From the NCBI GenBank assembly GCA_963702475.1, contig CAVPCT010000004.1, positions 256,001 through 320,000 on the forward strand: a stretch of 64,000 nucleotides of DNA, in the 5' to 3' direction. Below are positions 1 through 64,000 of this stretch, in pieces; position 1 is the first letter of the stretch, and each line of letters starts with the position of its first letter. Source of the DNA: an uncultured Thermoleophilia bacterium. GTDB taxonomy: Bacteria > Actinomycetota > Thermoleophilia > UBA2241. Made by a program: the position numbers and the translations under genes. The notes below the pieces were generated by a model. It ran no database searches. It was given only the letters and a program-made list of their open reading frames with translations, and was not told where the DNA came from.

Positions 1-899
1 GCCTTGAGGGACTCTCGCCCGACGTACTCGCCCTTGCGCGGCGAGAAGCTGACCGCGAACGTGGCCAAGGGGCAGCTCATGATGGGGATCTCGTTGCCCT
101 CCGGGTCGAGCCCGAGCTCGTGGCCGTACAGCGGCAGGCCGGCCTCGAGACGCAGGGTATCGCGGGCGCCCAGCCCTACGGGGGTGGCGCCGCTCGCCAC
201 CAGGGCGTCCCACACGGCTGGTCCGTCTTCGGAGGGCGTGAAGAGCTCGAAGCACAGGGGCTCGCCTGTGTACCCCGTGCGCGCGAGCCTGACGCGTACG
301 TGCCGGTCGCCTGCACCTGCAGGGTCGGGGACCTTCATCGTCGCGACGCTCAGTTCGTTGCGGAACGGGTCGGGCAGCGAGCCGTGCTCGATCAGGCCGG
401 CCAGCACATCGCGCGACGCCTGCCCTTGCAGTGCCAGCATGGCGATCTCGCCGGTCTCGTCCGTCAGGTCGACGTCCGGGAACCCCTCGAGATGCCGCTC
501 GAGGTGCTCCCAGTCCTTCACGCGGTTGGCCGCGTTCACGACGAGCAGGAACTCGCCGTCCACGAAGCGGTACAGGTAGGCATCGTCGACCGCGCCGCCG
601 GTGGGAGTGGGCACGATCGTGTACTGAGCCTGGAGCAGGTCGAGCGCCTCGGCGTTGTTGGTCAGGACGTGCTGCAGGAAGGCCGCCGAGCCGGGCCCGC
701 GCAACACGAAGCGGCCCATGTGTGAGACGTCGAACAGGCCGGCGCTGCTGCGCGTGGCCAGGTGCTCGGCCAAGATGCCGCTCGGGTACTGCACCGGCAT
801 CTCCCAGCCGCCGAAATCCACGAGCCGGGCGCCGGCCTCCACGTGCCGTTCGAAGAACGGAGTGCGGAGAAGGCTCCCGCCGGGCGCCGAGCCGCTCAT
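1..899 (-). CDS. gcvT: Glycine cleavage system T protein (aminomethyltransferase); 3' end lies outside the window
   Basis: Not in the ORF track. Manual translation from ATG 899 gives LRTPFFERH..DFGGWEMPVQY..GLFDVSHMG..VVNAAN..GYTGE..GLGARDTLRLEAGLPLYGHE. Its ATG overlaps the upstream stop (ATGA). Confidence 0.95.
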   Translation of the reverse strand, partial: MSGSAPGGSLLRTPFFERHVEAGARLVDFGGWEMPVQYPSGILAEHLATRSSAGLFDVSHMGRFVLRGPGSAAFLQHVLTNNAEALDLLQAQYTIVPTPTGGAVDDAYLYRFVDGEFLLVVNAANRVKDWEHLERHLEGFPDVDLTDETGEIAMLALQGQASRDVLAGLIEHGSLPDPFRNELSVATMKVPDPAGAGDRHVRVRLARTGYTGEPLCFELFTPSEDGPAVWDALVASGATPVGLGARDTLRLEAGLPLYGHELGLDPEGNEIPIMSCPLATFAVSFSPRKGEYVGRESLK

Positions 900-2107
900 G
901 CCTCTGCCCACGCCTTCAGCAGACCGAGCCCCTCGCGGATGAGGTCGCTGTTGATCCCTGAGTAGGCGAAGCGCACGTAGCGGCGCTCTTCGCCGGGCAG
1001 CTCGCGGCCGAAGTGCAGACGGGTGCAGAAACTGACGCCCGTCTCCTCCAGAGCCGCGCGTCTCAGCTGGTCGTAGGTCGTGAGACCCTTCTTCTCCATC
1101 AACCCCGTGACCTCGGGATACAGGTAGAAGGTGGCCTCTGGGCGGTAGCAGGTCACGCCGGGGATGGTGTTCAGGATGTCGACGGCGGTGTCACGGCGCT
1201 CCCTGAGGATCCGCACGATCTCCCGCGGGCCCGACTGGTCGCCGGAGAGGCCTTCCAGGGCGCCGTACTGCACGAAGTGGTTCGAGCAGCTCTCATCGTT
1301 CACGTTGAGCTTGGCGATGACGTCGACGATCGGGGCCGGCCCGACGGCGGCGCCCAGGCGCCAGCCGGTCATCGCGAACTTCTTGCTGAACGTGTACAGC
1401 ATGACGCAGCGTTCGGACATGCCGGGGAGCGAAGCCAGTGACCGGCTGCTCCCGGAGTAGCGGATGTCCCAGTAGGCTTCGTCGCAGAGCACGAGCAGAT
1501 CGTTCGCGAGGACGAACTCCGCGAGGCGCTCGACCTCGGCCGGCGAGCTCTCGGCGCCGGTGGGGTTCTGCAGGTTGTTGAAGACCAGGAGCTTGGTCTT
1601 CGGGCCGACCTGCGCCTCGAGCGAGTCCCAGTCGAGCTCGAAGTCCGCGGCGCCGGGCACGTAGCCGTACGGCTTGGCGACTCCGCCGTGGAACTCGATC
1701 TGGCTCTCGTAGATCGGGTAGCCGGGATTGGGGTAGAGGACCTCGTCTCCCGGGTCCATGAGGGCGAGGATGAATTTGCCGATCACGGGCTTGCCGCCGG
1801 GCTCGATGGCCACGTTGTCCGGCCCGAGCTCGAGGTCGTGCGAAGCCCCCACGTCCGCGGCCAGCGCCTCGCGCAGCGGCATGATGCCGGCGTTGGGGCA
1901 GTAACCCGTCTTGCCGTCGCGGATGGCCTTCGCGGCGGCGTCGACGATGTTCTGCGGCGTCGGCAGGTCCATGTCGCCGAGGTGGAATGGGTAGACGGTG
2001 TGGCCGAGCGCCTTCCACTCGTTGGCCTCGGCAGAGACGGCGAAGGCCGTCTCGGTCCCGAGGCGGCTTATGCGGCCGGCGAGACGGAGGTCGGGTGCGG
2101 TGCCCAT
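896..2107 (-). CDS. PLP-dependent class I/II aminotransferase (aspartate aminotransferase-like)
   Basis: Motifs NNLQNPTG, DEAY and SKKFAMTGWRLG (PLP lysine). SD GGGGGAG upstream. Confidence 0.92.
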   Translation of the reverse strand: MGTAPDLRLAGRISRLGTETAFAVSAEANEWKALGHTVYPFHLGDMDLPTPQNIVDAAAKAIRDGKTGYCPNAGIMPLREALAADVGASHDLELGPDNVAIEPGGKPVIGKFILALMDPGDEVLYPNPGYPIYESQIEFHGGVAKPYGYVPGAADFELDWDSLEAQVGPKTKLLVFNNLQNPTGAESSPAEVERLAEFVLANDLLVLCDEAYWDIRYSGSSRSLASLPGMSERCVMLYTFSKKFAMTGWRLGAAVGPAPIVDVIAKLNVNDESCSNHFVQYGALEGLSGDQSGPREIVRILRERRDTAVDILNTIPGVTCYRPEATFYLYPEVTGLMEKKGLTTYDQLRRAALEETGVSFCTRLHFGRELPGEERRYVRFAYSGINSDLIREGLGLLKAWAEA

Positions 2108-2128
2108 GGCGTTCTCCCCCTGACGTCT

Positions 2129-2162
2129 GAGGACAGGGTGATGGTCCCATCACCCTGTCCTC
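2129..2162 (-). promoter_or_regulatory. Perfect 15-bp hairpin between the riboswitch and the RBS (probable expression platform)
   Basis: GAGGACAGGGTGATG-gtcc-CATCACCCTGTCCTC; no U-tract follows. Confidence 0.6.
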
Positions 2163-2200
2163 GTGCGGCCGCTCGGCCGCCCGTTCCAGGGGCCCGTCCA

Positions 2201-2300
2201 GTCGCGCTCCGTTGGCCTGAGAGTTTCGGTGACGCATCCGGCGCCATCCTTGCCCCTTCGGCGCCCGTTTCCTCTTGTGAGCAGCGGGCTCTCGCGCGAC
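2201..2300 (-). ncRNA. Glycine riboswitch (single aptamer)
   Basis: Minus strand reads GTCGCGC-GAGAG-CCCG..CGGG-CGCCGAAGGGGCAA...GAAACTCTCAGGC..GCGCGAC, with the conserved core and a P1 helix. It lies upstream of a gcvT operon. Confidence 0.9.
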
Positions 2301-2459
2301 CATCCGCCGGGCATCCTCGGTCAGCCAGAGGGTAGCACCGCTTGGGCGGCGAGGGCAACGCCGGGCCGTTCGTCCTGCCCCTGGCCCGCCGGTTCTCTGG
2401 GCGGCCGCCTACACAGTCTCCCGCCGGGTCGGCGCCTGACCCCTCGACCCCTCTGGCCG

Positions 2460-2660
2460 GCAGGTCGACTTCCTTGAGGAACGGCCGCGAGCGCCACTCC
2501 AGGCAGCGATGCGCGCCGTCGGCGCTGCGGTACCGGTTCACAGACTCGGTCTCTGGGTGGTTGTGCCCGAGGCTGTCGACGGCCGCCAGAGTGGCGTCCA
2601 CATCGTCGGGGTGCACCGGGTCCAGGAAGCGCCGTCCCTCGAGCTCCTCCACCGGTGGCC
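2460..2660 (-). pseudogene. PAS (PAS_3-like) domain remnant
   Basis: EELEGRRFLDPVHPDDVDATLAAVDSL..VNRYRSADGAHRCLEWRSRP sits inside an otherwise implausible ORF; no output domain follows. Confidence 0.6.
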
Positions 2661-2831
2661 GCGCTTCTGGGGAAGCGGCGGAGCGACACCGTGTACAGCC
2701 CTCCCTGGATACGCTCCAAGCGGCCGTTGGCATAGCAGGCGAGGTCCTCGGGTGATGCGTCGCTCCTCTGTCAACTCGCCATCGGGCCGTCCGGTGGCCT
2801 GCCCGCGCTCGCTCCGATAGACTCCCGTCCC

Positions 2832-3875
<1,044 letters not shown>

Positions 3876-3984
3876 CGCTCGCGCCGGTCCCGTCGCGTCC
3901 CGGCTGCCGATCGGAGTGGCCGCGAGCCGCAGCCACGCGATACACTAGCTGGCCCAGACCCAGCGTTCCTTGCCTGGAGGCACG

Positions 3985-4464
3985 ATGATCCCGGACGAAC
4001 TGATGAAGCGGCGCGGCGCCGCCGCGGTGATCGACGAGATGGTGGCGGAGCAGATGCGTCTCGAGGGCATGCAGCAGCAGAGCGCGGCGATGGTGGGCCG
4101 CGAGTTCCCCCTCGTGATGTGGAGCGGCACCGGGCGCATCGTCGCCGCCGGCGACAACGGCGTCGCGCTTCTGGTGCGCGGCATGCGCGCCGACTTCACG
4201 TGGGAGCGTCTCGCCCGAACGTGGACGCGTCTGCGCGACAACCAGGTCCTGGGCATCGATGAGCTGGGCGGCGCGTACGACGCCGTCGGCATCGTGAGCC
4301 TGTTCGCGTTCCTCGAGCCGGACAGCCTCGACGTCCTCGGCGACCAGGGGCTACTCAGGTTCCGTCGCACCACGAAGCGTCGCGAGAACCCCATCCACCA
4401 GTACGCCGACATGGGCACGCCCACGGCTTGGCCGCAATGGCGCAGCCACATCCACGGGGACTGA
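3985..4464 (+). CDS. Hypothetical protein
   Basis: SD GGAGG before ATG 3985, TACACT -10 upstream, coding-like codon usage; no family recognised. Confidence 0.75.
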   Translation: MIPDELMKRRGAAAVIDEMVAEQMRLEGMQQQSAAMVGREFPLVMWSGTGRIVAAGDNGVALLVRGMRADFTWERLARTWTRLRDNQVLGIDELGGAYDAVGIVSLFAFLEPDSLDVLGDQGLLRFRRTTKRRENPIHQYADMGTPTAWPQWRSHIHGD

Positions 4465-4489
4465 CCCGCTCCGCGTCGTCACCCCCGGT

Positions 4490-5392
4490 GTGGTGATCAC
4501 CGTCACCGCCGATCGCCGCGTCTTCAGTCTCTGCGGCGACGCCAGACCCGTCGCCCGCGTGCGCCCCGGTGACGCCGTTGTGCTCGAGACGGCCGACTGC
4601 TTTGCCGGCCAGGTGGTGTCGTCCGGTGACACTCCGGACGGCGTCGACTGGAGCACCATCAATCCGGCGACGGGCCCGGTGTACGTCGATGGAGCAGAGC
4701 CGGGAGACGTCCTGGCCGTCGCCGTCGAGCAGGTCCGGGTCGCCGGCCACGGGGTGATGGCCGTGAGCGACGGGTTCGGAGTGCTGCGCGAACGCTTCTC
4801 TGGGACCTCGTTCCGGATGGTCACGATCGAGGGAGATGAGGCGGAGTTGCCGGGCGGCGTGCGCGTACCGTTGCGGCCCATGATCGGCGTGATCGGCGTG
4901 GCCCCGGCGGGTGAGGCCGTGCCCTGCGGCTCCCCCGGACCGCACGGTGGCAACATGGACACGCGGCTGATCGGCGAAGGCGCCACGGTGTACCTGCCGG
5001 TGGCCGTGTCCGGTGCCCTGCTTGCAGCCGGCGACCTGCACGCGGCGATGGGCGACGGCGAGATCTGTGGCACCGGCGTCGAGGTCGCCGGACAGGTCAC
5101 TCTGCGGGTGGATGTGCGGCGCGACCTCGCGCTCGTCAATCCCGTCGTCGAGACGGCCGAGGTGGTCGCCACCATCGCCTCGGCCGTCACGCTGGACGAC
5201 GCGGCCGACCTCGCGACGCGCGACATGGCCGACCTGCTCTGCGAACGCATCGGCCTCTCCGCCGGCGACGCGACCATGCTCATGAGCGTCGCCGGTGAGC
5301 TGCAGGTCTCGCAGGTCGTGGACCCGCTCAAGACGGCGCGCTTCGCGCTTCCCAAGCCTGTCCTGGCGGGCCTCGGCGCCGCGCTCGTGTGA
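4490..5392 (+). CDS. Acetamidase/formamidase family protein
   Basis: Motifs NPATGPVYVDGAEPGD, HGGNMD and GDLHAAMGDGEICGTGVE. Confidence 0.92.
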   Translation: MVITVTADRRVFSLCGDARPVARVRPGDAVVLETADCFAGQVVSSGDTPDGVDWSTINPATGPVYVDGAEPGDVLAVAVEQVRVAGHGVMAVSDGFGVLRERFSGTSFRMVTIEGDEAELPGGVRVPLRPMIGVIGVAPAGEAVPCGSPGPHGGNMDTRLIGEGATVYLPVAVSGALLAAGDLHAAMGDGEICGTGVEVAGQVTLRVDVRRDLALVNPVVETAEVVATIASAVTLDDAADLATRDMADLLCERIGLSAGDATMLMSVAGELQVSQVVDPLKTARFALPKPVLAGLGAALV

Positions 5393-5483
5393 GCGGTGCG
5401 CCTTCGGACCACCGCTCCACGCCTCCCCTGCGGCGGGAAGCGAGCGCGGCGGGCACGGGCCCGCTCTACCCCGGAGGGATGAG

Positions 5484-6359
5484 ATGACCGACGGCTACGG
5501 CGCCCAGAGCATGACGGCCCCGCTGAAACGTGTGGTGATGCGGCGGCCCGGCGACGAGCTGGCCGCCGCCGACCCCTTCGCCTGGCACTACACGTCCGCC
5601 ATCGACCTGGAGGCGGCTCGCAGCGCGCACGACGCGTTCGCCGACGCGCTGCGCGCCTGGGACGTCGAGGTGCTCTACCACGAGGAGCCCCTGCCGGGCT
5701 TCGCCGACAGCGTCTTCGTGTTCGACCCCGCGTTGGTCACCGATCGCGGCACGCTGGTGTTGAGCATGGGCAAGGAGAAACGGCGCGGCGAGGAGGAGCC
5801 GCTGGCCCGCACGCTGCAGGCGTGCGGCGTCCCGGTGTACGGGCGTCTGACGGGCGCGGCGCGCGCCGAGGGCGGCGACACGATGTGGCTCGACCACGAC
5901 ACCCTGGCCGTGGGCCGCGGCTTCCGCACCAATGCAGAGGGTGTGCGCCAGCTGCGCGGCCTGCTCGAGCCTCTCGGCGTCGTGGTGCTCGACTACGACC
6001 TGCCCTTCTTCACCGGTCCGGAGGCGTGCCTGCACCTGCTGAGCGTGATCAGCCCCGTCGACGTGGACCTGGCGGTCGCCTACCCGCCGCTCATGCCGAC
6101 CGGCTTCTGGGCTGAGCTCCGGCGGCGCGGCGTGCGCCTGCTCGAGGTGCCGGAGGAGGAGTTCCTGCACAAGCAGGCGACGAACGTCCTGTGCGTGGCC
6201 CCGCGCCGCTGCATCATGCTGGACGGCAGTCCGGTCACCCGGGGGCTTCTCGAGGAGGCGGACTGCGAGGTCGTCACCTTCCCGGGCGAGCCGCTGTCGT
6301 TCAAGTGCGAGGGCGGGCCGACCTGTCTCACGCGGCCCGTCTGGCGCGACGGCGTGTGA
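5484..6359 (+). CDS. Amidinotransferase (pentein) family protein, DDAH/arginine deiminase-like
   Basis: Motifs DSVFVFD, EGGD, LHLLS and GGPTCLTRP (catalytic Cys). SD GGAGG before ATG 5484. Confidence 0.88.
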   Translation: MTDGYGAQSMTAPLKRVVMRRPGDELAAADPFAWHYTSAIDLEAARSAHDAFADALRAWDVEVLYHEEPLPGFADSVFVFDPALVTDRGTLVLSMGKEKRRGEEEPLARTLQACGVPVYGRLTGAARAEGGDTMWLDHDTLAVGRGFRTNAEGVRQLRGLLEPLGVVVLDYDLPFFTGPEACLHLLSVISPVDVDLAVAYPPLMPTGFWAELRRRGVRLLEVPEEEFLHKQATNVLCVAPRRCIMLDGSPVTRGLLEEADCEVVTFPGEPLSFKCEGGPTCLTRPVWRDGV

Positions 6360-6397
6360 CTCGAGGAAGGACGGCGCGGGCGACCGGCGGGGTCGAG

Positions 6398-7804
6398 GTG
6401 AGCCAGGACAGCCGCCGCCCGCACCGACGCCGCGCCCGTCGGCGTCAGCGCCGCCGAGCGGCGCGCCCTCGACGCGCTTGACCTCGACGGGCTCGTCAGG
6501 CTGCTCGAGCGGCTCATCGCCGTCCCCAGTCTCGACGGCGATGAGAGCTCCCGCGCAGCGGTTGGTGGCGGCCTGGATGCGCGACGCGGGCCTCCGCGTC
6601 GACGTGTGGGACATCGACCTCGCGGCCCTGTCCACGCACCCCGACTGGTGTCATGAGGTGGAACGCGAAGAGGCGGTCGGCGTGGTCGGCTGGACAGGCG
6701 AGTCGCGCGGCGGCCGCGACCTCATGCTGAACGGCCACGTTGACGTGGTCCCAGCCGGCGACGAGGCGATGTGGACGGTGCCGCCGTTCACCCCGTCAGG
6801 TGCGGGACGGGCGGGTGTACGGCCGCGGCGCCGTGGACATGAAAGGCGGCCTGTGCTGCGCGCTGGCCGCCCTGCGCGCCGTTCACGACGCCGGCGTACG
6901 GCTGCGCGGTCGCCTCAGCGTCGCCAGCGTGGTGGGCGAGGAAGACGGCGGCACCGGCACGCTGGCCACGCTGCTGCGCGGCCACACGGCGCACGGCGCC
7001 GTGATCACCGAGCCGACCCGGCTGCGTCTCATCACGGCGCAGGCCGGTTCACTGATGTTCCGCCTCACCGTCCCCGGTCTCTCCGCCCACGCCTGCGCCC
7101 GCGAGGAGGGCGTGAGCGCCATCGAGAAGTTCGTGCCGCTGCTCGTTGCCCTGCGGCGTCTCGAGGCGGAGCGCTGCGACGCGGATGCGGGCGGCGCCAT
7201 CGGCACGGGCGGCGTGCTCTCGGGCGTCGCAGTCCTGCCAGCCGGCCGCGCACCTGTCGCCGGCGATCCGCGCGGGCCGCTCTTTGCCGCCTACCGCCTC
7301 CCGTGGCCCATCGAGGTCGGTACGGTGAGGGCCGGGGATTGGGCCTCCAGCGTTCCCGACACGCTGGTCGCGGAGGGACGCTACGGTGTGGCGGTGGGTG
7401 AGGATCTGGCAGAGGCTCGGCGCGCGCTGGAAGACGCCGTCGCGCGCGCCGCCGCGGCCGACCCCTGGCTGGCCGGACACCCTCCGCGGGTGGAGTGGTG
7501 GGGCGGGCGCTTCGACCCGGCCGAGACCGCGCCGGACGATCCGATCGCCGCCGCCGTCTCGTCCGCGGCCTCCTCGGTCCTGGGCCATGCCGCGCACGTG
7601 GAGGGCGTCACGTACGGCGCGGATATGCGTCTGCTGGTCAACGTCGGACGCATCCCGACGGTGATGTTCGGCCCCGGAGACGTACGCGTCGCCCACATGC
7701 CGGACGAACACGTCCCACTCGACGATCTCGAGGCTGCCGCCAGGACCCTCGTCGTGGCGGCCCTGCGTTTCTGCGGTGTGGAAGATCGGGACGCCGGGGA
7801 GTAG
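6398..7804 (+). pseudogene. ArgE/DapE-family M20 deacylase broken by three single-base insertions (pseudogene or assembly error)
   Basis: Segments LIAVPSLDGDE / NGHVDVVP / YGRGAVDMKGG, GEEDGG, AHMPDE lie in successive frames, with shifts near 6405, 6549 and 6796. Confidence 0.8.
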
Positions 7805-7818
7805 CCTGCCAAGGCATC

Positions 7819-8763
7819 ATGGCCGCCAGCATGCCAACCATCCCCGGCCGACCGCTGAAGGCCTCCGGCGGCGACGTCGACCGTCGCCTGTACCGCATCA
7901 TGCTCTGGTGCTACGTCACCGTCTTCCCGCTCGTCGTCATGTTCGTCGTGGTCGGCGTGGTCTCCAACTCGTCGGCCGTGGTGGTCGTGACGGTGGAGCG
8001 CGTCATCTCCATGGCCGTGCAGACCTTCTCGCTGTATGCCATCCACCAGGTGCTGAGAGACGACATCCATGAGTTCCCCTACGGGCCCGGCAAGCTCGAG
8101 GACTTCGCGGCCTTCCTGTGCGGGGTGCTCTACGTGCCGTCGGGTGTGTATCTGGCCTACGACGCGGCGACGCGGCTAGCGTCGCCTCAGGATGTGGCGT
8201 ATGCGCTCAGCATGATCCCGGTCGCCGTGTCGGCCGTCCGCATGGTGCTGCTGTACGGCGCGGTGCGGCGTCTCGCGCGTCAGGCCCACTTGTCGTCGCC
8301 GTTGCTCCGCGCGTATGTCCTCGACTTTCGTATCGGCCTGCTCGGCGACATCGGTGTTCTGTGCGCCTTCGCCCTGGGGTGGCTGCTCGTGCACTATGAC
8401 CTGGCCGGCGGCGGGGAGCGTGTGGATCCCGTGGTGGCGCTCGCTATCTCCGCCTACATGATCTGGTCGGGCGCGTCGCTGGTGCGTCACAGCTTCCGTT
8501 CGCTCATGGACATGCCTCTTCCCGCGGCGCAGCGGCTGCGCGTGATGACGGTGCTCGCCGGGCACCACTGGGACTACCAGACGGTCGGCACGCTGTACTC
8601 GCGGTCGAGCGGCAAGACCCGCATCGTCGAGATCGAGCTCGTCTTTCCCGCAGAGCGCACGTTGGCCGAGATCGAAGGGCTGAGCGCGGCCATGGAGGAG
8701 GCTCTCGGGGAGGAGATCCCGGCGCTGCAGTTTCGGATCATCCCGGTGACCGCGTTGCCGTAG
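7819..8763 (+). CDS. Cation diffusion facilitator (CDF) family transporter
   Basis: About six TM helices, FPYGPGKLE motif, DPVVAL..SLMD and a C-terminal dimerisation domain. Start is 7819 or 7831. Confidence 0.8.
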   Translation: MAASMPTIPGRPLKASGGDVDRRLYRIMLWCYVTVFPLVVMFVVVGVVSNSSAVVVVTVERVISMAVQTFSLYAIHQVLRDDIHEFPYGPGKLEDFAAFLCGVLYVPSGVYLAYDAATRLASPQDVAYALSMIPVAVSAVRMVLLYGAVRRLARQAHLSSPLLRAYVLDFRIGLLGDIGVLCAFALGWLLVHYDLAGGGERVDPVVALAISAYMIWSGASLVRHSFRSLMDMPLPAAQRLRVMTVLAGHHWDYQTVGTLYSRSSGKTRIVEIELVFPAERTLAEIEGLSAAMEEALGEEIPALQFRIIPVTALP

Positions 8764-8881
8764 GGCGCGAGGCCGCACCGGTTGCGTCTCGTCGGGACGT
8801 ACGGCGCGAGAGCCCGGGCGGCTGCGCCGCCCGGGCTCTCGCGTACCGCCCGGCTCGGGCCGGCCGCGGCCGGCGCTCCCC

Positions 8882-10126
8882 TTAGTTGACCGTGACGACG
8901 TCCTTGCGCGTCACCGGCAGCCCGCGCACGCCGAGCTCGGCGATGAAGGCGTCGCGCACGCTCCGCGGCAACTCCTCCGGGCAGATCATGCCGGTCTGCT
9001 CGATCCTGTCCTCCACGATGAGCTCGGCGTAGATGCTCGCCGGCGTACTGGTGCCGTAGCTCACACAGGTGGCGCCGGGAATGCGCTCGTTCACCCACTT
9101 GATGTCGGGCGGGAAGATGTTGTAGCCGATGCTCGCCGGCTTGCCGCCCTTCTCGCCTATGCAGTCCACAGTGACGACCCCGTAGTCGACGATCTCGCCG
9201 GCCAGGGCGAGCTTCGCGAGCTCGTCGGCCGGCGGGTTGGGCGGCAGGGTGGCGACGAACACGTCGATCGGCCGCACCTCGGTGCCGTCCTTGAGCTTCA
9301 CGGGGTACTTGCTGGTCATGCCGGAGCCTACCAAGGCAAGGTCGGCGTCGAGGCCCGCACCGTCGGGGTCGCCGCCCATCTTGAAGTCCACGTAGCGCAG
9401 GCCCTTCTCGCCGAGCGCCTTGGGCAGCAGGCGCGGCAGGGTGCTGACCTCCTCGTGGTCGTGGCAGATCACGGTGCCGAGGCCGAACGGCGCCGGGAAC
9501 TCGTACTTCTCCCGGCGCCCGAAGATCTCCACGCGCTTGTACTCGCCGTCCTCGTAGAGCAGCGGCGGCTGCGCGCAGTCGGTGTAGTACGTCTCCTGCG
9601 ACCACACCTGGAGCGGCACCGGTGAGTCGAACAGCGCGTAGTCTTTGATGCGGATCTCGAAGCACCTGTCGAGATCTTCGTACGCAGTGGCGGCGAAGGT
9701 GTTGGTGACGCCGGGATCCATGCCCGTGCTGAGGAGCGCGAGCTGACCCTGCCTGGCGAACTCCGGAGCCAGGGTCATCTGGTCCAGGTAGGCCTCGTCG
9801 ATGGTCTGCGTGCGCGTCTGGCCCTGGGCCATGTCCATGTAGGCGGCGCCGCACTTGAGGCAGGCGGTCATGATCGACTTGTTGAACTCGGGGATGACGG
9901 CGTTGACGACGAGTCTGGCGCCCTCGCCCGCCCGAGCGACCGCGTCCGTGTCCGCGGCATTCAGGAACATGGCCGCGGCCTTGCCGTTGCCCACCTGAGC
10001 GGCGACGAAGGCGGCGCGCTGCTCATCGTAGTCGCCGACGACGATCTGGGTGACGGCGGGGTTGCGGCCCAGGTTCCACGTGAGCACCTGTCCCTGCATG
10101 CCTGCGCCGACGATGAGGACCTTCAT
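8882..10126 (-). CDS. Saccharopine dehydrogenase-family oxidoreductase (carboxynorspermidine or lysine 6-dehydrogenase-like)
   Basis: Motifs GAGMQG (Rossmann), YMDMA, GMDPGVTN and HEEV. Confidence 0.85.
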   Translation of the reverse strand: MKVLIVGAGMQGQVLTWNLGRNPAVTQIVVGDYDEQRAAFVAAQVGNGKAAAMFLNAADTDAVARAGEGARLVVNAVIPEFNKSIMTACLKCGAAYMDMAQGQTRTQTIDEAYLDQMTLAPEFARQGQLALLSTGMDPGVTNTFAATAYEDLDRCFEIRIKDYALFDSPVPLQVWSQETYYTDCAQPPLLYEDGEYKRVEIFGRREKYEFPAPFGLGTVICHDHEEVSTLPRLLPKALGEKGLRYVDFKMGGDPDGAGLDADLALVGSGMTSKYPVKLKDGTEVRPIDVFVATLPPNPPADELAKLALAGEIVDYGVVTVDCIGEKGGKPASIGYNIFPPDIKWVNERIPGATCVSYGTSTPASIYAELIVEDRIEQTGMICPEELPRSVRDAFIAELGVRGLPVTRKDVVTVN

Positions 10127-10337
10127 GGCTTCGCTCCCTCCGAGAAGTGCCGGTTCTTCTGCCCGGTTCTACCAGACCGGAGGAAGTGGTACAAGCTGCG
10201 GGCGACGATTCTCGTCGTGTCGTCTGCCTTGAACAGAGGATATCGTCGTCAGCAATGCGCAGGAATCTCACTTTCGCATCCGAGTGGAGCTTCCACCTGC
10301 GCCCGGTCGCGGCGCCCGCATCTGATGGGCGTGCCGA

Positions 10338-10380
10338 CAGAAACGAGCGAGGGGCCCCGCGGACCCCTCGCTCGTTTCTG
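10338..10380 (-). terminator. Intrinsic terminator-like hairpin after bthL
   Basis: 17-bp perfect stem CAGAAACGAGCGAGGGG / CCCCTCGCTCGTTTCTG. Confidence 0.8.
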
Positions 10381-10408
10381 CCTCGGCCGTCGTCCCGCGG
10401 GCCTGGGT

Positions 10409-11239
10409 CTACAGCTCGATGAACCCCATGTTCTGCGACTCACCGACGATGGTGACGTGCCTGCTGCACTTCTTGCCGCCGGCGTCGACGTCGAGCGTGT
10501 ACTCGCCGTCGTCGAGCCCGTCGAACTTGAACTCGCCGAAGAAACTGGTGGTCTGCGTCTGCAGCGCGCCGGCGCCCGAGTTCAGCGTCACTGTCGCGCC
10601 TTCGAAGCAGTCGCCGCTCACCAGCACGCCGGCGGTGATGAAGTCCTTTGTGAACCGGTGCAGGTTCTTGTAGAGCGTGTGCGGCTTGGTGCCGTGCTCC
10701 GGCAGGTACTCGTGCAGACCCTCGGCCTCGATGATCTTCTGCATCTCCTCCGGCTCGATGAGGTAGGTCTCCATCGCCACCGTCGGGCACGAGTGGGTAC
10801 AGCGCGTGGTGTGCGGCGTCCACGTCTCGTCGTCGATGAGGTGTGCGCAGAAGATGCACTTCTGCGGCATGTCGAGTTCGTCGTTCCACCAGATGGCGCC
10901 GTAGGGGCAGGAGCCCATGACGTCCTTCGAGATGCCCTTGGCCTTCTCCAGGTCGATCAACACGATGCCGTCGTCACGCTTGTAGAACGAGCCCTCGGAC
11001 GCGTCCACGCATGGCGGGTTCTCGCACTGCTGGCACGGCACCGGCAGGTACGCAACGTCGTTGCGCGCGTAGTGCCCGCGCTCACGCCGCAGGATGTCCA
11101 CCCAGCGATGGCCGTGGCGGGGCTGGGCGTGGGTGTAGCCGGGCCAATCGTTGCCGACGAACTCGTCCTTGTCGGCCATGAAACAGTTGTTGCAGTCGTG
11201 GCACTTGGCCACGTCGATGACTTTGTACCATTGCTTCAC
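10409..11239 (-). CDS. bthL: Pyrogallol:phloroglucinol transhydroxylase beta subunit (Fe-S domain plus C-terminal beta-sandwich)
   Basis: IDVAKCHDCNNCFM..WPGYT..GHRW..DCFEGA..FFGEFKFD closely follows the Pelobacter acidigallici BthL sequence as recalled. GTG start at 11239. Confidence 0.9.
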   Translation of the reverse strand: MKQWYKVIDVAKCHDCNNCFMADKDEFVGNDWPGYTHAQPRHGHRWVDILRRERGHYARNDVAYLPVPCQQCENPPCVDASEGSFYKRDDGIVLIDLEKAKGISKDVMGSCPYGAIWWNDELDMPQKCIFCAHLIDDETWTPHTTRCTHSCPTVAMETYLIEPEEMQKIIEAEGLHEYLPEHGTKPHTLYKNLHRFTKDFITAGVLVSGDCFEGATVTLNSGAGALQTQTTSFFGEFKFDGLDDGEYTLDVDAGGKKCSRHVTIVGESQNMGFIEL

Positions 11240-11291
11240 TTCACTGACTCCTTGTCGGTCATGCTCAGACGGTAGCTTCGATGGCCCTGAC

Positions 11292-13892
11292 TCATGCGGT
11301 CTCGTAAGTACCGCCGTCCCACTTCTCGACCTCGATCTGAGCCGTGTTGGGAGCCATAGCGCAGGCATACTTGGACATGTAGCGGTCGGGCGTCAGGATG
11401 TTCATGCAGCCGCCGCGGTCGGCCGACTGGCCGGGCGTGCCCAGCGGGTCGTAGACGGCACAGGACTCGTAGGTGTGCACGGTCCCGGGCTGGACGCGCT
11501 CGCCGACCTGGGCGCAGACGATCACGGAGCCGCGGTCGTTGTAGGCCCGCACGAGGTCACCGGCCTTGATGCCGCGGGCCTCCGCGTCGACCTTGTTCAG
11601 GCGGATGATCCAGTAGTACCAGCCGTCCACCAGCACGCGGTGGTCCTTGATGTCGTTCATGAAGCTGTCCTTGCCGTCACCCATGGTGTGGAACGAGAAG
11701 CGCGGGTGCGGCGAGAGCATGCCGAGCGGGTACTTCTTGGCGAGCTCGCAACTCGGGCCTTCCCAGGCCGGCACGTAGGTGTGCATGGCCGGGCGGTACT
11801 CGTCCACGTAGCCCTGGTCCTCGAAGTTCTTGATACTCGAGGCGATGAACTCCACCTTGCCGGTGCGAGTCTGCAGGCCCTTGCGACCGACCTGGTTGTT
11901 GAGGCGCGGACCCCAGTCGGGGGTGTCCCTCTCGCGGTCCTCGGCGAACCACCGCAGGGCGGGCGTCTTCTTGCGGTCCGGGTTGTCCGGGACGACGAAG
12001 TACCCCTTCTCCTTGAACTCGGCGAAGGTCATGTGCTTGGGCATGTCGGTGGCGTTGTAGTACTGCTCCACCCAGGCCAGCTCATCCTTGCCCTCGGTGA
12101 ACATCGGTCCGATGCCGAGCTTCTCGGCGAGCATCGAGTAGATCTGGTAGTCCGACCTGGACTCGCCGACGGGTTCGATGCACTTGGCCTGCAGGGAGAT
12201 CACGCGGTGGTTGCACTGGCCGTACGTGTCCGGGATGTAGCCGGAGCAGTTGGCGAACTCGCTGATGTCCCAGCGCTCGAAGTTGGTGCAGGCCGGCAGG
12301 ATGATGTCGGCGAACGGCACCTCGCCCTCGAACCAGATGGACTGGCTCACGACGAACTCGAGGCTCTCGTGCGTGTACATCTGGGCGTAGCGGTTGGTGG
12401 CCGTCATGGTGCCGATCCACGGGCCGCCGTACTTCCAGAGCATCTTGATCTTCGGGTAGCCGGGCGCCGGGTACTCGTACTGGTGCATCTGGTGCTGGAT
12501 GTCGCCGCCGGCGAACCCCTTGCCCGACCACTTGAACTCGCCGTCCATGATGCACTCCGGCACCTTGAGGCGCGGGATGTGCTGGCCGGCGGCCGTGTTG
12601 ATGTTCGACGGGCTCGGGAACGTCGTCTTGCCGTCGAACATGCGCCAGGCGAACTTGAAGCCGGCGGCCGAGTTCTCTGCGTCGCCGGAGATGCCGCCCT
12701 CGGCGTAGCCCGGGAAGTAGAAGTCGTAGTCGACCGGGGTGCCCTGCGTGGTCGAGTAGATGTTGGAGCCCGGCTTGCCCATGCCCTGCATGGTGGCGAG
12801 GGCGATCATGCCGCGGCTCCACTCGATGCCATGCGAGGCGCGGCAGGCGCCGCCCCAGCCTCCCAGGCCGCCGGCGGCGAGCATGGTCTTGCGCTTGGCC
12901 CACTCACGGGCGAGCGCGCGGATCTCGCAGGCGGGCACGCCGGACTCGGCCTCGGCCCACTCGCAGGTCTTGGGCACGCCGTCGGTCTTGCCGAGCACGT
13001 ACTCCGCCCACTCGTTGAAGCCGTGGGCGCGTGTGTCCACGTACCCCTTGTCGTAGGTGTCCTCGGTGAGCCACGTGTAGGCGATGGCGAAGGACAGCGC
13101 GTGGTCGGTGCCGATCTTGGGCGAGAACCACTTGTCGCCGATCAAGCCGGCGGTGTGGTTGTAGAACGGGTCGATGAAGACCATCTTGATGCCGAGGTCC
13201 TTCATCCACTGACGGCGCACGGTGGACTCGTGGGCCGCGTAGATGCCGGTGTTGGTCTCCGGGTCGGAGGACCAGAAGACGATCATCTCGGTGTTCTCGA
13301 GGCAGTCCTCGAGCAGGTCGTACTGCTCGGGGTTGCCGAGGCGCCAGCTGAAGCCCCACATGTGCATGCCGCCCCAGTGCCAGCCTTCCCAGCTGTCCGG
13401 GTTATGGTCGGCGTAGGTGAAGCCCATCATGTTCATGAAGCGGAAGTACGTGCTGTGGCGGTAGCCCACGTTGCCCCACATGTGGTGGGAGCTCGGGCTG
13501 GAGAGGATCGCCGCCGGGCCTGCCTCGCGCTTCACGCGGTTGATCTCGCCGACCACGATGTCGGTGGCCTCGTCCCAGGAGATCGGCTCATAGCCGGAGA
13601 TGCCGCGATTCTGGATGTTGCGCTCGCCGTCGGTGTCGAAGTCCACGCGCTTGAGCGGCGTCATGATGCGCTTGTCCGAGTAGATCATGGACTTGAAGCC
13701 GGCAGTGTAGACCGAGTACGTGGTCTTGCGCGGCGGCTCGAAGGTCTGGCCGCGAGCCTCGATCCTCCAGGACGACGCATCGACGGCGTCGTCGAAGTCC
13801 ATCGGGGTGATACGGACGATCTTGCCGTCCTGAACGTAGACGAAGACCGGGCCCCCGGTCGACGAGTTGGTCAGTCGCACTACCTCTCCCAT
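11292..13892 (-). CDS. athL: Pyrogallol:phloroglucinol transhydroxylase alpha subunit (Mo-bis-MGD, DMSO reductase family)
   Basis: Starts MGEVVRLTNSSTGGPVFVYV, then SSHHMWGNVGYRHS, HNPDSWEGWHWG (Ser Mo ligand), FPGYAEGG and NCSGYIPD. True start is ATG 13892 after SD AAGGAG. Confidence 0.93.
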   Translation of the reverse strand: MGEVVRLTNSSTGGPVFVYVQDGKIVRITPMDFDDAVDASSWRIEARGQTFEPPRKTTYSVYTAGFKSMIYSDKRIMTPLKRVDFDTDGERNIQNRGISGYEPISWDEATDIVVGEINRVKREAGPAAILSSPSSHHMWGNVGYRHSTYFRFMNMMGFTYADHNPDSWEGWHWGGMHMWGFSWRLGNPEQYDLLEDCLENTEMIVFWSSDPETNTGIYAAHESTVRRQWMKDLGIKMVFIDPFYNHTAGLIGDKWFSPKIGTDHALSFAIAYTWLTEDTYDKGYVDTRAHGFNEWAEYVLGKTDGVPKTCEWAEAESGVPACEIRALAREWAKRKTMLAAGGLGGWGGACRASHGIEWSRGMIALATMQGMGKPGSNIYSTTQGTPVDYDFYFPGYAEGGISGDAENSAAGFKFAWRMFDGKTTFPSPSNINTAAGQHIPRLKVPECIMDGEFKWSGKGFAGGDIQHQMHQYEYPAPGYPKIKMLWKYGGPWIGTMTATNRYAQMYTHESLEFVVSQSIWFEGEVPFADIILPACTNFERWDISEFANCSGYIPDTYGQCNHRVISLQAKCIEPVGESRSDYQIYSMLAEKLGIGPMFTEGKDELAWVEQYYNATDMPKHMTFAEFKEKGYFVVPDNPDRKKTPALRWFAEDRERDTPDWGPRLNNQVGRKGLQTRTGKVEFIASSIKNFEDQGYVDEYRPAMHTYVPAWEGPSCELAKKYPLGMLSPHPRFSFHTMGDGKDSFMNDIKDHRVLVDGWYYWIIRLNKVDAEARGIKAGDLVRAYNDRGSVIVCAQVGERVQPGTVHTYESCAVYDPLGTPGQSADRGGCMNILTPDRYMSKYACAMAPNTAQIEVEKWDGGTYETA

Positions 13893-14009
13893 CGGGCATC
13901 TCCTTCGTTTCGTACGCGCTGGTTCACCGGCTGCAGGGCGGGCAGGGTCGCCCCGTGCGGCGGCCCGGGGTCGTCGCCGAGGCTGAGATGGGTCCAAGTC
14001 GTCATGTTT

Positions 14010-14044
14010 GCTCACAATGTGGACACCTAGCTCACAATGTGGAC
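14010..14044. promoter_or_regulatory. Tandem 15-bp operator-like repeat upstream of athL
   Basis: GCTCACAATGTGGAC at 14010-14024 and 14030-14044; each copy is an imperfect palindrome. Confidence 0.7.
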
Positions 14045-14121
14045 GCATCGTATGACGAGCGTGGGGACCGGTCAAGCAACCGCCTGATTCGGGGGGCAGG
14101 AGACAAGGGAGATCGAGGAAG

Positions 14122-14197
14122 TGGTGGAGCATAGCGGAATCGAACCGCTGACCTCCTGGGTGCGATCCAGGCGCTCTCCCAGCTGAGCTAATGCCCC
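14122..14197 (-). tRNA. tRNA-Ala(CGC)
   Basis: GGGGCATTAGCTCAGCTGGGAGAGCGCCTGGAT-CGC-ACCCAGGAGGTCAGCGGTTCGATTCCGCTATGCTCCACCA; G3:U70 pair and encoded CCA. Confidence 0.97.
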
Positions 14198-14363
14198 ACG
14201 CGGGTCCCCGACGTGTCGGGGCTTCGAAGTATGCGGCATTCCCCGGTGGGCGGCAAGCCGCGCGGCTGGACCACAGCTTGGCTGAGGGTTGATAGCGAGG
14301 TCGTACTGGAGTCCCGTTGGGTGCTGTAGACTGATCGGGCAACGCTGTCGATCGGGGCCTCTT

Positions 14364-15497
14364 GTGAAGATCACCGCCGTGCACGTCGAGACGCTTCAGC
14401 TCGACTACGGGGAGCCGTTCGTCATCGCCTCGTCGGCGCTGGCAGCAGGTCCCTGCGACCTGGTGAGCGTGGAGACCGATGCGGGCCTGATCGGCTACGG
14501 CGAGGCGTGCCCGGCCTACGAGTTCACCGGCGATACCTTGTGGACGGTGCAGGACGTCATCGGCGAGTACCTCGGACCGTCGGTGATCGGCAAGGACCCG
14601 TTCGACATCGAGGCCATCGTCCGCTGCTGGGAGCGCGAGCTGTTCACCGTGGGCAACGAAGCGGCGCGAGCGGGCCTGGAGATGGCCCTTTGGGACCTGC
14701 AGGGCAAGGCAGTCGGACGGCCGCTCCGCGACCTGCTGGGCGGCCGCTCCAGGAACGGGCTCACCGAGGTGATCGCCTGGGGTTGGGGCCTCCCGGACGA
14801 GCTCGCCGCCAAGACCCGCGAGGCGCGCACACTCGGCATCACCGTGTTCAAGGTCAAGGCGGGCGACACGCCGGAGAGCGATGAGCAGCGCGTCGCCGCC
14901 GTCCGCGAGGCGGCCGGCCCGGACGCGCGCATCACCGTGGACGCCAATCAGGGTTGGCGGGACGCGAAGACCGCCGTGGCCGCGATCAGACGACTGGAGC
15001 CCTACCGCATCGAGTTCGCCGAGCAGCCGGTCCGCATGGGCGACCTCGAGGCGTCCCGCTTCGTGCGCGCACGCGTGGACGTCCCCATCGCGCTCGACGA
15101 GAGCGTGCGCGGGCCGAGTGAGGCTCTGGCTGCAGTGAAGGCGGGCGCCTGCGACATCATCGTCGTCAAGCTCATGAAGACGGGCGGCATCCTGAACGCC
15201 CTTAAGGTGAACGCCATCGCCGAAGCGGCGGGGGTCGCGGTCATGGTCGGCAACATGGGCGAGAGCAGCGTGGGCCTGGCGGCTCACCTCCACCTGTACG
15301 AGGCGCTGGCCAACGCGACGCACGGGGATGCCGACCCGCCCTGGCGGTTCGAAGGACTCAGGCGCGACATCGCTCATGGCTTGCGCGCCGAACTGCGGGC
15401 AGGTGTCTCGACCGTGGTGCTGCCGGACGCGCCCGGCTTGGGCGTCAGCCTCGACGTGGAGGCTGTGGCCGCTCAGCGCGTCGAGCGTCCGTGGTGA
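14364..15497 (+). CDS. Dipeptide epimerase (L-Ala-D/L-Glu epimerase-like, enolase superfamily)
   Basis: Motifs GYGEA, KVK, VDANQGW, EQP, LDES and KLMKTGG. Confidence 0.88.
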   Translation: MKITAVHVETLQLDYGEPFVIASSALAAGPCDLVSVETDAGLIGYGEACPAYEFTGDTLWTVQDVIGEYLGPSVIGKDPFDIEAIVRCWERELFTVGNEAARAGLEMALWDLQGKAVGRPLRDLLGGRSRNGLTEVIAWGWGLPDELAAKTREARTLGITVFKVKAGDTPESDEQRVAAVREAAGPDARITVDANQGWRDAKTAVAAIRRLEPYRIEFAEQPVRMGDLEASRFVRARVDVPIALDESVRGPSEALAAVKAGACDIIVVKLMKTGGILNALKVNAIAEAAGVAVMVGNMGESSVGLAAHLHLYEALANATHGDADPPWRFEGLRRDIAHGLRAELRAGVSTVVLPDAPGLGVSLDVEAVAAQRVERPW

Positions 15498-15643
15498 GCT
15501 GCGATGGCGGATCGGCCGTTCCCGCAAGCACACGGCCCCGCATCTCGGGGCGTCTGGGTACACGACCCTAAACACGCGTTCCATCGAGGCCCCCCGCCTG
15601 GCGGACGACACTGTGCGTAGCCCAACGATCCGGGAGGGGTGTC

Positions 15644-15817
15644 GTGACACGGGAAGAGAAGGAGCAGGCGGTGGACGCCGTGCTCGCGCGGTACGAGCAT
15701 CTCGGGGCGACCATCGCCGCCGACGACCGGGCGTTGGTCCGGCTGCTGCAGACCTTCGAGCTTTCGAGTACCGACCGGGAGGTCGGCGAGTACCTCTGCT
15801 CCTTCCTCGTAGCCTGA
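15644..15817 (+). CDS. Small hypothetical protein (57 aa)
   Basis: Below the ORF-track cutoff. Strong SD GGGAGGGG, then GTG; MTREEKEQAVDAVLARYEHLG...EYLCSFLVA. Confidence 0.7.
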   Translation: MTREEKEQAVDAVLARYEHLGATIAADDRALVRLLQTFELSSTDREVGEYLCSFLVA

Positions 15818-15885
15818 TGAGGCAGACTGCAGGGCGTTTGTCCGCTCACGACCAGCTCTGCCAACGGCGCGCCTTGTCGCGTCTC

Positions 15886-18690
15886 TCAGCCCTGCGACCC
15901 TCCTGCGACGCCGCCCATGCTCTCGGCCTCGGTCGGTGAGTCCGTTGCCTCCGCAGTCGCCGCGCCCGCCAGTGCCAGCTTGCGTGCCTTGAGCGCGGCC
16001 AGGACCACCCGGGTCGCCACATGTCCGACCGCCGCGAGGTACTCGTGGTGCTCGGCGAAGTCGCGCGGCCGGCCGTCGAACACGTCGATGAGGCCGCATA
16101 CGCGCCCCTCATCGACGAGAGGGACACACACCTCGCTCCTGAAGCCCCACGTGGTCATGTCGGCGCGCTCCTGATTCGAGAGACGAGGGTCGTCGAGGTC
16201 GGGCACCACGACGAATTCTGCGCTGCGCACCGCTTGCGCCGTGGCCGGAAAACGGTCGACGTCCAGCGGTGCCGTGGAGACCGAGTCGTCGCGGCCGCCC
16301 TCGTCCACGCTCATCAGGCAGCGCAGCCCCTCGCCTTCGAGAGCGAAGACGTCGCAGTCGGCGGCGTCGAGATGGAGACGGATCTCCGCGGCGAGGAGCT
16401 CGAGCGCTTCGGCCCCCAGATCCGTCCGAACATCCAGCCCGCCCAGCGACGCCAGGCTCGCGAGGTCGCCCCTCCGGTGGGCGAGCTCGTCCTGGAGCCG
16501 CGCCGTCTCGAGGGCGACGCTCACCATCCCGGCCACGCTGCGCATGAAGTCCGCGTACTCGGCGAAGCCGCGTGCCCGGGAGTCGAGGACGTCGATGAGC
16601 CCGGACAACCGGTCCCCAAGGACGAGGGGTACGCAGATCTCGCTCGCCCACCCGCTGGCCCGATAGGCGGCCTTCTCGGCGGGGGTCAGGCGCTCGTCCT
16701 CGAGAGTCGAGATCACGAGCACGTCCTTCGCGTTCATCGTGCTCACGGCCGTCGGGTACTCGCTGAGGTCGGTGATGAGGCCCACGGCGGCGTCGTCACG
16801 GCCGCTGCGATCGTGGCTGGCGATGCAGAGCACGCCCCGGGGCGTCAGACGGAAGACCTGGCAGCTCGCCGCGTCCAGTGCAGCCTGCAGCCGCTCGGCC
16901 ACGGCTGCCACCAGCTTGCCGGGATCGGTAGCCTCGGCGCAGAGACTCGCGAGCGCCTGCAGCTCCGAGACCATGCGGCTGCGTCGCCGTACCTGCTCGG
17001 AGAGGCGTTCGCTGCTCAGCGTCGCGGTGGCGATACGCGCCAGCCCGCGGGCGAGCTGGACGTCTGGTGAGAAGTCGTGCGGCACATAGTCGTACACATC
17101 CATGAGACCCAGTGTGCGTCCTCCTGTCACGAGCGGCACGGAGAGGTGAGACTGGTATCCCCAGCGCTCCAGGGAGAAGCGGCCCTCCTGGTCGAGCGCG
17201 TCGTCGTTGAGGCCGTTGATAGACACTACCTCGCCGGTCTCGACGGCTCGCAGGCTCGTGGGGTACCTGTCCAGGCGCAAGACCACGTCCTCCCAGGCCG
17301 TGTCCCACCGCCCTCCGTCGTAGCTCACGAGGGCCCTCGCGGTGTCGCCCTCAACCGTGTAGATCTCCACGATCGGGGCCCGCGTCGCGGCGGCCAGGCG
17401 CTCGACGAGGCCGCGAAGCACTGCTTCTGCGCTCAGTCGGGACGTGTCCTGGAGCCAGGCGTCCTCAAGGACTGCCAGGTCTCTTTCGCAGGAACTCAGG
17501 CCGGCGCGCTCCTCTCCCGCCCGGAGCGTCGCGGAGACCAGGGCCGCGACGTCCCTGATAGCCGGCGCCAGTCTCGAGAGCGCCCCCGGATCGACCCCTC
17601 CGGTCTCGATGATGCCCAAGGTGCGGGCCTGATCGCGGATGGGTGCGAGCACCACGCCGGTGATGTCCCGCGCGTCGAAGAACCGCGCCCGGGCGGCCGC
17701 GGCCAGCCGTGTGTCGTCGCGGCGCACGAGCTCCAGGTCGCCGCCGCCTGCGATGGCGGCAGCTGGTGGCAGGTCGTCCAGCTCCCAGGCCTCGACGAAA
17801 GGACCGACCGATGAGGCGAGCGCCCGGGCGCGTCCGTGGTCCAGGACATAGACGGTGCAGCAGTGCACCGCCGCATCCCTCGCGAGCACGGCGGCCGCCG
17901 CTCGGGCCACCTGCTCCAGGCCGTCACCGGCAGGGAGCGGCTGCCTCTCGACCTCCGCGAGTGGCGGTCCGTGGGTTTCGGCTTCGCGTGTCGCGCCGTC
18001 ATCGGTGGACGCAGGCCCCGGCCGTCTCGAAAGGAGGACGCCAGCGTGATGGGCCAAGGACTCGGCGAAGCTCATGGCGTCGAGGTCGAACGCATGAGGT
18101 CCGCGCGAGTCACCGAGGCGCAGCACCCCCATGCGTCCGTCGCGGAGCTCCATGGGCAGGACGAGGAGGCCCTGGAGCCCCTTGCGGCAGTACTCGTCGG
18201 CGACCGCGCGAGCAAGGAGGCGCGTGCGTGCGACGTCGGGGATGTGGAGGCGTCGCCGGCCGTGTACCACCTCGGCCTCGACCGGCAGGGACGAGATCGG
18301 GAGCCGCTCCCCGATGGGCGGCGCCTCGCCGTCGCCGTGGACGGCGGCGATCCGGAGGACGTCGTCGCCCTCCTGCACGGCGATGCAGCAGGACGTCGCG
18401 GCGGTCCCGCGGGCCGCCGCTGCGACGAGCGCGCTCAGGGCCGCCTCCACCGAGGTGTCCCCGGCCTTGACGTCGGCCGCCCGCTCGCTCAGCCTGTGCG
18501 GGGAGGCGGGAGCGCCCAGGAACGCGTCCAGGTCGCTCCGCCTGTAGCGCCGATGGCCTCCAGGACTGCGGTAGCAGCGCACGTGGCCCGCATCGCTCCA
18601 CTGACGGAGAGTGTTGAGGCTGACGCCTAGGACGCTCGCCGCCTCGCCGAGGCGGAGCCAGTCCTGTCCGTTTGCCTTTCCGATCCTCAT
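15886..18690 (-). CDS. BldC/excisionase-like HTH protein with about five tandem GAF domains
   Basis: N-terminus WLRLGEAASVLGVSLNTLRQWSDAGHVRCYRSPGGHRRY, followed by repeated GAF units (..SHLSVPLV..GLMDVYD; SEICVPLV..GLIDVLD; SEVCVPLV..GLIDVFD). Start ATG 18690. Confidence 0.85.
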   Translation of the reverse strand: MRIGKANGQDWLRLGEAASVLGVSLNTLRQWSDAGHVRCYRSPGGHRRYRRSDLDAFLGAPASPHRLSERAADVKAGDTSVEAALSALVAAAARGTAATSCCIAVQEGDDVLRIAAVHGDGEAPPIGERLPISSLPVEAEVVHGRRRLHIPDVARTRLLARAVADEYCRKGLQGLLVLPMELRDGRMGVLRLGDSRGPHAFDLDAMSFAESLAHHAGVLLSRRPGPASTDDGATREAETHGPPLAEVERQPLPAGDGLEQVARAAAAVLARDAAVHCCTVYVLDHGRARALASSVGPFVEAWELDDLPPAAAIAGGGDLELVRRDDTRLAAAARARFFDARDITGVVLAPIRDQARTLGIIETGGVDPGALSRLAPAIRDVAALVSATLRAGEERAGLSSCERDLAVLEDAWLQDTSRLSAEAVLRGLVERLAAATRAPIVEIYTVEGDTARALVSYDGGRWDTAWEDVVLRLDRYPTSLRAVETGEVVSINGLNDDALDQEGRFSLERWGYQSHLSVPLVTGGRTLGLMDVYDYVPHDFSPDVQLARGLARIATATLSSERLSEQVRRRSRMVSELQALASLCAEATDPGKLVAAVAERLQAALDAASCQVFRLTPRGVLCIASHDRSGRDDAAVGLITDLSEYPTAVSTMNAKDVLVISTLEDERLTPAEKAAYRASGWASEICVPLVLGDRLSGLIDVLDSRARGFAEYADFMRSVAGMVSVALETARLQDELAHRRGDLASLASLGGLDVRTDLGAEALELLAAEIRLHLDAADCDVFALEGEGLRCLMSVDEGGRDDSVSTAPLDVDRFPATAQAVRSAEFVVVPDLDDPRLSNQERADMTTWGFRSEVCVPLVDEGRVCGLIDVFDGRPRDFAEHHEYLAAVGHVATRVVLAALKARKLALAGAATAEATDSPTEAESMGGVAGGSQG

Positions 18691-18830
18691 CGATCCGCGG
18701 AGTCTCCGTGCAACGAATCTACCAGAATCTTCACGCGGAGCGAACGACCTCGTTGCGACTCGCGGCCGCGACGCGGGTGAACGATCTGCGCCGCGGCCGC
18801 GACAGCTCTCAGGAGGCGCCGAGGGCTGCT

Positions 18831-19919
18831 TCAGCACGTATCGCCGGTGCTCCCGCCGCCCTGCCCGCCGTCCGCGATGGCGCGGGCGATATCGGCGAAG
18901 GCGGCGCCGACCGGGGTGGTCGGGTCGAGGGCGGCCGGCGCTCCCGTGTCGCCGCCCTCCCGCGTGGCCTCGTCCAGGGGAATGCGACCGAGCAGTCTGG
19001 TGTCCATGAGCCTCGCAATCTCGTAGGCCCCGCCGCGCCCGAAGATGTAGTGGCGGCTGCCGCAGTCCGGGCAGATGTAGTACGACATGTTCTCCACCAC
19101 GCCCAGCACGTGCTGCTTGGTCATGCGAGCCATCTTGGCCGCCTTGACCGCGGTGCGCGAGGCGGCCTCCTGCGGCGTGGTGACGATGACCAGTTCGGCT
19201 CCGGGGATCAGCTGCGCGACGGTGAGGGCGATGTCGCCGGTCCCCGGCGGGAGGTCGATGAGGAGGAAGTCGGGGCTGCCCCACAGGACGTCGCCGAGGA
19301 ACTGCTCGATTGCCTTGCCGAGCATGGGTCCGCGCCAGATCACCGGCTCGTTGTCGGGCAAGAAGAAGCCCATGGAGACCACCTTCACGCCGTGGGCCTC
19401 CGGGGGAAGCATCTTGCCCTCGTGAGCGGTGGGAGGGACGGAGGCCAGGCCCATCATGAGGGGCATCGTCGGCCCGTAGACATCGGCGTCGATGAGCGCA
19501 ACGGCGTGTCCCTGTTGTGCGAGGGCGACGGCGAGGTTGGCGGTGACTGTGGACTTGCCTACGCCGCCTTTGCCGCTGGCGACGGCGACAGTACGCGTCT
19601 TCGAGCCCGGGCCGAAGAGGCTCTGGACCATCTGGTTGCGGCCTTTCAGCCTGTCGGCGAGCGCGTCGCGCTCTTCGCACGACATGGCGTCGAGCTTGAC
19701 CTCGACGGTGCGGCCGCCGGCGATCTCGGTGAGCGCCCGCTCGGCCTCCGCGCGGATCTGGTTGCGCAGAGGGCAGCCGGCGGTGGTGAGCACGATGGTC
19801 GCACCGATGCGATGGTCGTCCACGACGATGTCGCGCACCATGCCGAGCTCGACCACGCTACGCTGCAGTTCCGGGTCCTGGACGGCAGACAGCGCGCGCC
19901 GGACGTCTTCGTGGGTCAC
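18831..19919 (-). CDS. mrp: Mrp/NBP35 (ApbC) Fe-S cluster carrier ATPase
   Basis: Motifs DPEL..GCP, SGKGGVGKST, WRGPM, DLPPGTGD and ENMS..CPDC. Confidence 0.95.
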   Translation of the reverse strand: MTHEDVRRALSAVQDPELQRSVVELGMVRDIVVDDHRIGATIVLTTAGCPLRNQIRAEAERALTEIAGGRTVEVKLDAMSCEERDALADRLKGRNQMVQSLFGPGSKTRTVAVASGKGGVGKSTVTANLAVALAQQGHAVALIDADVYGPTMPLMMGLASVPPTAHEGKMLPPEAHGVKVVSMGFFLPDNEPVIWRGPMLGKAIEQFLGDVLWGSPDFLLIDLPPGTGDIALTVAQLIPGAELVIVTTPQEAASRTAVKAAKMARMTKQHVLGVVENMSYYICPDCGSRHYIFGRGGAYEIARLMDTRLLGRIPLDEATREGGDTGAPAALDPTTPVGAAFADIARAIADGGQGGGSTGDTC

Positions 19920-20166
19920 GGGATCCTCCGCTCCTCGCTTGCGATGCGTTCCGTTCTGTACCCGTGGGGTGGCCGGCGCAGTCCGGGGGGCGGCAGGGCG
20001 GACTCACTGGTGGACGCTTCGCCGGTGGCGGACGCGCAGTCTTCAACGGTTCTTCACAAGTAGTGTGTACCATGGCACACACAAGGGCGGCTCGGTGTCC
20101 CGGTGGATGGGCGCCTTGCGCCGAAGGGGTGCGACAGGGTCGCGCCTGGATGAAAGGGTGTCCCGC

Positions 20167-20661
20167 GTGAGGAAACACTGGAAGACCATGGTCGTGGCCG
20201 TGGTGGTCGCCGTGCTCGGGTTGTCCGTCGTCGCCGTGGCCTACGGCGCCACGAAATCCGGGTCGGGCAAGAGGCCCAGGAGCTTCGCAGCCGCATGCGC
20301 GCAGCTCTTCAAGGATCCGCAGGCTGTGAAGGACATGCAGGCGCTGCGTGGCGAGCACCAGAAGGAGATGCAGGACTGGTGGGCCAGGTACGGCAGCGAT
20401 CCCAGGAGCGCAGAAGCCCGGGCTGCGCTCAAGGCCCTTCGCACCGAGCACTGGAACGACATGAAAGCGCTCTTCGAGAAGTACGGCGTCAAGCTCCCGG
20501 CGAACGCGGGGCCGAACAGCCTCGGCGGGTTCGGGATGATGAGGGGCGGCGGCTGTGGCGGGGCCGGCTGCAGTGCCGCCGGCGCGGGGTGCGGCGGCTC
20601 CGGCCAAGGCTCCGGCACCGGGGCCGGGTACGGCGGCATGATGGGCGGCGGGACCTACTGA
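20167..20661 (+). CDS. Exported helical protein with Gly/Met/Cys-rich tail (Spy/ZraP-like architecture)
   Basis: Signal-peptide-like N-terminus, two helical repeats (ALRGEH / ALRTEH) and tail GMMRGGGCGGAGC..GYGGMMGG. Confidence 0.75.
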   Translation: MRKHWKTMVVAVVVAVLGLSVVAVAYGATKSGSGKRPRSFAAACAQLFKDPQAVKDMQALRGEHQKEMQDWWARYGSDPRSAEARAALKALRTEHWNDMKALFEKYGVKLPANAGPNSLGGFGMMRGGGCGGAGCSAAGAGCGGSGQGSGTGAGYGGMMGGGTY

Positions 20662-20672
20662 GCGCCCGCCGA

Positions 20673-20688
20673 CGTTTCACGTGAAACA
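20673..20688. promoter_or_regulatory. parS: parS chromosome partition site
   Basis: CGTTTCACGTGAAACA, 15/16 match to TGTTTCACGTGAAACA. It is intergenic, and parAB lie in the same window. Confidence 0.9.
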
Positions 20689-20713
20689 CCGCGGCTCCAA
20701 GGGTCGCGACACT

Positions 20714-20751
20714 CGACGAGAAGGGGCCCCGGCAGGGGCCCCTTCTCGTCG
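20714..20751. terminator. Hairpin terminator between convergent genes
   Basis: 17-bp perfect stem CGACGAGAAGGGGCCCC-ggca-GGGGCCCCTTCTCGTCG. Confidence 0.8.
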
Positions 20752-20789
20752 TCCGGCAGTGGGGCGGACCGCTCGGGCCCGTCGATGCT

Positions 20790-21863
20790 TCAGGCTCTGA
20801 TGTTGACCGCCTCCGGGTTGCCGGCTCCGGTGGCGTAGGTGTCCCTGAAGATCTCCATCAGCACCGGGCTCTCGCGGACGACCTCGAGCGAGATCACGGC
20901 GTGGTCCTTCGTGTAGCCGTTGCCGATGATCATGGTCGTGTCGGCGCCGATGCCCTCGGCGCCGAGGGCGGCCGACGTGAAGCTCGTCGCCATGGAGAAG
21001 AAGTAGACGAGCCCGTCGTCCTTCGTGGCCAGGATCGACGCCATCTCGGTGTTCGGGATGTCGACGCAGTTGATCGTGAGATCGGCCATCTCCCCGTCGG
21101 TGGCCTTCTGGACCTCTTCGTACACGAACAGCTGGTCGGTCGCCGAGCCTTGGATGATGACGTCGGCGAACCCGGCCTTCTCGAGCCGCTTCCTGCCGGC
21201 GTCACCGTGCACCAGGCAGATCACCTTCCCCGTCGGCTTCACGCGCTTTCTCGCTTCGTAGGCGCAGAGCAGGCCGCTCTTGCCGCCGGCGCCGATGATG
21301 AACACGGTCTGCCCGGGCTTGCTGAGCTTCGCGGCCTGCGCCGGGGCGCCCGCCACGTCCAGGATGGCCAGCGCGAGCGCTTCGTCCATGTCGTCCGGGA
21401 TCCTGGCGTAGATGCCGGTCTCGAACAGGATCGCCTGCGCCTTGACCCGCACCTGACAGGTGTCCTTGTTGACCGAGATGACCTCGTCGACCTTGAGAGG
21501 TGTCAGGGAGAGGGACACGAGTGTCGCGATGCGGTCGCCGACCTTCAGGTCGCGGTCGGCCAGCTTGGGGCCAATGGCCGCGACCGTGCCCAGCAACATG
21601 CCGCCCGAACCAGTGTCCGGGTTGTGGTGCTTGCCGCGCTTCGCGATGATCTCCAGGCTGTGGCGGGCCATCCTCCCGACGTCCCCGCCCTCGGCCTCCT
21701 CGATCTGCGTGAAGCTTGCCGCGTCGATGTTCAGCGTGTCGACGTCGATGAGGATCTCGTTGTCGTAGATCTCCATCGTGTTGTCGATCTTCCACGCCGG
21801 CTGCGGCAGGACGCCTTTGGGCTCCAGCACCCGGTGCGCACCGAACTTGTTGCCTTCTTTCAT
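20790..21863 (-). CDS. kdd: L-erythro-3,5-diaminohexanoate dehydrogenase
   Basis: GNKFGAHRVLEPKGVLPQPAWK, NIDAASFTQ, NPDTGSGGML and FFSMATSF; located in a kam cluster. Confidence 0.95.
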   Translation of the reverse strand: MKEGNKFGAHRVLEPKGVLPQPAWKIDNTMEIYDNEILIDVDTLNIDAASFTQIEEAEGGDVGRMARHSLEIIAKRGKHHNPDTGSGGMLLGTVAAIGPKLADRDLKVGDRIATLVSLSLTPLKVDEVISVNKDTCQVRVKAQAILFETGIYARIPDDMDEALALAILDVAGAPAQAAKLSKPGQTVFIIGAGGKSGLLCAYEARKRVKPTGKVICLVHGDAGRKRLEKAGFADVIIQGSATDQLFVYEEVQKATDGEMADLTINCVDIPNTEMASILATKDDGLVYFFSMATSFTSAALGAEGIGADTTMIIGNGYTKDHAVISLEVVRESPVLMEIFRDTYATGAGNPEAVNIRA

Positions 21864-21936
21864 GCCCCCTCCTTCCGGGTCCGGGGTGGAGCCGGCGCGG
21901 CGATTGCCTCCACCGCGCCGGCGTGACCGCCGGAGC

Positions 21937-23133
21937 TTACGCCTCGATCTTGATGACGGAGCCGGCGCCCTGGCCGCCACCCACACAGGCGCCGGTGAGG
22001 CCGATCTCTTGGCCGCGTTTCTGCAGCTCGTGGATGAGCGTCACGAGCATGCGGGTGCCGGTGTTGCCGAGCGGGTGCCCAAGGGCGACGGCGCCGCCGT
22101 TCACGTTGACGATGTCGGGTTCGAGCCCGAGCTCACGGGTCGCCAGGGCAGCCACGCAGGCGAAGGCCTCGTTGAGCTCGGCGAGCTCGACGTCCTTACT
22201 GGCAAGGCCGGCCTTCTCCAGCGCCTTCTGAGCGGCGACGGTCTCGCCGTAGCCCATGATCGCGGGTTCGACGGCCGCCGTCGCGTAGCTGCACAGCTGC
22301 GCGATGGGCTCGAGGCCGAGCTCGGCGGCCTTCTTGCGCGAGGTCACGACGACCGCGCTGGCCCCGTCGGCGATGGCCGAGGAGTTGCCGGCCGTCACCA
22401 CACCGCCGTCCTTCTTGAAGACCGGCTTGAGGCCGTCGAGCGCCTCCATGGACGTCTCCCGGGGGCACTCATCGGTGTCGATGATCTTCGGGTCGCCCTT
22501 GCGCTGCGGGATCTCTACCGGGACGATCTCGTCCTTGAACCTTCCGGCCTTGATGGCGGCCGTGGCGTTGAGCTGGCTCCTGTAGGCCACCTCGTTCTGC
22601 AGCTCTTTGCTGATGCCGAACCGCTCGCTGAGGTTCTCGGCCGTCAGGCCCATGTGGGTGCCGCCGATCGCGCACCACAGGCCGTCGAGCACCATCGCGT
22701 CGAACATGGGTGCCGAAGGCATGCCCATGCGGTAGCCGCTGCGGCCGTCCTGGAGCAGCCACGGCGCACGGGTCATGTTCTCGGTGCCGCCGACGAGGTA
22801 CAGCTCGCCGTCGCCGGCCTTGATGCTGGACGCTGCCCAGGCGAGCGCCGCCGCGCTCGACACGCAGACGCGGTTCACGGTGACGGCCGGCACGGTCTCC
22901 GGGATGCCGGCTTTGAGCTCGGCCTGGCGGGCGGTGTTCTGCCCCAGGCCGGCCTGGATGACGTTGCCGAACATGACCTCATCCAGTTGCTCGCCCTTGA
23001 CGCCGGCGCGCTCGAGCGCCGCCGTCATGACGATCGCAGCCAGGTCCACCGCGGGGGTACCGGCGAACCCACCCTGGAACTTGCCCTGCGCGGTGCGGAC
23101 CGCAGACAGGATGACGATATCGTTGTCGGACAC
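21937..23133 (-). CDS. Acetyl-CoA C-acyltransferase (thiolase)
   Basis: Motifs NRVC, NEAF, GHPLG and CVGGGQG. GTG start at 23133 after GAGGAGG. Confidence 0.93.
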
Positions 23134-23235
23134 TGTGGCCTCCTCAGCCGTCACGTGTGGCTGCAGCCCCCTGTGCGCTCTCTACGCACTGCATCACGCA
23201 CACCTGTGTATGTGTTCACAGCCTATGGTACAGGG

Positions 23236-23973
23236 TCACGCATCCTCGTGCCGCCGCACGACCTCCTGGGCCAGGAACGACGCCACCTCGAGCGGCGTGG
23301 TGCGCGGCCCGAAGCCGGCGTCGTACCCCAGTTCCTTGGCGAACGCGTTGTTGATGCGCGGGCCGCCAACGATCAGGACGAACCGCTCTCGCACCCCCTC
23401 CGCCTCCAGCAACTCGATGAGCTGTGTGAGGTGCTGCACGTGGATGTTCTTCTGCGTGACGATCTGGCTGACGAGGATCGCGTCGGCGTCACGCTCCAGC
23501 GCGGTGCGCAGGAGCTGAGCGCAGGGGATCTGCGAGCCCATGTTGAGCGCATCCATCTCCGGGTAACGCTCCAGCCCGTAGTTCCCGGCGAAACCCTTCA
23601 TGTTCATGATCGCGTCGATGCCCACGGTGTGAGCGTCGCTCTCGATGGCCGCGCCGACCACGACGAGCTTGCGCCCGAGCTTCGCCTTGATGAGCGCGTT
23701 GATGGCGTAGTAGTCCATCTCCTCGACCTCGAGGTAGTCGCCCTTCACGTCGTCCGGGTCGATGCCGGTGTCGGTGCGGCCGTACGCCACGTAGAAGGTG
23801 TAGTCGGGGTCGATGGGCTTGCACTCGGCGATCCCCACGGTGTGAAAGCCGAGCGTCTCGAGGAACTGCTTGCCAACGTCGTGGGCCTTGACGGAGTAGG
23901 CGATGGGCAGCGTGAAGGAGAGCTGGATGATGCCGTCGTCACGAGTATCGCCGTACGGCTTTACTAACATCAC
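23236..23973 (-). CDS. kamE: Lysine 5,6-aminomutase beta subunit (adenosylcobalamin/PLP-binding)
   Basis: KPYGDT..DG, DAHTVG (DxHxxG) and MKGFAG..GLERY. Confidence 0.95.
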   Translation of the reverse strand: MMLVKPYGDTRDDGIIQLSFTLPIAYSVKAHDVGKQFLETLGFHTVGIAECKPIDPDYTFYVAYGRTDTGIDPDDVKGDYLEVEEMDYYAINALIKAKLGRKLVVVGAAIESDAHTVGIDAIMNMKGFAGNYGLERYPEMDALNMGSQIPCAQLLRTALERDADAILVSQIVTQKNIHVQHLTQLIELLEAEGVRERFVLIVGGPRINNAFAKELGYDAGFGPRTTPLEVASFLAQEVVRRHEDA

Positions 23974-25613
23974 CGTCCTCCTTTCGCGGCTCCGGCCGGG
24001 ACGCCGGCGGCCGCGCCCTTCCGGGCTGCGAGGGACGCGCCGGGCGGCGGGCCCTCCGGCGGGCCACTCAGGCGCCCGTCGCGCAACGCCGCGAAGAACG
24101 GGTTGAAGTAGTCCTCGCGGCGCCTGAAGACGCCCTCAAAGCCGCGGCCTCCGCCGCGATCGCGCTTCACGTCGGCGAACTCGCCCAGCTCGAGGGCCTT
24201 GAAGAGGCTGATCTCCTGCACGTGCTCGAGCTGGTCCACGGCCTTCTGGAGCTGGTCGTTCGCACGCTGCTCGATGATGCCGCCGGGCCGGAACGTGACC
24301 TCGCCGGCCAGGTCGCGGCAGCTCTCGAACACGTACTTCGCGTTCTTGATGCTCAGGTAGCGGTCCTGGAGCAGCGGCGTGTGCAGCGCCTCAGTGAGCA
24401 TCCCCAGGAGCATGATCTCCTGGCCCGTGAAGATGCCGGTGAAATTGAACATGCCGTCGATGATGTGCCCCTGGAAGATGTCGCCCGGCATGTACTTGGT
24501 GGGCGGCATGTACTTGAGCGGGTAGCCGGGAAACAGCTCGCGGATGAGCTGCGCGTCGGCGATCTGGTAGACGACCTGATCGGGTTTGGCCGGGTTGATC
24601 TCGAAGGCGTGGCCGAGTCCGATCTGCCAAGGTTCGAGGTCGGCGCGCAGCGCAAAGGCCTCGTTGATGAAGTCCGAGCTGACCACTGTGTAGCCCTTCT
24701 CGACGGCGTCCGCTGTGGTCAGGTAGTTGTCCTCGCCGGTGTTGATGATGATGCCGGCGCGCGCGTTGATCAGGCGGCTGAGGTACTGGTCGACGAACGT
24801 CCGCTCCATGTTGATGTTGCGGAAGATGATCCCGTACATCGAGTCGTTGAGCATCATGTCCAGACGCTCGAGCGCCCCCATCGTGGCGATCTCCGGCATA
24901 CAGAGGCCGCTGGCGTAGTTGCACAGGCGGACGTAGCGGCCGAGCTCTTCACCGACCTCGTCGAGGGCGGCGCGCATGAGGCGGAAGTTCTCCTGGGTGG
25001 CGTAGGTGCCGCCGAAGCCCTCAGTGGTCTCGCCGTAGGGCACGTAGTCCAGCAGGCTCTGCGCGGTGGTGCGGATCACGGCGATCACATCCGCGCCGGC
25101 GCGGGCCGCGGCTTTCGCCTGGGCGGCGTCCTCGTAGATGTTGCCGGTGGCGACGATGACGTACACGTAGGGCTTCACCGGCTCGCCGACCGTGGCGACG
25201 AGTTGGTTGCGGTGCGCGCGGACGGCGTCGATACGCGCGACGCCGGCGGCGGCGAGATTCGCCGCACGGGCCTCTGCGGCCGCACGCCGCTCACCCGGCA
25301 CCTCCGCCAGCGAAAGGTCGCCGGAGGCGACGCCCTCAGCGGCCTGCTGTGCATCGCGTCCTGTCTGAAGCATCAGGTCGACGAACGGGAGCATCACTCC
25401 GCCCGGCAGCAGCTCCCGGGCGTGTTCAACGACCACGTTGACCAGCGGCACGTCGATCTCGTTCACGCCGGCGACACCCAGCAGCCGGAGCGTGGCGCGC
25501 TCAGTGCTGTCGGTGGTATGCGCCTCGATGTGCTCCTGGATGTCGTCGGCAATGGCCTCGGCGGCCGCGCGGGCGCGCGCCACCAGGCCGTCGTCCAGAC
25601 GAAGGGCGTTCAC
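23970..25613 (-). CDS. kamD: Lysine 5,6-aminomutase alpha subunit
   Basis: IVATGNIYED, QSLLDYVPYG, GFGGTYATQENF, NYASGLCMPE and PLKYMPPTK. Confidence 0.97.
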   Translation of the reverse strand: MNALRLDDGLVARARAAAEAIADDIQEHIEAHTTDSTERATLRLLGVAGVNEIDVPLVNVVVEHARELLPGGVMLPFVDLMLQTGRDAQQAAEGVASGDLSLAEVPGERRAAAEARAANLAAAGVARIDAVRAHRNQLVATVGEPVKPYVYVIVATGNIYEDAAQAKAAARAGADVIAVIRTTAQSLLDYVPYGETTEGFGGTYATQENFRLMRAALDEVGEELGRYVRLCNYASGLCMPEIATMGALERLDMMLNDSMYGIIFRNINMERTFVDQYLSRLINARAGIIINTGEDNYLTTADAVEKGYTVVSSDFINEAFALRADLEPWQIGLGHAFEINPAKPDQVVYQIADAQLIRELFPGYPLKYMPPTKYMPGDIFQGHIIDGMFNFTGIFTGQEIMLLGMLTEALHTPLLQDRYLSIKNAKYVFESCRDLAGEVTFRPGGIIEQRANDQLQKAVDQLEHVQEISLFKALELGEFADVKRDRGGGRGFEGVFRRREDYFNPFFAALRDGRLSGPPEGPPPGASLAARKGAAAGVPAGAAKGGR

Positions 25614-26752
25614 GGCATCACCTGCTTTCCTCCGAAGGGTTCAGGCGCCGCTGCATCGTCGGTTGCGGCGAGCCCGTTGACGACGTCGAACAGGGGGACG
25701 CGGTCGCCCGTCGCTGCGGCTACCGCGTGGAAGAACTCTTTGGGCCGGTACGGCTGCGGCACGCGAAAGGAGTTCGCTGTCACCGCAAGGAGACGCAGGG
25801 GCGTGAGCACCTCCACGGCCACACCGCGGCGCAGCAGTCGCGCTACGCCCACCGGCGGCAGGACGAGCACGGTCGGGTCGCGGACCACCAGCCTGAGCGC
25901 GCGGCGAGGCGGGAGCACTCTCACCAAGTCATCCACGAACTCCTGCGTGAGGGCGCCGCCCACGTAGAGCAGGCGGGCGCCAAGGCGATCCACCCGGCGC
26001 GCCACGGTCACGCCCTCACCGACGACACTGTGAAGCTCGAGCGGTTCGGCGTGGCCGTGCTCGTCCACACACACGGCACGGCGCCCGTCCGCGATGTACG
26101 GTTGGAGCAGGGCGCGGGTACCGTCGTCCGGCGCCGGCAGCGTGAGCATCTCGACCGCGGCTGCGGTCGTCTCGACGACGTCGTCGAGGGTGTCGCCGAC
26201 CATGCCTCCGGTGGCCAGCACGAGGCCGTCGCTCACGCGAGGCGAGGCGCTGCCGATGCGGTTGATGGCCCCGTCCACCAGGACCTGCGCGGCACCCAGC
26301 GCCTGAAGCCTCGCGACGGTGGAGCTGAGCTCGGCCAGCGTAGTGGGACCGCTGACCTCCACCTCACCGCCCTCGGACCGACCGATGACGACGCGGCCCA
26401 GGGGCGTATGGAAGGGGAGCTCCTCCACGACCTCGAGCTCACAGTGCGAGCGCTGGAGCGAGCCGCGCGTTGTGGCCACCAGTGTGCCCGGCGGCGGCGA
26501 GATCCTCGGCTTGGCCAGTCCGGTGAGGTGGTCGGTGCGCTCGCCGTCAAGGCCGAGCGACGTAAGACCGAGGCAGCGAGCGTCCGCGGCCAGCAGGGCG
26601 TTGACGACCGTGGTCTTGCCGGCGTTCTTGACCAGCCCGATCACGGCCAAGGAGCGGCAGCCCGACCCTGCCACCAGGTCGTGCAGCGCCGTCACCGTAG
26701 CCTCGTCGGGGCGCGCGGCGCCGCGCGCCTTGACGGGGTTCACGGCATCCAT
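25610..26752 (-). CDS. kamB: Lysine 5,6-aminomutase reactivase subunit KamB-like
   Basis: IGLVKNAGKTT P-loop, TSLGLDGE..D, TPLG and VDGA; directly upstream of kamD. Confidence 0.8.
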   Translation of the reverse strand: MDAVNPVKARGAARPDEATVTALHDLVAGSGCRSLAVIGLVKNAGKTTVVNALLAADARCLGLTSLGLDGERTDHLTGLAKPRISPPPGTLVATTRGSLQRSHCELEVVEELPFHTPLGRVVIGRSEGGEVEVSGPTTLAELSSTVARLQALGAAQVLVDGAINRIGSASPRVSDGLVLATGGMVGDTLDDVVETTAAAVEMLTLPAPDDGTRALLQPYIADGRRAVCVDEHGHAEPLELHSVVGEGVTVARRVDRLGARLLYVGGALTQEFVDDLVRVLPPRRALRLVVRDPTVLVLPPVGVARLLRRGVAVEVLTPLRLLAVTANSFRVPQPYRPKEFFHAVAAATGDRVPLFDVVNGLAATDDAAAPEPFGGKQVMP

Positions 26753-27468
26753 GGCGCGTGCGCCTCCCCTCCAGGGTCCCCCACGGGGCCGGGCTCGCCG
26801 TTCGTCGGGCCGCCGTGGCGGATCTCCTTGAGGTAGCTGAAGATGGTGTAGCGCGAGAGGTCCAGCGCCTCTGCGACCTGCTCCGCCGACCGCTTGACCA
26901 GGAAAGCCCCGCGCTCTTCGAGACGCTTGACGACCTCCATCTTCTCGTCCCGGGACATGGCTTGCGGCGTCTTGCCCATCTCGCCGAGGATGCCCGTGAT
27001 CATGCCGGCCACCACGTCGCGGATGTCGCCGGCGAAGATCTCGTCCTCCGGCGCGCCCTCGGCGCCGGCGCGGCCGGCGGCCGTGAGGCGCGAGAGAGCA
27101 CGCTGCGCCTGCACCAGCGCGGAGACGTCGACGTTGAGGCCGAGCAGACCGTAGGGAGCGCCGCCCTCCTCGCGCAGCGTGACGGCGAGCGACTTGATGA
27201 TCTTGCCGTCGCGCGACGTGAGGTAGAGCCGTACGTCCTGGCCGTCGCCGGCGTTGCGCAGCGTGCGGAGCATCCGGTCGGTGGGCGGGTCGCCGACCTT
27301 GCGGCCGGTGACGGCGCCGTTCTCGATGGCCACGATGGAATGCGGTACGCGAGCGACATCGTGCAGCACGACCTCGCAGTCGGGGCCGAACATCTCTGCG
27401 AGACCCTGCACGACGGGCACCAGCGCCCGGAGGCGCGCATCCAGCGGTCCGGGGGACTCCGGGTCCAT
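26740..27468 (-). CDS. YheO/DauR-like regulator (PAS_6 + HTH_22)
   Basis: FGPDCEVVLHD, AIENGAVTGRKVG, GAFLVK and SRYTIFSYL. Confidence 0.92.
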   Translation of the reverse strand: MDPESPGPLDARLRALVPVVQGLAEMFGPDCEVVLHDVARVPHSIVAIENGAVTGRKVGDPPTDRMLRTLRNAGDGQDVRLYLTSRDGKIIKSLAVTLREEGGAPYGLLGLNVDVSALVQAQRALSRLTAAGRAGAEGAPEDEIFAGDIRDVVAGMITGILGEMGKTPQAMSRDEKMEVVKRLEERGAFLVKRSAEQVAEALDLSRYTIFSYLKEIRHGGPTNGEPGPVGDPGGEAHAPWMP

Positions 27469-27531
27469 GGCTCTCCGCGAACCCGGCGGTGGCGCCGGGG
27501 CCCCAAGGCGCCGGTGCGTCCTCGGACGTCA

Positions 27532-27561
27532 GGTATACACCGCGACGGCGTTGCGTGTCAA
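27532..27561 (-). promoter_or_regulatory. Sigma70-type promoter of the kam operon
   Basis: TTGACA-N18-TATACC on the minus strand. Confidence 0.55.
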
Positions 27562-27669
27562 AAAGAGTGGCGCCCTTATCTGTAAAAGTGGGAGGCGACG
27601 CTGGAAAGCAGCAGACCGATGTGCGGCCCGGAAGCGCTGCGCCACCGGGCCGCCCGCGTGTCTTGCAGC

Positions 27670-28860
27670 TCAGCCGGCCGGTCGCGCGACGAGCGTCGCC
27701 TGCACGGTGCGGGTGCCGTTCTTGTCCACCAGCGTCAGCGTCACGGTGTCGCCCGGCTTCTTGGTGCCGAGAAAGGCGACCAGGCCATCGAAGCTGGCGA
27801 TCTCGGTGTCGTCCGCCTTGACGATGACGTCGCCGCCCACGACGTACGTCTGACCCCCGACGTCGACCTGCTCGCTGCCGCCCTTGATGCCGGCCTTGGC
27901 CGCGGGGCTACCGGTGCTGACCGTCTCGATGAGGGCACCGGACTCCAGGTCGAGACCGGCCGCCTTCGCGACGTCGGGGGTGAGCGCGCTCCCGCCGACG
28001 CCGAGCCACGCGTATTCGACCTTGCCGCCCGACTTCAGCTGGTCCATGGAGCTCACAGCCTGGTTGATGGGCACCGCGAACCCGAGCCCCTGGTTGCCTC
28101 CGGTATCGGTGGCGATCTGCTCGTTGATGCCAATGACCCTGCCGGCGGCGTCGATCAACGGGCCGCCGGAGTTGCCGGGGTTGATGGCCGCGTCGGTCTG
28201 GATTCCGTTCGGGATCCTCTGACCGTTGGGCGCCTGGAGTGTGCGGCCGACCGCGGAGACGATGCCCGAGGTGATGGAGAAGTCGTAGCCCAGGGGGTTG
28301 CCGATCGCGACCACGGGCTCGCCGACGGTGACCTCGTCCGAGTCGCCTATGGGCAGGGGCTTGAGGTCCACGCCGGTCGGCTCGACCTTGATCACGGCCA
28401 CGTCGCCGCCGATGTCGATGCCGACGATGGAGCCCGGGACCTGCTGCGTCTTGCCGCCGCCCTTGTTGAAGAGGACGGTGACGCTGCTGGCGTTCTGGCC
28501 CTCATCCTGCACCACATGGGCATTGGTGAGGATGTAGCCCTCCTCATCCACGACGAAGCCGGTGCCGAGCGCCTGGCCGCTCTGTGACTGGCCGAAGATG
28601 TCGAAGCCGGAGTTGTCGAAGTCCGACTGGATCGCGACTACGCCGCCGGACAGGTTCTGGTAGATCTCCTCCGGCGTGTACCCGTCGCCTCCGCTCGTTC
28701 CGGACGATACTGCCGCGGGAGCGTTCTCCCCAGCCTCTTGGATCACGGTCTGCCTGATCTCCCCGAAGTCGAAGACCAGGACCAGCACAAGGATGACCAG
28801 CGCGGCGCCGACGGCCCCCCCGCCCATCCCCAGGAGGAACCCTCTCATCTTGGTGGCCAT
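27670..28860 (-). CDS. HtrA/DegP-family membrane-anchored serine protease with PDZ domain
   Basis: TM anchor, TNAHV, DVAVIK, DAAINPGNSGGPL and a PDZ domain. ATG 28860 after AGGAAAGG. Confidence 0.95.
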   Translation of the reverse strand: MATKMRGFLLGMGGGAVGAALVILVLVLVFDFGEIRQTVIQEAGENAPAAVSSGTSGGDGYTPEEIYQNLSGGVVAIQSDFDNSGFDIFGQSQSGQALGTGFVVDEEGYILTNAHVVQDEGQNASSVTVLFNKGGGKTQQVPGSIVGIDIGGDVAVIKVEPTGVDLKPLPIGDSDEVTVGEPVVAIGNPLGYDFSITSGIVSAVGRTLQAPNGQRIPNGIQTDAAINPGNSGGPLIDAAGRVIGINEQIATDTGGNQGLGFAVPINQAVSSMDQLKSGGKVEYAWLGVGGSALTPDVAKAAGLDLESGALIETVSTGSPAAKAGIKGGSEQVDVGGQTYVVGGDVIVKADDTEIASFDGLVAFLGTKKPGDTVTLTLVDKNGTRTVQATLVARPAG

Positions 28861-28997
28861 CGTCGTCCTTTCCTGCGGTCTGCGTCGTGTGCGCCGCGCA
28901 TGCATGTGGGACCGCTCACGCGCGGCGCGTGTGTTCTTCCCATGTCTTTAACTGCGCCGCCCGGCGCGTTGAGTAACGTGCGGCGCCGCACCGAGCC

Positions 28998-30848
28998 TCA
29001 CGAGGCCGTGCCGGCCGGCTGCTGCGTCTCCGCCCCGGACGGCCCCTCCATCTGCGCCCCAGCCTCGGCGAGCGCATCCGCGAGGCGCCTGCGGCGCTGG
29101 CGCGGCAGGCGCACGAAGAAGCTGGCGCCGTGGCCGTGTCCGGCCTCGGCGCGGATGGTGCCGCCCATCATCTCGGTGAGCTCGCGGGCGATCGAGAGGC
29201 CGAGGCCCGCGCCCGTGGTGGTCGCGCGTTCCTCGCTGCCGCGGTGGAAGCGTTCGAACACGTGCGGCAGCTCGGCCGCAGGGATACCCGGTCCGTCGTC
29301 ACTGACGACCACGGTGGCCCACTTCTCCTCCACCTTGGTGGCCATGCGTACCGTGCTGCCCGGGGGCGAGAACTTCACGGCGTTGTCGATGAGCGCGCGC
29401 AGCACCTGTGCGAGCCGCTGCTCATCGCACCAGGCCGTGACGCGCTCGCCGTCCTCCACGCAGAGCGAGAGCTCTTTCGCCTGCGCCTGGATCTGGAACT
29501 CGTCGAGCACGGAGCGTGCGACCTCCTCCAGGTCGACACTCTCCGGCTCCAGCTGCAGCGACCCGGCTTCGACCTTGGAGAGGTCGAGCATGCTCACGGC
29601 GAGGTTGCGCAGCCGGTCCACCTGCTGTCGCATGAGGGCCAGGAACTCCCGCTGCTCTTCCTCGCTGAGGTTGCCTTCGTCGATCAGCTCGAGAAACCCA
29701 GCCAGGGAGAAGAGCGGCGTCTTGAACTCGTGCGATGCGTTGGCGATGAGGTCGCGTCGGGCGCGCTCGAGACGTGCCTGGGCGGTCACATCGCGCAGCA
29801 CCAGGATCGACGTGAAGTCGGCGTCGCCGGCCACCGGGTAGGTGGTCGCCTCGAGGGTCGTATCGCCGTGGACGAACACGACATCCTGCACGTCGCCTTC
29901 GCGGCGCGACTCGCGCCAGGCCTCGGCGACGTCCGCCGGGAACCTCTCGTCGAGGGTCGCGCCGACGGGCAGGGGCTCGCCGAGCAGGTCGGCCGAGGCA
30001 GGATTGGCGATGGTCACGACGCCCTCGGCCGAGAGCCCGATCACACCCTCGCTCAGGTCGTTGAGGAGCACCTCGACGCGGTCGCGCTCGTACTCCACCT
30101 GAGCGAACGCGCCCCTGAGGCGCTCGGCCATCACGTTGAAGGTGTCGGCCAGCTGGCCGATCTCGTCCTCCACCGTCGCCGGCACGGTCGCCGTGAGGTC
30201 GCCTGCGGCGATCGCCTCGGCGCTCTGCTCGATACGCTTGAGCCGTCGGGCGATGAAGTATGAGGCCAGGTAGCCCAGCAGAAGGCTGATGCCCAGCGCC
30301 AGGACCGTGGCGAACACAAGCTGGCGCTGCACCTGCGCCACGGCCTTGGCGACGTCGGTGAGAGAGGCCGACACGAGCACCGTGCCGTAGACCGTGCCGC
30401 TGGAGAGATCGACAAGCGGCACGGCCGTGGCCGCGTACCTGCCCGAGCTCGTCTGCACCACGCCCTGAGCGGTCCTGCCCGAGGCGAGGGACTCGCCGAT
30501 CATGGGGTAGTCCCCGACGTCGAACACGCCAGGGCCACCGGAGTCGACCCGGGGCACCTGGTTCTTCGTCAGAATGACGATGCGCGCGTTGTTCCGCATG
30601 CCGACGAGCGCGATCGTGTTCTGCAGCGCCGGCGCGTTGGCGATGCCCATCTCTCCGTCCCCGCGGTCGTACACGAAGCTGGGCACGCTCTGGAGGATCA
30701 GGTCCACGTTGAGAGCCTGGTCCTTGAGCTTCTGCTGCTCCAAACGGTTGGTGAGCGGCGGGACGACGTAGATGTACGCCACCAGCATGGCGAGGGCCAC
30801 GAGCAGCAGGATCAGGACGGTGAGCCAGTTCTTGACGGAGCGGAACAT
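28998..30848 (-). CDS. Sensor histidine kinase (2 TM, HAMP, PAS-like, HisKA, HATPase)
   Basis: DEIGQLA (HAMP), SHEFKTPL, DNAVKF, DDGPGI and GAGLGL. Confidence 0.95.
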   Translation of the reverse strand: MFRSVKNWLTVLILLLVALAMLVAYIYVVPPLTNRLEQQKLKDQALNVDLILQSVPSFVYDRGDGEMGIANAPALQNTIALVGMRNNARIVILTKNQVPRVDSGGPGVFDVGDYPMIGESLASGRTAQGVVQTSSGRYAATAVPLVDLSSGTVYGTVLVSASLTDVAKAVAQVQRQLVFATVLALGISLLLGYLASYFIARRLKRIEQSAEAIAAGDLTATVPATVEDEIGQLADTFNVMAERLRGAFAQVEYERDRVEVLLNDLSEGVIGLSAEGVVTIANPASADLLGEPLPVGATLDERFPADVAEAWRESRREGDVQDVVFVHGDTTLEATTYPVAGDADFTSILVLRDVTAQARLERARRDLIANASHEFKTPLFSLAGFLELIDEGNLSEEEQREFLALMRQQVDRLRNLAVSMLDLSKVEAGSLQLEPESVDLEEVARSVLDEFQIQAQAKELSLCVEDGERVTAWCDEQRLAQVLRALIDNAVKFSPPGSTVRMATKVEEKWATVVVSDDGPGIPAAELPHVFERFHRGSEERATTTGAGLGLSIARELTEMMGGTIRAEAGHGHGASFFVRLPRQRRRRLADALAEAGAQMEGPSGAETQQPAGTAS

Positions 30849-30933
30849 GTGCGAGGCGCTCAGGGCGCCCGAGATCCTCCGGTGATGGGCGCGTCCTCCG
30901 CGGCGGAGGACGCTACGGAGCCAGTAAAACAGC

Positions 30934-31644
30934 TCAGAATTCGCGGAACTTGTAGCCGATGTTACGGACGGTGAAGATGAACTCGGGGTCCTTGGGGTCG
31001 CTCTCCAGCTTCTCGCGCAGGTGGCGGATGTGCACATCGACAGTGCGGGCGTCGCGGTAGTCGGAGTCGCCCCACACGAGCTGCAGCAGCAGTTGGCGGC
31101 TGTACACGCGGCCGGGGTGGGAGATGAGCGTCTTGAGGATCTCGAACTCTATGTAGGTGAGGTCGACCTTGGCGCCGCGCAGGATGACGTTGCGCTTGAG
31201 CAGGTCGACCTCGAGGTCCTCGAGGCGGATGACCTCTTTCTTGGACGCCTCGGCGCTGCGACTCATCTCGGCGCGCCGCAGCTGGGCGCGTACGCGGCTG
31301 CGGAACTCGCGCAGGCTGAACTTGTCTTTGGTGATGTAGTCATCGGCGCCGATCTCCAGGCCGAGCACCTTGTCGAACTCCTCCGACTTGGCCGTCAGCA
31401 TGATGATCGGCACGATGCTCTGGGCGCGGATGCGACGGCACACCTCCATGCCGTCCACGTGCGGGAGCATGAGGTCGAGGATCACCAGGTCGAAGCTCTC
31501 GCGGGCGAAGGTCTCGAGGGCCTCCTCTCCGTCGCGCGCGGTGACCACCTGGTAACCCTCCTTCTCCAGCGGGAAGCGCAGCAGCTTGAGGATCGCCTCC
31601 TCGTCGTCCACGAGCAGGATGCGCGCTCCTGTGTCCGCCATCAC
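30934..31644 (-). CDS. OmpR/PhoB-family response regulator
   Basis: VDDE, LDLMLP, GADDYITK and RTVDVHIRHLREK. Confidence 0.96.
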   Translation of the reverse strand: MMADTGARILLVDDEEAILKLLRFPLEKEGYQVVTARDGEEALETFARESFDLVILDLMLPHVDGMEVCRRIRAQSIVPIIMLTAKSEEFDKVLGLEIGADDYITKDKFSLREFRSRVRAQLRRAEMSRSAEASKKEVIRLEDLEVDLLKRNVILRGAKVDLTYIEFEILKTLISHPGRVYSRQLLLQLVWGDSDYRDARTVDVHIRHLREKLESDPKDPEFIFTVRNIGYKFREF

Positions 31645-32300
31645 GTCTCCTCCTCCTCAATGCGTACGCGCCCGCGCGGCGAAGCCAGGCCGCGGGCGCG
31701 GAAGCCCGCCCCCAGAGCACGGGCGATCGCCTCGCACCCGGCCAGATCGGCGCCGGGGAAGTCGACGGCCGTCAGCGTTGTCTCGATGTCGTGTCGCACA
31801 CACTGTTCGGCGAACTGGATGACAGCCCTGTGCGCCTTGGCGAACATGGGCCGGCAGATCTCCTCGTAGGCGCGCGGGTCGGCGGCGTTGAGGCTCACCG
31901 TGACGGCGTTGAGGCCGGCCGCCGCCAGGCCCGCCGGCACGTCCACGTCAGGGTTGAGTAACGGGCCGTGCCCGTTGGTATCCAGACGGGTGCGGATACG
32001 GCGCAGGCGCAGCCACTCGGTGACTTTGAGGACGACGTCAAGCCGCATGGTGGGCTCGCCGAACCCGCAGAACACGACTTCCTCCTGCGGGCCATCGTCG
32101 GCGAACGCCCACTCGACCGCGCTCGTGACCTCGTCGACGTCCGGCTCGCGCTCGAGCACGAGGTCGACGCCGAACACGCCGTCGGCCCACTCGCGCACAC
32201 AGAAGCGGCAAGCGCACGAACAGCGGTTGGTGAGGTTCAGGTACAGCCCGTCACCGCCGCGGTAGGCGATGGTGCCGTTGGAGGACGGCGGCGTGGTCAT
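31641..32300 (-). CDS. TatD-associated-type radical SAM protein
   Basis: LYLNLTNRCSCACRFC, EVVFCGFGEPT, TNGHG and SLNA. Confidence 0.88.
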   Translation of the reverse strand: MTTPPSSNGTIAYRGGDGLYLNLTNRCSCACRFCVREWADGVFGVDLVLEREPDVDEVTSAVEWAFADDGPQEEVVFCGFGEPTMRLDVVLKVTEWLRLRRIRTRLDTNGHGPLLNPDVDVPAGLAAAGLNAVTVSLNAADPRAYEEICRPMFAKAHRAVIQFAEQCVRHDIETTLTAVDFPGADLAGCEAIARALGAGFRARGLASPRGRVRIEEEET

Positions 32301-32406
32301 GAGGACGGAGCGGGGGGGCGCATGTCGGGGCTCCCGTGGCGTGCGGGGCGGCGGTTCGAGTATAGCAGGGTACAATCGATGGGCATGACCACCCTCCCGC
32401 CCACAC

Positions 32407-33447
32407 GTGACTGATCTCCCCGGCATCGAGGCGATGCTCTACGAGCGCTTCGACGGCGGCGACGTGCTGTGTCGCGTGTGCCCCCGTCTGTGTCGCATCG
32501 CGCCCGGCAAGAGCGGCGCGTGCCGGGCGCGCCGCAACTACGACGGCACCCTCCGGGCCATCACCTACGGGCGCGTGTGCAGCGTTGCGGCCGATCCCAT
32601 CGAGAAGAAGCCGCTCTACCACTTCTTCCCGGGCACCACCGTCCTCTCGCTGGGCAGCGTCGGCTGCAACTTCACCTGCCGGCACTGCCAGAACTGGCAG
32701 ATCGCTCACGCCGACCCGGCCGAGGTCGCGCGCGACCTGCGCGAACTGCCGGTGCGCAACCTGCCGGTGCTGGCCGACCACAACGACTGCCAGGGTGTCG
32801 CCTGGACCTACAACGAACCGACCATCTGGCTCGAGTACATCCTGGACGGCGCCCAGTCGGCGCACGAGCATGGCCTCTACACCGTGATGGTCACCAACGG
32901 CTACATCACCGAGGAGGCCCTGGACGTGCTCGGTCCACACATCGACGCCTACCGCGTCGACGTCAAGGGTTTCAGCGACGACCAGTACCGCGAGCTCTGC
33001 CGCATCCGCGACATGTCGCCGGTGCCGGCGGCGGCCGAGCGTGCGCAGAAGGTGCACGACTGCCACGTGGAGATCGTGACGAACGTCATCCCCACGTTCA
33101 ACGACGACGATGCAACGCTCGCCGGCATCGCCGGCTGGATCGCCACGTCGCTGGGGCCGGACACGCCGTGGCACGTGACCCGCTTCGTGCCGTACCTCGA
33201 CTTCGCGCACCTCTCACCAACGCCGGTCGCGACCTTGGAACGGGCGGTGCGCATCGGTCGCGAGGCTGGGCTTCGGTACGTGTACCTCGGCAACGTGCCG
33301 GGACACGAAGGCGAGAACACCGTTTGTCCCAACTGCAGACGGCTTCTGGTCCGCCGGACCGGCTATGCGGTTGAGGATGTCGCCCTGCGGGGAACATTCT
33401 GTGCGATGTGCGGGGCGAACGTGCACATGCGCACAAGTCTCAAGTGA
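32407..33447 (+). CDS. amrS: AmmeMemoRadiSam system radical SAM enzyme
   Basis: CRVCPRLC, DPIEKKPLYHFFPG, GCNFTCRHCQNW, TYNEP and YVYLGNVPG..CPNC. Confidence 0.92.
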   Translation: MTDLPGIEAMLYERFDGGDVLCRVCPRLCRIAPGKSGACRARRNYDGTLRAITYGRVCSVAADPIEKKPLYHFFPGTTVLSLGSVGCNFTCRHCQNWQIAHADPAEVARDLRELPVRNLPVLADHNDCQGVAWTYNEPTIWLEYILDGAQSAHEHGLYTVMVTNGYITEEALDVLGPHIDAYRVDVKGFSDDQYRELCRIRDMSPVPAAAERAQKVHDCHVEIVTNVIPTFNDDDATLAGIAGWIATSLGPDTPWHVTRFVPYLDFAHLSPTPVATLERAVRIGREAGLRYVYLGNVPGHEGENTVCPNCRRLLVRRTGYAVEDVALRGTFCAMCGANVHMRTSLK

Positions 33448-33492
33448 CGCGGTGGTGGCGCAGCGGCGTCCCGAAGGCTAGGATTCGAGCCC

Positions 33493-33930
33493 GTGAGCGA
33501 CCTGCTTATGAACGAGTACGTGAAGATCGACCTCCCGGCCAAGGCCGAGTATGTCGTGCTCGGCCGCCTTGCCTTGGCCGGGGTGCTGCGCAGCGGCGGC
33601 TTCTCCGAGGACGCGGTGGCCGACCTCAAGCTGGCGCTGACCGAGGCGTGCTCCAACTCCGTGCGGCACGCCTACGACCACGATGAGGGCCAGGTCCACC
33701 TCGGGTTCACCATGTACGACGACCGTATCGTCATCGAGATCCGCGACGAGGGCGCCGGGTTCCACGAGGACGACGTCGACTGCCCGGAGTGCCAAGCCAT
33801 GTTGGGGCTTCCCGTGAGCGACGGCGGCATGGGCATCTCCATCATCCGTGCCGTGGTCGACGATTTCGACCTTCGCCGCGCCCACGACGGCGGCACGGTG
33901 CTCTTCCTCACCAAGCTGCGCGACCTCTGA
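33493..33930 (+). CDS. RsbW-like anti-sigma factor / Ser kinase (HATPase_c_2)
   Basis: LKLALTEACSNSVRHAY, DEGAGF and GGMGISII. Confidence 0.9.
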   Translation: MSDLLMNEYVKIDLPAKAEYVVLGRLALAGVLRSGGFSEDAVADLKLALTEACSNSVRHAYDHDEGQVHLGFTMYDDRIVIEIRDEGAGFHEDDVDCPECQAMLGLPVSDGGMGISIIRAVVDDFDLRRAHDGGTVLFLTKLRDL

Positions 33931-34111
33931 GCAACCGGCGCGCCCTGCGCCGCCGCCTCGCCGCTCCTGAGTCCCGCGCCTCTGCCCGCTTGTCGTGCGT
34001 GACCGCGCGCGCCGGTGGTGTCTGCTGGTTTAGGCGGGTCGTGGGCGCAGGCAAACTAGCTGACGAGGCGCCGTAAGGCGCCGTCTGCCCTCGGGCCCGA
34101 CGAGGAGGTCC

Positions 34112-36232
34112 GTGGTGACGCCACGGTTGCAGCAGTCCAGGTTCGCACGCGTGCTCTTCGACGAGGCGCACGGCGAGGCGTGGTCCATCCGTACCGACGC
34201 GGCGGCGCGCATGCGCCCGGACCACCCCGCCGCCGCCTCCTACGGCGAGGCCGCCCGGGAGCTTGGCGAGCGCGACTTCTCCGTTGCGGCGCACGAGTCG
34301 GGGCCGCTGACACCAGCGGTACTCGCGGGGACCGACGTGCTGGTCGTCGCACATCCGTCGGAGCCCGAGTGGGAGGGAACCCTTGGCGGCTCGCCGGTCT
34401 TCTCACCCGAGGAGCGGGCCGCCGTCGAGCGTTTCGTGGAAGGCGGCGGCGGCCTGCTCGTGCTGGCCGAGACCGAGGAAAAGAAGTACGGCGCCAATCT
34501 CAACGAGCTCCTGGCGCCATTCGGCCTCGCGGTAGAGAACACGACGGTGTCCGACTACCTCGGGTCGCCCGGTGCGCCCACCTGGGTGCCGGCCACCGGC
34601 TCGCCAGCTCCGCCGGACGCCGGCCTGCTCCACCGCGTCGACGATGTGCGGTTCTATCGGGCGGGGTCGCTGGCCGTGCCTCAGGGCGCCGCTGTGCTGT
34701 GTGCCGGGCCCGGCGCGGCACCCGCCGGCGCCGTCCTGCTGGCGGCCGTCCCCTACGGCCGCGGCCGGGTGGTGCTGGCTGCCGACTCCGACATCTTCGG
34801 CGACGACTTCCTGCGTCGTCAGGACCATCGGCAGCTCTGGCTGAACCTGCTCTACTGGCTCGCGCTGCCCGCCTTCGGGGCCACCGCGGCGCCGCTCACG
34901 TCCGCCGCCGCGGCCGATCCGGTCTGGGCCCGTCTCAAGGAGGCGACCGACGAGCTGCGGCTGCTGCAGGGCCCGCGCGGGGACGTGGACCTCTCGGTCG
35001 CGGACGCCGGCCGTGTCCGCGGACTCGTGCGTGACATGGCCGACGGCGTCCGTGGCCTGGCCGGCCGCTTTCCGCACCAGGAGGCGTATTTCCACAGCCT
35101 GGTCAGCGACCTCACCTCCTGGGCCGACGCCGGCTTCGGCAGACCTGACTTCGCCGCCTCGCTCGACGCCTTCCGTCCCGAGCGCGAGCGGCGCGACGGC
35201 GTGGAGCACCTCGTCGTGTTTCCTCTCTACACGCCCAACGGATCGCCCGACACGCGTTTCGAGGCGCTCCTCGTGCGCACACCGTGGCCGGGTTTCGTCG
35301 CCGAACTGGAGCGGACCGAGTTCGACAACACCAAGTTCGTGCCGGTCCAGCTCGTCGACCACACCCGCGGGTACGACAGCGAATGCGCGGTGCTGTTCCC
35401 CGAGACCGTGAGCCTCGCTCAGCGTCCGACCAACAACTTCGGCGGGATCTTCTGCGACCGCGAGTCGGCGCGTTTTCGCCGCGCGGTGACGGCGGCCGCC
35501 GAGGAGCTTCGCCTGGACCTCCCGCCTGACGCCGCCGCGTTGGTCGCGTCGCCCGGCCTCTCACTCGAGACGTTCATCATGTGGGACCTCATCCACGACC
35601 GCTGGCACAGCCACGGAGAGCTTCCCTTCGACCCGTTCATGATCCGCCAGCGGTTGCCGTACTGGATGTACGCGCTCGAGGAGCTGCGTGTGGACCTCGC
35701 TACCTACGGCAGCGCGGTCGAACTGGTGGACCGAGGCTTCCACTTCGCCAGGCACGTGCAGTACGCGATCCTGTTCGATCGCATCCTGCGCTTCCCGATC
35801 ACGGGAAGCCGTGTGCGCAACTACGACGGCCTCGGTGGGCAGCTGCTGTTCGCCTTTCTGCACCGGCGCGGCGCCGTGGCGTGGCGAGACAACCGTCTGA
35901 GCGTGGACTGGGACGCCCTCGACGATGCGGTAGCGCAGCTGCGCAGGCTGCTCGAGGACGTGTACCGGCGCGGGATCGACATGAGCAGGGTCTCGTACTG
36001 GGCGGCTGCGCACGACCTCGTCTCGGAGTTCGTTGAGCCCAACGTCGCCTCGCATTGGCGCCGGGAGGCGCGTGTGGTGACGGACGAGGCCGATCCGCGG
36101 GCCTGGGTCGACAGGGTGCTGCCCGATGAGTTCCCGCTCAGCACCTTCTATCTGTCGCTGCTGAGGAAGCTGGACGAGCGCGCGCAGCGGACGGCGGGGG
36201 CCGCCGCGGGCGACGGGCGGCGATCCGCTTGA
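34112..36232 (+). CDS. DUF6421-family protein with N-terminal GATase-like (DUF4350-type) domain
   Basis: N-terminal VLFDEAHGE..FVEGGGGLL..DSDIF; C-terminal FPLYTPNG, FCDRE, WDLIHDRWHSHG, LEELRVDL and NYDGLGGQ. Confidence 0.8.
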   Translation: MVTPRLQQSRFARVLFDEAHGEAWSIRTDAAARMRPDHPAAASYGEAARELGERDFSVAAHESGPLTPAVLAGTDVLVVAHPSEPEWEGTLGGSPVFSPEERAAVERFVEGGGGLLVLAETEEKKYGANLNELLAPFGLAVENTTVSDYLGSPGAPTWVPATGSPAPPDAGLLHRVDDVRFYRAGSLAVPQGAAVLCAGPGAAPAGAVLLAAVPYGRGRVVLAADSDIFGDDFLRRQDHRQLWLNLLYWLALPAFGATAAPLTSAAAADPVWARLKEATDELRLLQGPRGDVDLSVADAGRVRGLVRDMADGVRGLAGRFPHQEAYFHSLVSDLTSWADAGFGRPDFAASLDAFRPERERRDGVEHLVVFPLYTPNGSPDTRFEALLVRTPWPGFVAELERTEFDNTKFVPVQLVDHTRGYDSECAVLFPETVSLAQRPTNNFGGIFCDRESARFRRAVTAAAEELRLDLPPDAAALVASPGLSLETFIMWDLIHDRWHSHGELPFDPFMIRQRLPYWMYALEELRVDLATYGSAVELVDRGFHFARHVQYAILFDRILRFPITGSRVRNYDGLGGQLLFAFLHRRGAVAWRDNRLSVDWDALDDAVAQLRRLLEDVYRRGIDMSRVSYWAAAHDLVSEFVEPNVASHWRREARVVTDEADPRAWVDRVLPDEFPLSTFYLSLLRKLDERAQRTAGAAAGDGRRSA

Positions 36233-36957
36233 GCGCGGGCGGGGCGGGCGCCCTGACCGCCCTCGCGACTCGCTTCGGCCTGTCAGACGAGGCGGTGGCC
36301 GCACTCGCCGACTACGTGGGTCTCCTGCTCACCTGGCCCGGCAACGTGACGGGGCTCTCCACGCTCACCGAGGTGGTCGCCACGTTGCTGGGCGACTCGC
36401 TGGCGCTGCTCGACGTCGGCCATCTGCGGCTCCGAGAGCGCGAGCCGTGGGCGGACCTGGGCGCCGGCGCCGGGATCCCGGGCATCCCGCTGGCCGTCAC
36501 CGTGCCCGACGTGCACCTGGCCCTGCTGGAGTCGGCCTCGCGGAAATGCGCGTTCCTGCGCACGGCGCTTCAGGTGGCCGGCCTCGAGGGCCGCTGCCGG
36601 GTCGAGTGCGGGCGCAGCGAGCGCTTCGCGGCGAACGGCGCGCCCGGACGCGACGCCTTCAGCGTCGTGCTGGCGCGCGCCGTGGCGCCGCTCCCTGTGC
36701 TCGTCGAGCTCGCGGCGCCGCTGCTGGCCCCGGGCGGCGTGCTGGTTGCGAGCAAGACCGGGCGGGCGTTGCTCGACGAGGGCCCGCCCTCAGAGGCCAC
36801 CGCCGCGCTCTGCGGGATGGAGGCGCGACCCCCGCAGGCGCTGCCGCGCTCGCCGCTCGAGGACGCCGTGGCGGTGGTCTTCGAGAAGGTCGCCCCGACG
36901 CCCGAGCGCTTGCCGCGGCGCGCGGGCATGGCCGCAAAACGGCCGCTGCGGGGATAG
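36229..36957 (+). CDS. rsmG: 16S rRNA m7G527 methyltransferase
   Basis: NVTG..DSL, DLGAGAGIPGIPLA and ARAVA; upstream of parA. Confidence 0.9.
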   Translation: MSAGGAGALTALATRFGLSDEAVAALADYVGLLLTWPGNVTGLSTLTEVVATLLGDSLALLDVGHLRLREREPWADLGAGAGIPGIPLAVTVPDVHLALLESASRKCAFLRTALQVAGLEGRCRVECGRSERFAANGAPGRDAFSVVLARAVAPLPVLVELAAPLLAPGGVLVASKTGRALLDEGPPSEATAALCGMEARPPQALPRSPLEDAVAVVFEKVAPTPERLPRRAGMAAKRPLRG

Positions 36958-37020
36958 GCCGCGGGCGACCGGCGGCGCCCACCCCATCTGCTACTATCGG
37001 TACCCCGCGAAAGGAGCCCG

Positions 37021-37782
37021 GTGACCCGCGTCATCGCCGTGACCAACCAGAAAGGCGGCGTGGGAAAGACCACTACTGCCGTCAACCTCGCCGCCTGTCT
37101 GGCTGAGGCCGGCTTCGAGGTGCTCCTCATCGACATGGACCCGCAGGCCAACGCCTCCGCCGGCCTGGGCGTGAGGGCAGGCGACCCCCGGCTCACCAGC
37201 TACGGGGTCCTCGGCGGTGTCACGAGCGTCGCCGAGGCCACGGTGCGTACCGCCGTCGAGCATCTCCGGCTGCTGCCCGCGTGTCCCGACCTGGCCGGCG
37301 CTGTCGTGGAGCTCGCCGACGCCGACGGCAACGGGTTCGTGCTGGACTACGCGCTCACGACGCGCCTGGACATCTACGACTTCGTGTTCATCGACTGCCC
37401 GCCGTCGCTGGGCGTGCTCACCATCAACTCCCTCGTCGCCGCTCGCGAGGTGCTCATCCCGGTGCAGAGCGAGTACTACGCCCTCGAGGGTCTGGCGCAA
37501 CTTCTCGACACGATCGCCCTGGTGCAGGAGCATCTCAACCCGGAGCTGCGCATCCTCGGGGTGGTGGTCACCATGTACGACGGGCGAACGCGACTTGGGC
37601 GCGAGGTGGCCGGCGAGGTGCGCGAGAACCTGCCGGATCACGTGTTCCGGACGGTCATCCCGCGCAACGTGCGGCTGAGCGAAGCGCCGAGCCACGGCCT
37701 GCCGATCTCACGCTATGATGCCACCTGCGTCGGCAGCGACGCATACTTCGACCTTGCCAAGGAGGTCGTCTCCCGTGACTGA
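37021..37782 (+). CDS. parA: ParA/Soj chromosome partitioning ATPase
   Basis: NQKGGVGKTT, DPQAN, DCPPSLG, EYYALEG and RNVRLSEAPS. Confidence 0.97.
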   Translation: MTRVIAVTNQKGGVGKTTTAVNLAACLAEAGFEVLLIDMDPQANASAGLGVRAGDPRLTSYGVLGGVTSVAEATVRTAVEHLRLLPACPDLAGAVVELADADGNGFVLDYALTTRLDIYDFVFIDCPPSLGVLTINSLVAAREVLIPVQSEYYALEGLAQLLDTIALVQEHLNPELRILGVVVTMYDGRTRLGREVAGEVRENLPDHVFRTVIPRNVRLSEAPSHGLPISRYDATCVGSDAYFDLAKEVVSRD

Positions 37783-38740
37783 GAAGAAGGCCCTGGGTCG
37801 TGGGCTCGGGGCGCTCATCGGCGACAGCAGGGCGGCTCTGGCGCGCTCCAGCGTTGGCGCGCCGCGCGAGGGCAGGCTGCGCGAGCTGCCGCTCGCCGAG
37901 ATCACGGTGAACCGGCGCCAGCCGCGCCGCGTGTTCGCGTCCGAGGAGCTCGAGGAGCTGGCGGCATCCATCAAGGCGCTCGGCGTCGTGCAGCCGGTGG
38001 TCGTGAGGCCGCTGGACGACGGCGCCGACTCGGCGGCCGAAGGGCCGTCCGGGAGCGGCGACGCCCGTGCGACCGCCGCTCCGGGCTCGGGCGTCGGCCC
38101 GCGCTTCGAGCTCATCGCCGGCGAGCGCCGCTTGCGCGCGGCCACGCTGGCGGGCCTGGAGTCCATCCCCGCGCTCGTGCGGCCGGCCGATGAGGTCGCC
38201 TCGCTTGAGATCGCGCTGGCCGAGAACGTGGCGCGTGAGGATCTCAACAGCATCGAGGAGGCGCAGGCGTACGCGGCGCTCGTGGACGAGTTCGGCGTCA
38301 CGCACGAGCGCGTCGCCGAGCTCGTCGGTCGCAGCCGTGCGGCGGTGAGCAACCTGCTGCGCCTGCTCGAGCTGCCCGACGACGTGCAGCGCATGATCGA
38401 GCAGGGCGAGCTCAGCGAAGGGCATGGGCGGGCGCTGCTGGCTCTGCCCGGCCACGAGCAGCGCCGCAAGACGGCGCGGCTGGTGGCGTCACAGGGCCTC
38501 TCTGTGCGCCAGACCGAGGTTCTCGTGAAGAAGCTCGGCGAGGAGGCGACCGGAGGCGGCGCGCCTGCGGCCCGCCGGCCCGCCGCCGACTACTCCGACC
38601 TTGTCGACGAGCTCTACGGGGTGCTCGAGGCGCCGGTCCGCATCACCAGCGGCGCCCGCGGCGGCAGTATCCAGATCGCCTTCAAGAGCAAGGCAGAGCT
38701 CGAGCGGATCGTCGATCTGCTGCGCTCGCTCGGCGCCTGA
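37775..38740 (+). CDS. parB: ParB/Spo0J partitioning protein
   Basis: LGRGLGAL, GERRLRA, ENVAREDL and HTH SRAAVSNLLRLL. GTG start at 37775 after AAGGAGG. Confidence 0.97.
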   Translation: MTEKKALGRGLGALIGDSRAALARSSVGAPREGRLRELPLAEITVNRRQPRRVFASEELEELAASIKALGVVQPVVVRPLDDGADSAAEGPSGSGDARATAAPGSGVGPRFELIAGERRLRAATLAGLESIPALVRPADEVASLEIALAENVAREDLNSIEEAQAYAALVDEFGVTHERVAELVGRSRAAVSNLLRLLELPDDVQRMIEQGELSEGHGRALLALPGHEQRRKTARLVASQGLSVRQTEVLVKKLGEEATGGGAPAARRPAADYSDLVDELYGVLEAPVRITSGARGGSIQIAFKSKAELERIVDLLRSLGA

Positions 38741-38800
38741 CCCCTCCCGCGTGTGGCGCCCTCGGCGTCCCCGCGGTCGAGCGTCACTCCCGCGGACGGC

Positions 38801-39394
38801 TCACTGGGGCGCGGGGGTGCTCACCGACTCCGGCGCGCTGTAAACGTCTGGCGTCGCGTACGGGTCCGGCGACGGCGTCGCGGCCTGGTACGGATCGGTG
38901 GTGGGGTAGTCGGTGGTGGTGGGCGTGGGAGTCGTGGTCGCACCCGGCGTGGTGGTGGTCTCGCCGCTTGGCGTTGCACCGGGCGGCGTGGAGCCGGAAG
39001 GGACGTACACGACCGTGCCGTCCGCCAGCGTGTAGAAGGACCCCAGCAGCGTCCCAACGCCCTCAACGACGGCGCCGTTGTCGAGGTCGAGCCTCGTGAT
39101 CTGGTCGCCATCCTTCACGATCACCTGCATGGCCTCGGTGCCCGGGTCGGTGACGACTGTCATGGTGTCGTTCGTGAGCAGGCCCGTGAGACCGGCCCCT
39201 GTGAGCGCCGCGACGAGGAAGCCGACGGCCAGCACGAGGACCACGACCCAGAGATTGACGATGCCGTCGAGCGGGTCGCCGTTGCGGTCTGCAGTGCCGA
39301 CGCGGCGTCGGCGCATGTAGCGCAACTCCGACGCCGGAGCCTCGTACACGCTGCCGACGTCGTGGATGGCCGGGTGGTCGTCCGAGGCCGCCAA
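38801..39394 (-). CDS. DUF2149-family membrane protein (ExbD/MotB-like partner) with Pro/Thr-rich tail
   Basis: RRRR..DPLDGIVNLWVVVLVLAV TM, then DPGTEAMQVIVKDG..G..G..YTLADGTVVYVP; downstream of a MotA/TolQ gene. Confidence 0.8.
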   Translation of the reverse strand: MAASDDHPAIHDVGSVYEAPASELRYMRRRRVGTADRNGDPLDGIVNLWVVVLVLAVGFLVAALTGAGLTGLLTNDTMTVVTDPGTEAMQVIVKDGDQITRLDLDNGAVVEGVGTLLGSFYTLADGTVVYVPSGSTPPGATPSGETTTTPGATTTPTPTTTDYPTTDPYQAATPSPDPYATPDVYSAPESVSTPAPQ

Positions 39395-39401
39395 CTCGGT
39401 C

Positions 39402-40450
39402 TCAGCGGCCGCCGGTCGAGCCGGCGCCGGGCGCGGCCGGCGGCTCCTTGTCGACCGGACCGAGGTCGGCGAACGGGTCGTCGTCCCGATGCCAGCTCAT
39501 GGAAGGGTCGTCGAACGTGAGCGGCGGCGCTTCGCCGGCCGCCGCTCGCGCCGGCGCCGCAGTGTCGACCGCCGGCGCGGTGGGGGCTCCGCCCAAGGCC
39601 AGTGTCTGCGTCGACTCCAGGTCGTCGTCGCGATGGTCGTGGCAGCGACCGTCGCCGGACCGTGTCCGTTGTCGGAGGCCACCGGCACAAGCGGCTCGGA
39701 CGGGACCTCGTCGAGTGCGGGCACGGCGAGGGGCCTCTCCACATCCGCGCTGTCTACTTCGTAGGCGACCTCCGGATCGGCGTCCCACACGCCCTTCTTG
39801 CTGCGCCTACGGCCGGACTCGAGGCGGCCGCTGCCGCCCTCGAGCAGCTCCAGGAGGTACTCCATGTCGGAGATGTCCTGAGAGTACATTCGGTCGCGCA
39901 CGATGCTGATGACGAAGGCGATGCCGCCGATGAGCAGACCGATGACGGTCACGGAGAACGCCGTGACCAGGTTCACCGAGAGCTCCTCCACATCGCCGCT
40001 GGCGAGCCCGACGAGGGCGGGCGCGAGCGGGATCAAGGTGCCCATGAGGCCCAGCATGGGGCCGATGCGCACGAGGATGCGCGTCCGCTCGAGCCGCTTG
40101 ATCGTGTAGAACTCGTAGTCCTGCAGCAGCTTGAGGGGCTTGGCTGCCAGGCGCTGTGTCTGGTAGTTGCGGATGAGGTCGAAGAGGAAGCGCGCGACGA
40201 TCAGCGAGTAGTTGTTCTCCTGGAGGTAGCGGTACGCCGTGCGCGGTTTGCCGTCTTCGAACGCCTTGCGTGCACGCAAGGCCCGGGCCTCGAGCGCCTC
40301 GATGTCGCGGTAGCGGAACCTCAGGTAGAGCTCGTACAGGAAGAACCCGAGCTCGACAAGCACCCAGATGAGGCAGAGGACTGCGGCGATGAGCACGGGC
40401 CACAGGAGCACCCGCGCGATGTCGTAGATGAGTTCCTGGAGACCGTTCAC
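39402..40450 (-). CDS. MotA/TolQ/ExbB proton channel family protein (probable frameshift near 39641 in the acidic tail)
   Basis: LERTRILVRIGPMLGLMGTLIPL..AFSVTVIGL. The track ORF ends at 39497, but a more protein-like acidic tail continues in another frame to 39402. Confidence 0.88.
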
Positions 40451-42291
40451 GCTCTCCCCGCCGGTTTGAAGATGTCCTTGACGCCGGCCGCCCTCGCCTT
40501 GAGACGGTCCCAGGTGCTGCCGCCGCCGGGGAGCACCTCGCCCTGGCTGGCCGCGCCGAGCGCGTCTTCGCGGCGGCGTACCACGAAGTACGAAGCGGCG
40601 GCGCCGATCGGCAGCAACACGAGCAGGGTACCACCGACGAAGCCGGCGGCACTACCCCGGCCCGCGTCCGCAGTCCCGGTGGCCTCAGCGCTGCTCGTGG
40701 CTTCGGGACTGGCTATCGGGGTACCGGAGATCGGATAGCCGCTCTGGTACGGGCCCGGCGTCCCCGTGGGCTCGACCGACGGCGAGTAGGTGGGGCCGGG
40801 CGTCAGGGTGGGGTACGGCTCGGGCGAGTAGGTGGGGTAAGGCTCCGAGGTGCTCGGTTCGGGCGTGGGCGTCGGGTACGTGGTGGGCGGCGGGACGTAC
40901 GTCGGCTGGGCGGTGGGGATGGGTACGACGGGCGTGGTCTTGGCGACCACGAACGTGCGCTGCACCGTCTTGGTATTGCCGGCGTGATCCACGAGCTCGA
41001 GCTTGTAGGTGTGGTTGCCGTTGGGCATGTCCTTGAGCGTGAGGTGCAGCTCGCGGGTGCCGATGACGGCCGGCTTGGTGCGGTCCTGGTTGTCCACGAA
41101 CACCTTGCAGGCCTTGGGGTTGATGCCCGTGCCTCTCACGCCGTCAGTGTAGGTCGCGCGGATGAGCACTGTGTTAGTGGTCGTGTACTTCGCGCCGTTC
41201 CGCGGCGACGTGCTGAGTACCTTGGGCTTGAACACGAACGCCTTGAGCGCGGGGGGGCGCGTGGCGGGGTAGGTGGTGAACGGCTGGTCGCGCAGGGCCG
41301 TGACGGCCCAGGCTGTCGTCTCGAGCGGCTTGGTGGTCTCGCCTGTCTTCTTGAGATAGGCGCCGGTCTTCTGCTGCAGGGCGGTGAGCGCGAGACGCGG
41401 CGTGGACGCCGTGGTCTGCCAGAACGAGTCGTCGGGCTTCTCGCCGAGGACCAGGATGGCCTGGATGGCGGCGGCCGTCGCCCACGCGTCGGTCTTGCCG
41501 CCGCTCGTCGCCGGAAAGCCACCGTCGGGGCTCTGGTTGTCCTTGAGGTACTGGCGCGCCGCCGGCAGGACGTCGGCGTCCACGCTGCCGTCGGCCGCCA
41601 TGCTGAGCGCCTGGATGGCCAGGGCGGTGTCTTCACAGTTGGAGGACTGCCCGGCCTGCACCGGGAACCCCCCGTCTGCCTGCTGTTGCTTCTCGAGCCA
41701 CGTCTCGGCGGACTTGAACCGGTCACTGGAGGTCACGCCCATGGCCTTCATGGCGAGGATCGCCCAGGCGGTGGTGTGCACCGCTCTGAACTCCCGGTTG
41801 GACTGGGCCGGCGAGAAGCTGCCGGCCGTGGCGGAGCCCTCGGTGGTGTCCTGGTAGGAATAGAGCTGCGCCAGCAGGTCGACGTGCGGCGTGCCGGCCA
41901 CGAAGACGCGGTCCTCCTGACCGGCGGCCACGTACGACAGGATGGCCTGCGCGTAGTACACCGGCGCGTTGTCGGAGTCCGCCCCCGTGGCCGCCTTCGC
42001 GTGGTCGTTGGCCTGCAGGAAGGTGAACGGGTTGTTGCCCGCGATGGTCCACATGGACGAGCCGATGCGCTCGCCGCTGGCCACTGCGCCGATGATCACC
42101 CACGTCGTGGCCGTCATGGAGCCGAACCCGCCGTCGGCCTTCTGGCGCGCGTGGAAGTAGTCCAGGCCGCGGGTGACGCTCTTGGGGCGTGGGTCGGTCG
42201 GTGTGTCGCGCTTGAGGGCCGTGGCCGAGGCGGCGACGCCGACCGCGAGCGCCGCGGCGAGCGCGAGCGCGAGCCAGAACTTCCTGCCCAT
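40447..42291 (-). CDS. Surface-anchored prenyltransferase/squalene-oxidase-repeat protein with Ig-like domain, Pro/Thr linker and C-terminal TM
   Basis: Signal peptide MGRKFWLALAL; repeats QKADGGFG, QQADGGFP and QSPDGGFP; Ig-like G.HT..L...DHAGN; PTYxP repeats; TM followed by RRR. Confidence 0.85.
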   Translation of the reverse strand: MGRKFWLALALAAALAVGVAASATALKRDTPTDPRPKSVTRGLDYFHARQKADGGFGSMTATTWVIIGAVASGERIGSSMWTIAGNNPFTFLQANDHAKAATGADSDNAPVYYAQAILSYVAAGQEDRVFVAGTPHVDLLAQLYSYQDTTEGSATAGSFSPAQSNREFRAVHTTAWAILAMKAMGVTSSDRFKSAETWLEKQQQADGGFPVQAGQSSNCEDTALAIQALSMAADGSVDADVLPAARQYLKDNQSPDGGFPATSGGKTDAWATAAAIQAILVLGEKPDDSFWQTTASTPRLALTALQQKTGAYLKKTGETTKPLETTAWAVTALRDQPFTTYPATRPPALKAFVFKPKVLSTSPRNGAKYTTTNTVLIRATYTDGVRGTGINPKACKVFVDNQDRTKPAVIGTRELHLTLKDMPNGNHTYKLELVDHAGNTKTVQRTFVVAKTTPVVPIPTAQPTYVPPPTTYPTPTPEPSTSEPYPTYSPEPYPTLTPGPTYSPSVEPTGTPGPYQSGYPISGTPIASPEATSSAEATGTADAGRGSAAGFVGGTLLVLLPIGAAASYFVVRRREDALGAASQGEVLPGGGSTWDRLKARAAGVKDIFKPAGRA

Positions 42292-42804
42292 GCGGGTCCT
42301 TTGTGCGTAGCCGGGCGAGTGCGGAGACTGGCGCCCATGGTACCAAGGGGACCGGGGCCGGACCACCGCCGTGTGGTGGGACGGAGCATCCGTATAGAGA
42401 GGTTCATTCCCGGGACCATTGGGTCGACACGGTGGATATGGGGCCGCGACCGACAGACGGCAGGACGACACCGACGGAGAGCTGGAGTCCTTCGGCTTCC
42501 AGCTGCGCGTGAAGAGCCCGCACCTGGCCGCGCTCCTGACCGGCGCCGACGACCGCGTGTCGATCGTCCGTGCCCGGGAGCAGGTGCCGCACGAGACCCG
42601 GACGGTGACCTGTGACTCCAGAGTGTCGTGGCGGAGCGCGCAGGGGAGGCGGGCGGCGCGGTCGTCCAACTCCGCCGCCCTTCGTCCGACTGCTGAGCCG
42701 CCCTGCACGGGCGACGGTGGCCTCGTTGGTCTGCGGGTGAGACTCCCAGAGGGCGCGATCGCCTGCGGCCGCGCGCCCGCGACGTTGTATCCTTGCTAGC
42801 CGAC

Positions 42805-43854
42805 ATGGCCGTCCTGCTCTCACTCGTCATCCCCGTCTACAACGAGGTCGACAGCCTCGAACCGCTCGTCGCCGAGATCGACGAGGCGCTGGCCGCTGCC
42901 GGGCAGGCCTTCGAGATCGTCTTCGTGGACGACGGCTCCAGCGACGGGTCCTTCCGCGTGATGCAGGAGCTTGCCGCAAGCCGCGGCGACGTGCGCGTGG
43001 TGAAGCTCCGACGCAACTTCGGCAAGGCTGCGGCCCTCTCGCACGGGTTCGAGGTGTGCAGGGGCGACGTCGTGGTCACCCTGGACGGCGACCGTCAGGA
43101 CGACCCCGCCGAGATCCCGCGGCTGATCGCACGCCTCGACGAGGGCTTCGACCTCGTCTCGGGCTGGAAGCAGAGCCGTCAGGACCCCATCGACAAGACG
43201 CTCCCGTCACGGTTCTTCAACTGGACGGTGCGGAGGACCACCGGCCTGCCGTTGCACGACTTCAACTGCGGCCTCAAGGCGTACCGCCGCGAGGTGGTCG
43301 ATACCATCCACATCTACGGCGAACAGCACCGCTACATCCCCGTCGTGGCCTCACAAGCGGGGTTCACGGTCACCGAGGAGCCGGTGCACCACCGTAAGCG
43401 CACGGCAGGTGTGTCCAAGTACGGCTGGCAGCGTTATCTGCGCGGCTACCTCGACCTGACCACGGTCCTCTTCCTCGGCCGGTACCAGCACCGGCCGCAG
43501 CATCTGTTCGGCGGCATCGGCACACTGCTCATCGTGATCGGCGTGCTCGTGGAGCTGTACCTGACGATCGACAAGCTCGCCTTCGGGAACCCTATCGGGC
43601 AGCGCCCGCTCCTTCTTCTGGGGGCGCTGCTCATCATCGTCGGAGTGCAGCTTCTGTCGCTCGGGCTGATCGGCGAGCTCATCGCCAACTCCCGCGCGCG
43701 CGAAGGGCCGGACACGCTGCAGGTGGCGGCCGTGATCGAGCCTGCGCCCGAAGCGCTCCCGGCGCCGCAGTCCGTCGTCCTCGCCGGCGCCGGGTCGGCC
43801 CCGGCGCCCGGCGGCGCGTCCGTTCCCGTGCCGGGCGCCGCCGACACGCCGTGA
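42805..43854 (+). CDS. GT2 polyprenol-phosphate glycosyltransferase (ArnC/DPM1-like)
   Basis: IPVYNE, VDDGSSD, RNFGKA, DGDRQDDP and two C-terminal TMs. Confidence 0.92.
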   Translation: MAVLLSLVIPVYNEVDSLEPLVAEIDEALAAAGQAFEIVFVDDGSSDGSFRVMQELAASRGDVRVVKLRRNFGKAAALSHGFEVCRGDVVVTLDGDRQDDPAEIPRLIARLDEGFDLVSGWKQSRQDPIDKTLPSRFFNWTVRRTTGLPLHDFNCGLKAYRREVVDTIHIYGEQHRYIPVVASQAGFTVTEEPVHHRKRTAGVSKYGWQRYLRGYLDLTTVLFLGRYQHRPQHLFGGIGTLLIVIGVLVELYLTIDKLAFGNPIGQRPLLLLGALLIIVGVQLLSLGLIGELIANSRAREGPDTLQVAAVIEPAPEALPAPQSVVLAGAGSAPAPGGASVPVPGAADTP

Positions 43855-44969
43855 CGCGCGCCGTCGCCTACTTCGGCACGTACGACTCCGACTACCCGCG
43901 CAACGCCGTCCTCATCGCCGGGTTGCGCGAGCACGGAGTGACCGTGCACGAGTTCCGGGCGCCGCTACCACCGCTGACGGCGGCGCAGATGGCCACGCCC
44001 CGGGGCGCGTTGCGGCTCGGCTCCGGGGTGGCTGCGGCCCATCTGCGCCTCGCGGCACAGCACCGCATCGAGCTCGCTGTGGATGCCGTGATCGTCGGGT
44101 ACCCCGGCCACTTCCTGGTGCCCTTCGGGCGTCTGCTGGCGGCGTTCCGGCGGGCGCCGCTCGTGTTCGACCCGCTGGTCTCCTTGTGGGACACCTTCGC
44201 CGGCGACCGCGGCCTTGTGGACGCCGGCGGCTGGAAGGCGACGGCCGCGAGGGCCGTGGATCACGTCGCCTTCTCTCTGCCGCGCCTGGTGCTCGCCGAC
44301 ACGTGGGCGCACGCCGCCTTCTTCCAGGAGAGGCTCGGCGTGACTCGGCGGCGTGTGGCCGTGGTCCCGGTCGGGGCGTTGCCGGAACCGCGGGCGACCG
44401 GCGCCGCTCGCGAGCTCGGCTCGGACGACACGCTCACAGTGGTGCAGTACGGCAGGTGGAGCCCTCTGCACGGCGCCGACGTGGTGCTGGAGGCGGCGGA
44501 CCTCCTGCGTGACGAACCGGTGCGCTTCGTGCTGGCCGGCGAGGGCCAGCTCTCCTCCGCGCTGAAGGCGCGCATCGCCGGCCGAGGGCTTGACGGCGTG
44601 GTCTGGCTCGGCGAGCTCGAGCCGGCGGCGCTGCGCGAGCGCGTGCTCGCCGCCGACGTGTGCCTCGGCGTCTTCGGGCGCTCGGCCAAGGCCGCCCGCG
44701 TCGTCCCCAACAAGGTCGTCGACGGGCTCGCCTGCGGCCGGCCGGTGGTGACCGCCGACACGGCCGGGGCACGCGAGCTCCTGCAGGACGGCGCCGATGC
44801 CCTCCTCGTGCCGGCCGGCGACGGCGGGACCCTGGCCGCCGCTCTCCGCCGTCTGCTCGACCACGGCTTGCGCGAGCGCCTCGGTACCGCCGGACTGGCG
44901 TTGTACCGCCGCCGCCTGATGCCGTCGGCCGTCGCCGCCGACCTGCTCTTAGCGCTGGAGCGGCTGTGA
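43851..44969 (+). CDS. GT4 (GT-B) glycosyltransferase
   Basis: YPRN, HG, VPNKVVDGLACGRPVVT. Confidence 0.88.
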   Translation: MTRAVAYFGTYDSDYPRNAVLIAGLREHGVTVHEFRAPLPPLTAAQMATPRGALRLGSGVAAAHLRLAAQHRIELAVDAVIVGYPGHFLVPFGRLLAAFRRAPLVFDPLVSLWDTFAGDRGLVDAGGWKATAARAVDHVAFSLPRLVLADTWAHAAFFQERLGVTRRRVAVVPVGALPEPRATGAARELGSDDTLTVVQYGRWSPLHGADVVLEAADLLRDEPVRFVLAGEGQLSSALKARIAGRGLDGVVWLGELEPAALRERVLAADVCLGVFGRSAKAARVVPNKVVDGLACGRPVVTADTAGARELLQDGADALLVPAGDGGTLAAALRRLLDHGLRERLGTAGLALYRRRLMPSAVAADLLLALERL

Positions 44970-46006
44970 GCGCCGAGGGCCGCGTGAGCGACCCCGGCCC
45001 CGGCGCCGAGCCCAACGCCCCCGGCGCCGACATGTCTGGCGCCGACCTCCCGACCCCCGGCACGGGGCCGCCGTCCGGGACTCCGCGCCGCCGGCCCCTG
45101 TGGCTCCGCGCCGTGCAGGTCGCCCTGGTCGTGGCGGCCGCCTACTTCGTCGTCGCCTACCTCGTGCGCTCCTGGTCGAGCATCCAGGACTTCTCCTGGT
45201 CGCTTCGGCCCGTCTGGCTGGCGCTTTCGGGCGTGGCGTTCCTGCTCTTCTACCTGATGCAGGCCGTGGTCTGGTGGCTGGTGCTGCGAGGCGTCGCCGT
45301 CCGCACGACGTTTCTCACGGCCGCCGCGACGTGGGCCAAGTCCATCCCGGCGCGCTACATCCCCGGCACCGTGTTCATGTTCGTCGGTCGCGCCTGGCTG
45401 AGCCATGACGCAGGCATGCCCGTCGACAGGGTGACGGCTGCGATGGTGTACGAGCAGGCGCTCGGCGTGTGCTCCGCCCTCGTCACCGTGGGGGTCCTCT
45501 TCCCGTTCTGGGAGTACGATCCGGGCCTCACCGCCCTGGCCCTGCTCGGCGTCCCCGTCATCGTGGCTCTGCTGCACCCGCGCGTGTTCGCACCCTTGGC
45601 CGGCCGCATGCTGCGCGTGCTGCACCGGCCTCCGCTGGAGGTCACACTCGGGTTCGGCGCCGTCGCCGGCCTGCTGGCCTATTTCGTCCTGAGCTGGCTC
45701 GTTGCGGGCTTCGGCGCCTGGGCCCTGGCGCGGTCGCTCACGGGACTCGAGGTGAACGCGCTTCCGGTGGTCATCGTCGCCTATGCGCTGGCTTACGTGG
45801 CAGGCATGGTCGCCTTCTTCATCCCCAGCGGCATCGGCGTCCGCGAGGCCGTGCTCACGGCCTCGCTGGCCGCGCAGCTGCCCGGTGGCGTGGCTCTCGT
45901 GTGGGCGCTGTTGCTCCGTGTGTGGGTGACCGTGGTCGAGCTCGCATTCGTCGGCATCGTGCTGGTCGTCGAGGCGGGAGCGCGTAGGAGAAGGTCGAAC
46001 CTGTGA
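44966..46006 (+). CDS. Lysylphosphatidylglycerol-synthase TM / flippase-like membrane protein
   Basis: Multiple TMs with ARYIPG and PSGIGVREA. GTGA overlap with the upstream stop. Confidence 0.82.
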   Translation: MSAEGRVSDPGPGAEPNAPGADMSGADLPTPGTGPPSGTPRRRPLWLRAVQVALVVAAAYFVVAYLVRSWSSIQDFSWSLRPVWLALSGVAFLLFYLMQAVVWWLVLRGVAVRTTFLTAAATWAKSIPARYIPGTVFMFVGRAWLSHDAGMPVDRVTAAMVYEQALGVCSALVTVGVLFPFWEYDPGLTALALLGVPVIVALLHPRVFAPLAGRMLRVLHRPPLEVTLGFGAVAGLLAYFVLSWLVAGFGAWALARSLTGLEVNALPVVIVAYALAYVAGMVAFFIPSGIGVREAVLTASLAAQLPGGVALVWALLLRVWVTVVELAFVGIVLVVEAGARRRRSNL

Positions 46007-46066
46007 GGCGCGCAGGTGGGCTCGGCGGTGTCGGACAGAGGGTGTGGGTGACGAGGATGGCGTGTC

Positions 46067-47710
46067 GTGACGGACGAGACTGACGTCTCTCAGGCGCCGC
46101 TCGGGAGCGGCGCCGGGACGGTGCAGCCGTCCTCTAAGGCTCGCCGGTCCGGCGCCCGGCACGGTCCCTTCCGGCTCTCCCCAGTGCTCGAGCTCGACGC
46201 GGCCGAGCGCCGACGGCGGGGCCGCCGCGCAGCTGCCGGAGTGCTCCTCGGCATGGTCCTCTTCGCCGTCGTGTACGGCTTTCTGTCGTGGCTCAAGTAC
46301 CGCGCCTACATGGACGCGCGCTTCGACCTGGGCAACATGGTCCAGGCCGTCTACAATACGGCGCACGGCCACTTCCTGGAGATCACCACCGGCGAGCTGC
46401 AGCCGCGGCAGATGTCCCGCCTGGGCTCGCACGTCGACCCGATCCTCGCCCTGTTCGCGCTGCCGTGGCTCGTGTGGCCGAGCCCGACCATGCTGCTGGT
46501 GCTGCAGGCGGCGATCGTGGCCACCGGCGCCTGGCCGGCGTACCGCCTGGGCACGCGGGTCCTGCGTGACCCGCGCGCCGGCGGCCTGCTCGCCGGCGCC
46601 TACCTGCTCTACCCCGCCCTGGGCTTCCTCGTGCTCAACGAGTTCCACCCTGTGGCGCTGGCCACACCGCTGCTCCTCTGGGCCTTCTTGTGCGTCGAGG
46701 AGGGCAGATGGCTGTGGGCGGCGCCGTTCCTCGTCCTGGCCGCCGCCTGCAAGGAGACCGTCCCCCTCGTCATCGCCCTGATGGGGTTGTACTTCGCTCT
46801 CCGCAAGCGCTCGTTGTGGCCGCTCGTCCTCACGGTGTTGGCCGGCGCGTACTTCGTCGTGGCGGTGTGGGTCATCATCCCCCACTTCAATGGGGACCAG
46901 AGCGCGTTCATCGCTCGCTACGGGGAGTACGGTTCGGGAGCCACGGAGGTCGTGAAGCACGCCCTTGCGGACCCCGTCCAGACGGCCGCCGACCTGACGT
47001 CCGCGTCCAACCTCACGTATTGGCTCCACCTGCTGTGGCCGTTCGGCTTCGCCGCGCTGCTCAGCCCGCTCACCGCGCTGATCGCCGCGCCCGAGTACCT
47101 GCTCAACGCGCTCTCGTCCGTCGGGTTCCAGCGCCGCATCGAGTTCCACTACACGGCGCTGGAGATCCCGTTCCTGTTCGCGGCGGCGGTGCTCGGCCTC
47201 GCGCGACTCTGGCGCTGGCTCGGCGGCGGGCTGGGACGCAAGGAGGCCGCCATGCGCGGCCAGCTGGTCTCGCGTGAGGCGCTGGCCCTGCTGGTGCTGC
47301 TCTGCGCCTTGGCCGGCAACTTCTTCCTCGGCCCCCTGCCGTTCTCGCTGCCGGGCGCGGCGTTCGACGGGCACGACTACGCCAAGACCTCGCACGACCT
47401 CGTTCTCGACCAGGCGGTCGCGCTGATCCCGGCCGAAGCCACGGTGTCGGTCAACAACAACGTCGGCGCGCAGCTTGCGGCGCGGCGGGTCTCGTACGTG
47501 TTCCCGTACTTCGCGGCGGCGGACTGGGTCGTCGTGGACACCCGGCACCCGTGGTTCTACGACAGGGAGAACCGGCGACTGCACGAGCAGGCACTGGGCC
47601 GGCTGGTGCTCGACCGGAGCTTCCAGAACGTGTTCGCGCAGGACGGTGTCTACGTGTTCAAGCGCGTCGCACCCTCATCGGGCGGGCCGTCCTCTACGCC
47701 ACCCAGCTGA
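46067..47710 (+). CDS. DUF2079 GT-C-like membrane glycosyltransferase
   Basis: FDLGNMVQ, HVDPIL, EFHP, CKE and FHY; many TMs. Confidence 0.85.
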   Translation: MTDETDVSQAPLGSGAGTVQPSSKARRSGARHGPFRLSPVLELDAAERRRRGRRAAAGVLLGMVLFAVVYGFLSWLKYRAYMDARFDLGNMVQAVYNTAHGHFLEITTGELQPRQMSRLGSHVDPILALFALPWLVWPSPTMLLVLQAAIVATGAWPAYRLGTRVLRDPRAGGLLAGAYLLYPALGFLVLNEFHPVALATPLLLWAFLCVEEGRWLWAAPFLVLAAACKETVPLVIALMGLYFALRKRSLWPLVLTVLAGAYFVVAVWVIIPHFNGDQSAFIARYGEYGSGATEVVKHALADPVQTAADLTSASNLTYWLHLLWPFGFAALLSPLTALIAAPEYLLNALSSVGFQRRIEFHYTALEIPFLFAAAVLGLARLWRWLGGGLGRKEAAMRGQLVSREALALLVLLCALAGNFFLGPLPFSLPGAAFDGHDYAKTSHDLVLDQAVALIPAEATVSVNNNVGAQLAARRVSYVFPYFAAADWVVVDTRHPWFYDRENRRLHEQALGRLVLDRSFQNVFAQDGVYVFKRVAPSSGGPSSTPPS

Positions 47711-49013
47711 AGATCGCGAACTTGCCGGTCAGGAAGACGAGCAGGACGAGGCCACCGACCACGCACGCCTTGTGCAGGCGCGGGCGGTCTCTGGTGTACA
47801 GGGCGAGCGCCACGTAGAGCGGGAAGACCGCCAGCATGAACCGCGGGTACGACATCAGCGGCACGTATTTCGACGGGAAGAAGAGCGGGTAGGCGAGCAG
47901 GGCGAGCGCGTACCAGGAATAGGCGCGCGGAAGACGGCGCGCGCCGTACCAGAGCAACAGGGCCGCGACCAGGAGGAACAGCAGGTTCTGCAGGTTGGTC
48001 GCGAAGGTGCTGTAGGCGGTCCCGGGGCGCGGCACGGCCCAGAGCGCGTTGTAGAACTCGGCGGCGACCATCTTGCGGATACCCCAGAACAGGGTGACGA
48101 ACGCCTTGGCCACGGTGTAGTTCGGAAAGGCGAACCCGCGCTCCCACACGGCCTGCGCGGTGGAGAACATCAGGGGCTTGCCGAACGCCAGGGCCAGGTA
48201 GGTCATCCACACGAGCATGCCTTCCACCACCATCAGCAGGTTGGCGACGTGCGAGTCGGTCTTCTTCCAGTCCCACTGCCGGCGCTCGTAGTAGTAGTAC
48301 GCCATAGGGACGAGCAGGATGATGCCGGTGCTCCGCGTCAGCGTCGCGAGCAGGCCCATCACACCGGCCAATCTCCAGCGACCCTCGCGCGCGAACACGA
48401 AGCAGGCGAGGGAGAGGAAGAGGAACAGCGACTCCGTGTAGACGGCCTGGAAGAAGAACGACAACGGCGTGACGGCGAGGTAGATCACGGCGCGTGAGGC
48501 CGTCTCGGCGTCGAAGTCGGAGCGCACGAGCCGGTACAGCAGCCACACGGAGCCGGCGTAGCAGGCCAGCGACACGACGATACCGGTGACGACCAGATTG
48601 CCGCCGAACACCAGACCGACGTAGCGCAGCAGCATCGGGAACAACGGGAAGAAGGCCGTGCTGCCGTCGCCGTCGGCGTAACCACTGGTGGCGATCTTGA
48701 TGTACCAGACCCCGTCCCAGTGAGCCCAGGGATTGAAGAGGCTGCCGAGCCAGCCCGTGAACACCTCGGCGCGCGCCGGGAACCGCCAGCCGATGGGTGA
48801 CCCTTGGACGCCGATGAGGGCTGCTGCGGCGAAGGCTGCGGCCACGATGACGAGCCGGCTGCCCACAGCCCAGGCGACGGCGCGGCGGAGGGGACCCGAC
48901 GTCGCGCCGTCGCGGGGGGCGACCACTTCGCCGGCGGGAGTCCGGCCGGCCGGCTCGTCTCCCTTCGGCGAGCGGACGCCGCCGGCGATGGTGTCTCCGG
49001 CGGCGGCGTCCAC
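47694..49013 (-). CDS. PIG-V-like (GT76) GT-C mannosyltransferase
   Basis: WDGVWYIKIA..GY, AFFPLFP, YTESLF, RSTG and SYPRF. Start is uncertain. Confidence 0.88.
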   Translation of the reverse strand: MDAAAGDTIAGGVRSPKGDEPAGRTPAGEVVAPRDGATSGPLRRAVAWAVGSRLVIVAAAFAAAALIGVQGSPIGWRFPARAEVFTGWLGSLFNPWAHWDGVWYIKIATSGYADGDGSTAFFPLFPMLLRYVGLVFGGNLVVTGIVVSLACYAGSVWLLYRLVRSDFDAETASRAVIYLAVTPLSFFFQAVYTESLFLFLSLACFVFAREGRWRLAGVMGLLATLTRSTGIILLVPMAYYYYERRQWDWKKTDSHVANLLMVVEGMLVWMTYLALAFGKPLMFSTAQAVWERGFAFPNYTVAKAFVTLFWGIRKMVAAEFYNALWAVPRPGTAYSTFATNLQNLLFLLVAALLLWYGARRLPRAYSWYALALLAYPLFFPSKYVPLMSYPRFMLAVFPLYVALALYTRDRPRLHKACVVGGLVLLVFLTGKFAIFSWVA

Positions 49014-49026
49014 GGCCCCGGGCGGA

Positions 49027-49845
49027 TCACCCAGGGCCGTTCGCCTCCCGGCGGCCGAGCACACCGTCGGCGACGAGGCGCGCCAAGACAGCGGCGCGCA
49101 GGTCGCTGGCGAGCTCGCGCCGCTCGTGCGGTTCGTTCGCCCAGGCGTGCAGCCGCAGGCTCACGCCTTCCGCGCCGAGCTGCTCGACGGTCACGAGGTT
49201 CTCCCGTCCCGCCGGCGGCTCCGCGAGCTCGTTGCCGACCGCCAGCACAGCCGCCCGCACCGCCTCCAGGTCGGCATCCACCGGCACGGCGAAGTCGACG
49301 GTGACCACGCTCTGCGGTGTGCCGAGCGTGTAGTTGTTGACCATCTGGCTGGCGAACGCCTCGTTGGGGATCACCACGTGGCGGCCGTCACCGGTGCGGA
49401 TATAGGTGAAGGTGAACGTGATCTCCTCCACGGTGCCGAACTCGCCGTTCACGCTGATGTAGTCGCCCAGGCGAACGGGCTGGGCGAACGCCAGCATGAC
49501 GCCGCTCACGAGGTTGGCGATGGGCGCCCGGGCGGCGATGCCGATGACGCCGGCGACGATCGCCGTGGAGGCGAGGATGGCTCCGGACAGGGTCCTGAAG
49601 GCCGGGAACTGGAAGAGCGCCAGGGTGAAGCCCACACCGAGGATGGCCACCACGATGAGCCGCCGGAACATGACGTACCGCGTGCGGTCCGCACGGCCCG
49701 GCCGCTTTCCCAACAGCCGTTCCATGGCGGCGTCGCGGCGCGCGAGGATGTAGTCGACCACGCGCGCCGCGATCACCGCGATGACCACGTAGACGATCGC
49801 CTCGAACCACGCGGTCTGGTAGAAGGCTGTGGCGACGGTGCTCAC
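49027..49845 (-). CDS. Small-conductance mechanosensitive channel (MscS family)
   Basis: Three TMs, ANLVSG, PVRLGD, GTVEEI and IPN. Confidence 0.92.
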   Translation of the reverse strand: MSTVATAFYQTAWFEAIVYVVIAVIAARVVDYILARRDAAMERLLGKRPGRADRTRYVMFRRLIVVAILGVGFTLALFQFPAFRTLSGAILASTAIVAGVIGIAARAPIANLVSGVMLAFAQPVRLGDYISVNGEFGTVEEITFTFTYIRTGDGRHVVIPNEAFASQMVNNYTLGTPQSVVTVDFAVPVDADLEAVRAAVLAVGNELAEPPAGRENLVTVEQLGAEGVSLRLHAWANEPHERRELASDLRAAVLARLVADGVLGRREANGPG

Positions 49846-49855
49846 GGACTGAAGG

Positions 49856-50434
49856 TCAAGGGGTCGGCGTCGAGCTTGGCGAGGACGTCGGTCCGGGGAG
49901 CAGCTGCTCGGGCAGGAGGTCGTCGCGGATGTCGTAAAGCAGGTTGCCGTTGCGGTAGTCCAGCACCCCGACGACCGTGTCCTCGTTGTCGGAGATGGTG
50001 TCCACCACGCCGTGTATCTGCCAGACGAACTTGTAGGTCGGCGTGATGGTCGAGCTCACCGTGCGCCCGTCGATGCGGTGCGTGAAGGTGTACGGCGCGT
50101 CGGCGGGGACGTACAGGAGCTGCACCTCGCGCGGGTCCACTGACGTGCCTTTGAACGCCCAGTCGGCCTTGCGCAGCGCCATGCCGGACGTCTTGAGCTC
50201 TGAGTTCCCGGGGACGGCGACGGCGGCGAGTGCGAACGGCCAGCCGCGCCACGGCTGCCGCACGAACTCCATGCGCTGGCTGGGTGCGGTGTAGCGGAAC
50301 GCCACGAACGCCGGGAAGAGGAAGACGACCAGGGCAGCCACGACGAGGGTGACCACGAGCAACTGCCTGCCGCGCGCGCGCCGCCTGGGCGCGGCGCGCG
50401 CCGTCGTCTGCGCGCGCGCCTCCTCGTCAGTCAT
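49856..50434 (-). CDS. Hypothetical membrane-anchored exported protein
   Basis: Basic N-terminus, one TM and a Pro/Ser/Thr tail; operonic position. Confidence 0.7.
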   Translation of the reverse strand: MTDEEARAQTTARAAPRRRARGRQLLVVTLVVAALVVFLFPAFVAFRYTAPSQRMEFVRQPWRGWPFALAAVAVPGNSELKTSGMALRKADWAFKGTSVDPREVQLLYVPADAPYTFTHRIDGRTVSSTITPTYKFVWQIHGVVDTISDNEDTVVGVLDYRNGNLLYDIRDDLLPEQLLPGPTSSPSSTPTP

Positions 50435-51233
50435 CTCGGTCCGTGTCCACCACGGTGCCGTCGCGCAGCACGTCGGTCTTCGGGAAGATGGCGCGTGCGG
50501 CCTGCTCCAGGCCCTCGTAGTACTCCTCGTCGTGCAGGGGGTTCAGGTGCATCGGTACGAGACGCCGCACGCCGGCCTTGCATGCAAGCGTCGCGACTGC
50601 CGACACCTCGCTGTGCGAGGCGTAGCCGGGAAGGAGCTCCGGGGGGGCCGTCCTGGTCCTGGGGTCGGCGCCATTGAACCAGGCCTCGTGGAAGAGGACG
50701 CCGGCGCCTTCCGCGAAGGCGGCGGTCTCGGGGTCGGGCCTGGTGTCGGTGGCCAGGACGAACGCGTCGTCCACGCGGTAAGCCACGCTGATGTCCGAGT
50801 GCTGCTGGGCGCGGACGTGCACCGTGTGGCCGGCGATCTCGTTCGGCCCCGCATGGAGCGGCTCCAGGCCCACGCCTTCCAGGTCGTCCCAGTCCTTCGG
50901 GTTGTACGGCTTGCGCAGTATGCCCGTGACGGCGGCGACCGGGTCGACGCCGTTGACGGCCTCCTCCGGCGGGTGGATGAGGAGCGAGCGGCCGGGAAGG
51001 ACACCCGGCAGGTAGGCCAACCCGCAGATGTGATCCAGGTGGTAGTGCGTGAGGAAGAGGTGGACGGTGCCGGAGCCGGCGAGCAGGCGGGCGTGCTCGG
51101 GCTGGAGCAGGCGGCGCAGGCCGGTGCCGGCGTCGAAGATGAAGGCGTCCTCGCCCGACCGGCAGGCGAAGCAGGTGGTCTCGCGCCGGTCGCTCGGCAT
51201 CCATCCCATGGTTCCCAGCACGGTAACGTCCAT
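50427..51233 (-). CDS. Metallo-beta-lactamase-fold hydrolase (RNase Z/BN-like)
   Basis: VLGT.G, DAGTG, THYHLDH, TDT, HEA, SHS and MH. Confidence 0.88.
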   Translation of the reverse strand: MDVTVLGTMGWMPSDRRETTCFACRSGEDAFIFDAGTGLRRLLQPEHARLLAGSGTVHLFLTHYHLDHICGLAYLPGVLPGRSLLIHPPEEAVNGVDPVAAVTGILRKPYNPKDWDDLEGVGLEPLHAGPNEIAGHTVHVRAQQHSDISVAYRVDDAFVLATDTRPDPETAAFAEGAGVLFHEAWFNGADPRTRTAPPELLPGYASHSEVSAVATLACKAGVRRLVPMHLNPLHDEEYYEGLEQAARAIFPKTDVLRDGTVVDTDRDD

Positions 51234-51340
51234 GGCTGCCCCGCCTTCCTCGACGACGTCTCCGAACGAGTGTGCTCCCCAAAGCATAACGGTACAACTC
51301 AGACGTGGAGACACCGTGTCTGCGCGTCCGGGAGGCTGCC

Positions 51341-52159
51341 GTGGACCTCGACCTCGTCGACTTCGCTCAGCGGCTCGATCTCGACGCGACCGCACGGGGC
51401 CTTTGGGCCGCGGGGGCGCCGCACCTCGGAGCGGCTGTATGCGGTGAGGATGCGGGGTTTCTCGCGGCGCTCGCGGGCGTTGCGCGAAGCGCCGCTCTCT
51501 CGGGCTCGGCCCCGGTCGCGGCGCTGCTCGACGCGTACAACGAAGGCTGCGGCCAGGTCTGCCGCTCGCTCGAAGGCATGGGCGGCACGGAGGCTCGCGA
51601 CACCTGTCTTCGCCTGCGAGCGCTCGACAGGGTCGCCTTGTCGCATATCGCCACGGGCTACTGCGCGGGACTGGAGGAGACGCTCGAGTCCCTGCGCCGG
51701 GCGGTGGCGGACGAGTCGCCGGTCGACCCGGAGACGGGCGCCCTCAAGCCGCGTGAGCTGGCGACCAGGTTGGCACTGGAGGCGGAGCGCTGCCGCCGCG
51801 CCGAGGGGCCACTGGGGCTCGTGGCATTCGGTCTGGCCTCGCCGGCCGCGCGTTCTCGGGCCGCGTGCCAAGTGGCGAGGCGCCTGGGCGCCGGCGTGCG
51901 CCGGTACGACAGCGTCGGGCTCACCGGCGGCGGCGATATCGTGGTGATCATGCCGGACGTCGCCCGCCGCGGCCTCGTGGCGGCGGCGGAGCGTCTGACG
52001 CACGAGGCCGGACACCTGCGCGAGCGTGACCCGACCACCGAGGTGGTCTGCGCGCTCTTCCACTACGACGAGGTGGACCTGGAGGCGCCTGCGATGCTTG
52101 CGGCGCTCGAACGCGGCCTGGACGAGGCTCGGTTCGCGCGCAGCCGGGCCGCGTCCTGA
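51341..52159 (+). CDS. Degenerate GGDEF-domain protein with intact RxxD I-site
   Basis: DPETGAL, E.ERC.R and RRYD-SVGLT-GGGDI. SD GGGAGG before GTG 51341. Confidence 0.78.
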   Translation: MDLDLVDFAQRLDLDATARGLWAAGAPHLGAAVCGEDAGFLAALAGVARSAALSGSAPVAALLDAYNEGCGQVCRSLEGMGGTEARDTCLRLRALDRVALSHIATGYCAGLEETLESLRRAVADESPVDPETGALKPRELATRLALEAERCRRAEGPLGLVAFGLASPAARSRAACQVARRLGAGVRRYDSVGLTGGGDIVVIMPDVARRGLVAAAERLTHEAGHLRERDPTTEVVCALFHYDEVDLEAPAMLAALERGLDEARFARSRAAS

Positions 52160-52162
52160 GAG

Positions 52163-52609
52163 TCAGGAGTCGCGCCGCTCTCCGAGGGCCTCGGCGGCGC
52201 GGCGCACCATCTCGCGCTCGTTCGGGTACGTCATGAGACGGAGCGCTTCCGACAGGGGCACGAACCTGGCCTCGCTGACCTCGTGGTCGTGATCGGCGGT
52301 ATCGCCGCCGGTGGCGTGCATGAGGAAGTAGTGCACGGTCTTGTGGATGCGCCCGCCCTCGCCGCGCGAGTAGAACGAGTAGTCGATCGAGCCCAGTCGG
52401 TCGTCGACGACGGCATCGATGCCCGTCTCCTCTGAGACTTCGCGCACGGCCGCCTGCGCCGGCGTCTCGCCGGTCTCGATGCCGCCCTTGGGCAGACCCC
52501 ACACACTGCGGCCCGTGGGCCGGATGAGGCAGATCTCCAAGCCGGCGCCGCTGCGTACGACGACGCCGCCGGCCGACGTTTTCTCGCGTGTTCCGGGCAC
52601 TGCGGTCAC
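52163..52609 (-). CDS. NUDIX hydrolase (Ap4A hydrolase-like)
   Basis: SAGGVV and WGLPKGGIETGETPAQAAVREVSEETG. Confidence 0.93.
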   Translation of the reverse strand: MTAVPGTREKTSAGGVVVRSGAGLEICLIRPTGRSVWGLPKGGIETGETPAQAAVREVSEETGIDAVVDDRLGSIDYSFYSRGEGGRIHKTVHYFLMHATGGDTADHDHEVSEARFVPLSEALRLMTYPNEREMVRRAAEALGERRDS

Positions 52610-52736
52610 GCTTTCTCGACGCGGATGCGGACTCTGGCCAAGTATATAGAACGCGGGGTGGGGGACCGTACGCGTCCTTGGCCGCCCGGCCGCGCGCGTG
52701 CCCTGGGCGCCACTCTCGTGCCTGTACTATGGCCCG

Positions 52737-54074
52737 GTGAGCCGCATCCTCGACACCCTCGGCGCCCTCACTGAGCCCGAGTTCCGCAAGCTGTTCATCG
52801 GCCAGGCGACTTCGGTCGTCGGCTCGATGTTCCGCGTGGTGGCGCTGCCGTTCGCCGTGCTTGCCATCGGCGGCAGCGCGACGGACATCGGCATCGTCAT
52901 GGCCTCCGCGCTCGTGCCTCTGGCTGTGCTTGTCCTCGCCGGCGGCGTCTGGGCCGACCGTCTCCCGCGCCGCCTCGTGATGTTGGCCGCCGACCTGGCG
53001 CGTACCGTCCTGCAGCTTGCGGCAGCGGCTCTGCTGATCACGGGCGTGGCCGAGGTCTGGCACCTCGCCCTCCTGCAGGTCGGCATGGGCGTCGCGGAGG
53101 CCTTCTTCGGCCCGTCGTACACCGGCCTGGTGCCGGAGGTCGTCAGCCCGCCCCGCCTCCAGCAGGCCAACGCACTGCAGGGGCTCGTGTCGAGCGGATC
53201 GATCACGCTCGGCGCGACGCTCGCGGGGCTGCTGGTGGCGGTCGTCGGACCCGGTTGGGCGCTCGGCATCGACGGGCTCAGCTTCCTGGTGAGCGCCGCG
53301 TTCCTCCTGCGTCTGAGGCCGGAGCGGTTTCTCGGCACGGCGAGGCGGCCGGCGGCTGCCTCAGGACCGGCCCGGGCGCTCGCCGGGGAGGAGCCGGCCG
53401 CCGGAGACTCCGCCGGCGACCACCCTCGGGGCTTCTTCCGCGACCTGGCCGCGGGCTGGCAGGAGTTCCGGCGGCACACGTGGATATGGGTGACGGTCAT
53501 CGGGGCGGCCGCGTTCCTGTTCGCGGTGGACGGCCCTCTCCAGGTGCTCGGTCCCATCGTGGCCGACGACGTGTACGCGGGCGCCCGCACCTGGGGTCTG
53601 ACTTCGGCCGCAATGGGGATCGGCCAGATCGCCGGAGGCCTGCTCGGGCTGCGCTGGCGCCCGCGTCGCCCGATCCTCGTCATCTGCGGCGGCATGTGGC
53701 TGGCCGCCCTCCCGGTCGCGTTCCTGGCGCTCGAGACGCCGGTCTGGACGCTGTACGCGGCCATGGCGGTCATCGGCGTCGAGTGGGGCCTGTACGACCC
53801 GTTCTGGATGACGTGCATGCAGCGCGTGGTGCCGCCGGACATGATCTCGCGTGTCTCGGCCTACGACTGGTTCTGCGTGTTGGCGTTCTACCCGGCCGGA
53901 CTTGCGCTGGCCGGCCCGCTGGCCGACGCTCTGGGCCGCTCCACGGTGCTGTGGGCGTCGGCTGCGGTCGCCGTGGGCGTGAGCGTGTTCCAGGTGCTCT
54001 GGCGCGACGTGCGCGCACCGCACGACATGGGGCCGCCGCCCGAGGCTTCGCCCGCGGCGGCCCCGTCCACCTGA
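52737..54074 (+). CDS. MFS transporter (DHA3/macrolide-efflux-like)
   Basis: About 12 TMs with GGVWADRLPRR and LQQANAL. Confidence 0.9.
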   Translation: MSRILDTLGALTEPEFRKLFIGQATSVVGSMFRVVALPFAVLAIGGSATDIGIVMASALVPLAVLVLAGGVWADRLPRRLVMLAADLARTVLQLAAAALLITGVAEVWHLALLQVGMGVAEAFFGPSYTGLVPEVVSPPRLQQANALQGLVSSGSITLGATLAGLLVAVVGPGWALGIDGLSFLVSAAFLLRLRPERFLGTARRPAAASGPARALAGEEPAAGDSAGDHPRGFFRDLAAGWQEFRRHTWIWVTVIGAAAFLFAVDGPLQVLGPIVADDVYAGARTWGLTSAAMGIGQIAGGLLGLRWRPRRPILVICGGMWLAALPVAFLALETPVWTLYAAMAVIGVEWGLYDPFWMTCMQRVVPPDMISRVSAYDWFCVLAFYPAGLALAGPLADALGRSTVLWASAAVAVGVSVFQVLWRDVRAPHDMGPPPEASPAAAPST

Positions 54075-54095
54075 GCGTCCGTTCTCGCCAGGCGG

Positions 54096-55925
54096 TCAGA
54101 AGGCCTGGCCGGTGGCCTCCCATTCGGCGTACAGGCGTGCGTAGCGACCGCCCGCCGCGACCAGCTGTTCGTGGGCGCCGCGCTCCACCACGCGACCGGC
54201 GTCGATCACGAGGATCTCGTCCGCGTACCGCACGGTACTCAGGCGGTGGGCGACGATCACGCTGGTGCGCCCGCTGAAAAGCACCTCCATGGCGCGCTCG
54301 ATGCGCCGTTCGCTCTCCGCGTCCACGCTGGAGGTGGCCTCATCGAGGATGAGGACGCGCGGGTCTGCGAGCAGGGCCCGCGCGAAGCTGATGAGCTGCC
54401 GTTGCCCGGTGCTGAGCCCCGATCCGCCCTCCTGGACCTCGGTGGCGTACCCGTCCGGCAACGCCGCTACGAAGTCGTGCACCCCGACGATGCGGGCGAC
54501 GCGCTTGACCTCATCCTCGTCGGCGTCGGGCCGTGCGAAACGGATGTTGTCCAGGACCGAGCCGCTGAACAGGAACGCCTCCTGGGGAACGACGGCCAGC
54601 TGCTCGCGCAGGGAGGCCATCGTCACGCCGCGCAGGTCGTGTCCGTCGATGAGCACGGCGCCCGCAGTCGGGTCGTAGAAGCGAGCCAGGAGCTTGATGA
54701 CGGTGGACTTGCCGGCGCCGGTGGCTCCGACGAGCGCGACGGTGCTCCCTGCTCGGATGCTGAAGTCGACGTCGTGCAGGACCGGCTTGCCGGGGTCGTA
54801 GCCGAACGTCACGTGGCTCAGTGTCACCTCACCGCGGACGTCCGGCAGGTCGACGGCGTCGGCCGCGTCCTTCAGGTCGGGATCGGTGTCGAGCACCGTG
54901 TAGATCTTCTGTACGGCCGCCATCGACGCCTGGAAGGTGTTGTAGAGCTGGCTGAGCTGCTGCAGCGGGTCGAAGAAGCTGTTCAGGTAGCCGATGAACG
55001 CGACCAGCACGCCGATCTCGAGCGCCCGGTGCGTGGCCAGCGAGCCGCCGTACCAGAGCACGATGACCACGGCCGCGGCCGACATGAACTCCACGAAGGG
55101 AAAGTAGACGCCGCTCTGCACGACCGTGCGGAGGTTGACGTCGCGGTAGGCGGCGTTGGCCACGGCCAGCCGGTCGTAGTCCGCGTCCTCGCGGCGGAAC
55201 GCCTGCAGCACGCGGACGCCGTGGATGGACTCCTGCAGGTGCGCGCTCACGTCGCCGATCTTGTTGCGCACCAGGGCGTAGGCGCGCGCGGAGCGCGAGC
55301 GGAAGATCAGGGTGGCGACGATGAGGAACGGCATGATGCTCAATGTCGCCAGGGCCAGGCGCCAGTCCAGGATGAAGAGGAAGGCGATCGCGCCGATGAA
55401 CGTCAGCGAGTTCGTCACCAGCGAGGTGACGCCGTCGGTGACGAGCTGGTCGAGGGCATCGATGTCGTTGGTGAGGCGGCTGACGATCCACCCGGTCTTC
55501 TGGCGGCTGAAGAAGTCCAGCGACAGCTTCTGCAAGTGTGCGAAGAGGCTTCTGCGCAGGTCGTAGATGATGTGCTCGCCCACCCAGCTCGTCAGGTACG
55601 TCTGCAGGTAGCTGGCGCCCAGGTTGATGCCGCTGACGACGATGAAGGCGACGATGACCCAGGTGAGCACGGTCATGCTCTTCGCGCCGATGCCGGAGTC
55701 GATGGCGACCTTGAGCAGGTAGGGCACGGCGAGGGTGCTGAGCGTGACCACGATCATGGCCACCACGCTCATCAGGGCGCGCCGGCGGTACGGGTAGGCG
55801 AGGCGCGCGAGCCGGGCGAGCTTGAGCTCGCGCGCCAGGTGCACGAAGGCGCGCCAGCCCTTCAGCTCCTCGAGGCTGGCGCCGGAGCCGTGCGGACCGC
55901 TGTGATGACGGGAGGCGGTGGCCAT
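54096..55925 (-). CDS. ABC exporter half-transporter (TMD-NBD)
   Basis: GATGAGKST, LSTGQRQ, LDEATS and AHR. Confidence 0.95.
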   Translation of the reverse strand: MATASRHHSGPHGSGASLEELKGWRAFVHLARELKLARLARLAYPYRRRALMSVVAMIVVTLSTLAVPYLLKVAIDSGIGAKSMTVLTWVIVAFIVVSGINLGASYLQTYLTSWVGEHIIYDLRRSLFAHLQKLSLDFFSRQKTGWIVSRLTNDIDALDQLVTDGVTSLVTNSLTFIGAIAFLFILDWRLALATLSIMPFLIVATLIFRSRSARAYALVRNKIGDVSAHLQESIHGVRVLQAFRREDADYDRLAVANAAYRDVNLRTVVQSGVYFPFVEFMSAAAVVIVLWYGGSLATHRALEIGVLVAFIGYLNSFFDPLQQLSQLYNTFQASMAAVQKIYTVLDTDPDLKDAADAVDLPDVRGEVTLSHVTFGYDPGKPVLHDVDFSIRAGSTVALVGATGAGKSTVIKLLARFYDPTAGAVLIDGHDLRGVTMASLREQLAVVPQEAFLFSGSVLDNIRFARPDADEDEVKRVARIVGVHDFVAALPDGYATEVQEGGSGLSTGQRQLISFARALLADPRVLILDEATSSVDAESERRIERAMEVLFSGRTSVIVAHRLSTVRYADEILVIDAGRVVERGAHEQLVAAGGRYARLYAEWEATGQAF

Positions 55926-57724
55926 CAGGCGGCGCCTCCGCGTGCGGCCGGCCCGTCCACGTCCACACGGTCCAGGTCGATGTGCTCGGCCTCGGCGCGC
56001 CCGAACATGCGCGCGTACAACGAGCCTTCGGCGATGGCCATGAGCGCCTCGTGGGTGCCGCGCTCCACGATCCGTCCTTTGTCGAGCACCACGATCTCGT
56101 CGGCGAGCGAGATGGTGCTCGGCCGGTGCGCGATGATGAACGTGGTGCGCCCGTACGTGACCTCCTGCAGGGCGCGGCGGATCTTGAGCTCGGTCTCCAC
56201 GTCCACGCTGGACGTGGCATCGTCGAGGATGAGGATGCGCGGGTCCATCACCAGCGCCCGCGCGATGGCGATGCGCTGGCGCTGTCCGCCGCTGAGCGTG
56301 TGACCGCGCTCGCCGATGACGGTGTCGTAGCCGTCGGGCGACGCCTCGATGAACTCGTCGGCCTGCGCGGCCCTGGCCGCCTCGCGCACCTGCTCCAGGG
56401 TCGCCTGCGGGCGTCCGAGCCGGATGTTGTCGGCGATCGACGCACTGAACAGGAACGGATCCTGGTTCACGATGCCGACGTCAGCGCGCAGGCTGGCCAG
56501 CTTCAGGTGGCGCACGTCCAGGCCGTCGACGAGGACGCGGCCCTCGTCGGGGTCGTAGAACCGCGGGATGAAGTTGGTGAGCGTGGTCTTGCCGCAGCCG
56601 GTGTGACCCACCAAGGCGACGGTGCGGCCGGCCGGGACCTCCAGCGTGACGTCGGCGAGGACCGGCCGGTCGCCGTACGCGAAGGTGAGGTGCTCGAACG
56701 CGACGGAGCCGGAGGGGCACGCCGCCCCGGCCTCGCACGGCAGGGCCACGGCATCCGCTTGCTCCACCATCTCGAGCGGCGCGTCCAGCAGTTCGTACAC
56801 GCGGTTGCCGCTCGCGATGGCGCGCTGCGCCAGGCCCGTGAGCCAGCCGATCACCTGGGCCGGGTACACGAACATCATCAGGTAGCCGTAGAAGGCGACG
56901 AGGGCGCCCAGCGTCATCTGCCCTTCGATCACCTGGCGGCCACCGTAGTACAGCAGGAAGGCGACGGCCAGGTTGGGGATGAAGGCGATGAGCGGGATGT
57001 ACACCGCACGCACGCGCGCCGCGGCGACGCTGGCCTCGAACACGCGGTAGCTGCGGAGGCTGAACTTCTCGAGCTCGTCGTCCTCCCGCGCGAAGATGCG
57101 CACGATGCGTGAGCCGACCACGTTCTCCTCCGCCGCCTCGGTGACGTCGGCGATCTTCTGCTGCACGTCCTGCAGGATGGGGCGCAGCTTCTGGCTGAAA
57201 CGCACGGTCACGAACAGCAGCGCCGGCAGAAAGGCCATGGACAGCAGCGCGAGCTGCCAGTCCAGAAGGAAGAGGATCACGACGACGGCGACCATCATCA
57301 CGATGTTGGTGGTGAAGAAGATGAGGCCGTACCCGAGGAACATGCGCACGTTCTGGACGTCGCTCATCAGGCGGCTCATGAGCTGACCGGTGGGCCAGCG
57401 GTCGAAATAGGAGGGCGGCTGCCGCAGCAGGTACGCCCAGGCGCGGTTGCGCAGATCGTACTCGATGCCCAGGCTGGCCTTGCCGGTGGTGATGCGGCGC
57501 GCCACGCCGACCGCGAAGCGCAGGGTGGCCACGCCCAGCAGGATGAGGCCGTAGGTGACGAGTTCGCCGGTCTGGCCGCCGAGCAGGGCGTTGTCGATGG
57601 TGAGCTGCGTGATGCGCGGCACCACGAGACCGAGGCCCATCTGCACGAACGCCAGGGCGAACCCTACGATGGTGAGCCACTTGTAATCGCCGAGCAGCTT
57701 GGTGATGCGCCAGAACGTCTTCAT
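55925..57724 (-). CDS. ABC exporter half-transporter (heterodimer partner, degenerate Walker B)
   Basis: GHTGCGKTT, LSGGQRQ and LDDATS. True start ATG 57724. Confidence 0.95.
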   Translation of the reverse strand: MKTFWRITKLLGDYKWLTIVGFALAFVQMGLGLVVPRITQLTIDNALLGGQTGELVTYGLILLGVATLRFAVGVARRITTGKASLGIEYDLRNRAWAYLLRQPPSYFDRWPTGQLMSRLMSDVQNVRMFLGYGLIFFTTNIVMMVAVVVILFLLDWQLALLSMAFLPALLFVTVRFSQKLRPILQDVQQKIADVTEAAEENVVGSRIVRIFAREDDELEKFSLRSYRVFEASVAAARVRAVYIPLIAFIPNLAVAFLLYYGGRQVIEGQMTLGALVAFYGYLMMFVYPAQVIGWLTGLAQRAIASGNRVYELLDAPLEMVEQADAVALPCEAGAACPSGSVAFEHLTFAYGDRPVLADVTLEVPAGRTVALVGHTGCGKTTLTNFIPRFYDPDEGRVLVDGLDVRHLKLASLRADVGIVNQDPFLFSASIADNIRLGRPQATLEQVREAARAAQADEFIEASPDGYDTVIGERGHTLSGGQRQRIAIARALVMDPRILILDDATSSVDVETELKIRRALQEVTYGRTTFIIAHRPSTISLADEIVVLDKGRIVERGTHEALMAIAEGSLYARMFGRAEAEHIDLDRVDVDGPAARGGAA

Positions 57725-57769
57725 CCCGGAGACCTTACCCGGGGGGAAACAGAGCGATAGGATAGGACC

Positions 57770-58750
57770 GTGAGCCAGCCTTCCCAGCAGCTCTGCGAGC
57801 CGCCGGACGGCGCCACCTTCCTCGGCGCCCCTCTGTGCCCGGACCCGGGCGGCGCGCCGCCGGGCTTCGCCTTCATCGGCGCGCCCTACGTGACGCCATA
57901 CGACGCCGGCGCCGACCCGCCGTTCGCGCCGGGCGTCGCGCCGGGGACGCCCGGCTCCTCGTCGTCGGCTCCCGCGGCGGTGCGCGCCGCCTCCGCGGTC
58001 TACGTGGCGGAGCTGGATCACTACGACTTCGACGTGGGCGGCGCGCTCGTCGAGCCCGGCTCGCCGCTCCCGCTCGTGGACTGCGGCGACGCGCGCTGCC
58101 GGGCGGACGACCCGGCCGGCAGCTCTGCGGCGATCACCGCGGTCACGCGTGCCGCGGTGTCGGCGGGCGCCGTGCCGCTGGTCGTCGGCGGCGACCACGC
58201 TGTGCCGTTCTTCGTTGTGCGCGGGCTGGACGACCACCTGCCCGTGCACGTTCTGCAGATCGACGCCCACCTCGACTATCGCGACGAGGTGTGCGGCGTG
58301 CGCGACGGCTACTCGAGCCCGATGCGGCGGCTGCGCGAGCTGGACAGGGTCGAGACCATCGCGCAGGTGGGCCTTCGCGACATCGGAAGCGCACGCCCGG
58401 AGGAAGTCGCGGCCGCCCAGGCCGCCGGCAATGTGCTCGTGCGCGCCGAGGATGTGCACGAGGTAGGTGTCGACCGTGTGGCCGCGCTCTTCCCGGAGGG
58501 CGGCCGCCTGTACATCACGGTCGACGTGGACGGTCTCGACCCGTCGTGCGCGCCCGGCGTGCTGTGGCCGGCGCCGGGCGGCCTGCACTTCTGGCAGGCG
58601 GCCCGGCTGGTCCGCACGCTGGCCATGCGCTGCCGGCTGGTCGGCATGGACGTGTGCGAGCTGGTGCCGGCGCGCGACCCGCAGGGCGTCTCCGCCCTGG
58701 TCGTCGCGCGCCTTCTCATGATCGCCATGGCCGCCACGCTGCGGCGGTAG
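57770..58750 (+). CDS. Ureohydrolase (agmatinase/arginase family)
   Basis: GGDH, DAHLD, DVDGLDP..APG and GG. Confidence 0.9.
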   Translation: MSQPSQQLCEPPDGATFLGAPLCPDPGGAPPGFAFIGAPYVTPYDAGADPPFAPGVAPGTPGSSSSAPAAVRAASAVYVAELDHYDFDVGGALVEPGSPLPLVDCGDARCRADDPAGSSAAITAVTRAAVSAGAVPLVVGGDHAVPFFVVRGLDDHLPVHVLQIDAHLDYRDEVCGVRDGYSSPMRRLRELDRVETIAQVGLRDIGSARPEEVAAAQAAGNVLVRAEDVHEVGVDRVAALFPEGGRLYITVDVDGLDPSCAPGVLWPAPGGLHFWQAARLVRTLAMRCRLVGMDVCELVPARDPQGVSALVVARLLMIAMAATLRR

Positions 58751-58795
58751 CCGACGGCCGGCGCGCCGCGCAGCCCTGGGCCTGGCGCGGGCGCA

Positions 58796-58825
58796 TTGAC
58801 GCAGAGTCCATGCCGGACGTAGGTT
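58796..58825 (+). promoter_or_regulatory. Leaderless sigma70-type promoter
   Basis: TTGACG-N18-TAGGTT, 6 nt before ATG 58832. Confidence 0.6.
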
Positions 58826-58831
58826 CCGAGC

Positions 58832-59461
58832 ATGAAGGACGCTCGCCTCCCCGCCTGGCTCGAGCCTCACGTGCCTCTGTGCGAGGCCGTAGCGGCGCTC
58901 TTCCATCCGCTCGTCGAGGTGACCGTCCACGACCTCCGTCGCGGCCGCCTGGTGACTTCGTGGAGCGGCGCGGGCCGCGGCAGCGCCGCGGCTCTCGCAC
59001 CCGCCCTGGCCGCCCTCGCCGTCGATCCGGCTTCGCGCGGCATCCTGGGACCTGTGGCGGCCGAGCTTCCCGGCGGCCGCGCCGGCACGGCTGTCGGCGT
59101 GGTCCTCGTCAATGCCAGAGGCGCGCCCCGCGGACTGCTGGCGATCACGTTCGACCGCTCGCCGCTCGACGACGCCGTCGCCCTGCTCGCAGGCTTCGCG
59201 GCGCCACCGGTACAGGGCGCGTTGGCGGCCGCGGGTCCAAGCGCCGGCTGGGACGAGCAGATCGTCGCGGTCGTCGTGGAGGAGTGCCGCGACAGGGGCT
59301 TTCGCCGGGACCGCCTCACGCGAGCGCAGCGAGCGGTCCTCGTGCGTGCCCTCGACGAGCGCGGCCTGTTCTCCACGCGGCATGCGGCGGCCCACGCGGC
59401 GAGGGCGCTCGGCGTCTCGCGGACCACGGTCTACGATCTGCTCAAAGAGGCGCGCTCATGA
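58832..59461 (+). CDS. YheO/DauR-like regulator (PAS_6 + HTH_22)
   Basis: LFHPLVEVTVHD, LDERGLF and LGVSRTTVY. Confidence 0.88.
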   Translation: MKDARLPAWLEPHVPLCEAVAALFHPLVEVTVHDLRRGRLVTSWSGAGRGSAAALAPALAALAVDPASRGILGPVAAELPGGRAGTAVGVVLVNARGAPRGLLAITFDRSPLDDAVALLAGFAAPPVQGALAAAGPSAGWDEQIVAVVVEECRDRGFRRDRLTRAQRAVLVRALDERGLFSTRHAAAHAARALGVSRTTVYDLLKEARS

Positions 59462-60606
59462 CCGCCCTGCGGACCTTCAGGCTGGAGGAGTACCTGGGCG
59501 CGTGGGAGTTCAAGGCGAGGTACCATCTCACGGCCTCGGACGCGCAGACCATGACGGTGGAAGACCTGCTTGCTCTGGGTGGCGACGCCGCGCGCGAGGC
59601 GTTCATGGCGTTGCCGCTCTCGTACACCGAGACCTGGGGCGGGAGAGAGGTCCGCGAGGCCATCGCTTCAAGCTACGAGCATGTGGACGAGGACTGCATC
59701 CTGACCTTCGCCGGCGCGGAGGAGGCGCTCTTCTGGGCCATGCAGGAGCTCGTCGGGCCGGGCGACCACGCGCTGGTCGCGGTGCCCTGTTACCAGTCGA
59801 TGGAGACCGTCACGCTCGCGACCGGCGCCGAGGTGACGCCACTGCTCCTGCGCCCCGAGAACGGCTGGGCGCTCGATATCCAGGAGGTCCACAGGCTCCT
59901 TCGCCCCAACACCAGGCTCATCGCCGTCAACTACCCGCACAATCCGACCGGCTACGTTCCCGATGAAGTGGACTTCTGCGAGCTGGCGGCGCTCTGCGAG
60001 GTGCGTGACATCCGACTGTTCTGCGACGAGGTCTACCGTGGCGTGGAGCTGGACCCCAACGTCACCATCTCGCAGGCCGCCGACATCTCTGAGACGGCGT
60101 TGTCGCTCAACGTGGTCTCCAAGTCCTACGGCCTGCCGGGTCTGCGCGTCGGGTGGCTGGCCTGCCGCGACCGCGACCTGCTCGCCCGCCTCGAGAAGCG
60201 CAAGCACTACACCACCATCTGCAACGCCGCGCCGGCCGAGTTCCTGGCGACCGTCGCCCTGCGGAACCGGGAGCGCATCTGGGAGCGCAACCGCGGCATC
60301 ATCGCCGCCAACGTGCCGCTGTTCGACGACTTCTTCGGGCGCTGGGCCGACGACATCGAATGGCAGCCTCCCATGGGCGGCTGCGTGTGCTTCCCGAGGT
60401 ACCGGGCGGGCGACGTGGAGGACTTCTGCGCCCGCCTGCTCGACGAAGAAGGCGTGCTGGTGCTGCCGGCGAGCATCTACCGCTCGGAGATCGCCGATGC
60501 GCCTGCGGACCGCTTCCGCGTAGGCATCGGCCGGCTCGGCCTCGACGAGGGCCTGGAGGCGTTCGACCGGTTCATGCGCAGGCACGCGGGCCACTCGCCG
60601 ACCTGA
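59458..60606 (+). CDS. PLP-dependent class I/II aminotransferase-fold enzyme
   Basis: NYPHNPTG, DEVY and SKSYGLPGLRVGW. ATGA overlap with the regulator. Confidence 0.9.
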   Translation: MTALRTFRLEEYLGAWEFKARYHLTASDAQTMTVEDLLALGGDAAREAFMALPLSYTETWGGREVREAIASSYEHVDEDCILTFAGAEEALFWAMQELVGPGDHALVAVPCYQSMETVTLATGAEVTPLLLRPENGWALDIQEVHRLLRPNTRLIAVNYPHNPTGYVPDEVDFCELAALCEVRDIRLFCDEVYRGVELDPNVTISQAADISETALSLNVVSKSYGLPGLRVGWLACRDRDLLARLEKRKHYTTICNAAPAEFLATVALRNRERIWERNRGIIAANVPLFDDFFGRWADDIEWQPPMGGCVCFPRYRAGDVEDFCARLLDEEGVLVLPASIYRSEIADAPADRFRVGIGRLGLDEGLEAFDRFMRRHAGHSPT

Positions 60607-60768
60607 CCTCGCGCCGCCGCCCGGCTCGCCGGCGCCGCCGCCGGGCCCGGGCCGCCTGTCCCCTCGGTCCCGCCCCAGTCCGTCGCCCCCGTCCTGCCGC
60701 CCGGGTGTACACTGGGCGCCTCGCCGCACGCTCCGTGACGCTCACACGACGCTGTAACTTCTCCCGCG

Positions 60769-61416
60769 ATGACGCCGTCTAACCCCCACAAGTGGGCTTC
60801 TCTGCCCGACCCGTCCCCCGCCGACCTGGCTCGGGCCGCGAGCGGCGACGCCCAGGCGTTCACCCTTATCGTGGAGCGGTACCAAGGCATGGTCTACTCG
60901 GTGGCCTACAACGTGCTCGGCAATCACACCGACGCCGAAGACGCGGCGCAGGAGGCCTTTCTGCGCTGCTACCGCAAGCTGCCGCAATACCGCGGCGAGG
61001 CCAGCTTCAGCACCTGGCTGTTCCGCCTCGCGCTCACGGCGGCGGTCGATTACCGGCGTCGCGAGAAGTCACGCCCGGAGCCGGTGGACGTGCCCGAGGT
61101 GTCCGGCGACGCCGCGGCAGAGCTCGGTCAGGCCCTCGACGCGGCCACCATCGTGGCCGCGCTCGCCGACCTGCCCGAGGACTACCGCGTCCCCACCGTG
61201 CTGCGCGACGTCTACGGCCTGCCCTACCAGGAGATCGCCGGCATCACCGGACGGCCTCTCGGTACCGTCAAGGTCATGGTGCACCGCGGGCGGGCGTCGC
61301 TGCGCCTCAAGCTGCGCGCCGGCGGGGCGCAGGCCGGCCCTGGTGTCGCCCGGCCGGCCGATCGCGCGCCGCGCCCGCCCTCGCCCGATCGGTCCAGCCC
61401 GCGAGAGGACGCCTGA
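60769..61416 (+). CDS. ECF RNA polymerase sigma factor
   Basis: DAEDAAQEAF, FSTWLFR and YQEIA..GTVKVMVHRGR. Start is uncertain. Confidence 0.93.
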   Translation: MTPSNPHKWASLPDPSPADLARAASGDAQAFTLIVERYQGMVYSVAYNVLGNHTDAEDAAQEAFLRCYRKLPQYRGEASFSTWLFRLALTAAVDYRRREKSRPEPVDVPEVSGDAAAELGQALDAATIVAALADLPEDYRVPTVLRDVYGLPYQEIAGITGRPLGTVKVMVHRGRASLRLKLRAGGAQAGPGVARPADRAPRPPSPDRSSPREDA

Positions 61417-61848
61417 ATGGACTGCAGCTACTTCCGCGAGCGCATCAACGAGTACGTGGACGGCGAGCTGGGCTACCTCGAGGTGGCCGAGCTCCAGGCC
61501 CACCTCAGCTTCTGCCCCGAGTGCGCCGCCGAGCTCGGCCAGGTGGGCGCGGTGCGCGGCGCGCTCGCCGGGTGGGGCCGGCTCGAGCTGGCGCCGCCGC
61601 CCGGATTCGCGCAGCGCCTCATGGCGGCGGTCGAGCGCGAGCCGGCGCCCGGCTCGCCGAGGCCCTTCGGGCAGCTCGTCGAGGACGTGCTCCAGAAGCT
61701 CGACGACGCCCTCGGGGCCGTCCCGCTGCCCGGCGGCCGCACCATCCCCGTCAAGAACCTCATCGGCTGGGGGCTGGCCACCACCGCCGTCATCATCGGC
61801 ATCGAGAGCGCACACGGCCGCCGCTCGAGGGAGCTGAAGCCGCTGTGA
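61417..61848 (+). CDS. Zinc-finger (zf-HC2) anti-sigma factor
   Basis: MDC..YVDGEL..HLSFCPEC and a short C-terminal hydrophobic segment. Confidence 0.9.
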   Translation: MDCSYFRERINEYVDGELGYLEVAELQAHLSFCPECAAELGQVGAVRGALAGWGRLELAPPPGFAQRLMAAVEREPAPGSPRPFGQLVEDVLQKLDDALGAVPLPGGRTIPVKNLIGWGLATTAVIIGIESAHGRRSRELKPL

Positions 61849-62327
61849 AGCTCGACCGCGCCCAGATAGAGGTGCTGTTGCCCCACCGCCCGCCGTTCCT
61901 GCTCGTGGATGAGGTCGTGGACGGCGAGCCCGGCGTGCGCTGCGTAGCGCTGCGCACGCTCAGGGACGAGGACTTCTGGTTCGCCGGGCACTTCCCCGAT
62001 AACCCGGTGATGCCCGGCGTTCTCATCGTCGAGGCCTTGGCGCAGGCGGCCACCATCGCCGCGGCCAGCGCCGCCCTCGAGGGCGGCGGCGAGGCGGCGA
62101 TGGCCGGCAAGATCGGCCTGTTCGCCGGCATCGACAAGGTGCGTTTCAAACGCGTCGTGAAGCCCGGCGACACCCTGCGTCTGGAGGCCGAGATCATCGT
62201 GTCCCGCGGTCCGGTCGGCAAGGCCGCCGTCAAGGCCACGGTCGCCGGCGATCTGGCGTGCCGCGGCGAGCTCATGTTCGCCATCGTCGACGCATCGGCC
62301 ATCGCCGCCGGTGAGGCCAGGCTGTGA
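61845..62327 (+). CDS. fabZ: 3-hydroxyacyl-ACP dehydratase
   Basis: LPHRPPFLLVD and FAGHFPDNPVMPGVLIVEA. Confidence 0.96.
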   Translation: MKLDRAQIEVLLPHRPPFLLVDEVVDGEPGVRCVALRTLRDEDFWFAGHFPDNPVMPGVLIVEALAQAATIAAASAALEGGGEAAMAGKIGLFAGIDKVRFKRVVKPGDTLRLEAEIIVSRGPVGKAAVKATVAGDLACRGELMFAIVDASAIAAGEARL

Positions 62328-63331
62328 TCGGCCTCCGCCGCGGTCTCGTACGCGGCGCGCGCATCAGCGCCCTGGGCGTGCACGTGCCCGAGCGCGTGAT
62401 GACCAATGCCGAGATCAGCACGTTCCTCGACACGTCCGACGAGTGGATCAGCACGCGCACCGGCATCCGCGAGCGTCGCATCGCGGCGCCTGACGAGGCT
62501 GCGAGCGACCTCGGGGACGTCGCCGCCCGCCGCTGCCTCGCGTCGGGCGGGCTCGATCCGGCGGAGCTCGACCTCGTCATCGTCACGACCATCTCGCCCG
62601 ACCACATCATGCCGGCAACGGCCTCGATCCTGGCGCACAAGATCGGCGCCACCAAGGCCGGCGCCTTCGACGTGCAGGCCGGCTGTACCGGCTTCGTGTA
62701 CGGCCTCGCCATCGCCACGGCGTTCGTGTCGGCCAACATCTACACGAACGTCCTCGTCGTTGGCGCAGAGGTCCTCAGCAAGATGGTCGACTGGACCGAC
62801 CGCAGTACCTGTGTGCTGTTCGGCGACGGCGCCGGCGCCGTGCTGGTGCAGCCCACCGACAACGGCAGCATCTTCAGCTTCGACCTGGGCAACGACGGCA
62901 GCGGCGCCCCCAACCTGCTCGTGCCGGCCGGCGGCAGCCGCATGCCGGCCACGTTCGAGACGGTGCGTGATCACGAACACGCGATGCACATGACCGGCAG
63001 CGAGGTGTTCAAGTTCGCCACGCGCACGGTGGCCGAGTCGTGCAAGAAGGTCCTCGACGACGCCGACATCACGGTCGAGGATGTCGACCTCTTCGTCCCG
63101 CACCAGGCCAACATCCGCATCATCGAGTCGGCCTCGCGCCGGCTCGGCATGCGCGAGGGCCAGGTGTTCGCGAACCTCGACCGCTACGGCAACACGTCGT
63201 GCGCGTCCATCCCCATCTGCCTGCACGAGGCCAGCGAGAGCGGCCGCCTCAAGAAGGGCGACACGCTGCTGCTCGCCGGATTCGGCGCCGGGCTCACATG
63301 GGGATCCTGCCTGACCAAGTGGGAGCTGTGA
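62324..63331 (+). CDS. fabH: Beta-ketoacyl-ACP synthase III
   Basis: TSDEWISTRTGI, AGCTGF, HQAN, GNTS and GFGAGLTWG. Confidence 0.97.
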   Translation: MIGLRRGLVRGARISALGVHVPERVMTNAEISTFLDTSDEWISTRTGIRERRIAAPDEAASDLGDVAARRCLASGGLDPAELDLVIVTTISPDHIMPATASILAHKIGATKAGAFDVQAGCTGFVYGLAIATAFVSANIYTNVLVVGAEVLSKMVDWTDRSTCVLFGDGAGAVLVQPTDNGSIFSFDLGNDGSGAPNLLVPAGGSRMPATFETVRDHEHAMHMTGSEVFKFATRTVAESCKKVLDDADITVEDVDLFVPHQANIRIIESASRRLGMREGQVFANLDRYGNTSCASIPICLHEASESGRLKKGDTLLLAGFGAGLTWGSCLTKWEL

Positions 63332-63410
63332 GGCGTCCCGGCGGGCGCACCCGTCCACGTTTCCGGGTAAGCAGGGTGAGGCACACATCGGCAACGTCCG
63401 GGAGGACGTC

Positions 63411-64000
63411 ATGAAGAAGCTCGCACTCATGTTCCCAGGCCAAGGGTCGCAGACCATCGGCATGGGCTGCGACCTGTGCGCCGCGTACCCGCAGATGCGG
63501 GAGACCTACGCCGACGCGTCGGACGTGCTGGAGTTCGACCTCGAGAGCATCTGCGCGGCGGGCCCGGCGGAGCGCCTGGCCCGCACCGACGTCACACAGC
63601 CGGCCCTTCTGGCCAACTCCATCGGCATCTTCCGCATCCTCAAGGAAGAGGGCCTTCGTTTCGACGCCGCCTTCGGCCACAGCCTCGGCGAGTACTCCGC
63701 GCTCGTTGCGACCGGCGCCATCTCGTTCGAGGACGGGCTGCGGCTGGTCAGGCGGCGCGGCCAGGAGATGCTGCGCGCCGCCGCAGCCGACCCCGGCGGC
63801 ATGGCCGCCGTCATCGGCCTCACCGACGACGAAGTCGAGGCCGTGTGCGCCGCTCTCGAGGGCGTCTGGCCGGCGAACTTCAACAGCCCCGGCCAGGTGG
63901 TGGTGAGCGGCGGCGCGGCGGCGCTGGATGCGTTCACCACCGCCGCCAAGGAGGCCGGCGCCCGCAAGGTCATCCCGCTGGTCGTGAGCGGCGCCTTTCA
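63411..64000 (+). CDS. fabD: Malonyl-CoA:ACP transacylase, partial
   Basis: FPGQGSQ, TQPA, GHSLGEY, N.SPGQ.V and VSGAF; runs off the window. Confidence 0.95.
   Translation, partial: MKKLALMFPGQGSQTIGMGCDLCAAYPQMRETYADASDVLEFDLESICAAGPAERLARTDVTQPALLANSIGIFRILKEEGLRFDAAFGHSLGEYSALVATGAISFEDGLRLVRRRGQEMLRAAAADPGGMAAVIGLTDDEVEAVCAALEGVWPANFNSPGQVVVSGGAAALDAFTTAAKEAGARKVIPLVVSGAF

Follow-up and report, generated by a model that had tools for sequence, protein, structure and literature searches.

A C-terminally anchored toroid protein encoded with a MotA/ExbB-DUF2149 pair: a candidate envelope machine of a Thermoleophilia bacterium

Introduction

The hmuYRSTUV loci of Bacteroidota (P. gingivalis PG1555/PG1556; B. 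thetaiotaomicron) encode HmuU, a MotA/ExbB protein, followed by HmuV, a DUF2149 protein, and the role of this pair in heme uptake is given as unknown in those parts of the reports that were available (PMC11681262, PMC12094164, PMC12583661). Members of the same two families are likewise adjacent in archaeal CobN-DUF2162-MotA-DUF2149 clusters. For Gram-positive surfaces, Burroughs et al. (2007; PMC1796856) predicted that a toroid protein, an SLBB (DUF4430) protein and CbiO/CbiQ together scavenge B12, and for Lsa1839/Lsa1840 of L. sakei, an alpha/beta pair resembling transcobalamin and accompanied by an ECF system, a preprint claims heme (10.1101/864751); the available parts of both sources describe these scavengers with no motor genes. 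The further system to which the present locus can be compared is the Ton system (ExbB-ExbD-TonB). No paper describing a module composed of a toroid surface protein (SURF), a MotA-like channel and a DUF2149 protein was found in the literature. Such a trio is encoded in the window, by which the whole analysed stretch of 64,000 nucleotides is meant (contig CAVPCT010000004.1 of an uncultured Thermoleophilia bacterium). The original prediction, made from sequence, saw in it a system for capture of corrinoid or another tetrapyrrole or metal, driven by proton-motive force in a probable monoderm.

Results

The three ORFs are co-oriented on the minus strand, the stop of SURF and the start of motA overlapping as GTGA, and both the ORF list and the sequence agree with this layout as originally described. 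The features are as follows (positions of the window):

38801..39394, minus strand: DUF2149 (HmuV-like) protein, 197 aa (Pfam PF09919)
39402..40450, minus strand: MotA/ExbB/TolQ-like channel gene, as assembled 39497-40450, 317 aa (Pfam PF01618)
40447..42291, minus strand: SURF, 614 aa (ORF and start call, Pfam, AlphaFold2 model)
aa 1-24 of SURF, minus strand: signal peptide
41257-42204, minus strand: alpha/alpha toroid of SURF, about aa 30-345 (AlphaFold2 and Pfam)
40945-41223, minus strand: Ig-like beta-sandwich of SURF, aa 357-449 (AlphaFold2)
40657-40929, minus strand: Pro/Thr/Ser stalk of SURF, aa 455-545 (composition)
40450-40656, minus strand: membrane helix and conserved cytoplasmic tail of SURF, aa 546-614
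42335..42347, minus strand: conserved upstream motif cttggtaNcatgg with a TANNAT -10-like hexamer inside, ~45 nt 5' of the SURF start codon
42292..42792, no strand: space separating SURF from GT2, intergenic or divergent, no riboswitch (Rfam)

The ORF of SURF extends over 40447..42708, and the ATG at 42291, accompanied by an aaagga ribosome-binding site, was chosen as its start. The motif cttggtaNcatgg stands out by its invariant columns when 10 upstream regions from the genus are aligned, and it is probably the promoter of the trio. No riboswitch was revealed at the locus (Rfam, E <= 1, 38000-43500), the search returning two noise-level matches only, and scanning of the neighbouring genes found neither ECF genes nor DUF2162 (PF09930), the gene upstream of motA being SURF. 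The neighbours include glycosylation genes (GT2, GT1, LPG_synthase_TM, DUF2079, PMT-like), and the GT genes run divergently or convergently to the trio and are not co-transcribed with it. With respect to Zorya and other MotAB-like defence systems, none of the three proteins matched a family of the PADLOC library of 2023 (E <= 0.01).

For SURF, Pfam reports SQHop_cyclase_N (42.2 bits, cut-off 26.2), Prenyltrans (40.0 bits, cut-off 26.5) and TED_complement (28.0 bits, cut-off 22), and these matches, together with those of MotA_ExbB and DUF2149 to the other two proteins, all exceed the curated cut-offs. The Ig domain is weak in Pfam (Big_7 19.6, under the cut-off of 24.1) and appears as a confident beta-sandwich at residues 357-449 of the AlphaFold2 model (m8217ba5f996e, mean pLDDT 80.2), in which a helical toroid occupies about 37-333, disorder 462-554 and a membrane helix 553-581. 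The linker 455-545 contains 24 Pro, 17 Thr and 10 Ser per 91 residues, while R574, A581, G591, S592 and W594 of the tail are invariant among 76 sequences. Three DGGF repeats are located at residues 49, 202 and 253, and no D.DD or DD..D motif occurs in the SURF sequence. Thus the architecture proposed from the start (exported QxxDGGF-repeat protein devoid of DxDD, Ig domain, Pro/Thr stalk and transmembrane anchor) is borne out by Pfam, AlphaFold2 and composition.

In fold the toroid comes closest to prenyltransferase beta subunits and class II terpene cyclases, which together span Z 24.5-24.9 over 273-278 residues (the cyclases reach 24.9), followed by sugar epimerases or hydrolases at Z about 21-22, intrinsic factor (3kq4_A) at Z 20.8 over 250 residues and transcobalamin (7qbf_A) at Z 20.6. 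Since terpene cyclases exceed both B12 carriers, the fold is no pointer to B12, and the alpha6/alpha6 barrel does not support the original prediction in this respect. An enzyme of the class II terpene cyclase or prenyltransferase type was ruled out by the lack of DxDD/DDxxD, by export and by scores of about 32 bits with NCBIfam cyclase models TIGR01507, TIGR01787 and TIGR03463, far under their cut-offs of 323-851. Assignment to the SCO2321 family of membrane proteins (NF053823) was rejected as well, 67.3 bits against a cut-off of 300 marking a related toroid family only.

The channel protein matches MotA_ExbB (PF01618) with 30.5 bits (cut-off 22.9), and the profile of 61 relatives aligns its TM2-TM3 with E. 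coli ExbB over 60 columns including the conserved Gly/Thr pattern (hhalign probability 78%, E 1.8e-5). A frame break near 39629 masks the conserved acidic C-terminal motif of the family, which is encoded in the frame ending with TGA at 39402-39404, 7 nt 5' of the DUF2149 start. Contigs from two public runs have +1 or -2 bases at 39629, restoring the motA frame, and CbiD is also split in the same assembly, both facts indicating indel errors; the frameshift is thus probably an assembly error, and the real end of the gene probably lies at 39402.

The third protein matches DUF2149 (PF09919; 66.1 bits, cut-off 27.1) as the sole Pfam family at E <= 0.1, so that both members of the pair are assigned as originally proposed. 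Its N-terminus is Arg-rich and cytoplasmic; a single membrane helix (aa 41-66) leads to a small ectodomain of five strands (aa 78-132; AlphaFold2 model m282a53e98284, pLDDT 69), and a Pro/Thr tail follows. Alignment with E. coli ExbD gave an hhalign probability of 5.9% over 19 membrane columns only, the PDB profile search with DUF2149 returned neither ExbD nor TolR, and no significant sequence or fold relation to these proteins and no ExbD-like ectodomain was found. In this alignment position 50 is placed opposite ExbD D25, and the membrane Asp equivalent to D25 is essential in the small partner of the Ton system. Asp occupies this position in at least 90% of 55 DUF2149 family sequences. The 12 aligned sequences from the genus have D in seven cases, T in three, P in one and V in one, the latter being the window copy; they show no variation at D40 of the GDPL motif. 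Should position 50 work as in ExbD, ordinary ion conduction by the V50 copy would be impossible, and ion-driven action, part of the original prediction, is doubtful for the window copy because the transmembrane Asp of the family is Val.

The original prediction had staked the trio on its gene order in relatives, and 11 of 12 loci from the genus do show SURF-MotA-DUF2149, an order that recurs in G037, a genome of another family, with SURF at 37% identity. Of 24 genomes of the genus, 21 have DUF2149, and the three devoid of it all lack SURF too (controls positive, 2/2). The dN/dS ratios against the closest relative are 0.35 for SURF, 0.14 for MotA and 0.15 for DUF2149, with 0.21 for ParB. These comparisons support the three genes as one unit, and judged by its substitution pattern the trio is maintained by purifying selection. 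GT2, GT1 and DUF2079 likewise hold their syntenic positions in 11 loci of the genus.

The window genome (93.78% complete, 6.49% contaminated) holds a single MotA_ExbB and a single DUF2149 and has no match to CobN (PF02514), TonB_C (PF03544), ExbD (PF02472) or DUF4430 (PF14478), nor any tblastn match to the S-component or DUF4430 proteins of G037. The absence of CobN and TonB noted for the window hence extends over the genome, and a cobN or tonB locus elsewhere, the competing explanation for the motor, was not encountered there. Omp85 was found in none of seven genomes searched, the window's own included; along with the missing TonB_C this is consistent with the proposed monoderm host, in the sense of a lack of matches. 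Two cobalamin riboswitches are located on another contig ahead of cobalamin synthesis genes, so import is perhaps unneeded by this organism, and KamDE (23236-25640, 13.2 kb from the trio), though present as the original prediction had it, makes a weak argument for demand. The genes behind riboswitches in the window's genus belong to corrinoid salvage or to the late pathway; CbiD was found in none of five ECF-linked genomes.

Sister lineages have six loci in which the trio forms the end of an operon that also encodes DUF4430 proteins and an ECF importer. In G037, BtuR lies on the opposite strand ahead of a cobalamin riboswitch (60.2 bits), which is followed, all on one strand, by genes for a DUF4430+SLH protein, a DUF4430 lipoprotein, CbiQ, a double ABC ATPase and an S-component, and then by SURF, MotA and DUF2149. 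This layout is repeated in L052, L053, L056, L057 and L058, the riboswitch scoring 72-83 bits in four of them and L052 being cut at the contig start; five of the six operons (G037, L053, L056, L057 and L058) are thus headed by a cobalamin riboswitch, and DUF4430 (PF14478) was matched in G037, L053 and L058. L053 and L056 carry GT2 upstream and ParB/ParA downstream, the same slot as in the window, and there the space between GT2 and SURF is the site of the riboswitch, DUF4430 genes and ECF genes; in G037, L057 and L058 the trio lacks the window's glycosylation neighbours. The stand-alone loci of the window's genus group together in the MotA tree with support of 99/98, the ECF-linked rows falling outside this clade, and the base of the tree does not settle loss versus gain of the ECF part. 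The corrinoid reading of the window trio is therefore supported by the context of sister loci and not by the window itself, where riboswitch, ECF and DUF4430 are all missing.

A neighbourhood survey covered 73 MotA loci called from 80 fetched. DUF2149 follows MotA immediately in 53 of them and a same-strand gene precedes it in 56, this gene encoding a protein with a C-terminal membrane anchor in 37 cases and DUF2162 in eight. CobN lies within six genes of MotA in eight loci, mostly archaeal; CobN as the usual neighbour of DUF2149 pairs, as the original prediction had it, applies to the archaeal loci of the survey and, by the papers, to Bacteroidota, but not to Actinomycetota. The contexts were of three kinds: ECF/B12, ABC importers for oxyanions (in L113 together with a Moco riboswitch) and heme-type importers with HtaA/FecCD. 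Importer-linked loci of SURF type have the cobalamin riboswitch in 5/5 where the upstream region is visible, while the partner in heme-type and oxyanion-type modules is a PKD-type protein, the C-terminal anchor of which has no detectable homology to that of SURF (hhalign probability 1.8%). Three representative proteins carry an ectodomain ahead of the MotA-like channel in the same chain, and one has DUF2162 joined to the channel.

Discussion

With HmuU/HmuV and the archaeal clusters the window shares the MotA-DUF2149 adjacency and a link to tetrapyrroles; it differs by the absence of CobN/HmuS, of a DUF2162/HmuT-like gene at the locus and of any TonB-dependent receptor or outer-membrane match, the partner being instead a C-terminally anchored toroid surface protein. 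Likeness to the Ton system consists in the channel helices aligned with ExbB, in a small bitopic partner whose membrane Asp is conserved in most of the DUF2149 family, in the presence of a third protein, anchored in the membrane and bearing a Pro-rich spacer and a distal binding domain, and in a tie to the uptake of scarce cofactors. However, the window's small partner is not of the ExbD family, no TonB_C, receptor barrel or outer membrane was found, the Asp is missing, and the stalked protein, held by a C-terminal anchor, would be the receptor itself. As in Gram-positive transcobalamin-like scavengers, the toroid is exported and aligns with the alpha domains of intrinsic factor and transcobalamin, and in sister lineages a cobalamin riboswitch heads an operon that encodes it along with two DUF4430 proteins and an ECF importer; in contrast to those scavengers, neither DUF4430 nor ECF genes accompany it in the window, and SURF has in addition an Ig domain, a stalk and a membrane anchor whose cytoplasmic tail is conserved. 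Terpene cyclases of class II and prenyltransferase beta subunits, the best fold and Pfam matches, differ from SURF by its lack of DxDD, its signal peptide and its extracellular location.

The reading we prefer, to which about an even chance is attached, is that the trio is one envelope machine of a monoderm Thermoleophilia-type actinobacterium, originating from a corrinoid operon, in which an ion-channel pair acts on the SURF receptor. SURF would sit in the cytoplasmic membrane by its C-terminal helix, with the Pro/Thr stalk raising the toroid and Ig head through the wall, and the MotA/ExbB-like protein and DUF2149 would form a stator-like ion-channel complex of HmuU/HmuV type acting on the membrane-proximal end of SURF, like ExbB-ExbD on TonB. 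The trio may once have been the last part of a corrinoid capture operon under a cobalamin riboswitch (DUF4430/SLBB proteins, toroid protein, ECF importer), from which the window's genus would have lost riboswitch, DUF4430 and ECF genes in the same chromosomal slot; it probably still catches corrinoid or a related tetrapyrrole for another importer. The ligand, the physical coupling between SURF and channel, and ligand release or hand-over driven by ion flow are what we infer.

It is unlikely that the same machine, in the window's genus at least, binds heme, a different tetrapyrrole or a metal cofactor instead of a corrinoid: HmuU/HmuV act in heme uptake of Bacteroidota, the L. sakei preprint claims heme for a comparable pair, other actinobacterial MotA/DUF2149 modules lie beside HtaA/FecCD or oxyanion importers, and the window lacks B12 regulation, yet the riboswitch of importer-linked SURF-type loci is invariably a cobalamin one where visible, and heme- and oxyanion-type modules employ PKD-type partners. 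Also rather unlikely is a turn of the genus trio to cell-envelope work, with the toroid binding a polyprenyl lipid or glycan on behalf of the surrounding glycosylation genes. The nearest folds, the conserved GT synteny and the loss of all B12 elements agree with it, but the head is exported and lacks DxDD, the GT genes are not codirected with the trio, G037, L057 and L058 do without such neighbours, and GT2/ParB flanks in ECF-linked L053 and L056 indicate that the synteny is older than the ECF loss.

Persistence of the pair with no adjacent importer, the variable Asp position within the genus and the missing ExbD-like ectodomain would suit a MotA/DUF2149 scaffold, signalling device or translocation path exerting no force, to which SURF delivers its ligand. 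We regard it as distinctly improbable in view of the ExbB-like TM2-TM3 with its Gly/Thr pattern and the Asp kept across the wider family; moreover, known MotA/ExbB members conduct ions, not large cofactors. Least credible, and very improbable, is a decaying, now functionless leftover of the B12 operon: missing riboswitch, DUF4430 and ECF genes, D50 replaced by Val, the motA frameshift in the assembly and the genome's own cobalamin synthesis speak for it, while dN/dS values of 0.14-0.35 resembling those of housekeeping neighbours, the trio intact in nearly all same-genus loci, the frame break missing from contigs of two other runs and the conserved promoter-like upstream motifs speak against.

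Extending the envelope-machine reading, we tentatively suggest, as a possibility rather than an expectation, that single-membrane Actinomycetota, along with some Firmicutes and archaea, own a counterpart of the Ton system, in which an ion motor of HmuU/HmuV type would work on C-anchored, wall-spanning receptors with swappable heads (toroid for corrinoid, PKD-type for heme or oxyanion cofactor systems), powering the uptake or release of scarce nutrients and their transfer to ECF or ABC importers. The window would then be a member of the corrinoid branch that became importer-independent and had its proton-carrying Asp replaced, and this replacement would mean an altered coupling mechanism. The trio may thus be a TonB-like powered capture device for bacteria having no outer membrane.

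Gene organization and conservation of the locus

The source genome, with the window on its contig C4, is a metagenome-assembled one (4.3 Mb in 9 contigs, 70% G+C, completeness 93.78%, contamination 6.49%), and the public records of its close relatives name them as uncultured Thermoleophilia or Actinomycetota. Three minus-strand genes occupy the gap between parB and a glycosyltransferase gene, and the features which delimit this segment of the window are the following:

ends at 38740, plus strand: parB, flanking the three genes on one side
38801-39394, minus strand: DUF2149 gene (PF09919, 66.1 bits)
40447-42291, minus strand: SURF, surface protein of 614 aa with ATG start, aaagga ribosome binding site and N-terminal signal peptide
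starts at 42793, plus strand: GT2 glycosyltransferase gene, flanking on the other side

Between SURF and the DUF2149 gene lies the gene of a MotA/ExbB-like channel (PF01618, 30.5 bits versus the cut-off of 22.9), whose GTG start overlaps the SURF stop codon (GTGA). Open reading frames, Pfam and AlphaFold2 thus bear out the composition originally proposed for this locus, i.e., an exported toroid/Ig/stalk/anchor protein overlapping with a MotA/ExbB-like channel gene and followed by DUF2149. The trio is real and conserved. Within the genus, 21 of the 24 other genomes possess DUF2149, and in other families of the class 2 of 16 do; among 14 fetched loci 12 belong to the genus (11 genomes). The original prediction had been made dependent on the conservation of gene order in relatives: the order SURF-MotA-DUF2149 is kept in 11 of these 12 loci, where GidB/ParA/ParB lie at one end and GT2/GT1/LPG_synthase_TM/DUF2079 at the other, and also in G037, a genome of another family, where the trio lies at a different place and SURF identity is 37%. 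The twelfth locus (L032, the second copy in genome G023) comprises MotA and DUF2149 without SURF, while in genome G038 the pair is accompanied by another upstream partner. No SURF match was obtained in any of the three same-genus genomes devoid of DUF2149 (90-95% complete), both control genomes being matched. A crude dN/dS estimate against the closest relative gave 0.35 for SURF, 0.14 for MotA and 0.15 for DUF2149, with 0.21 and 0.12 for neighboring ParB and ParA. The three genes form one unit. In G023, two near-identical MotA-DUF2149 copies were observed, L032 (contig C7) in unrelated surroundings and L033 (contig C25), which may reflect duplication, strain mix or assembly chimera.

Profile searches of the genome (~94% complete) detected one MotA_ExbB and one DUF2149 protein and gave no match to CobN, TonB_C or ExbD, so that the expected lack of CobN and TonB holds beyond the window, and Omp85 was found in none of the seven genomes searched, this one included. 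Based on these negative results a monoderm envelope is likely for the host, with the usual caution at 94% completeness.

Some neighboring elements deserve separate description. The trio adjoins an envelope glycosylation cluster (42793-50055: GT2, GT1, LPG_synthase_TM, DUF2079 and a PMT/PIG-V-like mannosyltransferase), and one might speculate that Pro/Thr stalks of SURF and DUF2149 could serve as its substrates. Directly before GT2 and divergently from SURF, a small ORF (42419-42799, plus strand) without any Pfam family is kept in the genus; it displays codon-like conservation in the alignment of upstream regions, and the product in relatives is apparently of ~80 aa and acidic-rich toward the end. 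At 20790-25640 the window encodes KamDE, the subunits of B12-dependent D-lysine 5,6-aminomutase, beside a thiolase and a dehydrogenase-like gene, in what looks like a lysine-fermentation-type cluster.

Structural features of the encoded proteins

Pfam profiles SQHop_cyclase_N (42.2 bits), Prenyltrans (40.0) and TED_complement (28.0) all match SURF above their cut-offs, its Ig domain giving only weak matches. The AlphaFold2 model built on the alignment of 76 sequences (mean pLDDT 80.2) comprises a helical toroid at ~37-333, a confident beta-sandwich at 357-449, a disordered Pro/Thr/Ser-rich stalk at 462-554 and a membrane helix at 553-581 followed by a short cytoplasmic helix. Three DGGF repeats are found in the SURF sequence, and neither DxDD nor DDxxD motif is present in it. 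The best fold matches of the toroid are class II terpene cyclases (Z 24.5-24.9) versus Z of 20.6-20.8 for intrinsic factor/transcobalamin, a level shared with geranylgeranyl transferases and sugar epimerases; the toroid fold does not identify the SURF ligand. The ESM Atlas search returned only short toroid clusters of Bacillota or Actinomycetota without functional names. Within the cytoplasmic tail R574, A581, G591, S592 and W594 are invariant over the 76 sequences, and the otherwise variable stalk retains a short conserved motif (G523, S528, P529), this motif and the tail being candidate contact sites.

Segments TM2-TM3 of the channel align with E. coli ExbB (hhalign probability 78%, E 1.8e-5), the aligned region taking in the Gly-x-x-Gly-Thr and Thr-containing segments, and in the PDB sequence-profile search E was no better than 0.13 for MotA 8gqy when the MotA profile served as query. 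The window carries a frame break near position 39629, leaving the tail region 39402-39788 out of frame, and the acidic C-terminal motif conserved in MotA of relatives is encoded here in a different frame, the end of which lies 7 nt ahead of the DUF2149 start. Contigs from two public sequencing runs of different studies differ from the window exactly at 39629, one by an additional G (X1) and the other by the loss of two bases (X3), and both changes restore the frame of the acidic motif. CbiD of the same assembly (contig C6, 228421-229228) is likewise broken into two reading frames separated by a few bases, giving a second sign of indel errors. The break in motA is likely an assembly indel. The acidic motif of MotA and the Gly-Gly-Gly-Ser/Thr-x-Trp motif of the SURF tail tend to co-occur, which, since the aligned rows are close kin, may be taken as a lead only.

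The model of the DUF2149 protein (pLDDT 69) comprises an Arg-rich cytoplasmic start, a single membrane helix and a small ectodomain of five strands. Outside the membrane helix no relation to ExbD or TolR was detectable; the fold search with the model over 48,161 chains yielded nothing usable (best Z 3.3), and the PDB sequence-profile search gave noise only (E 0.17). The family consensus of the helix includes an Asp, shared by at least 90% of the 55 sequences aligned, and hhalign places this residue opposite D25 of ExbD. In the window Trp-Val stands in place of the family's Phe-Asp, and among 12 same-genus sequences the position is occupied by Asp in seven, Thr in three, Pro in one and Val in one, that of the window; the GDPL motif, located immediately ahead of the helix, has an Asp that is invariant in the same alignment. 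Replacement of the membrane Asp implies either that coupling is altered in part of the genus or that the ion path is impaired. Complex prediction for two DUF2149 chains (residues 36-140) with SURF 505-590 scored 0.01 (mark 0.32), a result that speaks neither for nor against their association.

Corrinoid context in sister lineages

The corrinoid assignment originally proposed for the module is supported in part, by ancestry and by the riboswitch/ECF operons of sister lineages, but no direct sign of it is seen in the window. In G037 a cobalamin riboswitch (RF00174, 60.2 bits) is followed on one strand by genes for a DUF4430+SLH protein, a DUF4430 lipoprotein, CbiQ, a double ABC ATPase, an S-component-like protein (DUF6580/ECF_trnsprt), SURF, MotA and DUF2149, with BtuR divergent from this operon. 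Such a layout, with the trio ending an operon of DUF4430 and ECF importer genes, recurs in 5 of 80 scanned loci (L052, L053, L056, L057 and L058), four of them headed by a cobalamin riboswitch (Rfam, 72-83 bits) and L052 being cut at the contig start. No cobalamin riboswitch was detected by Rfam in the stand-alone loci L046, L054 and L055, and at 38000-43500 of the window (E <= 1) no riboswitch was found, only Ms_IGR-4 and gyrA appearing at noise level. L053 and L056 occupy the same chromosomal slot as the trio of the window, since GT2 lies upstream of them and ParB/ParA downstream, and their riboswitch, DUF4430 and ECF genes fill the place where the window has 500 bp. In the MotA tree the stand-alone loci of the window's genus group in one clade with support of 99/98, ECF-linked rows remaining outside it as an unresolved grade, which is consistent with, though not proof of, the loss of the importer part in this genus. 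Proteins of the G037 operon (S-component, DUF4430, CbiQ) remained unmatched in tblastn against the genome under study, SURF alone finding its counterpart, and a search of NCBIfam with the proteins of the sister operons yielded no curated name.

CbiD was detected in none of the five ECF-linked genomes (among which G037, the one with a stated completeness, is at 98%) and in two of five same-genus genomes searched, the window's included. Riboswitches of the genus head salvage or late-pathway genes of CobU/CobT/CobS/CbiB/CobQ type, in genome G007 together with a Peripla_BP_2 gene, and on this ground the window's genus uses and handles corrinoids. On contig C3 of the same genome (435-439 kb) we also noted a weaker ECF-like set without riboswitch (704-aa double ATPase, 204-aa membrane protein, weak CbiQ), after which come genes for several secreted proteins and for an ABC importer (region 435000-446000).

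Distribution of MotA-DUF2149 modules and their partners

Scanning of species genomes with the MotA alignment produced the 80 loci, in 73 of which a simple gene caller recovered MotA. DUF2149 is located directly downstream in 53 of the 73 and a same-strand gene upstream in 56. The latter encodes a protein having no more than three hydrophobic segments and ending in a membrane helix and basic tail in 37 cases and multi-pass DUF2162 in 8 (archaeal loci, CobN commonly nearby); by kind, upstream partners include toroid (12 loci), PKD-domain (15 loci) and other proteins. No homology was detectable between the SURF anchor and those of PKD-type partners (hhalign probability 1.8%). Within six genes of MotA, ECF/DUF4430 occur in 5 loci, CobN in 8 and the heme-type set HtaA + Peripla_BP_2 + FecCD in 7, and oxyanion importers (PBP_like_2 + BPD_transp_1 + ABC/TOBE) are found nearby in 12, two of which also have other contexts; according to simple clustering, 41 loci are free of all four marks. 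In an Actinobacteria MAG (L113, 12097-12223) a riboswitch for molybdenum/tungsten cofactor (Moco) separates the MotA-DUF2149 module from a PBP_like_2/permease/ATPase importer. In MAGs of Thermoleophilaceae and Solirubrobacterales (L065, L079, L084, L105, L123 and L124), genes for HtaA-type heme-binding proteins, together with Peripla_BP_2/FecCD genes, adjoin PKD-anchor-MotA-DUF2149. Natural fusions are found among proteins of the representative library, with exported ectodomains (LEA_2/Big_14-like, PsbP-like) on the N-terminus of a MotA-like channel in P0157, P0163 and P0159 and a DUF2162-like multi-pass region fused to such a channel in P0251, and these four architectures argue that partner and channel are physically associated. 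Sister modules are carried by cultured Conexibacter (C. woesei, C. stalactiti) and Aeromicrobium (A. stalagmiti). A PADLOC search with the three proteins of the trio gave no match at E <= 0.01.

Relation to known systems and implications

The MotA/ExbB + DUF2149 pair is of the same type as HmuU/HmuV of the Bacteroidota hmu operon, the role of which is termed unclear in the accessible text of the respective papers (PMC11681262, PMC10434189, PMC12583661, PMC12094164). Capture of B12 at the Gram-positive surface by exported toroid and SLBB (DUF4430) proteins encoded with CbiO/CbiQ was predicted in 2007 (PMC1796856, available part), and DUF4430 is described, in the portion accessible, as transcobalamin's C-terminal domain (PMC4350170). 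A preprint on L. sakei argues, in its accessible part, for heme as the ligand (10.1101/864751), and a 2025 survey considers Ton parts of monoderm Actinobacteria "likely non-functional", DUF2149 being unmentioned in its searchable text (PMC12204202). The trio is without description in the searchable literature: no paper was found that links the two motor proteins with a surface receptor of monoderms or with a B12 ECF operon (most subscription journals lying outside the search), nor one combining cobalamin riboswitch, prenyltransferase and ECF. None of the DUF2149 papers among the matches listed concerned monoderms, and the literature search for SCO2321 returned nothing relevant.

The module resembles the Ton system in its arrangement but belongs to a host that probably lacks an outer membrane. 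By analogy with Ton, the MotA-like ring around DUF2149 would pass ions, and their flow might displace the membrane-proximal portion of SURF or pull on it; this could alter the distal toroid head in such a way that a tightly bound ligand would be freed toward the importer. Textbooks describe powered uptake across the envelope for two-membrane bacteria, and those with one membrane are assumed not to need it. If true, a conserved motor-plus-receptor unit wired into monoderm importers of B12, heme and molybdate/tungstate would revise this view, and models of competition for cobalamin between soil and sediment bacteria would acquire an extra step. The window contributes a natural "importer-less" module along with a small subunit in which Asp is naturally replaced by Val, and the carriage of sister modules by Conexibacter and Aeromicrobium makes the motor-receptor idea testable in culture. 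With such a motor-plus-receptor unit the orphan DUF2149/HmuV family would gain a testable role, one that also matters for the HmuTUV genes, so far unexplained, in gut and oral Bacteroidota.
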